Below, piece by piece: positions 1-32,000 of a stretch of DNA of 32,000 nucleotides (the first letter of the stretch is position 1; each line of letters starts with the position of its first letter). Origin of the DNA: Candidatus Altimarinota bacterium (lineage in GTDB: Bacteria; Patescibacteriota; Gracilibacteria; UBA1369); contig JBAZYK010000013.1 of assembly GCA_041659405.1 (NCBI GenBank), positions 22,325 to 54,324 on the forward strand, given 5' to 3'. The notes beneath the pieces were generated by a model, which was not told where the DNA came from, ran no database searches, and was given only the letters and a program-made list of their open reading frames with translations. The position numbers and the translations under genes were made by a program.

Positions 1-1398
1 AAACGAAAAGATAATATTGATACTTACAAATATTTTGGCGAACCGGTTTACATTTATTCGCTTAAAGAAGGGATCAATGATGGCTTTTTAACGCCATTTA
101 AAGTCAAAAGGATTCAAACGACTCTTGATGAGTACGTTTATACTTCCGATGATCAGATTGTTGAGGGCGAGGTGGAAGAAGGGAAAATTTATGAAGAATC
201 CGATTTTAATAGAATTATCGAGATCAAGGAGCGCGAAGCAAAACGCGTTCAAATCATGCTGGACGAAATCAATCAAAACGAGAAAACGATTGTGTTCTGC
301 GCGTCGCAGGATCATGCGCTTGCGGTACGGGACTTAATCAATCAAACCAAAAAAAGTTCAGATCCAAATTATTGTGTGCGTGTAACTGCTAACGATGGTG
401 CGCGCGGTGAGCAGTTTTTACGGGCTTTTCAGGATAATGAAAAAACTATTCCAACAATTCTGACCACTTCCCAAAAGCTGTCCACGGGTGTTGATGCCCG
501 CAATATTCGCAATATTGTTTTGATGCGTCCGATCAACTCCATGATTGAATTTAAGCAGATTGTAGGGCGCGGAACGCGTCTTTTTGATGGAAAAGAGTAT
601 TTTACGATCTTTGATTTTGTCGATGCCTATAAGCATTTTTCTGATCCACAGTGGGACGGCGAGCCAATCGATGAAACAACCGAAAATAAAGAGCCAAAAA
701 ATACGAATTATGATGTCGATCCTTCTAAAAACAGTGGATTAGCTTTAGCTGATGGGGATTTTGAAGGTTTTGAACCAAAGAAAAAATTGAAAATAAAATT
801 GCGGGACGGCAAAGAACGTGAAATCAAACACATGATCTCTACTTCCTTCTGGAGCGCCGACGGCAAGCCAATTTCAACGGAAGAGTTTTTGCAAAATATG
901 TTTGGGACTCTGCCGGAGTTTTTTGCCAATGAAGATGAATTGCGGAAAATCTGGTCAAATCCAAAAACAAGAAAAATGTTTTTAGAGAAGATTGCGGATC
1001 TTGGATACGGGAAAGATCAGCTAATAACATTACAAAAAATGATCGACGCCGAAAAAAGCGATATTTTTGATGTACTTGCCTATATTTCCTTTGCCACACC
1101 GCCAATTTCCAGAAAAGAACGTGTAGATGAAGCAAAAGATGCCATTCTAAAGCCACTTGATGAACAGCAAAAAGATTTCTTTGGATTTGTGCTGAACGAA
1201 TATGTTGAAAATGGAGTAGAAGAGCTCGACGAAGAAAAATTGCCTGATCTGCTAAATCTGAAATATCACGCAATCTCTGATGCTGAAAAAGCGCTTGGTG
1301 GAGTCGAAAAGATCAGGTCGACCTTTTTCAATTTTCAAAAGGATTTATACTTAAACAAGCGTAAAGTTGAGGTGAAAAATGTGAAGTCGCCAAAGTGA
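1..1398 (+). CDS. hsdR: Type I restriction enzyme R subunit (HsdR, EcoEI-like), C-terminal part. The 5' end lies outside the window.
   Basis: Frame 1 is open from base 1 (KRKDNIDTYKYFGEPVYIYSLKEGINDGFLTPFKV...) and runs into the 172..1398 ORF. It carries helicase C-terminal motifs TILTTSQKLSTGVDARNI and QIVGRGTRL. These are followed by the EcoEI-type R-subunit C-terminal signature (FWSADGKPIS..EEFL, DELRKIWSNPKTRK, SDIFDVLAYISF). Confidence 0.85.
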   Translation, partial: KRKDNIDTYKYFGEPVYIYSLKEGINDGFLTPFKVKRIQTTLDEYVYTSDDQIVEGEVEEGKIYEESDFNRIIEIKEREAKRVQIMLDEINQNEKTIVFCASQDHALAVRDLINQTKKSSDPNYCVRVTANDGARGEQFLRAFQDNEKTIPTILTTSQKLSTGVDARNIRNIVLMRPINSMIEFKQIVGRGTRLFDGKEYFTIFDFVDAYKHFSDPQWDGEPIDETTENKEPKNTNYDVDPSKNSGLALADGDFEGFEPKKKLKIKLRDGKEREIKHMISTSFWSADGKPISTEEFLQNMFGTLPEFFANEDELRKIWSNPKTRKMFLEKIADLGYGKDQLITLQKMIDAEKSDIFDVLAYISFATPPISRKERVDEAKDAILKPLDEQQKDFFGFVLNEYVENGVEELDEEKLPDLLNLKYHAISDAEKALGGVEKIRSTFFNFQKDLYLNKRKVEVKNVKSPK

Positions 1399-1499
1399 GC
1401 ATTTTCTTCTTTACACGCCCCTTCCATATTTCGCCAAAATAGGCTAAATTATTGGCCTTGTATTATTTTTGGCCGCCTGGCCTCTACGCCCCTCACACT

Positions 1500-2963
1500 A
1501 TGGCTAACAACGAAACAATCATCAGCTTTGACGCAGTCTCATTTGAATATCTTCATGATAAACCGCTATTAAACGAAGCCAGCTTTTCTGTCCGCAGAGG
1601 GAGCAAAGTGACTTTTATGGGCCAAAACGGCGCCGGTAAAAGTACGATTTTTAAACTTTTGGCTGGAACCTTAAAGCCTCAATCAGGACACGTAAACGTT
1701 GTTCCTCGCCTTACCATCGCCACTGCGCATCAGGTTATGCCGGCAACTGACCGCGAATTAACCGTAAGCGAATTTTTTCAAAAATGTTTCCACGAAAAAA
1801 AGTACGATCTTGATCGCCGCATTGATGAAATTCTTGAAGTGGTAAATCTTCATGCTCCACATGACAAAATCGTTAAAGCTTTTTCCGGAGGACAGCAGGC
1901 CAGATTATTGCTTGCTGCAGCCCTTATTCAGGATCCTGATTTGTTGCTTCTGGATGAACCGACCAATAATCTTGATAAAACCGGTATTGAACATTTGACC
2001 GACTTTCTAATCAACTACCCAAAAACGTGCATAGTTATTTCCCATGATGAAGACTTTTTGAATGCTTTCACCGAAGGAGTTTTGTATTTGGATATTTTTA
2101 CCCGCAAAGTTGAACAGTATGTTGGTAATTATTTTGATGCCGTTGCGGAAATTGCCATTCGTATCGAAAAGGAAAATCGCAAAAATGCCCAGCTGGCAAA
2201 AGAGATTCAAGAGAACAAAGAGCAGGCCAATGTTTTCGCCCATAAAGGTGGTAAATTAAGACTTGTGGCAAAACGCATGCGTGAAAAAGCTGAAGAGTTT
2301 GAGGAAAACAAGGTCGATGTCCGTCGTGAAGATCAAACCATTCGCAATTTTACGATCCCCGCGCAGGAAGATCTTTCCGGTGAAATTTTGAAAATTTCTT
2401 CATTGATGGTTATAAAAAATCATCAGCCAACTACAAAAAAGGCCAAAATTTCTTTAAGAAAAAATCAGCATTTGCTTCTTTCCGGCCCAAACGGAATCGG
2501 CAAAAGTACGCTGCTTGAATCTTTGGCGCAGGGGACTGCTACAGGCGCAAAGATCGATCCAAGTGTCAGAGTTGGCTATTATCGCCAGGATTTTTCCACG
2601 CTTAATTTTGAGCACACAGTCCACCAGGCGCTTCACGAAGCCCTAAAGTTGTCAGGAGAAGAACTCCATGAAGAAATTCTTCGTTCGGTGGCATCAGGCT
2701 TTCTTATCACCAGAGAACTGATTAACAGCAAAATCGGCAACATTTCCGAAGGTCAAAAAGGGCTGGTTGCGTTTGCCTGTCTGGTTTTGCAAAAGCCGGG
2801 ACTTTTAATTTTGGATGAGCCGACCAACCATATTAATTTCCGCCATCTTCCGATTATTGCCGCCGCGCTGGACCAATATGAAGGAGCCATGATTCTGGTT
2901 TCCCACGTGCCGGAATTCGTTGAACAGATCAGAATTGATGAAATTCTTGATCTTAATAAATAA
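1500..2963 (+). CDS. ABC-F family ATPase (two tandem ABC domains, no membrane domain)
   Basis: Two Walker A motifs (GQNGAGKST, GPNGIGKST), two ABC signatures (FSGGQQARL, ISEGQKGLV) and two Walker B motifs (LLLLDEPTNNLD, LLILDEPTNHIN). A charged helical linker (KENRKNAQLAKEIQENKEQ...) separates the domains. I prefer the ATG at 1500 (MANNETIISFD) to the TTG at 1452 given in the ORF track. Confidence 0.85.
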   Translation: MANNETIISFDAVSFEYLHDKPLLNEASFSVRRGSKVTFMGQNGAGKSTIFKLLAGTLKPQSGHVNVVPRLTIATAHQVMPATDRELTVSEFFQKCFHEKKYDLDRRIDEILEVVNLHAPHDKIVKAFSGGQQARLLLAAALIQDPDLLLLDEPTNNLDKTGIEHLTDFLINYPKTCIVISHDEDFLNAFTEGVLYLDIFTRKVEQYVGNYFDAVAEIAIRIEKENRKNAQLAKEIQENKEQANVFAHKGGKLRLVAKRMREKAEEFEENKVDVRREDQTIRNFTIPAQEDLSGEILKISSLMVIKNHQPTTKKAKISLRKNQHLLLSGPNGIGKSTLLESLAQGTATGAKIDPSVRVGYYRQDFSTLNFEHTVHQALHEALKLSGEELHEEILRSVASGFLITRELINSKIGNISEGQKGLVAFACLVLQKPGLLILDEPTNHINFRHLPIIAAALDQYEGAMILVSHVPEFVEQIRIDEILDLNK

Positions 2964-3259
2964 CCGCTCCGATTTTGAGCGTTTCGCCAGGCCATAAATC
3001 ACTTAATCGGCCCTTCCAATCCGGAAGAGCCTGAAAATGATTTATTTTCTTGCTGCTTTCTTAGCTCTTTTTGCTTCCAATCTTTCTTTTGGATTTAGCT
3101 TTGGTGCTTTTTTTCCTTCTCTTTTTGGTTTGTCTCCAGCCATGGTGAAAAGATTAAAAAATATTTGATGGATAAAAATCCATTACCAAAATAATAAACC
3201 AAATGTCCGTAATTTCATACAAGAAATGAAATTATTTACAGTCAGCCTATGTTCAACAA

Positions 3260-3832
3260 TTAATATTTGGAAATTTCCTCAGTCAGCGCGCCAATGCCAA
3301 TGTTTTTTACTGATGAGTATGGGAAAACTTTATGGCCACCAACGGCATCCTGAATTTTTTTAAGCTTCATTTTATATTCGGAATTTTTGATTTTGTCGAT
3401 TTTATTCGCAACAACCACAATGTTTTTTTGAGCTGCTTCCAAACACTCAAGCATCTCTAAATCGTTAGCGGTTACACCTATATTCGCATCAATGATCAGT
3501 ACAATTATTTTTTGCTCATAGCGCGACTCAAACAAATACCAGTTGATCAATTTTTTCAGTTTGTCGCGTCCTGCTCCGGAAACTCTGGCAAATCCATATC
3601 CCGGTAAATCCACCAGATAAAATTTATTATTAATCAAAAATAAATTTATTTGCTGGGTGCGCCCCGGAAAAGCACTGGTTCTGGCCAAATCTTTCTGTTT
3701 GGTCAAAGAATTAATGATACTGGATTTACCCACATTGGACCTGCCAATAAACGCAATTTGTGGCCTGTCGTCGTCCAAATTCCAATCTTCATCAACTATG
3801 CCCTTTAAAAATTTTGCAGATTTTATATTCAT
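3260..3832 (-). CDS. engB: Ribosome-biogenesis GTPase EngB/YsxC/YihA
   Basis: G1 motif GRSNVGKSSIIN, G2 region PGRTQ, G3 DLPGYG and G4 NKIDK. The 190 aa size and overall layout are typical of EngB. Confidence 0.85.
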   Translation of the reverse strand: MNIKSAKFLKGIVDEDWNLDDDRPQIAFIGRSNVGKSSIINSLTKQKDLARTSAFPGRTQQINLFLINNKFYLVDLPGYGFARVSGAGRDKLKKLINWYLFESRYEQKIIVLIIDANIGVTANDLEMLECLEAAQKNIVVVANKIDKIKNSEYKMKLKKIQDAVGGHKVFPYSSVKNIGIGALTEEISKY

Positions 3833-3852
3833 AAATCCATTATATCAGGAAA

Positions 3853-5694
3853 TTACTTTAAAAAGCGGTCTTCCAGGTTATTAGTCTCGGCGTAAGCCTT
3901 AATAATCGCCAAAAAATCCGGCCCATATTCGGCCAATTTCATTCTTCCCACGCCCGTAATAAAGGCAAAAGTGTCATTACTTTGCGGCAGATAGAAAGAC
4001 ATTTCCTGCAACGAAACATCGCCAAAAATAATAAATGGCGGAACCCGTTTTTTATCGGCAATACCCTTTCGCAGTACGCGCAGTTGTTCAAACAGTGGGC
4101 GATGATAATCCAAAACCACAGTGGCCGCATTTTTCTTGACCCTGGCCCTATTTACGGTTGCCACATGCAAAGAATCCCTTGCCACAGTTGGCCTGCTTAG
4201 AAAGATTTTTTCACGCGTGTTCAGGCAAACTCTGCCTTCTTCCGTCACTTTTAACACCGGATATTCTCCGGTAGTTTTTTGCAGAATTTTATTGGCGATG
4301 AGTAGCTCAATAATCTGACGAAGTTCTTCCGCCTTTTCGTCTTTGGCAACCCCAAAAACCGATAATTTTTGATGCTGGCGTTCACGAGTTTTTTCGGTTT
4401 CTTTTCCACGCAAAACATCAACAATATAAGTTAGCCCAAAGCGTTCTTCCGTGCGTAAAATTGCCGAAAGAATTTTCCAGGATATTCCGGTGGCATCAAA
4501 ACTTTCCTTTGTAGCAAGGCAATTATCGCAACCCTGACAATTTTCCTGGATCTGATTTTCGCCAAAATATTTCAAAAGATAAGCGCGCCGGCAAGTTTGA
4601 AGCTCGGCATACTGAATAATCTGAGCCAGTTTCTCCGCCGCGCCCTTGCGCTGATCCGGATCCGCAATCTGATTTATAAAAAAATTATGTTTGATTTTAT
4701 CGCCATAGGAATAAAAAAGCACACACTCGCTTGGAAGCCCGTCACGTCCCGCACGGCCCGTTTCCTGATAATAAGATTCAACGCTCTTCGGCAAATCAAA
4801 ATGTACAACTAAACGTACATTTGGCTTGTCTATGCCCATTCCAAAAGCAATCGTGGCCACGATAATTGAAGTTTCATCGTGGATAAATTTTTCCTGGGTG
4901 TCTTTGCGCTTTTCCGCATCCAGACCTGCATGATAAGGCAAAGCCCGTAAATTTTCTTCCTGCAGTCTTTCCGCAATTTCTTCCGTTCTTTTTCGCGAAA
5001 AACAGTAAATAATCACCGACTCGTTTTCGTATTTTTTCAACAAAACCACCAGTTCTTCCAGCGCTTTTTTCTTTGGCCTCATCTGGTACGTAAGATTGCT
5101 TCGATTAAAACTGGAAAGAAAAGTTTTAGCTTTAGAAAGTCCCAGTTGTTCAATAATATCCAAACGTACTTTATCCGTAGCCGTAGCGGTTAGTGCCATC
5201 AACGGCACTTTTGGAAAATTCTTCCGTAAAGATTTTAAATTTCGATATTCCGGACGGAAATCATGCCCCCATTCCGAAATACAATGCGCTTCATCAATCG
5301 CGATCAGATCAAGTTTAAGTTTATGCAAAAAATCCTGAAAAGCGGGCAGAGCCAAGCGTTCCGGAGTCACATATAAAATTTTGATTTGCCCCTTTTTCAA
5401 TCGAAACTCAATATTTTGATGAGCCTCAAAAGATAAAGTACTATTAATAAAGGCAGCCGGAATACCGTTGCTGTTCAAGGAATCGACCTGATCCTTCATT
5501 AAAGCTATCAAAGGCGAAATCACCAAAGTAAGGCCCGGAAAAGCCAGCGCGGGTAACTGATAGCAAAGTGATTTTCCTCCACCTGTAGCCATAATTACCA
5601 GCGCTTCTTGCTTTTGTAGGATGTGATAAATAATTTCTTCCTGTAAAGGACGGAATTTATCATACCCAAAATGGGTTTTGAGTAATTTTTGCAT
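3853..5694 (-). CDS. recQ: ATP-dependent DNA helicase RecQ (helicase core, Zn-binding RecQ-Ct and C-terminal HRDC region)
   Basis: N-terminal FGYDKFRPLQEEII, Walker A ATGGGKSLCYQLPA, DEAH box IAIDEAHCISEWGHDFRPEY, motif VI YYQETGRAGRDG and a Cys cluster (CRRAYLLKYFGE...CQGCDNC). The C-terminal LFEQLRVLRKGIADKKRVPPFIIFGDVSLQEM is HRDC-like. Confidence 0.92.
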   Translation of the reverse strand: MQKLLKTHFGYDKFRPLQEEIIYHILQKQEALVIMATGGGKSLCYQLPALAFPGLTLVISPLIALMKDQVDSLNSNGIPAAFINSTLSFEAHQNIEFRLKKGQIKILYVTPERLALPAFQDFLHKLKLDLIAIDEAHCISEWGHDFRPEYRNLKSLRKNFPKVPLMALTATATDKVRLDIIEQLGLSKAKTFLSSFNRSNLTYQMRPKKKALEELVVLLKKYENESVIIYCFSRKRTEEIAERLQEENLRALPYHAGLDAEKRKDTQEKFIHDETSIIVATIAFGMGIDKPNVRLVVHFDLPKSVESYYQETGRAGRDGLPSECVLFYSYGDKIKHNFFINQIADPDQRKGAAEKLAQIIQYAELQTCRRAYLLKYFGENQIQENCQGCDNCLATKESFDATGISWKILSAILRTEERFGLTYIVDVLRGKETEKTRERQHQKLSVFGVAKDEKAEELRQIIELLIANKILQKTTGEYPVLKVTEEGRVCLNTREKIFLSRPTVARDSLHVATVNRARVKKNAATVVLDYHRPLFEQLRVLRKGIADKKRVPPFIIFGDVSLQEMSFYLPQSNDTFAFITGVGRMKLAEYGPDFLAIIKAYAETNNLEDRFLK

Positions 5695-5703
5695 GAATCA
5701 AGT

Positions 5704-6381
5704 CTAAGCTTTAGCCACCTTTTTAGCCTTAGGCTTAGAAGCTTTGACCTTTTTTTCCTCAACCGGTGCTTTTTCAGTTTCTTTAGGTTGAGCAGTTTCC
5801 TTAGCCTGTACCGGTTCTTTTGCCTTAACCGTTTCTTTAGCAGGAGCTGTTCCTTTAGAAGCAGAAGTCATCATCATCAAGATTCTATCAAGTTTGATAT
5901 TTAAGATATCAAGCTGTTCTTTATATTGATCAGGACCTTTGTTGTTGCTGCCGGCATTGCCACCTTTTTTAAAGCAATTATTGCAGAAAACTGGCTTATC
6001 GCCACTTGGTCTAAAAGGAACTTCACAAGACTCACCGCAATCGGTGCATGTTGCCTCGTGCATTTCAGGTCTTGAATCTCTGCCAAAGCCGGAATCCCTG
6101 TCTCTGCCAAAACTTCTACCTCTGTCACCACCACGGTCATCTGTTCTGCGTGGGCTGGAATCGCCACCTTTTTTAAAGCAGTCACTGCAATAAACAGGCC
6201 TGTCATTACTTGGCTTGAAAGGAACTTCGCAAGAACTTCCACAGTCGCCACAAGTTGCCTTGTGCATTGTGAAATTGCTTGGACCTCTGTCGCTAAAGCT
6301 TCTTTTACCAAAGTCTCTGTTACCTCCACCAAACGACCTACCGCCGCCACTTCCACCTCTGTTTGATCTGTCGAATCCCAT
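5704..6381 (-). CDS. Tandem CxxC-x17-CxxC zinc-ribbon protein with RGG/RG-rich spacers and a Lys/Glu/Pro-rich C-terminal tail (putative nucleic-acid-binding protein)
   Basis: Two copies of H(K/E)ATC(G/T)DCG(S/E)SCEVPF(K/R)PS(N/G)D(R/K)PV(Y/F)C(S/N)(D/N)CFKKGG. Exactly 17 residues separate the two CxxC pairs in each copy. Flanking segments are Gly/Arg low complexity (RGGSGGGRSFGGGNRDFG, DDRGGDRGRSFGRDRDSGFGRDSR). The C-terminal tail is KETVKAKEPVQAKETAQPKETEKAPVEEKKVKASKPKAKKVAKA. The stop codon lies 9 nt upstream of the recQ start. Confidence 0.8.
   Translation of the reverse strand: MGFDRSNRGGSGGGRSFGGGNRDFGKRSFSDRGPSNFTMHKATCGDCGSSCEVPFKPSNDRPVYCSDCFKKGGDSSPRRTDDRGGDRGRSFGRDRDSGFGRDSRPEMHEATCTDCGESCEVPFRPSGDKPVFCNNCFKKGGNAGSNNKGPDQYKEQLDILNIKLDRILMMMTSASKGTAPAKETVKAKEPVQAKETAQPKETEKAPVEEKKVKASKPKAKKVAKA
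5953..6273 (-). repeat. Internal duplication encoding the two zinc-ribbon modules (copy 1 at 6160..6273, copy 2 at 5953..6066)
   Basis: The two roughly 38-codon modules align residue for residue. The nucleotide copies are recognisably related, for example ccaccttttttaaagca...ttgcc(t)(c/t)gtgcat. Confidence 0.8.
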
Positions 6382-6469
6382 AAAAAAAGGATAAAAAATA
6401 AATTCCGTTAAGTCTTGGACTGTAGGAATCTACTAAGCACCCTACAAAACTCTACCTATTGGCTTGCGC

Positions 6470-6498
6470 ATATTACCTAATATATTCAAATATAACAA
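6470..6498 (-). promoter_or_regulatory. Candidate sigma70-type promoter for the zinc-ribbon/recQ/engB operon
   Basis: Read on the minus strand: TTGTTA (-35, 6498..6493), a 17 nt spacer, then TAATAT (-10, 6475..6470). This predicts a leader of about 80 nt containing the hairpin TGTAGG-N14-CCTACA (6421..6446). Confidence 0.45.
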
Positions 6499-6608
6499 CC
6501 CCATTTTAAAAAACCGCAATTATTAGCCATTATTCCATTTGCGCAAGAGCTCTTTTTAACCTTAGCGGTCATCAAGGCTGAAACCGATTTTAAGCATCAC
6601 CAAAACGC

Positions 6609-6637
6609 TTGCAAATGCAATACAGTTGCATTATGAT
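6609..6637 (+). promoter_or_regulatory. znuA promoter with an embedded palindromic operator (candidate Zur/Fur-family box)
   Basis: TTGCAA (-35, 6609..6614), a 17 nt spacer ATGCAATACAGTTGCAT, then TATGAT (-10, 6632..6637). The perfect inverted repeat AATGCAA-N5-TTGCATT (6614..6632) fills the spacer. The motif TGCAATA-N3-TTGCA also occurs in the znuC promoter spacer. Confidence 0.6.
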
Positions 6638-6669
6638 TGACTCAGTTTTTAACTCTTTTACCGTTCAAA

Positions 6670-7602
6670 ATGAAAAGACACCTCGCGTACATATTTATGA
6701 TCCCTGCTTTACTTTTTGTGGGCTGCGGCCAGCCACAGAATGTGCCCGGAAATTCCTCCACCTTAAAAATCATCACCAGTTTTTATCCAATTTATGAAAT
6801 AGTGAAACAGGTTGGGGGAGCCAATGTAACCATTCAAAATCTTGTTCCGGCAGGCGCGGAACCGCACGACTACGAGCCAACTCCCCAAGAAATTGTGAAT
6901 CTTAATCAGGCTGATTTGGTGGTTTATAATGGAATGGGCCTGGAACCATGGGCGGACAAAATCATCCCCGAGCTTCAGCAAAATGGCTCAAAAACTTTAA
7001 ATCTTTCCGATTATTTTAAAAATAATGCCATTACAAATAGTCCCAAAACACCTGGAGATGCGGAATATCTGCCTTTTGACCCACATTTATGGCTGGATCC
7101 GGTTAATTATCAAAAAGAAGTTCAAACAGTTACGCAAAAATTGGTAGAGATAGATCCAAATCATCAAACAGACTATCAACAAAATTCGCAGAAATTTATT
7201 AAACAACTTCAGGAGTTGGACCTTGCTTACCAAAATGGCTTTAAAAGCTGCAAATTAAACAGTTTTGTCACAAGTCACGCTGCTTTTGCCTATCTTGCCA
7301 ATCGTTATCATCTAAAGATGGTCGCAATTTCCGGCCTTTCCCCCGATGCCGAGCCTTCTTCCAAAGTTATGGCCGAACTGACCAATTTAATCCGGCAAAA
7401 CAACATTCAATATATTCTTACCGAAAGCCTGGTTAGCCCTAAAATTGCCGATACTTTAGCGCAGGAAACAGGCACCAAAACTTTAATTTTAAATCCGTTG
7501 GAGGGATTAACCGACCAGGAAATCGCCAAAGGTAAAAATTACGTGAGTGTGATGCAGGACAATCTTAGGAGTCTGCAAACAGCACTTGAGTGCGGAAATT
7601 AA
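6670..7602 (+). CDS. znuA: Metal (Zn/Mn-type) ABC transporter substrate-binding lipoprotein, ZnuA/TroA family
   Basis: Signal peptide with a lipobox-like LLFVGCG. Family motifs are TSFYPIYEIVKQVGG, LVPAGAEPHDYEPTPQEI, DLVVYNGMGLEPW, DPHLWLDP and SHAAFAYLANRY. There is no His-rich loop, so metal specificity is not certain. The ATG at 6670 is preferred because the track start (6637) falls inside the predicted -10 element. Confidence 0.85.
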   Translation: MKRHLAYIFMIPALLFVGCGQPQNVPGNSSTLKIITSFYPIYEIVKQVGGANVTIQNLVPAGAEPHDYEPTPQEIVNLNQADLVVYNGMGLEPWADKIIPELQQNGSKTLNLSDYFKNNAITNSPKTPGDAEYLPFDPHLWLDPVNYQKEVQTVTQKLVEIDPNHQTDYQQNSQKFIKQLQELDLAYQNGFKSCKLNSFVTSHAAFAYLANRYHLKMVAISGLSPDAEPSSKVMAELTNLIRQNNIQYILTESLVSPKIADTLAQETGTKTLILNPLEGLTDQEIAKGKNYVSVMQDNLRSLQTALECGN

Positions 7603-7670
7603 TGTGAAATATTTTTAGCCACCGGGTGTAATATAGGTGTACAGATAAAATTCCCGCTAAATTCTGCTCG

Positions 7671-8246
7671 ATGAAAATACCCGAAGCTCAGCTGACTGAT
7701 GAACAAATAGCGCTATTGGTACAACAAGGAGATAAAGAAAAATTCGGGTTCTTGATGGATCGATACGAACAGAAACTTTTCCGCTACGGCAAAAAATTTC
7801 TTTTTGATTGGCATAATATTGAGGATCTGATTCAGGAGATCTTTTTAAAAGCTTATCAAAATATTAAAAGTTTTGATGTTTCACAAAAGTTTTCTCCCTG
7901 GATTTACCGCATTGCCCACAATTCATTTATCAATGCCATCAAGAAAACCAGCAGAAGCCCCCTTTCGTTTTTTGATTTTGATACACTGATCCCTCATCCG
8001 GAACATATTGATGAAGTAGCTCAGGAACATGATCGTAAAGCGATGCGTAAAATCATTGATCAGGGACTTCAAAAGCTCTCATCAAACTATCGGGAAATTA
8101 TTATTTTATTTTATCTTGAAGAACTGAGTTACAAAGAAATCGGAGACATCCTTCATGTTCCACCTGGGACGGTTGGAATTCGCCTGCAAAGAGCCAAAAA
8201 ACAGCTTAAAGAAAATTTACCGGCAGATGTAAAACTTCACCTATGA
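7671..8246 (+). CDS. ECF-type RNA polymerase sigma factor (sigma-70 family, regions 2 and 4)
   Basis: Region 2 is DLIQEIFLKAYQNIKSFDVSQKFSPWIYRIAHNSFINAIKK. Region 4 is the helix-turn-helix LSYKEIGDILHVPPGTVGIRLQRAKKQLKE. Confidence 0.9.
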   Translation: MKIPEAQLTDEQIALLVQQGDKEKFGFLMDRYEQKLFRYGKKFLFDWHNIEDLIQEIFLKAYQNIKSFDVSQKFSPWIYRIAHNSFINAIKKTSRSPLSFFDFDTLIPHPEHIDEVAQEHDRKAMRKIIDQGLQKLSSNYREIIILFYLEELSYKEIGDILHVPPGTVGIRLQRAKKQLKENLPADVKLHL

Positions 8247-9016
8247 ATAAAATACCACCACAATCAGACCCAAGCGCGAGCTCCATTCCTGAAACATTGC
8301 ACGAGAAATTTAAAAATTCCGTGCTTGATAAAATTAAAAAAGGCGAAGTTCACATGCGTCCCAAAGCTTATTTTGTGCTCAAATTAATACTTTTGATTAC
8401 AGTTGGTGTTTTGGCTTTGCTGACATCTTCAGTGCTGATTAGTTTCATTATTTTTAGTGTAAACGTCAGCGGGAAAATGTTTTTGTTAGGATTTGGTGCA
8501 CGCGGAATTAGCATGTTCTTTTTGCTTTTCCCCTGGAAAATTCTGGTAATAAATGTTTTACTTTTATTTTTATTGGAATGGCTGATTAAACGTTTTCAAT
8601 TTGGGTATCGCCGACCTTTTATTTATCTTTTATCATGTGCCTTGGCAATCAGCATTGTTGCCGGACTTATCATCAATGCAACTCCACTTCATCAAGCTAT
8701 ATTAAAATCAAACGAAGAAAGGCATTTGCCGGTAATTGGATCATTTTATGAACATTTAAGAAGGCCGACCGATGGCAGAGATGTGGTCAGAGGAGTGGTA
8801 ATCACCATTTCCGGAAACTCATTAACACTTCAGGCTGATGATCTTGATAACGATCATGATGACGGTATCAGAAAAGTTATTATGGCACCGCCAATTCAAA
8901 TTCCAAATTTTATCAAAATTGGGGACTTGATTTTCGTAGCGGGTGATCTTAGGGATGATCAAATTTTTGCCTTTGGTATAAGAAAAATCGAACCTAATGT
9001 GGGTAATCGGAAATAA
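8243..9016 (+). CDS. Putative membrane-bound anti-sigma factor (multi-pass membrane protein with a C-terminal extracytoplasmic domain)
   Basis: Its start overlaps the sigma-factor stop by 4 nt (ATGA). A short cytoplasmic N-terminus (KFKNSVLDKIKKGEVHMRPKAYF) is followed by several hydrophobic helices. The functional call rests on position only. Confidence 0.5.
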   Translation: MNKIPPQSDPSASSIPETLHEKFKNSVLDKIKKGEVHMRPKAYFVLKLILLITVGVLALLTSSVLISFIIFSVNVSGKMFLLGFGARGISMFFLLFPWKILVINVLLLFLLEWLIKRFQFGYRRPFIYLLSCALAISIVAGLIINATPLHQAILKSNEERHLPVIGSFYEHLRRPTDGRDVVRGVVITISGNSLTLQADDLDNDHDDGIRKVIMAPPIQIPNFIKIGDLIFVAGDLRDDQIFAFGIRKIEPNVGNRK

Positions 9017-9092
9017 TAAATGAAATAATCTTGTCCGAGAGGGTGTAGTAGTAAGTGTCGCGACTGATTATTATTTATTAAACTCAAAATCT

Positions 9093-9650
9093 ATGAATAA
9101 GAAATTATTGGCATCCGGAAGTGCGTTTGTAGTTTTACTTATGGTAGGCTCCGGCATCGGTTTTGCCCAAGTGGCTCCTACAGAATCGTCTACTGCAGAT
9201 CAAGAAAATACTTCAAAAGGAGCTTGGCATTTTAACCATAACTTTAAGCCAAATTCAAATTCGGACGCAGGTATGACTATGCTTGCAACCAAACTTGGCC
9301 TTAATGCCGATCAGGTTAAACGGAAGCTGCAATCAGGGAAAAGTTTCAAACAGATTCTTGCTGACCGTGGCATTACTCGCAATCGCCATTTTGGCGGTGG
9401 ATTAATGGCTCCTGAAATGCTTCAGGCACAGGCTAATGCTTTGGGTATTACGGTTGATCAACTAAAACTGGATTTAAAAAACAAGCAAACTCCACGCCAG
9501 ATTGCCACCACTCAAGGGCTTACTATCGCGCAATTTAACCAAAAGCTCGCTCAACAACTTCAAACAATGATTCAAAATGGAACAATCACCGGCGACAAAG
9601 TTACTTTCTTTAACCGCATTATTAAAAGATTGAACCAGCCTAAACAATAA
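9093..9650 (+). CDS. Secreted hypothetical protein with repeated helical LG(L/I)xxDQ(V/L)K motifs
   Basis: N-terminal signal peptide MNKKLLASGSAFVVLLMVGSGIGFAQVAP. Repeat-like segments are LGLNADQVKRKLQSGKSFKQILADRGIT and LGITVDQLKLDLKNKQTPRQIATTQGLT. Confidence 0.6.
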   Translation: MNKKLLASGSAFVVLLMVGSGIGFAQVAPTESSTADQENTSKGAWHFNHNFKPNSNSDAGMTMLATKLGLNADQVKRKLQSGKSFKQILADRGITRNRHFGGGLMAPEMLQAQANALGITVDQLKLDLKNKQTPRQIATTQGLTIAQFNQKLAQQLQTMIQNGTITGDKVTFFNRIIKRLNQPKQ

Positions 9651-9673
9651 CCCGAGCCAACCGCTTGCCCCAT

Positions 9674-11521
9674 ATGAAAGATCAAATCAACCAGTTTTTA
9701 AAAAATATTACCCGTCGTAAAGGTTTACTCGCTATAATAATTTTGGTGTTGATAGGTATCATTTATTTTGGTTATCAATCAACAAAAGGTGCCGACACTA
9801 CACCTCATTATACCCTTACAGATCTAACCAAAGGGACTTTAGTCGTTTCCATTTCCGGATCCGGACAAGTTATTGCATCAAACCAGTTGGATATAAAACC
9901 GCAAGCTTCAGGTCTAATCACGGCTGTTAATGTTAAACAGGGCGATATAGTAAAATCAGGACAAGTGTTAGCGATTATTGATCAGCGAAGCGCCGCTGCT
10001 TCTGTATTACAATCAAAATCTTCCGTGGCATCGGCTCAGGCAAGCTACAATAAACTGGTTGCAGGCACCACAAGTACAGATCTAAAAGTAAGCCAAACTT
10101 CAGTTGATTCGGCCAAGTCAAGCCTGGATAGCGCGCAAAAAAGTGGAGATATGACCATCATAAGCGCTCAAAATAGTTTAGAAAACGCCAAAAGAAATTA
10201 TGAAAATGTAAAAAATCAACAAGATATAGCTGTCAAAAATGCCCATACGGATTTACTGAATTCATCTTTAGAAGCACTTCCAAGCGATCAAGCTTCAACT
10301 GCAACAGTAGCTATTTCCGGAACTTATGCTGGAACCAAGGAAGGCAGTTTCCAGATCAGAGTTTATAATGGTGGCAACGGCCAATATTATTATTCAATCG
10401 ATCCAAACGGAGCGGCATCGACATCGGCAATTATCACTCCCGGGTTGTCCCAACCACTTGGAGATGGGTTATATATAACTTTTAGTACAGGAACTATCTA
10501 CAGTACAACTTGGACTATCGACCTTCCAAACACCAAAGCTTCTGATTACCTGAGCAATTACAACGCCTACCAAGAAGCTTTACAAAATCAGCCTCAGGCT
10601 TTGGCTACTGCACAAGCTTCTGTTGACTCAGCCCAAATCGCCTTAGATCAGGCCAAACTGCAAGTTCAAAACTCCATTACAAGTGCCCAAAATTCTCTTA
10701 TAACTGCGCAGACAAATTTGGAAGCAAAACAGGTTCCCGCGCTCAAAGAAGATGTTGCTGCCTCACAGGCCCAATTGGATAGTGCCAACGCGCAACTCAT
10801 GATTACCGAAACCAATGCTTCAAATAACATTATTACCGCTCCATTCAGCGGAGAAATCGCCACTGTCAGCATTCAAAAAGGTGACACGGCCAGTTCGGGA
10901 ACTGCCGCCTTTACGCTAATCACTAAAGAGAAAATGGCCCAAATTTCCTTGAACGAAGTTGATATCGCCAAAGTTAAAATTGGCCAAAAAGCCACACTCA
11001 AAATTGATGCACTAAATAGCAATACTTTTGCCGGACAGGTAACATCCATAGATGTTTTAGGAACAGTGACTCAGGGCGTTGTAAATTATAACGTAAAAAT
11101 AGTTTTCCTTGATAACGACGATCGAATTATGCCGGGCATGAGTGTTAGCGCCGGAATAATTACCGATGTTAAACAGGATATTCTGATGGTTCCAAACGCT
11201 GCCGTTAAATCCCAAAATAGTATTAGTTACATAGAAATACTTGATGTTTCAAATCCGGTAAATATCCAAACCTCCGCAGATGAAACAGTAATTTCTAAAA
11301 AGCTACCGGCGCAGGAACAGGTTATCGTTGGCGCAACAAATGACACAAGCACCGAAATTTCCGGAACGAATATTAAAGAAGGTGATCAGGTCATAATTAA
11401 AACTACAGTTGGTAGCAAAGCCGCAACTGGTAGCTCATCCGGTAGTTTGGGTGGTTTAAGAATTCCAGGCGTTAGTGGTGGTGCGGGAGGTAACTTTGGC
11501 GGAGGCGCAAGAGGAAATTAA
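9674..11521 (+). CDS. Efflux-pump periplasmic adaptor (HlyD/MacA family) with an inserted domain in the coiled-coil hairpin and a Gly-rich C-terminus
   Basis: N-terminal TM anchor (LLAIIILVLIGIIYFGY). Lipoyl/barrel-sandwich motifs are GLITAVNVKQGDIVKSGQVLAIID and ITAPFSGEIATVSIQKGD. Long Ala/Gln/Ser heptad regions are present, and a beta-barrel region (GQVTSIDVLGTVTQGVVNYNVKI). It sits directly upstream of MacB-type ATPase and permease genes. The ATG at 9674 (MKDQINQ) is preferred. Confidence 0.8.
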   Translation: MKDQINQFLKNITRRKGLLAIIILVLIGIIYFGYQSTKGADTTPHYTLTDLTKGTLVVSISGSGQVIASNQLDIKPQASGLITAVNVKQGDIVKSGQVLAIIDQRSAAASVLQSKSSVASAQASYNKLVAGTTSTDLKVSQTSVDSAKSSLDSAQKSGDMTIISAQNSLENAKRNYENVKNQQDIAVKNAHTDLLNSSLEALPSDQASTATVAISGTYAGTKEGSFQIRVYNGGNGQYYYSIDPNGAASTSAIITPGLSQPLGDGLYITFSTGTIYSTTWTIDLPNTKASDYLSNYNAYQEALQNQPQALATAQASVDSAQIALDQAKLQVQNSITSAQNSLITAQTNLEAKQVPALKEDVAASQAQLDSANAQLMITETNASNNIITAPFSGEIATVSIQKGDTASSGTAAFTLITKEKMAQISLNEVDIAKVKIGQKATLKIDALNSNTFAGQVTSIDVLGTVTQGVVNYNVKIVFLDNDDRIMPGMSVSAGIITDVKQDILMVPNAAVKSQNSISYIEILDVSNPVNIQTSADETVISKKLPAQEQVIVGATNDTSTEISGTNIKEGDQVIIKTTVGSKAATGSSSGSLGGLRIPGVSGGAGGNFGGGARGN

Positions 11522-11530
11522 GCAATAATC

Positions 11531-12241
11531 ATGATCGAAATTAAAAACATCACCAAAACCTACATAACAGGCGACGTTGAAACACCTGTACTTAAAGGAA
11601 TTTCCTTTACAATTAAAGATGGTGAATTTGTCGCGATTATGGGACCTTCCGGTTCAGGCAAATCAACTCTTATGCATATTTTGGGAGCCTTGGATTCGCC
11701 AACAGGTGGACAATATTTTTTGGATGGACAGGACGTTTCCAAACTTAGTGATGATGAACTTGCCGATATCCGCCGCACCAAAATCGGGTTTGTTTTTCAG
11801 GCTTTTAATCTTTTGCCAAGAGCCACCGTTTTTAGAAATGTGATGTTGCCGCTGATTTATGCCGAAATTCCCGAAAAGGAACGTGAAGAGAAAACTAAAA
11901 AAGCACTACTCGCTGCGGGACTGGATGAAGATCGCTGGTATCACCACTCCAACCAGATTTCCGGTGGACAGATGCAGCGCGTTGCCATTGCCCGTTCACT
12001 TGTAAATAATCCTTCTCTTATTTTAGCTGATGAACCAACAGGTAACCTGGACACCAAAACCGGTGAAGTTGTGATGGGAACTTTTCAGCAGCTGAATGAA
12101 AAACATGGGCATACTATTGTACTTATTACTCATGAACTTAATGTGGCGGAACATGCCGATCGCATTATTCACTTGCGTGATGGAGTCGTCATCGAAGACA
12201 AAAAAAATGGTCACCGAAAATTAATTAATCATCACGCCTAA
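11531..12241 (+). CDS. MacB/LolD-type ABC transporter ATP-binding protein
   Basis: Walker [12 protein letters not shown]-loop [10 protein letters not shown], signature [15 protein letters not shown], Walker [13 protein letters not shown] and H-loop ITHE. Confidence 0.92.
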
Positions 12242-13467
12242 TGTTAATTGCTGATTTAGTCCACGAAACTTATGCGGCTGTCACCGTTAACAAGGTCCGC
12301 ACGGCTTTAACGATTTTAGGAATTGTCATTGGTATTGGCTCGGTAATTGCCATGGTTGCAATTGGCCAGGGTGTTCAAAATTCAATTCAAGCCAGCATTC
12401 AATCAATCGGCTCAAATCTTATTATCGTGACCCCAGGGGCCCAGCGCGGTGCCGGAGTGCAAGTTAGTGCAGGTAGAGGAAGTGCTCAGTCGCTAATCGA
12501 AGATGATGCAACGGCAATTAAAAAAGATATTACTGATGCCTCCGCAGTTGCTCCGGAAATTTCCAAAAGATACCAGGTTACTTCCAAGGGTTTAAACACC
12601 AACACTCAAATCACCGGAACAACACCGGATTATCCCGCTGTTCGCAATGTGGAGATTGATGAAGGTACTTTTATTACCGATCAAAATGTTATCGGTCTGA
12701 ATAAAGTTGCGGTACTTGGACCAACTACCCGTGATGATCTTTTTGGGGTAGGAGCTACAGAGGTGATTGGTCAAACCATTCGCATCAACAAAATGGAATT
12801 TAAGATTATTGGCATCACAAAGGCTAAAGGTGGCAGTGGCTTTAGTAATCCCGATGATGCCATTTACATTCCAATATCAACAGCCAGCCGTTTTTTAGCG
12901 GGAAATAATTATGTGACAACAATTTCAGTACAGTCTAAAGAATCCGCTACTTTAGCTGATGTTCAACAACAAATAACGGATTTACTGCTGCAACGCCACA
13001 AAATTTCCGACCCCCAGTTGGCTGATTTCAGCACGTTAAATCAGGCCGATATTGTGGCTACAGCTTCAACGGTAACCGGCACATTTACAATTTTACTTGC
13101 TGCCATCGCCGCTATTTCTTTGCTCGTTGGCGGTATCGGCATTATGAATATGATGCTTACCACAGTTACCGAAAGAACCCGCGAAATCGGTTTGCGTAAA
13201 GCAATTGGCGCCAAAAAGAATGACATCAGTATTCAGTTTTTGGCAGAATCAATTATGCTCACCTTTTTAGGAGGAATGATTGGCGTGTTTTTAGGGTGGC
13301 TCATTTCTTTTGCCGTGAGCGTGTTCGCCAATATTCCCACCAGTGTTTCTTTATCTTCAGTACTTTTGGCTTTTGGCGTTTCCGCCGGTATCGGCATCGT
13401 TTTTGGATACTATCCGGCACGTCGTGCCGCGGGACTTAATCCAATCGAGGCCTTACGTTACGAATAA
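12241..13467 (+). CDS. MacB/FtsX-family ABC transporter permease with a large extracytoplasmic domain
   Basis: N-terminal TM (RTALTILGIVIGIGSVIAMVAIG) followed by a MacB_PCD-like periplasmic domain. The C-terminal FtsX region carries the conserved REIGLRKAIGAKKNDI and YYPARRAAGLNPIEALRYE. Its start overlaps the ATPase stop (TAATG). Confidence 0.9.
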   Translation: MLIADLVHETYAAVTVNKVRTALTILGIVIGIGSVIAMVAIGQGVQNSIQASIQSIGSNLIIVTPGAQRGAGVQVSAGRGSAQSLIEDDATAIKKDITDASAVAPEISKRYQVTSKGLNTNTQITGTTPDYPAVRNVEIDEGTFITDQNVIGLNKVAVLGPTTRDDLFGVGATEVIGQTIRINKMEFKIIGITKAKGGSGFSNPDDAIYIPISTASRFLAGNNYVTTISVQSKESATLADVQQQITDLLLQRHKISDPQLADFSTLNQADIVATASTVTGTFTILLAAIAAISLLVGGIGIMNMMLTTVTERTREIGLRKAIGAKKNDISIQFLAESIMLTFLGGMIGVFLGWLISFAVSVFANIPTSVSLSSVLLAFGVSAGIGIVFGYYPARRAAGLNPIEALRYE

Positions 13468-13495
13468 TTTTATTATTTATTAACTCTCATAATTT

Positions 13496-13981
13496 ATGAA
13501 AAAGATAGTTGTTCCGGTTTTAATTACGGCCGTGGTTGTAGGCGGTTTATCATTCTATGGTGGCATGCAATATCAGCAAAGCACACTTAATGCTCAAAGA
13601 CAGCAAAGAACGGGTAGTTTTGGTGGAGCCGGTGGTATTGGAGCGGCAGGTTTCGGTGGCGCAGCAGGTGTTCGCGGACAAGCCGCCGGCATGATAAATG
13701 GTGACATTATCAGCAGCGACGATAAAAGCATTACTGTAAAAACACGCGATGGTGGCTCTAAAATCGTTTTTTTCTCCGGATCAACCGGCATCACAAAATC
13801 AGTTGATGGTGTTGCAAGTGATTTGGCAACAGGTAAAACGGTAATTGTAAGTGGTACAGCAAATTCAGACGGCAGTGTTACCGCACAAACAATTCAGCTT
13901 CGCCCACAGGCACCTGCAGGCACTCCAAATACAACCTCTCAACAAACTCAAACTGGCGCTTCGGAGCAGACTAAAAAATAA
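13496..13981 (+). CDS. Small membrane-anchored or secreted Gly-rich protein, function unknown
   Basis: N-terminal hydrophobic anchor (KKIVVPVLITAVVVGGLSFYGG), then the Gly/Ala-rich stretch GSFGGAGGIGAAGFGGAAGVRGQAAG, then a beta-rich domain (ITVKTRDGGSKIVFFSG...GKTVIVSGTANSDGSVTAQTIQLR). It is the last gene of the + strand efflux cluster. Confidence 0.6.
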   Translation: MKKIVVPVLITAVVVGGLSFYGGMQYQQSTLNAQRQQRTGSFGGAGGIGAAGFGGAAGVRGQAAGMINGDIISSDDKSITVKTRDGGSKIVFFSGSTGITKSVDGVASDLATGKTVIVSGTANSDGSVTAQTIQLRPQAPAGTPNTTSQQTQTGASEQTKK

Positions 13982-13988
13982 TAAGTTC

Positions 13989-14762
13989 CTAAGTTTTCAA
14001 CCCGGCGCCCTTTTTTAAAAGCACCAGTGCGATTGTTGCCAGTGTTATTGTGAACCCAACCAAAATCGCTGCGCTTACTGCCACATTCACGTCGGAAGCT
14101 CCAAAAAATCCGTAACGGAAACCGTCAATCATATAAAGAACGGGATTTAATCTGGAAAGATTTTGCCAAAAAACCGGCAAGTCTTTGATCGAATAAAAAA
14201 CTCCACCGAAATAGGTCAGGGGAGTCAAAATAAACGTTGGAAAAATACTGATATCATCAAACTTTGTGGCAAAAAGCGCATTAATAAAGCCTGCCAAAGC
14301 AAACAAAATTGAAGTTAAAACAATAAAAGTTATCACAATGCCAAGGTTGTAAATCTCCAAATGCGTAAAAAAAGCCGAAACAATAAAAATAATTATACCA
14401 ACCAGAATTCCCCTAAGCACTCCGCCAATTGTAAAACCGGCTAAGATGATCCAATTTGGCGTGGGGGAGACCATCAGTTCCTCAATATTACGATTGAATT
14501 TAGCGCCAAAAAAAGAACTCACCACGTTGGCAAAAGAACTCGTAATCACCGCCATCATCACCAAACCCGGCACAATGAAAGCCATATAAGGAACACCATG
14601 AATGTTTTTGATCTGTGAGCCAATAAAAGCCCCAAAGATCACAAAATAAAGAGCTTGATTGATCACCGGAGGCAACAAAGTTTGCATCCAGATCCTTAAA
14701 AATCGGACTATTTCTTTTCTGACAATAGTGTAAAAAGCGATCCAGTTATTTTTTAGTATCAT
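13989..14762 (-). CDS. ABC-2 type transporter permease
   Basis: A 257 aa protein with six predicted TM helices, a typical ABC-2 N-terminus (FYTIVRKEIVRFLRIWMQTLLPPVI) and RLNPVLYMIDGFRYG near the C-terminus. It overlaps the upstream ATPase gene by 17 nt. Confidence 0.85.
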   Translation of the reverse strand: MILKNNWIAFYTIVRKEIVRFLRIWMQTLLPPVINQALYFVIFGAFIGSQIKNIHGVPYMAFIVPGLVMMAVITSSFANVVSSFFGAKFNRNIEELMVSPTPNWIILAGFTIGGVLRGILVGIIIFIVSAFFTHLEIYNLGIVITFIVLTSILFALAGFINALFATKFDDISIFPTFILTPLTYFGGVFYSIKDLPVFWQNLSRLNPVLYMIDGFRYGFFGASDVNVAVSAAILVGFTITLATIALVLLKKGAGLKT

Positions 14763-15666
14763 GCGTTTTTAAAATGTTTAAAAATAGCTGCTCCAGGCGG
14801 TTTCCTTTCGGTTTTAAATCCTTAACGGTAATGCCATTTTCATGAAGCAGTGAAACCAGATCCGTCACATTCTGGTTGAGCCCCAAGTCCACTTCCATCG
14901 TCGAATCATCAATAACTTTTAAGTCGAAATCCTGAATTTTGCCCTGACCGATCAGTTTATTCACTGTTACCACATAGGTCTGCTTTTCCAATGAATTTAC
15001 CAGATTTTTCACAGTTCCGCTTTTTACAATTTCACCTTCTTTAATAATTGCCACGGTTTTGCAAAGCTGCTCAGCCTCTTCCAGATAGTGCGTAGTCAAT
15101 AAAATGGTGGTCCCGTTTTTGTTTAGTGCACTCAAATAATTCCACATCTCATGACGGAGTTCCACGTCGACTCCAGCGGTTGGTTCATCCAAAATTAAAA
15201 GTTTTGGCCGATGAACCAAAGCTCTGGCAATCATCAATCTTCGCTTCATCCCGCCGGAAAGTGCTCTTCCAGGTTGCCCGCGCTTATCCCATAAATTCAA
15301 AGCTTTCAAAATATGTGCCGTTTCTTTTAACGCAGTCTGTCGCGGCACACCAAAATATCCGGCCTGTGTTACCACAATATCTTCAACCTTTTCAAAAATA
15401 TTAAAATTAAATTCCTGCGGAACAACACCGATTAACTGTTTGGCCCTATTCAAATCATGATCAAGATCAAACTCATGAATTTTCACCAAACCGGAAGTCT
15501 TGTTCACCAAACCGGTCAGAATGCCAATAATCGTAGTTTTTCCGGCACCATTTGCCCCAAGCAAAGCAAAAAAATCACCCTTCTTTACCTGAAGATTCAC
15601 GCCTTTTAAAGCCAGCGTACCGGTTGAATATTTTTTTGTTAGATTTTCGATTGTGATTGCATTCAT
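14746..15666 (-). CDS. ABC-2 type transporter ATP-binding protein (DrrA/NatA-like)
   Basis: Walker A GANGAGKTT, signature LSGGMKRRLMIARAL, Walker B LLILDEPTAGVD and H-loop LTTHYLEEAE, plus the roughly 90 aa C-terminal regulatory domain usual for this subfamily. Its start overlaps the stop of the upstream RnfD-like gene by 4 nt. Confidence 0.9.
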   Translation of the reverse strand: MNAITIENLTKKYSTGTLALKGVNLQVKKGDFFALLGANGAGKTTIIGILTGLVNKTSGLVKIHEFDLDHDLNRAKQLIGVVPQEFNFNIFEKVEDIVVTQAGYFGVPRQTALKETAHILKALNLWDKRGQPGRALSGGMKRRLMIARALVHRPKLLILDEPTAGVDVELRHEMWNYLSALNKNGTTILLTTHYLEEAEQLCKTVAIIKEGEIVKSGTVKNLVNSLEKQTYVVTVNKLIGQGKIQDFDLKVIDDSTMEVDLGLNQNVTDLVSLLHENGITVKDLKPKGNRLEQLFLNILKTHDTKK

Positions 15667-16421
15667 TTTAGAATTTTTTTCATGGATTTATAATTTATAA
15701 ACGGGACTGTAAGATTAGCCAAAAGTAGGCCACCTGTAAACGAGGCGGCCGGATAAACCTGCAACATCACAAAGGTAAAAAGCGCCGTAAGTACTCCAAA
15801 TTTCATTTGTTGATTTGGGAAAATTGGAGCGGTCTTTGGATCTGTCAGCATAAAGAAAGTAAAAAAGAACGAGATCCCGATATTTAAAAAAAGTTCCTCC
15901 ACAATCACCAAATGATAAAAATATGCCTTATAACAAATTAAAGCCGCAAAAGTTATCAAAAAAGCAAAAATCATTTTCCAGTGGCCCGCGTATTTCATCA
16001 TCAAAATCGCCCCCAGAATAATCGTTATAATATGGCTGTAATCAGCCCACCAGCCCAAAGCTATTTTAAAAAACAGCATACCAATTAAAAGACCAAACGC
16101 CGCCGGATTTAAAACCGACCGTTTATTTATTTGGAAAAGATATTTGGAAATAATCGCCAAAACGGAAATCACGGCAATTGCCACAAGCGAAGAATTCGGC
16201 CCGGCCACCATGCCAATAATTAAGCCTGTAATAATTGCCGATTCTGAAATCTTCCATTTCTTGGTTTTCAAATAATCGGCTATCCCGCTTGTTAAAACCG
16301 CGCAAATTACCGCTACCGCAAGCTGTCCCAAAACACTTTCGTAGCCATAATGATAGCCGGAAATAATTCCTGCTATTAGAAGCAAAATTATGGTCCACTT
16401 TTTTACATTTAAAGTTGGCAT
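15663..16421 (-). CDS. Truncated RnfD/NqrB-family integral membrane protein (lacks the flavinylated loop)
   Basis: A 252 aa polytopic membrane protein. It has family-typical motifs SAIITGLIIG, NKRSVLNPAAFG (compare the FNPA motif) and a C-terminal FFMLTDPKTAP ... LLLANLTVPFINY (compare FFMATDPVT ... LLaN..PLiD in RnfD/NqrB). No (S/T)GAT flavinylation motif is present. Confidence 0.65.
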   Translation of the reverse strand: MPTLNVKKWTIILLLIAGIISGYHYGYESVLGQLAVAVICAVLTSGIADYLKTKKWKISESAIITGLIIGMVAGPNSSLVAIAVISVLAIISKYLFQINKRSVLNPAAFGLLIGMLFFKIALGWWADYSHIITIILGAILMMKYAGHWKMIFAFLITFAALICYKAYFYHLVIVEELFLNIGISFFFTFFMLTDPKTAPIFPNQQMKFGVLTALFTFVMLQVYPAASFTGGLLLANLTVPFINYKSMKKILK

Positions 16422-16435
16422 AAAAGCGAAGTAAA

Positions 16436-17428
16436 TTAAGGTTGGAAATAAGCTCTCATTTTAGGGCTCATGTAGAGCTCATTTTTATTATCTATCAGCA
16501 AACAGGAACAGCCTTCAAATTTTTCTATAAACAAAATAGCACTTTCTACAGGCATAAAAAAGATCGCCGTACTTAAAACGTCGGCCATTTTTGCCGTAGG
16601 TGCAACAACCGTAACGCTGCTAAGTTCATTTTCCTGATTTGGCGAATTAGCCGGATTAGAATTGGCGCGGTTAGCCTGCGGAGCTGCCTGGCTCGCCAGA
16701 TGTGCTGCCGCGTTAACCAGATGCAGCTTTCCTTCATCCGCCAATTTTTCTTTTCTAAAATAATTCCCGGATGTACAAATTGCCGCGTCAATAATATGAA
16801 GAACAGTTATCAGCTTTGTTGGATTTTTGGGATCACGAATGCCAACATCCCAATTTTTTTTATTTGGAGGAGTGCCTTTTACTCTAATGTCACCGCCAGC
16901 TTCAATCATCACGGCAGGCTCTTCAAAGCAGTCCATGGCCAAATCAATCGCCAATCCCTTTATCACACTGTTTAAATCCAAGGCCGCATTTTTTGGGAGT
17001 AGTACCGTCGATTTTTCTTTGTTGACCACGATTTGTTCAAAAGCAGCTAAATCCTCGGAAGTTTTAATTTCGGGAAAACTTTCATAATTCCGCTGAAAAC
17101 CGGGCGTAAACGCGCCAACCAACGGATTAAATGCGCCCTCACTTTTTTCCGCAAAACCCAACGCATAATCCAAAACATCCAAAAACAAAGGCGAAACACT
17201 GGTAACCTCGCCAGCTTTACCGTTTACCAAACAAATTTCCGAATCCGCTTTAAAAAGTGAAAATTGCTTCTCCAGATCCTTAAAAACCATAAAAGCTTTT
17301 TCAACACTTTTCTCCGTTTTTCCACCATTTCCTCCGCCAACGGACTTGTTTTCCCCGGCATCGTTTGAATAAAGAGTGATTGTAACTCTCGTATCCATAC
17401 TGGTTTGCTCAAATATTAGTGGCTGCAT
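16436..17428 (-). CDS. apbE: FAD:protein FMN transferase (ApbE family)
   Basis: ApbE-like blocks are FNPLVGAF, LDLNSVIKGLAIDLAMD, IEAGGDIRVKG, NWDVGIRDP, AICTSGNYFR and VTVVAPTAKMADVLSTAIF. A low-complexity insert (ASQAAPQANRANSNPANSPNQENE) interrupts the region that is normally H-I-I-D-P-x-T-G. No N-terminal signal peptide or lipobox is visible. Confidence 0.75.
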   Translation of the reverse strand: MQPLIFEQTSMDTRVTITLYSNDAGENKSVGGGNGGKTEKSVEKAFMVFKDLEKQFSLFKADSEICLVNGKAGEVTSVSPLFLDVLDYALGFAEKSEGAFNPLVGAFTPGFQRNYESFPEIKTSEDLAAFEQIVVNKEKSTVLLPKNAALDLNSVIKGLAIDLAMDCFEEPAVMIEAGGDIRVKGTPPNKKNWDVGIRDPKNPTKLITVLHIIDAAICTSGNYFRKEKLADEGKLHLVNAAAHLASQAAPQANRANSNPANSPNQENELSSVTVVAPTAKMADVLSTAIFFMPVESAILFIEKFEGCSCLLIDNKNELYMSPKMRAYFQP

Positions 17429-17433
17429 GAAAG

Positions 17434-17982
17434 CTATTTTGATTGTGCAATAATTTGTTTTAAATCATCTCTAAAAGCATCACTTGTATAAGTTGCTCCG
17501 GAAACGCCATCAATTAAATCGTTCTGGGCCTGCATTGCCTGTTTTGCAAGATAAGAAGCTGCATAAATAGAAGGAGGGGAGGCGGGAATTTTAATTGGTT
17601 TAACACTGGTCCATTGCCCATTTTTAACGGTAACTCCAATTGTTAACGTTCCCCATGGAATATCGGAAGATGCCTTATAAACTCCATCTTTATAAGTACC
17701 AAGGCGGGTTATCTTTTGTATGGCGGGCGGAGTATTCACGTTCTGTCCCACAACGGGAGTCGGGATGGTTATTTGTTGCGTGGCAGTCTGAGTATCCACA
17801 TTTTGGTCCGCAATAGCAGCTGCCATCTGATTTTCATTCATTTGATTAATATAAATCCAGAATGCAATGATGACGCTGCCGCTAACAATACTTAAAAACA
17901 TGTTATTTGCCAGCACCTTTTTCAAATTTTCAGAAATAGTCATATAATTTAAAAATATCTCATCCATTTTATGCTCTTTCAC
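17434..17982 (-). CDS. Membrane-anchored FMN-binding domain protein (RnfG/NqrC-like) with a flavinylation motif
   Basis: N-terminal TM anchor (MFLSIVSGSVIIAFWIYI) preceded by KK, which suggests an N-in, C-out topology. The C-terminal FMN_bind-type domain ends in DGVSGATYTSDAF. SGAT (nt 17491..17502) is the consensus ApbE target with the acceptor Thr. The start is either the GTG at 17982 or, more likely, the ATG at 17967. Confidence 0.75.
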   Translation of the reverse strand: MKEHKMDEIFLNYMTISENLKKVLANNMFLSIVSGSVIIAFWIYINQMNENQMAAAIADQNVDTQTATQQITIPTPVVGQNVNTPPAIQKITRLGTYKDGVYKASSDIPWGTLTIGVTVKNGQWTSVKPIKIPASPPSIYAASYLAKQAMQAQNDLIDGVSGATYTSDAFRDDLKQIIAQSK

Positions 17983-17999
17983 TTATTCTTACAAAATTT

Positions 18000-18028
18000 T
18001 TAGACAAATATTTCAAAAAGGGTATAAA
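18000..18028 (+). promoter_or_regulatory. Candidate sigma70-type promoter for the 18055 gene
   Basis: TTAGAC (18000..18005), a 17 nt spacer, then TATAAA (18023..18028). The ORF-track ATG at 18028 lies inside this -10 element, which supports the downstream ATG at 18055. Confidence 0.4.
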
Positions 18029-18054
18029 TGATACAGAAGCATATTTTGTGTTGT

Positions 18055-18732
18055 ATGAACATAAAGGAAAAATTTCTAGAAATTTACGTTACTGTCGGCA
18101 CGGTACTGACAGCTATTTTTGGCTTGTTGACTGTCATTTTAACCGGTCAGGGGACTTTATTCCAGGGCAAATTGGGGATTGATCAAAATCTGGTTTCTCA
18201 AATTCAAAACCGGGACATAGCCATATCACAGTTAGAATCTATCAACATATCGGAAAATATCCCTTTAAAAGAAAATCAGGGAAATGTTTTGCTGAAATTG
18301 AATTTGCAGGCATTAAAACCAATCAGTTTTCAAAGAGGCAATCTTATTTCTATCAATCTTTATAGCAATCAGAGCTTCGGCAACGTTAAAAGTTGCTCAC
18401 TTTCTTTTATTGATCCACAAAGCAATTTAAACACTCTGGTCGACGAAAAAGCCCCAGTGCCTACACTCACTTCAAATTATCAGGTGCAAAAAGCCCAGCT
18501 CCCTTTTGATTTTTCCAAAAATAAATATGCGCTTAACTCTAACGAAAGCGCTACAGTCGAAGTAAAATGCAATATTTCCGCTAAAATCGATCATCAAAAC
18601 CTTGAAGCTTCTTTGGATGATTCCAAAGACCCAAGTCCAAGCCTTTTTCCGGTTACTTACAGTGATAGTCAGGGGCAGACACTTCAATACAATCCACCTT
18701 CAGCCTTGATGGGAGCAACTGCAACCTTTTAG
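18055..18732 (+). CDS. Hypothetical membrane-anchored protein
   Basis: One N-terminal TM helix (IYVTVGTVLTAIFGLLTVILTG) followed by a Ser/Asn/Gln-rich, beta-rich extracytoplasmic region. I recognise no motif. Confidence 0.6.
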   Translation: MNIKEKFLEIYVTVGTVLTAIFGLLTVILTGQGTLFQGKLGIDQNLVSQIQNRDIAISQLESINISENIPLKENQGNVLLKLNLQALKPISFQRGNLISINLYSNQSFGNVKSCSLSFIDPQSNLNTLVDEKAPVPTLTSNYQVQKAQLPFDFSKNKYALNSNESATVEVKCNISAKIDHQNLEASLDDSKDPSPSLFPVTYSDSQGQTLQYNPPSALMGATATF

Positions 18733-18809
18733 CCAAAATTCAGCCATCGGAGCTTTGACAATAACCTGAAATTGCTTTAGTTTGAAAGCTCAATCCCATA
18801 CAATTTTCG

Positions 18810-20057
18810 ATGCTTCAAGAATTTCTCCAACGTTTTAAAGAAAAAGAAAGTGTCATCAATCAATGGCTTGAAGAAAAAAGGAAACTGGTCGGCCCGGAAC
18901 CGCTTTATGCTTCCGTTGATTTACGCAATGCCGGTTTTAAAATTGTTCCGGTGGACACCAATTTATTTCCTGCCGGCTGGAACAACCTCTGCCCTAATTA
19001 CGGCCGCCAAGCCGCAGAATATTTTAAAAATTATTTTGATACTTATTTCCCGGGGACCAAATGTCTGCTGATTATTCCCGAAAATCACACCCGCAATCTT
19101 TATTATTTTTCCAGTCTTAAAAGATTAAAAGACATTTTAGCCGCCTCGGGTTTTGAGGTTAAAATAGGCACTTTAAACCCTGAGCTCACCGAATCGGAAA
19201 ATAAATTTTTGACCCAGGAAAACGAAGAAATTGTTCTTCAAAAAATCACCCGTGAAGGTGACAATCTTTTCGTTGGAGATAAACGCATTTGCCAGGTTGT
19301 TATTAATAATGATTTTTCCGTTGGCATTCCGGAAATCCTTCATGGAGTTAAAGAAAATCTGTTGCCATCACCGGAAATTGGCTGGCACCAGCGCAAAAAG
19401 AGTGACCATTTTGCTTTTTATCACCAGCTGATTCAGGAGTTCGCGGAAGTTATCGGTATTGATTCCTGGTTTTTTGAAAGTCATTATTCTGTTGTGGATG
19501 ATGTTGATTTTGATGATGAGGCGTCGCGTGAAAAAGCGGCCCAAGCCGTTGACGCACTTATCCAAAAAATTGCGGTCGATTATGAGAAACATAAAATTCA
19601 GGGATACCCTTCCGTCTTCATCAAAAACAATGCCGGCACTTATGGAATGGCTGTAATTCGTGTAAATAGTGGCGACGACGTGCGCAAATTAAATCAGCAA
19701 AACCGCAAACAGATGCGAGTGGGAAAGGGAAGCGTTGATATTAAAAGCGTTATTTTGCAGGAAGGCGTGGTTACGGTTGAAAGAATCAAAGACCTCGTTG
19801 CCGAGCCGGTTATATACCTTGTCGGCAATAAATCCGTAGGTGGATTTTACCGTTTGAATGACGAAAAAGGCGATAATGATAATCTGAATTCAAAGGGAAT
19901 GCAGTTTGCAAAATCATGTTTCCACGAAAATATCGGTTACGAAAATTTAGCCGATCCAACTTTGAAGCAGGATGATTTAACGCCTATATATAAGGTTATT
20001 GCCGCCATCGCCAGCCTTGCTTCCGGATATGAACTTAAGGCTTTAAAACAAAAATAA
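18810..20057 (+). CDS. gshA: Probable glutamate--cysteine ligase (small GshA family of the Acidithiobacillus ferrooxidans type)
   Basis: A 415 aa protein. The N-terminal block LYASVDLRNAGFKIVPVDTNLFPAGWNNL resembles my recollection of that GshA family. It lies 13 nt upstream of a clear glutathione synthetase gene. The assignment is from memory plus context, not from a search. Confidence 0.55.
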   Translation: MLQEFLQRFKEKESVINQWLEEKRKLVGPEPLYASVDLRNAGFKIVPVDTNLFPAGWNNLCPNYGRQAAEYFKNYFDTYFPGTKCLLIIPENHTRNLYYFSSLKRLKDILAASGFEVKIGTLNPELTESENKFLTQENEEIVLQKITREGDNLFVGDKRICQVVINNDFSVGIPEILHGVKENLLPSPEIGWHQRKKSDHFAFYHQLIQEFAEVIGIDSWFFESHYSVVDDVDFDDEASREKAAQAVDALIQKIAVDYEKHKIQGYPSVFIKNNAGTYGMAVIRVNSGDDVRKLNQQNRKQMRVGKGSVDIKSVILQEGVVTVERIKDLVAEPVIYLVGNKSVGGFYRLNDEKGDNDNLNSKGMQFAKSCFHENIGYENLADPTLKQDDLTPIYKVIAAIASLASGYELKALKQK

Positions 20058-20070
20058 TCACGCCCAAATT

Positions 20071-21021
20071 ATGAAGCATCTTTTTATTATTGATCCGCTT
20101 TCGGAAATTTTCAAAAAAATTCTGAATGATTCTTCCACGCTTTTAATGCAGGAAGGATTAAAACGCGGTCATGAAATTTACGTTTCCACACTGGATAATC
20201 TGCTTTTAACTTCGCAGTTTTTAAAAGTAAAATGTCAAAAAGTTTTAGCAATCAATGACCAATCCGTTGAATTTGAATCAGCCTACCAACTGGAAGACTG
20301 GCAGGACCAATTTGCTGAAGCCTTTCAGGTTATTTGGCTTCGTAAGAATCCTCCTTTTGATGAAACTTACCTGATGCACCTGGCTCTTTTTGACGGTTTA
20401 ACCGGTTCAAAAGTATTCTTCATCAACAATCCGCAAAGTATTCGTGCACTCAACGAAAAACTCACAATTTTAAATTTCCCCAACGATATTATTGAAACAA
20501 TCGTGACCATGAAGACCTCGGAAATCCATGATTTTTGGCAGCAACATAAGAAGATTGTCGTGAAAGGTTTAACCGGTTTTGGTGGCGATTCGGTAATTTT
20601 AATTGAAGATTGGAAAAAAGATCACCCAAACTTGGAAAAACTTAGTCAGAATGGCAAAAGATTTTTAATGGTTCAGAAGTTTATTGAAAACGTTGTTGAA
20701 GGAGATAAGCGCGTAACCGTCGTAAACGGGAAAATTATTGGGGCTTTGGTTCGGGTTCCTCCGGAAAATTCTTTCATTGCTTATACCGGTGGAGGAGCCA
20801 CGGTTCATCAAACTACACTTTCCATAGAGGAAACAAAACTTGCCGAAAAAGTTGCCAAATTCTTAAAAGAACACGGCATTTTTTGGGCGGGAATTGACCT
20901 GATTGACGGCAATCTTTCGGAAATAAACATCACTTCCCCCAGCATTTTAGCCGCAGCCAATCGCAAATTTGGGCTCAACCTGGAAAATAAAATTTGGAAT
21001 GAACTGGAGTTCCATTTATAA
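20071..21021 (+). CDS. gshB: Glutathione synthetase (prokaryotic ATP-grasp GshB)
   Basis: The N-terminal domain FIIDPLSEIFKKILNDSSTLLMQEGLKRGHEIYV matches the GshB pattern (MDPI..I...KDSS..ML.EA..RGHE). The ATP-grasp C-terminus is EGDKRVTVVNGKIIGALVRVPPENSFIAYTGGGATV...GIFWAGIDLIDGNLSEINITSPS (compare GDKR..vv.G......R.P.....N...GG...G.D.Ig..LtEINVTSPT). Confidence 0.8.
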   Translation: MKHLFIIDPLSEIFKKILNDSSTLLMQEGLKRGHEIYVSTLDNLLLTSQFLKVKCQKVLAINDQSVEFESAYQLEDWQDQFAEAFQVIWLRKNPPFDETYLMHLALFDGLTGSKVFFINNPQSIRALNEKLTILNFPNDIIETIVTMKTSEIHDFWQQHKKIVVKGLTGFGGDSVILIEDWKKDHPNLEKLSQNGKRFLMVQKFIENVVEGDKRVTVVNGKIIGALVRVPPENSFIAYTGGGATVHQTTLSIEETKLAEKVAKFLKEHGIFWAGIDLIDGNLSEINITSPSILAAANRKFGLNLENKIWNELEFHL

Positions 21022-21049
21022 TACCCCCCGATTATTTTAAAATTATCGC

Positions 21050-21520
21050 ATGTCCAAAGAAATCACTTTCAATACCAAAAAATACGTTGAACATGCCCTG
21101 CAAAGCCTTAAGGACAACGGCCTAAAGATCACCGATCCCCGCAAGATGATTGTAAATCTTTTGGCCAAGAGCGAAAAAGCGCTTTCTCCATACGAAATGC
21201 GTGACCTTTTAAAAAAGCAGAAAATTCATGCCGATGTTGTAACCATCTACAGAGTGCTGGAAGTGCTGGAGAAAATGTCACTGGCCCACAAGGTTTTGGC
21301 TGTTAATGGCTATATTCGTTGCAGCACCACCGAAGATGAAACTGCGTGTCATCATTATCTTTTATGCAAAAATTGCCGAAAAGTTGAAGAGGTTGAAGGC
21401 GAGAATCTTCACAGCCTACAGACAAAAATAGCCAAAGATTATAAGTTTGAAATTACGTCACACTATTTGGAATTTACCGGACTCTGCTCCGAATGTTCGC
21501 AAAAGCCAAAGCGCAAATAA
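21050..21520 (+). CDS. zur: Fur-family metalloregulator, probably Zur
   Basis: Winged-helix N-terminus (LKITDPRKMIVNLLAKSEKALSPYEMRDLLKK...DVVTIYRVLEVLEKMSLAHKV). Metal sites are CHHYLLCKNC and a C-terminal CSEC. It is adjacent to znuBC. Zn specificity is inferred from context. Confidence 0.8.
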   Translation: MSKEITFNTKKYVEHALQSLKDNGLKITDPRKMIVNLLAKSEKALSPYEMRDLLKKQKIHADVVTIYRVLEVLEKMSLAHKVLAVNGYIRCSTTEDETACHHYLLCKNCRKVEEVEGENLHSLQTKIAKDYKFEITSHYLEFTGLCSECSQKPKRK

Positions 21521-22289
21521 ACAGGATCAAAGACAAAAATACGATTGCTCCTCCGGCTATCACATCAAAATAGAAGGACAAAATAAGCCCTGCAAAAACG
21601 GCAATCAAAGAAAAGACCGTGGCATAAAGCATAGTTTGCTTGAAGCTTTTGGCTATTTGCAGTGCCGTTAAAACAGGGACCACCATCAAGGCACCAATAA
21701 GCAAAACTCCCACTATACGCATGCTGAGTGAAACCGTAACAGCCGCCAATGACATTAAAAGCAGATTAAGGTTTTTGACCGGAAGTCCGCTTACCTTGGC
21801 CGATTCTTCGTCAAAAGCTATAAAGAAAAGTTCTTTGTAAAATCCAAGTAAAAATACCAGCATCAAAACGCTCAAACTTAACATAATATAAATATCCTGA
21901 GTTTCAACCGCCGTAATACTTCCAAACAAATAACTGAAAAGATTCACATTAAATCCGTGTCCAAAGCTGATCAAAATCAGGGCAACCGCCAAGCTTCCGG
22001 ATAAGAAAAGCGAAAGAGCTGCGTCACCATAAATTTTTTGATTCTCACGCAATTTTTCAATCACAATCGCAGCAATTATGCAGGTAACAACTGCAGTCAA
22101 AATCGGATAAATGCCGCTAATTAAGCCAATCGCCACACCGGCCAAAGCCACATGCGCCAACGAGTCCGCGAACAAAGAAAAGCGACGCATCACCAAAAAT
22201 GTTCCAATCAAAGGTGCAATAACCGCGATCACTCCGCCGGCTATAAACGCCCGGACCATAAAGCTATAATTGAATATTTCGAACATCAT
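21474..22289 (-). CDS. znuB: Metal ABC transporter permease (ZnuB/TroC-D family)
   Basis: A 271 aa polytopic membrane protein with family motifs FMVRAFIAGGVIAVIAPLIGTFLVMRRFSLFADSLAHVALAGVAIG and AFDEESAKVSG. It is downstream of the znuC-like ATPase. Its 3' end overlaps the zur 3' end by 47 nt. Confidence 0.88.
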   Translation of the reverse strand: MMFEIFNYSFMVRAFIAGGVIAVIAPLIGTFLVMRRFSLFADSLAHVALAGVAIGLISGIYPILTAVVTCIIAAIVIEKLRENQKIYGDAALSLFLSGSLAVALILISFGHGFNVNLFSYLFGSITAVETQDIYIMLSLSVLMLVFLLGFYKELFFIAFDEESAKVSGLPVKNLNLLLMSLAAVTVSLSMRIVGVLLIGALMVVPVLTALQIAKSFKQTMLYATVFSLIAVFAGLILSFYFDVIAGGAIVFLSLILFICALAFANIRSRVR

Positions 22290-22313
22290 TTGGAATTCTT
22301 TTAGAATAAATTT

Positions 22314-23105
22314 TTAATGACCGTGAAGCACCATGCGAATATTTTTGCCGTAAAGTTTTTTCAGATAATCGTTTTTCACAAAATATTCAGGATGACCATG
22401 ATAAATCAAAGTCTGGTTGATACAGGCAAAAACGTTTGCCTGACTGGCAATAACATCAATATCGTGTGAAACCAAAACAATTGTCAGACCTTTTTCTTTC
22501 CGCAACTGTTGGAGTAAATCATAAAATTGTTCCTGTGCCTTAATATCAATACCAATAGTTGGTTCATCCAACACCAGCAGTTTTGGATGACTGGAAAGTG
22601 CTCTCGCAATAAAAACCCTTTGCTGCTGACCTCCGGAAAGTTCATGCAACGGGGTGTTTTCATATTTCAACATACCGACATCCTTAAGCGCATTGCGGGA
22701 AATCTCGTAATCTTCTTTTGTTAACGGGTGAAAAAGTCCACGGGTTTGAACGCGGCCCATTGCTACTATTTCACCTACTGTAGCCGGAAAACGTTGGTCA
22801 AAGTGAGTTGCCTTTTGAGAAACATAACCAATCAGATTCCGTTGTTTGAATTTTCTCACGTCAGTCCCAAACAGCGTAACAACGCCTTTTTGCAAAGGTA
22901 AAATCCCCATCATCAATTTTAACAATGTCGATTTTCCGCCACCATTTGGCCCAACCATGCCAATAAAGTCACCCTGCATAATATCAAAATCAATATCGGT
23001 CAAAACGGGTAATCCCTTGCTGTACTCATAACTGACCATTTTTACGCACACCAATGGAGTTTTTTGATCTGCGATTTCAGTATGAGTTTTATGTGTGTGT
23101 GGCAT
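22314..23105 (-). CDS. znuC: Metal ABC transporter ATP-binding protein (ZnuC family)
   Basis: Walker A GPNGGGKSTLLK, signature LSGGQQQRVFIARAL, Walker B LLVLDEPTIGID and H-loop VSHD. The ATG at 23105 (MPHTHKTHTE...) is preferred, because the longer track ORF (to 23156) would begin inside the predicted -35 element. Confidence 0.88.
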   Translation of the reverse strand: MPHTHKTHTEIADQKTPLVCVKMVSYEYSKGLPVLTDIDFDIMQGDFIGMVGPNGGGKSTLLKLMMGILPLQKGVVTLFGTDVRKFKQRNLIGYVSQKATHFDQRFPATVGEIVAMGRVQTRGLFHPLTKEDYEISRNALKDVGMLKYENTPLHELSGGQQQRVFIARALSSHPKLLVLDEPTIGIDIKAQEQFYDLLQQLRKEKGLTIVLVSHDIDVIASQANVFACINQTLIYHGHPEYFVKNDYLKKLYGKNIRMVLHGH

Positions 23106-23127
23106 GCTTATTTTTAGAATTGCCTGT

Positions 23128-23156
23128 ATTCTAATCGCAATATTATTGCAAGTCAA
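23128..23156 (-). promoter_or_regulatory. znuCB promoter with an embedded palindromic operator (candidate Zur box)
   Basis: Read on the minus strand: TTGACT (-35, 23156..23151), a 17 nt spacer TGCAATAATATTGCGAT, then TAGAAT (-10, 23133..23128). The palindrome GCAATA-N-TATTGC lies at 23137..23149. It shares TGCAATA-N3-TTGC(A/G) with the znuA promoter spacer. Confidence 0.6.
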
Positions 23157-23165
23157 TTAAAACCT

Positions 23166-23193
23166 TTAACAAATAATAAAATCGGGCTATGAT
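23166..23193 (+). promoter_or_regulatory. Candidate promoter for the YibE/F gene, divergent from znuCB
   Basis: TTAACA (23166..23171), a 16 nt spacer, then TATGAT (23188..23193), 25 nt upstream of the ATG at 23219. Confidence 0.35.
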
Positions 23194-23218
23194 TTACGCA
23201 CATTATTTATGAATTTCA

Positions 23219-24391
23219 ATGATCACAAATCTTAAAAAAATTTCCATTCTTTTATTGGCGGGTTTTGCCTGTGTTTTTTCAGCGCCATTAACTTCGAATG
23301 CTCAAGCTCAAAATCCAACCAGCAATAGCATTTTTTTTAAGGCCGAAATAGTTCAGGTCGCTAACACTCAAGAAGAAATTGCAGAGGACGGTACCAAAAC
23401 TTACATTCAAACCATAGAATTAAAAGGTCTGGAAAAACCATGGAAAGATCAATTGATCACGGTAAGCAACAGTGAATTCAACACTCTCGGACCCAAAAGT
23501 TATCAAAAAGGCGATGTCATGTTAATGGTCGACAACAAAGACGATAGCGGCAAGGATCATTTTGTAATTGTCGATTTTGTGCGTGAAACGCCACTTTATT
23601 TTTTGGGATTTATTTTTGTTGCCCTGGTTGCGTTGATCGGTAAGAAAAAAGGATTAAAGGCCTTATTCTCTTTATTTTTAAGTTTTCTGGTGATTATTTA
23701 TTTTATGGTTCCGCAAATTGCCGGTGGCTCGGATCCGGTTTTAATTAGTGCGATTGGGGCGATTTTTATTACAATTTTAACGCTTTATCTGACATATGGG
23801 TTTACTTACTTTAGTCACTTGGGAGCGATAAGTGTAATAGCAAGTTTGCTTATAACGGTCATTATGTCGCAGTTTTTTTCGGATTTAACCAAGCTTACCG
23901 GCAAGGCCGAAGAAAGCGTTACATATTTAACACAATTACTAGGTCCAAATTTTAACGCCAGGGGATTATTGCTGGCCGGCTTTATAATTGGCGCATTGGG
24001 TATTTTAGATGATGTGATTATTAACCAGCTTTCTTTAATTGAGGAGCTGCACAAGGCCGATAAAAATCTTTCCTCGTTTGAACTTTTCAAACGTGGTTTA
24101 AAAGTTGGAGTCGATCATATTTCGGCAATCGTGAACACGCTTTTCTTGGCCTACACAGGCGCATCATTGCCGCTACTTTTATTGTTTGTTGCCGATAAAA
24201 GTGTTCAGTACAGTTTTACTTCGGTGATCAATATGGAAATTATCACAACCGAAATTGTGCGCACGTTAACAGGTTCAATTGGGATAGTCCTTTCGGTTCC
24301 AATCAGCACTTTTTTTGCCGCCATTTTTATTCCAATGTTTTTCAAAAAAGGCCACGAGTTAGCTCACAAACATCACACTCACGTGAAGTAA
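23219..24391 (+). CDS. YibE/F-family integral membrane protein
   Basis: A signal peptide or anchor is followed by an extracytoplasmic domain of about 110 aa and then about seven TM helices. The conserved acidic loop GILDDVIINQ and the overall architecture are typical of YibE/F-like proteins. The C-terminus is His-rich (HELAHKHHTHVK). Confidence 0.65.
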   Translation: MITNLKKISILLLAGFACVFSAPLTSNAQAQNPTSNSIFFKAEIVQVANTQEEIAEDGTKTYIQTIELKGLEKPWKDQLITVSNSEFNTLGPKSYQKGDVMLMVDNKDDSGKDHFVIVDFVRETPLYFLGFIFVALVALIGKKKGLKALFSLFLSFLVIIYFMVPQIAGGSDPVLISAIGAIFITILTLYLTYGFTYFSHLGAISVIASLLITVIMSQFFSDLTKLTGKAEESVTYLTQLLGPNFNARGLLLAGFIIGALGILDDVIINQLSLIEELHKADKNLSSFELFKRGLKVGVDHISAIVNTLFLAYTGASLPLLLLFVADKSVQYSFTSVINMEIITTEIVRTLTGSIGIVLSVPISTFFAAIFIPMFFKKGHELAHKHHTHVK

Positions 24392-24412
24392 AAATCTTTA
24401 ACTCAATCCACC

Positions 24413-24862
24413 ATGAAGCTTACAAGTTCGGCTTTTGAGCATAATAGTTTAATGCCCCACAAATACACTTGCGACGGCGAAGGCACGAATCCGCCACTTC
24501 AAATTGAAGGACTTCCGGCAAAAACCAAAAGTATTGCTTTGATTGTTGATGATCCCGACGCTCCAAATGGCGACTTTGTTCATTGGCTGGTTTGGAATAT
24601 TGATCCAAGCATTAAAGATATTCGCGAAAAATCCATTCCGGTTGGATCGGTTGAAGGTTTGACCGATTTTGGCAAACCGGGCTGGGGCGCGCCATGTCCA
24701 CCCGGCGGAACCCATCGTTATTTCTTTAAATTATATGCTCTGGATACCGCATTGGACATTTCGCCAAATAGCAAAAAAGCCGACTTTCTTAATGCCGCGC
24801 AGGACCACATTCTGGCTCAATCCGAACTAATCGGACTTTATAAAAGGACAGATCTTGTTTAA
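24413..24862 (+). CDS. YbhB/YbcL-family phosphatidylethanolamine-binding (Raf kinase inhibitor-like) protein
   Basis: PEBP motifs are IALIVDDPDAP, FVHWLVWNI, GWGAPCPPGGTHRYFFKLYALD and HILAQSELIG. Confidence 0.88.
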   Translation: MKLTSSAFEHNSLMPHKYTCDGEGTNPPLQIEGLPAKTKSIALIVDDPDAPNGDFVHWLVWNIDPSIKDIREKSIPVGSVEGLTDFGKPGWGAPCPPGGTHRYFFKLYALDTALDISPNSKKADFLNAAQDHILAQSELIGLYKRTDLV

Positions 24863-25507
24863 AAAACAGCCGGCACAATCAGGTTTTTGCGCTTTGCAGA
24901 TCTTGCGTCCGTGGGCAATTAAATAATGCGACAACATGCCCCAATCTTTTTTTGGCGTGATCTTCATCAAATCCTGTTCAATTTTTTCGGCGGTTTTTTC
25001 TTTACTTAATCCCAGTCGATGCGATAGCCGGATTACATGCGTATCAACCGTAATTCCATCAATTATTCCAAAAGCGTTAAACAAAACCACATTGGCGGTT
25101 TTACGCGCGACCCCCGGCAGCAAAATCAATTCCTGCATGGTTTTAGGCACGTGCCCATTAAATTTTTCAATCAGCATTTTGCAGGCATTTTGAATATTTT
25201 TGCCTTTATTTTTATAAAATCCGGTTGAACGCACGGCTTGCTGCAGCTCTTCCAGGTTAGCATCTGCATAAGCTTTAGCAGTTTTATATTTGGCAAAAAG
25301 TTTTGGCGTTACCCTGTTTACAACTTCATCGGTACACTGCGCCGAAAGCATTGTCGCAATTAAAAGCTCCAGCGGAGACTTAAAAATCAAAGCGCATTTT
25401 GCATCCGGATAATGCTTTTTTAGCAATTTCAAAACGCCGCGCATTTGTTGCTGCGGCTTCCGACTTTGGATCACACGTCCTGGTTGTTTCCGTTTTATAA
25501 TCCGCAT
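24827..25507 (-). CDS. nth: Endonuclease III (DNA-(apurinic or apyrimidinic site) lyase / DNA glycosylase)
   Basis: LIATMLSAQCTDEVVN, helix-hairpin-helix LPGVARKTANVVL, catalytic region GITVDTHVIRLSHRLGL and the [4Fe-4S] motif CKAQKPDCAGCFLNKIC. An alternative start is Met23 (25441). Its 3' end overlaps the PEBP gene by 36 nt. Confidence 0.9.
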   Translation of the reverse strand: MRIIKRKQPGRVIQSRKPQQQMRGVLKLLKKHYPDAKCALIFKSPLELLIATMLSAQCTDEVVNRVTPKLFAKYKTAKAYADANLEELQQAVRSTGFYKNKGKNIQNACKMLIEKFNGHVPKTMQELILLPGVARKTANVVLFNAFGIIDGITVDTHVIRLSHRLGLSKEKTAEKIEQDLMKITPKKDWGMLSHYLIAHGRKICKAQKPDCAGCFLNKICPFIKSD

Positions 25508-25581
25508 CGTTTTGCTGAAAAGCTAACATTTGCTATTATAGGGCAGCTTTAAGAAAGTCCCAACCAATTCTCAAACAACAA

Positions 25582-26229
25582 ATGAACATAAGCAATTTAA
25601 GAAACAATAAGCGCGCCATCCTTTGGATCATGGCGATTGATGCGGCCCTGGCCATTTCTTCCACGGTTGTTGATTGGCCATGGTTGATTCGTGTTCCACG
25701 TAACCTGATAATTTTTGCTCCGATTTGTTCGCTTTATCCGCTGCTTTTGCTCATCTGGCTGACACTGCATTATTTCCAAAAAAAAATCCCCACCTGGTTT
25801 ACAACTTTTTTGTTTATGGGACTTGTGAGCTACGGAATTATGTCTTACATCTATTTCCCTTTGTACATGAGCTGGACCGGCATCAACTTCCACGATGTTG
25901 GTAGCATTTTATGGGTTACAGCCTATGCAATTCAGGCCTTCATCATCGCGCCGGATCTTAAAAAAATCCCGTGGTATCAGTACCTTATTATTTTTGGTTA
26001 TTTCTTTTTGAAAGATTATTCCGATCGTTATTGGGGAACTTTTTTAGATGTTTTATTGGATAGTTATCCGGAATATCTAAAACTTGGCTTCACCATTAGC
26101 GTAGTTACACTTCATAGTTTTGCCGCAGGATTAATTCTGTATTTTGGATTTTCTAATTCGAAGCAGAAGCTTTCACCGGTACAGGAGCCACAGCCGGTGC
26201 AGACATTTGAAAAGCAGGAATTGCTTTAG
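25582..26229 (+). CDS. Polytopic membrane protein, function unknown
   Basis: A 215 aa protein with about six hydrophobic helices, rich in Trp/Tyr/Phe. I cannot assign a family confidently from the sequence alone. Confidence 0.6.
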   Translation: MNISNLRNNKRAILWIMAIDAALAISSTVVDWPWLIRVPRNLIIFAPICSLYPLLLLIWLTLHYFQKKIPTWFTTFLFMGLVSYGIMSYIYFPLYMSWTGINFHDVGSILWVTAYAIQAFIIAPDLKKIPWYQYLIIFGYFFLKDYSDRYWGTFLDVLLDSYPEYLKLGFTISVVTLHSFAAGLILYFGFSNSKQKLSPVQEPQPVQTFEKQELL

Positions 26230-27916
26230 TCAAAGGCCCCGCGGCAGGAGTAGCAGATCTGGGCACAGTAGTCGCAGCAGGTACAGGAACTTTTGTAGTT
26301 GGTACGATTGGGACGAGCATATTGTAGCTCTGACCCGGACTCAGGTTAGAACTCTGAAAACCATTATCCAAACTCAATCCCGTTGGGCCGGAAAGCTCGA
26401 TTGGAGCTCTTTGAACTTTGGCCTGATCACCGGTAATTCTGCTTAAATATTTTTGAGGCAACGTACTAATCGGCAAATAAGAAAGCGGCATATAATCCAA
26501 AGGATCAACATGTAATCCGCCTTTAATGACTTCAAAATGCAAATGCGCGCCGGTTGTCATCGCGCCCGCACCTTTAGTTCCCGGCGTTCCTCCGGACAGA
26601 CCAATTGTTTGTCCCTGAATAATTTTTTGGCCATTCTGAACCAGAATTTGGGAAACGTGCCCATATAAAGTCATAAATCCACCAGAATGAGCCAAAATAA
26701 CATAGCTGTATCCAAAGCCATTATCGCGTGTTTTATAAACCACGCCATCCGCCGGAGCATGAATCGCCGTACCCTGATTTATTGGAATATCAATGGCCTG
26801 ATGCTCCATTCCCATAACCACTCTATAAGCTTGATCATGAAAATAAGCGCTAAGTCCACGATTTGGACTAACCGGCCAACGTGGATTAAATCCATCAATA
26901 GCCTGTGTGTTGCGAATATAATCGTAAACCGAAGTTGTATCCTTCCCCAAAACAGCCTGATAATCGTTTGGATTAAATTTATCCCCAAGTTCATTAATTT
27001 TCTTTTGGATAAACGACAAATTATCACGCAAGGACTGAATATCCTTTAAAGTCTGATCTTCCTGCTGTTTAGACTGATCCAATAACTGCTGGTAAATTTC
27101 CTGTTGGCCCTGTGTTTCCGCCAAGAGTTGGGCTTTACCCTGTTTTTGGATTTCCAGATTTTTGCGTTCGCTATCCAATTGTCTTCCCAGCATTTGCATC
27201 ATATTTCTGGCATTTTCAATCTCTGTTTGGTCGTTTTGCTGCGCCTTAACCAGATTTTCCAATCTGACAAAAATCGTATTTCCGGCATTTTCCAAAACCT
27301 TAAAATAGCGCATTTCCTGCAAAATTTCGCCAACCGGCTTGTCGGATAAAAGCAGTTTTGCCACATTTACAGACTCGTCACTGCCATCATAAACTGCACG
27401 ATCCTGCTGGTACAAAATCTTCACATATTCAAACAACATCTGTTTCTGATTTTCAATTTCCATTTTTTTAATTTGGATATCCTCTTCCAAAGCCACAATG
27501 CGATTTTCTTTATCGCTGATTTGCCATTCAACATTTTTTATAAGATCAGTCGTATTGGCAATTTGATCATCAATATTTTGGAGTTGAGTTTGAAGAGTAA
27601 GAACCTGAGTTTGAATATTTTTCATCTTATCCTGAGTATCATTCATGTTGCGCTTGATGTTGATGTAATCACTTTGCGCAGCCTGTAATTGATCTTTAAC
27701 CTGGGTTAAAAATCCACTTCGTGCAACACCCTGCAGATTTTGGGAAGGATCGGCCTGTTGAGCTTGTGCAGGGTCAGCGACGGTCTGTTGAGCCTGGGCA
27801 GGATCCATCACCGCCTGTTGCGCCAAAATAATTTTCTCGGACGCGCTAAAAGTAATGACAAATGCCAAAAGTGCGCTTAGAATAGTCCAAAATTTGTTTT
27901 TCCTCTGATCTTTCAT
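26153..27916 (-). CDS. Secreted coiled-coil M23 peptidoglycan metalloendopeptidase (EnvC-like architecture, catalytic residues intact)
   Basis: Preferred start is the ATG at 27916 (MKDQRKNKFWTILSALLAFVITFSASE, a signal anchor). About 300 aa of heptad-rich coiled coil follow. The M23 domain has HxxxD (HQAIDI) and HxH (HLHFEV). A Pro/Thr/Ala-rich C-terminal tail of about 110 aa closes the protein. Confidence 0.85.
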   Translation of the reverse strand: MKDQRKNKFWTILSALLAFVITFSASEKIILAQQAVMDPAQAQQTVADPAQAQQADPSQNLQGVARSGFLTQVKDQLQAAQSDYINIKRNMNDTQDKMKNIQTQVLTLQTQLQNIDDQIANTTDLIKNVEWQISDKENRIVALEEDIQIKKMEIENQKQMLFEYVKILYQQDRAVYDGSDESVNVAKLLLSDKPVGEILQEMRYFKVLENAGNTIFVRLENLVKAQQNDQTEIENARNMMQMLGRQLDSERKNLEIQKQGKAQLLAETQGQQEIYQQLLDQSKQQEDQTLKDIQSLRDNLSFIQKKINELGDKFNPNDYQAVLGKDTTSVYDYIRNTQAIDGFNPRWPVSPNRGLSAYFHDQAYRVVMGMEHQAIDIPINQGTAIHAPADGVVYKTRDNGFGYSYVILAHSGGFMTLYGHVSQILVQNGQKIIQGQTIGLSGGTPGTKGAGAMTTGAHLHFEVIKGGLHVDPLDYMPLSYLPISTLPQKYLSRITGDQAKVQRAPIELSGPTGLSLDNGFQSSNLSPGQSYNMLVPIVPTTKVPVPAATTVPRSATPAAGPLTKAIPAFQMSAPAVAPVPVKASASN

Positions 27917-27937
27917 GGTTTTTAAGTTATTCTCAAT

Positions 27938-27966
27938 ATTATAGCGAAAAAACAAAAATTGAACAA
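27938..27966 (-). promoter_or_regulatory. Candidate promoter for the M23 peptidase gene
   Basis: Read on the minus strand: TTGTTC (27966..27961), a 17 nt spacer, then a perfect TATAAT (27943..27938), 21 nt upstream of the ATG at 27916. This argues against the 632 aa extended ORF. Confidence 0.45.
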
Positions 27967-28068
27967 TGCAAGAGGCCGCAAAAAGGTCGCCAGCTAGCGG
28001 AAAGACCTTGCAAATAAGCAATTTTATGGCAAAATGTACCCGCAAGAGCACAAAACCCTAAATTTCCC

Positions 28069-28097
28069 TTGCATCAACTCCAACATTTCAGTAAAAT
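28069..28097 (+). promoter_or_regulatory. Candidate promoter for rpmA
   Basis: TTGCAT (28069..28074), a 17 nt spacer, then TAAAAT (28092..28097). The predicted leader contains the hairpin AGACAT-N10-ATGTCT (28107..28128). Confidence 0.45.
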
Positions 28098-28161
28098 CCC
28101 ACTGCTAGACATACTTTTTGAAGATGTCTCTTACCTAAAGTAATTATTAATTTAAGTTAGT

Positions 28162-28437
28162 ATGGCACATAAAAAAGCCGGAGGTTCTACAAGTAACGGA
28201 CGAGATTCACAAGCCAAAAGACTTGGTGTTAAAATTTTTGGCGGACAAGTTGTACGCGCTGGAAACATCATTATTCGTCAACGTGGAACAAAATGGCATC
28301 CAGGTAAAAACGTTGGTATGGGTAAAGATCACACCATTTTTGCTTTGATTCCTGGAAAGGTTCAGTTTCAGGAGAAGCAACTTAAAAAGTACGATGGTCG
28401 TGTGTTTAAGGACGTTCATGTTAACGTTGTTGCCTAA
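28162..28437 (+). CDS. rpmA: 50S ribosomal protein L27 (bL27)
   Basis: [62 protein letters not shown] is near-consensus bL27. There is no N-terminal propeptide. Confidence 0.97.
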
Positions 28438-28486
28438 CCTAAAAGGGCTTTCTTGGTGCACATAAGGCTATATTTTTTCGTAAAGC

Positions 28487-29182
28487 ATGCCTGATTTCGA
28501 GTCATTTTCAGGGGGTAACGACCGTTCGGAAGCAATGGATCCGGCGGCCTTTGAGCGTTTCAAAGAAAGAATGGCGGCGGCCGCAGCTCAACTAAAAGCC
28601 ATTCAGGCAGGGGAGCAAAAACAAAAGAAAAAGGAAGATGAATTGGTGAAAATTCTGTTAAAATTTATTCAAACAGGTCAAAAAAGAGACTTAATGCTGC
28701 TGGTTTCCAGACTTCTGGAACAAAATATACCGGCTGCGTTTATTGTTGGTATTCTTTTGATCAACAATCCGGAAATGCAGCAGGAAATTGGTTTAAAACT
28801 TTTGCCGGCAGGGGACATAGAAGATAAAATTGCCGTCCAGGACCAAAATCAGACTCTGCCGGATCGTTATATGCCGGACCAGACCCTGCCTTTAAAGATT
28901 AAAATTGCCATTGATGCCTGGATTCAGGAAATGATCAAATATGCCTACGAAAAGCCATATCGTCTGGTTGAAACGGGTTTGGATACGGATGGATTAATTA
29001 AACTTCCACTGCTTCAACTCACTATTATTTGTTTGGAGGATTTTTTGATTCAAAACGAGGTTCAATGCGATTATCAAACCCTAAAAAGTTTCATGAGCTT
29101 AATGCTCGAAGGCATTTTTAAGAAAATCCAGGAACAGCTAAAAACCCGCAAAGAGTTAAAGGATGGGACAGACCAAGCCTAA
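28487..29182 (+). CDS. Hypothetical protein (helical, charged N-terminus)
   Basis: A 231 aa ORF 49 nt downstream of rpmA, with coding-like composition. I recognise no motif. Confidence 0.55.
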   Translation: MPDFESFSGGNDRSEAMDPAAFERFKERMAAAAAQLKAIQAGEQKQKKKEDELVKILLKFIQTGQKRDLMLLVSRLLEQNIPAAFIVGILLINNPEMQQEIGLKLLPAGDIEDKIAVQDQNQTLPDRYMPDQTLPLKIKIAIDAWIQEMIKYAYEKPYRLVETGLDTDGLIKLPLLQLTIICLEDFLIQNEVQCDYQTLKSFMSLMLEGIFKKIQEQLKTRKELKDGTDQA

Positions 29183-29244
29183 GCCAAGCCAAGCCGGGCC
29201 GCGCTCATGCCGCAACCTCACTCCATTTCATCCTTGCCAAGCGT

Positions 29245-29490
29245 TTAGGCCTTTTTAAAAAGCCCGCTTTTTTCTATGGCTTCAAAAATTTCATCTTCAG
29301 TTAAACCTTGAAGTTTTTTTATGATGATATATTCGCAAATTTCTTTTACCTCCTCCAAATCTTTCAAAGCAAACTCATGCAAAACTCTTTCCAGTTTTTC
29401 CAAATCCGGCTCGGAAATACTATTTTCCGCACCAAAAATCAAAAAGTAATCCTTAAGCTCTTTTTTAAAATTTTCATCCATAATCAACAA
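29245..29490 (-). CDS. Small acidic hypothetical protein
   Basis: An 81 aa Glu/Lys-rich helical ORF, convergent with the previous gene and immediately downstream of tRNA-His on the same strand. No recognised motif. Confidence 0.45.
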   Translation of the reverse strand: MLIMDENFKKELKDYFLIFGAENSISEPDLEKLERVLHEFALKDLEEVKEICEYIIIKKLQGLTEDEIFEAIEKSGLFKKA

Positions 29491-29516
29491 TTGTTAATTA
29501 CTAATTTTTAATTGAA

Positions 29517-29593
29517 TGGGGTGGCCTATGGGGCTCGAACCCACGACCCTCGGGACCACAACCCGATGCTCTGCCAACTGAGCTAAGGCCACC
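29517..29593 (-). tRNA. tRNA-His (anticodon GUG) with genome-encoded G-1 and 3' CCA
   Basis: The reverse complement is G-GTGGCCT-TA-GCTC-AGTTGGCA-GAGC-A-TCGGG-TTGTGGT-CCCGA-GGGTC-GTGGG-TTCGAGC-CCCAT-AGGCCAC-C-CCA. It folds into a full cloverleaf with a GTG anticodon in a 7 nt loop. The extra 5' G pairs with discriminator C73, the bacterial tRNA-His hallmark. Confidence 0.95.
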
Positions 29594-29616
29594 ATGCTGG
29601 CTGTTTTTGCTGGGAA

Positions 29617-29645
29617 ATTATATATAAAGCGCCGGGAAAACACAA
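29617..29645 (-). promoter_or_regulatory. Candidate promoter for tRNA-His
   Basis: Read on the minus strand: TTGTGT (29645..29640), a 17 nt spacer, then a perfect TATAAT (29622..29617), about 23 nt upstream of the mature tRNA 5' end. Confidence 0.55.
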
Positions 29646-29734
29646 ACCGCTTTTTTGCGCGCCCGCGACCGGAAATATTCCACTTCCCAAATCATTCCTC
29701 CTAAACTTCTGCATCCTGCGTCCGGATACACCAA

Positions 29735-29767
29735 GACACCCCCCGAAACTTGCAGGGGGCGTCTTTT
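29735..29767 (+). terminator. GC-rich hairpin with a T-tract (intrinsic-terminator-like, possibly bidirectional)
   Basis: GACACCCCC (29735..29743), an 11 nt loop, GGGGGCGTC (29755..29763), then TTTTGGG. One A/C mismatch on the + strand becomes a G-U pair on the minus strand. It lies about 130 nt downstream of the minus-strand metallopeptidase stop codon and upstream of the tRNA-His promoter. Confidence 0.5.
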
Positions 29768-29892
29768 GGGTCTTAGGAGTACCAACGCCCTAGAAAAGCC
29801 TTAGTATCCTAAAAACATGAAGGAATAATCCTTAAACGTAACAAAGTCTCTCTATGGCCTGAGCTTAGCGTATTTCGCCAGCCCGACCTCAT

Positions 29893-30861
29893 CTATGTTC
29901 CAAAAAATTTATTCAGATCGTATGGGATCAACGTAGCATCGTAATTGCGCTCTACCGCGCCCACCTGCGTCGTTATACCCAAACGTTTCTCATCGTCATT
30001 AAAAAACTCTTCACCGTGAAATATCCTAGTTTTCAAATAATTATATTTTGCCTGTAACACCTTATTTTGAGTTCCCAATTTTCTGAACTCTCCTCCGTGT
30101 AGTATATAGTAATTATATGTTTCTGCAAAGTCTTCAAACGGATCACTCATTGCATAACCGGAAACAAAGTCCATTCTGGAAGCATCTGGTCTTAATGTTT
30201 TCTCATCCAGAAAGCTCAAACTGTAAAATTCCAAACTCGGATCGTCTTTGTAAACAGGGTTATTTCCATCTTGGAAATCGCTTTCTTCAGATGAAGAATT
30301 TCCTTCCACAACGCCCGTATCTACAATGTGTCCCATTTCATGTACCAAAACCGATACAAGTTCCGTGTCCGTAACTCCAACACATCTTAAAATGACGGTA
30401 GAGCCTCCGCCAAGCCCACGACGTGCATCCGCAGAAAATGACAATGTCAGATTTTGGAGATGAGCTGTGGCTTTTTTGGGGAGACTTAAGAGTGTCCGAT
30501 AAGCCAGAGATTCGCAATGATTCAAAGAACCGGTAGAATCTGAACTAACAGATTCTGGGCCAGAGTGAAGATTTATGCCAAGATTTTCGATTCCTTTGGC
30601 ATAATTATCGTCACCAACATTACTGCCCGAAACAAATTGATTATACTCAATATATTTAGTCTTAGCAAGCGCATTGTTTTCAAGGAGCTGGTTTAGTGAA
30701 GAGCCCAGTGTTGCTATGCTTGAGCCATTAAAGCCTGCTGTGTTCGCGCTTCCTGCGGAGGAAATTGATGCTTGCAGACTTGACGTTGACGGTCCTGCAA
30801 ACCCAATCAAATTCCAGAGCAAAATCCAAAGGTTAAAGAATGTTACGAATTGTTTAGTCAT
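29893..30861 (-). CDS. Secreted HExxH zinc metallopeptidase, family unassigned
   Basis: N-terminal signal peptide (FVTFFNLWILLWNLIGFAG). The zinc site is VLVHEMGHIVD, and a downstream acidic helix SDPFEDFAETYNYY could supply the third ligand, as in gluzincins. Confidence 0.65.
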   Translation of the reverse strand: MTKQFVTFFNLWILLWNLIGFAGPSTSSLQASISSAGSANTAGFNGSSIATLGSSLNQLLENNALAKTKYIEYNQFVSGSNVGDDNYAKGIENLGINLHSGPESVSSDSTGSLNHCESLAYRTLLSLPKKATAHLQNLTLSFSADARRGLGGGSTVILRCVGVTDTELVSVLVHEMGHIVDTGVVEGNSSSEESDFQDGNNPVYKDDPSLEFYSLSFLDEKTLRPDASRMDFVSGYAMSDPFEDFAETYNYYILHGGEFRKLGTQNKVLQAKYNYLKTRIFHGEEFFNDDEKRLGITTQVGAVERNYDATLIPYDLNKFFGT

Positions 30862-31075
30862 AGGTACAAAAGAAATTCTCGGTTGAGTTTTTCTTTTTGT
30901 TTAATGACTAGTGATAGACCACTTTATTTTTGGGTCTTCGCCTTCTCCATTAGATTTTGTTCCGGGACTTGATTTTAGATTTTTTAACGAAATTTTTTCT
31001 GATCGATCCGATTACCGATGAGGATGATTTTTCCATTCCATCGCCACCATGTTTTCGGATTTTTCAGAAGATGTA

Positions 31076-31103
31076 ATTATAACAAGAATTTAAGATAAGT
31101 CAA
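31076..31103 (-). promoter_or_regulatory. Near-consensus extended -10 promoter about 210 nt upstream of the metallopeptidase gene
   Basis: Read on the minus strand: TTGACT (31103..31098), a 16 nt spacer ending in TGT, then TATAAT (31081..31076). Confidence 0.45.
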
Positions 31104-31112
31104 GGAAAACAT

Positions 31113-31811
31113 TTACTTGATGTACTTTAAAGCACCTGCAGCGGTTCCAAAAACCATCGGCAATTTAATCCACCACGGAACTCTCCCCCCGCCTATTACG
31201 GTTACTCCACCTTCAGCCAGCGCAGCTAACACCATTGGAGTCATTGGCAAATCAAAAGCAATACCAAGGAGCCCCAATACAAGCATAATTCCGGCTTCAG
31301 TCCAGCCTTCAGTTTCAAGATCTTTTCGTCTAATTACCCCAATAATCAGAGCCATTAAACCCAAATTTAAAACCCAAGGAGAAACATCGGCTGTTGCTTT
31401 GACTATCTTATCTCCTCCTGCTTTTACAACCTCGGTCGTATCAAAATACGCTCCAGATATTCTATCGGAAATCGTAGGTTCAGGATGACGATATCCCGGC
31501 ACGGATGCCCTTTCGCGATCTTGTTTTTCAGCTTGTGCTTGGGCTGCAGGGCCGAATCCCGAAGTATGAGAGTCTTTTGGAGGCTCTATTCCACATCCGG
31601 AAAGCAACAAGCCACCAGACAATAATAGTGGGGCTAACTTAGTTGATATTGCAGACATCGCACTTGTAATACGTGCCCTGGTTTCAGGGGAATCATCCAG
31701 AGTTTTGCCTGAAGAAGGCATTAGTTCGGTTCCGGTAGCGCTCATTTCAGATAACCCAGGTTGTAAATTGTGTGCAGCTTCCATAAGTATGCTTATTAAA
31801 GAAGCATACAT
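31113..31811 (-). CDS. Putative lipoprotein with C-terminal transmembrane helices, function unknown
   Basis: The internal Met52 (ATG at 31658) begins MSAISTKLAPLLLSGGLLLSGCG, a signal peptide with the canonical lipobox LSGC. The shorter form 31113..31658 may therefore be the real gene. The C-terminal third is hydrophobic and Gly-rich. GC content is visibly higher than in the rest of the window. Confidence 0.55.
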   Translation of the reverse strand: MYASLISILMEAAHNLQPGLSEMSATGTELMPSSGKTLDDSPETRARITSAMSAISTKLAPLLLSGGLLLSGCGIEPPKDSHTSGFGPAAQAQAEKQDRERASVPGYRHPEPTISDRISGAYFDTTEVVKAGGDKIVKATADVSPWVLNLGLMALIIGVIRRKDLETEGWTEAGIMLVLGLLGIAFDLPMTPMVLAALAEGGVTVIGGGRVPWWIKLPMVFGTAAGALKYIK

Positions 31812-32000
31812 TAATGCAAAAGCACGAAAAAGTCAACCGGAAGTCTAACTTAAGGTAACAAGTTCGCAAGAACAGGATCATACGCTTTTTGGTTTGAATA
31901 AATTAAATCGCTAGACATAGAGCTGAACAATGCGATATAAAAAGAAATCAACATCACTCACCCCACGAACCAGTAATCTGAATCCTTTTAATCTGGCATT

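Follow-up and report, generated by a model that had tools for sequence, protein, structure and literature searches.

Which of the five genes packed on the minus strand between positions 17982 and 13989 of the window (the whole 32-kb stretch of DNA analysed here) belong together? The ORF list of the window and the junction sequences confirmed the arrangement described in the original prediction, with intergenic gaps of 5 and 14 nt followed by overlaps of 4 nt (ATGA) and 17 nt. A tight same-strand cluster of this kind is an ordinary operon, so that chance is not at issue and the question is one of membership. The genes and the sites discussed below are the following.

17434..17982, minus strand: gene 1, membrane-anchored FMN_bind protein, 182 aa from a GTG start (PF04205)
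17491..17511, minus strand: ApbE target motif DGVSGAT, D158 to T164 of the FMN_bind protein
16436..17428, minus strand: gene 2, ApbE-family FAD:protein FMN transferase, 330 aa (PF02424)
15663..16421, minus strand: gene 3, short RnfD/NqrB-fold membrane protein, 252 aa (PF03116)
16047..16052, minus strand: W124-W125 pair of the RnfD-like protein, located by alignment at the loop deletion
14746..15666, minus strand: gene 4, ABC-2-type ATPase, DrrA/YadG-like, 306 aa (PF00005)
13989..14762, minus strand: gene 5, ABC-2 permease of the YadH subfamily, 257 aa (PF01061, NF011648)

The three profiles named in the original prediction all matched: PF04205 for the 182-aa protein (E 4e-7) and PF03116 (NQR2_RnfD_RnfE) for the 252-aa protein (E 6e-21), both above cut-off, and PF02424 for the intervening ApbE (E 5e-47), over the full length and with profile position 1 at residue 11. 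The PDB matches of this ApbE were FAD:protein FMN transferases, the best being 7esa, and the protein carries a lineage-specific low-complexity insert at approximately residues 236–262. The ABC-2 pair was also present downstream as predicted. The ATPase matched PF00005 and TIGR01188 (E 1e-67) and is DrrA/NodI-like according to the family models. The permease matched PF01061 (ABC2_membrane, E 2e-36) and fitted NF011648 (381 bits, cut-off 225), a model named only 'ABC transporter permease'. The pair is an ABC-2 exporter of the YadG/YadH type; PRK15066 is E. coli YadH. The ABC-2 proteins are themselves ordinary, the only unusual feature being their co-transcription with the upstream genes in this genus.

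The order FMN_bind–ApbE–short RnfD was found in about 52 of 80 GTDB species loci, mainly from Bacillales and Paenibacillales and also from Desulfosporosinus, Chloroflexota, and Peribacteria, and in four further metagenomic contexts, apparently of CPR. In all cassettes examined, the RnfD-like gene is abutted or overlapped by the end of the ApbE gene, and no more than 20 nt separate the ApbE stop from the RnfD-like start in 52 of 52 loci. Genes 1 to 3 are a self-contained cassette, widely conserved across distant bacteria, and not the isolated D+G-only remnant that had been proposed.

The ABC-2 pair did not follow this distribution. No YadH-type permease was found within 7 kb of the cassette in the approximately 52 other species loci, and of the five metagenomic contexts examined at a greater distance, four (L003, L006, L088, and L089) also lacked it. 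Only L001, L002, and L086 have the permease next to the cassette; translational coupling of the ABC genes to the cassette occurs in two related genomes, so that a functional link restricted to this lineage is conceivable. Apart from the window, the five-gene synteny is kept by a single relative, in which the RnfD-like protein is 91% identical; elsewhere, only the three-gene cassette is conserved. In another relative (L087, 49% identity), the orthologous ABC pair, with an ATPase of 68% identity, is unlinked to the cassette and lies 3.8 kb from it, behind a GST gene. The ABC pair is a local neighbour, co-transcribed with the cassette in this genus, and not a conserved functional partner. We consider it improbable that the five genes form one system, in which the exporter would deliver a flavin (e.g. 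FAD, for use in extracellular flavinylation) or a redox substrate to the D/G module. That proposal draws on the two stop/start overlaps, including the ATGA shared by the RnfD-like stop and the ATPase start, on the gene order and proximity retained in the two relatives just described, and on the route of FAD to an external flavinylation site, which is otherwise unexplained. It is opposed by the distribution of the permease, by the fit of the latter to a conserved permease subfamily model, and by the predicted cytoplasmic location of ApbE, where FAD needs no exporter.

The FMN_bind protein comprises an N-terminal transmembrane helix (residues ~28–46), a P/Q/T-rich stalk (~47–92), and a C-terminal FMN_bind domain. 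The GTG start gives 182 aa; gene callers favour an ATG at 17967, five codons in, giving 177 aa. The motif DGVSGAT (residues 158–164) is, as originally recognized, a canonical ApbE target: T164, the predicted FMN attachment site, corresponds in the alignment to the threonine of TGAT in E. coli RsxG. The motif [ST]GA[TS] was present in 57 of 57 partner FMN_bind proteins, and G162, A163, and T164 are invariant in the partner alignments. The label 'RnfG/NqrC-like' given to this protein holds at the superfamily level only. Its score against the nqrC NCBIfam model was 15 bits, for a cut-off of 144, and its ortholog profile matched the FMN-binding domain structures 8p2a and 8p2b, small stand-alone domains that are its closest solved relatives. 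By these comparisons, it is not an ortholog of RnfG or NqrC. The AlphaFold2 model of the protein was of low confidence (pLDDT 52) and was left unused.

The charges flanking the transmembrane helix favour an N-in/C-out orientation: nearly all of the 57 partner proteins combine a short, K-rich N-terminus with an acidic C-flank. Two natural fusions, P0211 and P0237, display the order signal peptide–FMN_bind–transmembrane segment–short RnfD, with a cleavable-looking signal peptide ahead of the FMN_bind domain. The charge bias and the order of domains in these fusions are both consistent with an FMN domain outside the membrane. The ApbE of the window lacks a signal peptide and a lipobox and is predicted to be cytoplasmic; an N-terminal signal-like segment was found in none of 53 cassette ApbEs, even when the longest possible ORF was considered. 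Since the target domain is predicted to be external, the flavinylation step is topologically unexplained. A domain facing the cytoplasm would be reachable by the signal-less ApbE, which would make the complex a membrane-bound flavoprotein on the cytoplasmic side. There is precedent for cytoplasmic ApbEs with cytoplasmic targets in the Klebsiella fumarate reductase (PMC12052999), and the lack of export signals extends to all 53 enzymes. We nevertheless regard this orientation as very improbable in view of the charge distribution, the signal peptides of P0211 and P0237, and the long P-rich stalks of the CPR members, which are typical of envelope-spanning tethers.

The third protein of the cassette contains approximately 10 helices, and its AlphaFold2 model (pLDDT 90) was matched by Foldseek to RnfD (9eri_D, E 4e-8, TMq 0.80) and also to NqrB (7xk3_B), with TMq values of 0.73–0.81 for NqrB structures. 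The SAIITGL, NPA, and FFMLTDPKT...LLLANL blocks are invariant or nearly so in the family alignment. The loop carrying the flavinylated threonine is absent from the 252-aa protein, which has no counterpart of GISQAT187 of E. coli RsxD, and residues 128–182 of RnfD 7zc6_D were skipped in the profile alignment. The protein has a genuine RnfD/NqrB fold without the flavinylated loop, in agreement with the original prediction. W124 is invariant and W125 nearly invariant among 33 family members, and the pair is located at the exact junction where the canonical flavinylated loop was deleted. This makes W124-W125 a candidate docking surface for the FMN of the FMN_bind partner.

The same structure search revealed a resemblance to urea and ammonium channels (3k3f, prob 0.99; 1u77, prob 0.96). 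The short RnfD-like protein might accordingly be a channel or transporter, for instance for flavins, in a cassette devoted to flavin trafficking and attachment, and the combination of a cytoplasmic ApbE with an exported target does suggest that something must cross the membrane. This possibility appears rather unlikely to us: the motifs common to the redox subunits RnfD and NqrB are invariant, and on either side of the membrane members of the subfamily are joined to dedicated electron-transfer modules, by fusion or through a common operon. The short-RnfD profile matched, over its full length, proteins with C-terminal FAD_binding_6 and NAD_binding_1 domains (P0172, E 2e-54; P0245, E 8e-48), which is the published NQR/RNF-like architecture. 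It also matched P0232, a fusion of short RnfD, a transmembrane segment, and a CuA-type cupredoxin, whose gene lies in an sdhA-sdhB-D-like operon in which the genes overlap. Cupredoxin genes precede one D-FNR fusion, and three cupredoxin genes and a DsbD gene precede an FMN_bind-D fusion. The association of the subfamily with FMN_bind, cupredoxin, and sdhA–sdhB argues for a modular transmembrane electron conduit.

On balance, we favour the conclusion that genes 1 to 3 provide a minimal route for flavin-based electron transfer across the cytoplasmic membrane, the ABC pair being incidental; a conduit to an extracytoplasmic FMN, as initially suggested, remains the best reading. In NqrB and RnfD structures, a covalent FMN pairs with riboflavin. 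In the cassette, ApbE would attach FMN to T164, and the tethered FMN domain, outside the membrane, would dock on the outer face of the RnfD-like protein at the place vacated by the lost loop, in the W124-W125 region. The docked FMN may then exchange electrons with a putative non-covalent flavin inside the RnfD-like protein, which would link a cytoplasmic reductant to an extracytoplasmic acceptor. A published AlphaFold-multimer model placed the flavinylation site of a G-like subunit at the non-covalent flavin site of a D-like subunit (PMC10979944). No cytoplasmic electron-input protein was found in the operon, and none was consistently near the cassette in the 52 loci; relatives of the D-like subfamily either carry an FNR-type NAD(P)H module as a fusion or share an operon with SdhAB.

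The cassette was thought to have no described counterpart. A two-subunit 'NQR/RNF-like' flavinylation-associated system has in fact been reported (Meheust et al., 2021, PMC8238504; Huang et al., 2024, PMC10979944 / PMC11334425). As in the window, it combines an NqrB/RnfD-like membrane domain devoid of the flavinylated threonine with a membrane-anchored FMN_bind (C/G-like) subunit, and the RnfD-like protein of the window and the membrane domain of the FNR-fused proteins fall into one sequence subfamily. In contrast, the defining feature of the published system is a C-terminal NAD-binding domain (PF00175, 127 clusters) fused to the D-like domain, whereas the RnfD-like protein of the window ends after the membrane domain, so that an encoded NAD(P)H entry module is lacking. 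The cassette also differs by its ApbE devoid of a signal peptide and by its distribution, being common in Bacillales and Paenibacillales and present in CPR. The initial interpretation is partly supported, for a probable three-gene electron module but not for membership of the exporter, remnant status, or lack of precedent.

The window has in common with canonical Rnf (7zc6, 9eri, 8ahx) the fold of RnfD and its conserved TGL, K, NPA, and TDPxT motifs, together with dependence on ApbE and an FMN_bind subunit that is anchored externally and bears a flavinylation motif. Canonical Rnf differs by its RnfA, B, C, and E subunits, by an FMN_bind subunit to which gene 1 is not orthologous, and by approximately 55 residues of RnfD, including the covalent-FMN loop, that are missing in the window. 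The D and G subunits of Rnf are not in direct contact (PMC10979944). Na+-NQR (7xk3, 8a1x) is comparable by the structural similarity of NqrB and, in concept, by the pairing of an FMN on the periplasmic side with a flavin within subunit B; the window lacks NqrA, D, E, and F and a T236-type site, and its protein has 252 aa versus 415 aa. In the flavin-based extracellular electron transfer system of the monoderm Listeria (FmnB/PplA), a small FMN_bind protein tethered to the surface is likewise flavinylated by an ApbE-type enzyme. This system relies on the lipoprotein ApbE FmnB, Ndh2, a quinone, and EetA/B as the membrane path, in place of an RnfD-like protein.

NCBI and JGI both name the product of gene 3 'RnfD subunit', which would fit a decaying Rnf operon or spare D/G subunits for a complete Rnf/Nqr complex encoded elsewhere. 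Such an origin is extremely unlikely: the gene order and invariant motifs are intact across several phyla, canonical complexes depend on a flavinylated loop that is absent from the RnfD-like protein, and the FMN_bind protein is not an RnfG/NqrC ortholog. As had been stated for the operon, rnfA/B/C/E and nqrA/D/E/F partners are missing from it; no other Rnf/Nqr Pfam match was found among ORFs of at least 120 aa in the window, and no further Rnf/Nqr gene in the window or in the inspected 16.8 kb of the 54-kb contig.

The window also contains fur, a metal ABC importer, and ZnuA, and metal-related neighbours in relatives include ZIP, FTR1, and cupredoxins. These metal-homeostasis genes are a weak hint that the proposed three-gene electron path may serve in metal-ion reduction or in the redox homeostasis of the envelope.

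The original prediction described five minus-strand genes between positions 13989 and 17982 of the window. The genes were recovered at these positions, and their families were assigned by matching to Pfam and NCBIfam profiles, as follows.

17434..17982, minus strand: FMN_bind protein of 182 aa (PF04205, E 4e-7)
16436..17428, minus strand: ApbE of 330 aa (PF02424, E 5e-47, full length)
15663..16421, minus strand: NQR2_RnfD_RnfE membrane protein of 252 aa (PF03116, E 6e-21), designated the D-like protein or short RnfD
14746..15666, minus strand: drrA-type ABC ATPase of 306 aa (TIGR01188, E 1e-67, which does not reach the cut-off of this model)
13989..14762, minus strand: ABC-2 permease of 257 aa (NF011648, which we take to be the E. 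coli YadH model; 381.5 bits for a cut-off of 225)

Junction sequences revealed intergenic gaps of 5 and 14 nt and overlaps of 4 nt (AAAATGAATG, with the stop codon inside the start codon) and 17 nt. Single-frame read-through was not detected for any pair of adjacent genes, and a promoter and terminator scan of positions 13400-18900 returned counts that did not exceed those expected from shuffled sequences. The NCBI copy of the D-like protein (MFA5830048.1, labelled Candidatus Gracilibacteria) comprises 260 rather than 252 residues, a length equal to that obtained if the TGA stop codon at the end of the gene (window 15639-15666) is read through under genetic code 25. The use of this code in the window was rejected since the 32 called ORFs are long and uninterrupted under code 11 and only three of them stop at TGA. 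The standard code thus fits, and the additional residues at the C-terminus of the NCBI entry are probably an annotation artefact. Directly adjoining the operon, on the opposite strand, are genes encoding a HlyD-like adaptor, a MacB-type ABC ATPase, and an FtsX-type permease (9665-13467), an arrangement resembling tripartite efflux systems, followed by a gene for a DUF5666-like secreted protein (13496-13981).

To define the conserved unit, one genome per GTDB species was scanned, and relatives of the 252-aa protein were found at 80 loci. About 52 of these share an identical arrangement, FMN_bind followed by ApbE and short RnfD (the cassette). In 52 of 52 cases, the stop codon of apbE was located at most 20 nt from the start codon of the D-like gene or overlapped it. 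The cassette was detected in Neobacillus, Bacillus altitudinis, Gottfriedia, Ectobacillus, many Paenibacillus, Cohnella, Terrilactibacillus, and Desulfosporosinus, in a Chloroflexota MAG, and in a Candidatus Peribacteria MAG, which was the nearest genome in the scan (51% identity). Beside the cassette, a YadH-type permease gene was confined to the window's own contigs and to a relative harboring a 91%-identical RnfD-like protein. At other loci, the cassette was followed by a NUDIX gene (L003, D-like protein 57% identical to that of the window), a 370-aa ORF judged by eye to be deoxyhypusine-synthase-like (L006, 51%), genes on the opposite strand (L087, 49%), or unrelated genes (L088, 43%, and L089, 37%). 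In L087, ABC genes orthologous to the pair of the window (68% and 72% identity) follow a glutathione S-transferase gene (5316-7134), 3.8 kb from the cassette. These contexts indicate that the exporter is a lineage-specific neighbour located outside the conserved unit. The proposed five-gene synteny therefore holds for genes 1 to 3, but the full set is restricted to the window and the relative with the 91%-identical RnfD-like protein. The idea that the flavoprotein module and the exporter form one system is unlikely, since the link to the ABC genes fails as a general feature and appears to be a local operon accident. We conclude with high confidence that the cassette is the unit and that the ABC pair, an ordinary YadGH-type ABC-2 exporter, is incidental to it.

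The 252-aa protein matched PF03116 well above the cut-off of the model (75.5 bits for 27.7), in agreement with its predicted assignment to the RnfD/NqrB family. An AlphaFold2 model based on a family alignment of 33 sequences (pLDDT 90, pTM 0.87) comprised ten helices, and the top Foldseek match of this model was RnfD from Acetobacterium woodii (9eri_D, E 4e-8, TMq 0.80). The other best matches among solved structures were RnfD from Clostridium tetanomorphum (7zc6_D) and NqrB from Vibrio cholerae (7xk3_B), urea and ammonium channels being far behind. The SAIITGL, NPA, FFMLTDPKT, and LLLANL blocks that had been read from the single sequence were all conserved in the family alignment. The family profile aligned with 7zc6_D in two blocks (profile positions 11-108 with residues 29-127, and 125-249 with residues 183-304) and skipped residues 128-182, indicating that about 55 residues of the canonical protein are replaced by about 16 in the D-like family. 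When aligned with E. coli RsxD, the 252-aa protein lacks the stretch containing GISQAT187, the canonical flavinylation site, and it does not contain any [ST]GA[TS] motif. The predicted loss of the flavinylated loop was thereby borne out. W124 is invariant and W125 nearly invariant at the deletion junction across the family. The same deletion is present in P0172, a relative fused to an FNR-type module.

The 182-aa protein consists of a lysine-containing N-terminus, a hydrophobic helix (residues ~28-46) with an acidic C-terminal flank, a low-complexity stretch rich in P, Q, and T (residues ~47-92), and a C-terminal FMN_bind domain. The latter ends in D158-GVSGA-T164, the ApbE target motif that had been noted at the outset. 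A word-indexed homolog search with this protein returned only 8 matches, and orthologs were taken instead from the fetched loci. The [ST]GA[TS] motif was present in 57 of 57 FMN_bind partners. G162, A163, and T164 were invariant, and T164 aligned with the threonine of the TGAT motif of E. coli RsxG. In nearly all of the 57 proteins, the charge bias flanking the hydrophobic helix favoured an N-in/C-out orientation. The description of this protein as RnfG/NqrC-like holds for the target motif but not for orthology, as the nqrC model TIGR01938 scored 15 bits for a cut-off of 144. Since an AlphaFold2 model built from 8 sequences had a pLDDT of only 52, a profile search against PDB sequences was used instead; the solved structures most closely matching the ortholog profile were small FMN-binding domains (8p2a and 8p2b). 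The linker between the anchor and the FMN_bind domain is highly variable in length, with about 45 residues in the window and about 90 in the Peribacteria MAG (L006 5455-6105), where it is an almost pure succession of Pro-X repeats. The variable P/Q/T-rich linker would suit a long flexible tether across the cell envelope.

ApbEs with extracytoplasmic targets typically carry an export signal or a lipobox. The window ApbE matched positions 1-265 of the 266 positions of PF02424 (161 bits), position 1 falling at residue 11, and its ORF cannot be extended, which leaves no room for a signal peptide. Inspection of the 53 cassette ApbEs (window and loci L003-L085) revealed neither a signal peptide nor a lipobox, even when the longest possible ORFs were considered. 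The matches of the window ApbE in the PDB were FMN transferases, and its catalytic activity is predicted from the sequence. The ApbE of the window contains a low-complexity insert, AAAHLASQAAPQANRANSNPANSPNQ (residues ~236-262, window 16640-16725), which interrupts the domain relative to the solved ApbE 7esa; its relatives are 278-296 aa long for 330 aa in the window. Known cytoplasmic ApbEs act on cytoplasmic targets (PMC12052999). The predicted locations in the cassettes are therefore mismatched, since 53 of 53 ApbEs are devoid of a signal whereas their FMN_bind targets have an N-in/C-out anchor or a signal peptide. This mismatch bears on where and when flavinylation occurs. In the broader and rather unlikely reading given below, the signal-less ApbE could flavinylate the C-terminal tail of its target prior to export; alternatively, it could form an FAD-bearing cytoplasmic face of the complex.

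The cassette is neither a canonical Rnf nor a canonical Nqr system. The RnfABCDGE operon encodes A, B, C, and E subunits that the cassette lacks, and the original prediction that partner genes are missing from the operon was upheld: PF03116 was the only Rnf/Nqr family detected among the window ORFs of at least 120 aa and in the 16.8 kb inspected of the 54-kb contig. The D-like protein shares the RnfD/NqrB fold and the NPA and TDPxT motifs with canonical RnfD, but not the S-G/Q-A-T loop that carries covalent FMN on a threonine. Na+-NQR comprises an NqrC ortholog and NqrA, D, E, and F, whereas the window encodes neither, and the FMN_bind protein is not an ortholog of RnfG or NqrC.

A closer likeness is to the two-subunit NQR/RNF-like system associated with flavinylation (Meheust, 2021, PMC8238504; PMC10979944). 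As in this system, the cassette specifies a PF03116 domain without the flavinylated threonine and an adjoining FMN_bind (C/G-like) subunit with a flavinylation motif, an arrangement that recurs in about 52 loci. The operational definition of the published system is a fusion of PF03116 with PF00175, for which 127 clusters have been reported (PMC8238504; PMC10979944). In contrast, the D-like protein of the window ends 3 residues past its PF03116 match, the ABC ATPase gene comes next, and PF00175 was not detected in the window. All tested features except the defining fusion were thus present, indicating that the cassette works like the NQR/RNF-like system without being a member as defined. Consequently, the claim that the operon matches no described system is correct with respect to canonical Rnf and Nqr but overlooks this kinship, as well as the ordinary nature of the ABC pair. 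Full-text literature searches did not reveal a description of the stand-alone cassette, and among their results a related system appeared only in two papers from the Light laboratory (PMC8238504; PMC10979944). An apbE gene is strongly induced in Paenibacillus larvae (PMC3930689), with no tie to the cassette found. The D-like protein, the FMN_bind protein, and ApbE form a conserved and seemingly undescribed variant of flavin-based transmembrane electron systems.

An exhaustive HMMER search identified 415 clusters (50% identity) of D-like relatives at E ≤ 1e-30, most of them 230-300 aa long. Members of this subfamily are repeatedly wired between a reductase on the cytoplasmic side and a one-electron carrier on the outside. 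Three types of fusion were observed.

P0172 and P0245: short RnfD followed by C-terminal FAD_binding_6 and NAD_binding_1 domains, which is the published NQR/RNF-like architecture
P0211 and P0237: signal peptide, FMN_bind domain, transmembrane segment, and short RnfD
P0232: short RnfD, one transmembrane segment, and a cupredoxin domain with a C-x3-C-x3-H-x2-M (CuA-type) motif

The gene for P0232 follows sdhA and sdhB, with overlapping genes (L091 1508-5158; also L092), indicating that the D-like protein stands in place of the membrane anchor of succinate dehydrogenase. A cupredoxin gene precedes the gene for the FNR fusion P0245 (L090 3514-5488), and a ZIP metal transporter gene abuts that for P0172 (L094 4201-6491). 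Three cupredoxin genes and one for DsbD (DsbD_TM) precede the gene for P0211, with FTR1 and an iron repressor nearby (L095 2172-6407). Together, these fusions and operon contexts indicate a topology in which both termini of the D-like domain are inside and the partner domains outside. The profile of the short family, aligned over its full length, scored 201 bits on P0172 and 179 bits on P0245, for at most 64 bits on solved canonical RnfD. These scores suggest that the D-like domain groups with the FNR-fused proteins and not with canonical RnfD/NqrB.

In NqrB and RnfD, covalent FMN is paired with riboflavin. For the cassette, we propose that ApbE attaches FMN to T164 of the 182-aa protein, that the tethered FMN domain would dock close to W124 and W125 on the external side of the D-like protein, and that electrons would move between T164-FMN and a non-covalent flavin within the D-like protein. 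The docking proposal fits a published AlphaFold-multimer model of the FNR-fused system, in which the flavinylation site of the G-like subunit lies at the non-covalent flavin site of the D-like subunit (PMC10979944). We have moderate confidence in this electron-conduit mechanism. As an overall explanation, we consider it reasonably probable that the cassette is a minimal transmembrane flavin electron path accompanied by an incidental ABC pair. A broader reading, which strikes us as rather unlikely in its entirety, is that short RnfD is a general plug-in transmembrane electron wire and that the signal-less ApbE is perhaps more than a maturation enzyme. Evolution may have combined such a wire with various cytoplasmic inputs (FNR-type module, SdhAB, and others) and external outputs (flavinylated FMN_bind domains, CuA-type cupredoxins, and small secreted proteins).

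Flavinylated proteins located outside the cytoplasm are emerging as an alternative to cytochromes for extracellular electron transfer. Under the broader reading, the cassette would provide reduced-genome CPR bacteria and many Bacillales with a three-protein electron exit route devoid of quinones, haems, and iron-sulfur clusters. If it operates as a conduit, few known transmembrane electron paths would be as small. The cassette stands out by three features: the input module is missing, ApbE is signal-less throughout, and a CPR genome carries it. A survey noted a striking under-representation of flavinylation components in the candidate phyla radiation (PMC8238504). The cassette falls outside the definition used in that survey because it lacks a fused NAD-binding domain and its ApbE has no signal peptide. 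It is common to a Peribacteria/Gracilibacteria-type CPR genome and to dozens of species of Bacillales and Paenibacillales, among which the tractable ones, for example Bacillus altitudinis and Paenibacillus, open it to direct testing.

In the window, the cassette is accompanied by gshA, gshB, fur, and genes encoding an ABC-3 metal importer, YibE/F, and ZnuA (18810-24391 and 6637-7602). This locus may represent a small island devoted to redox and metal homeostasis within a reduced genome. In Bacillales and Paenibacillales, genes for an OmpR-type response regulator and a histidine kinase were found alongside the cassette in 35 of 52 loci, as in Paenibacillus and Neobacillus (L017 7756-8909, L019 7778-8248, and L023 2884-5516). 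Some of these loci also encode a His-rich protein with four transmembrane segments (weak DUF6442 match), a DUF2231 membrane protein, or a rubrerythrin-like protein. Clustering of neighbours over the 80 loci did not reveal any conserved cytoplasmic redox partner, the other neighbours being sporadic membrane or ferritin-like proteins. The neighbourhoods, including the ZIP, FTR1, and cupredoxin genes near relatives, hint weakly at metal reduction or envelope redox homeostasis. At several Omnitrophota and Planctomycetes loci (including L031 7001-8091, L044, L073, and L079 3296-4390), short RnfD is encoded next to neither FMN_bind nor ApbE and is followed by a conserved secreted protein of 113-115 aa without any Pfam match; an ArsP_1-type permease gene is located upstream, and a gene for a regulator that appears Rrf2-like by eye downstream. 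In Micrarchaeota, the short RnfD gene is preceded by a gene for an anchored protein of 168 aa.
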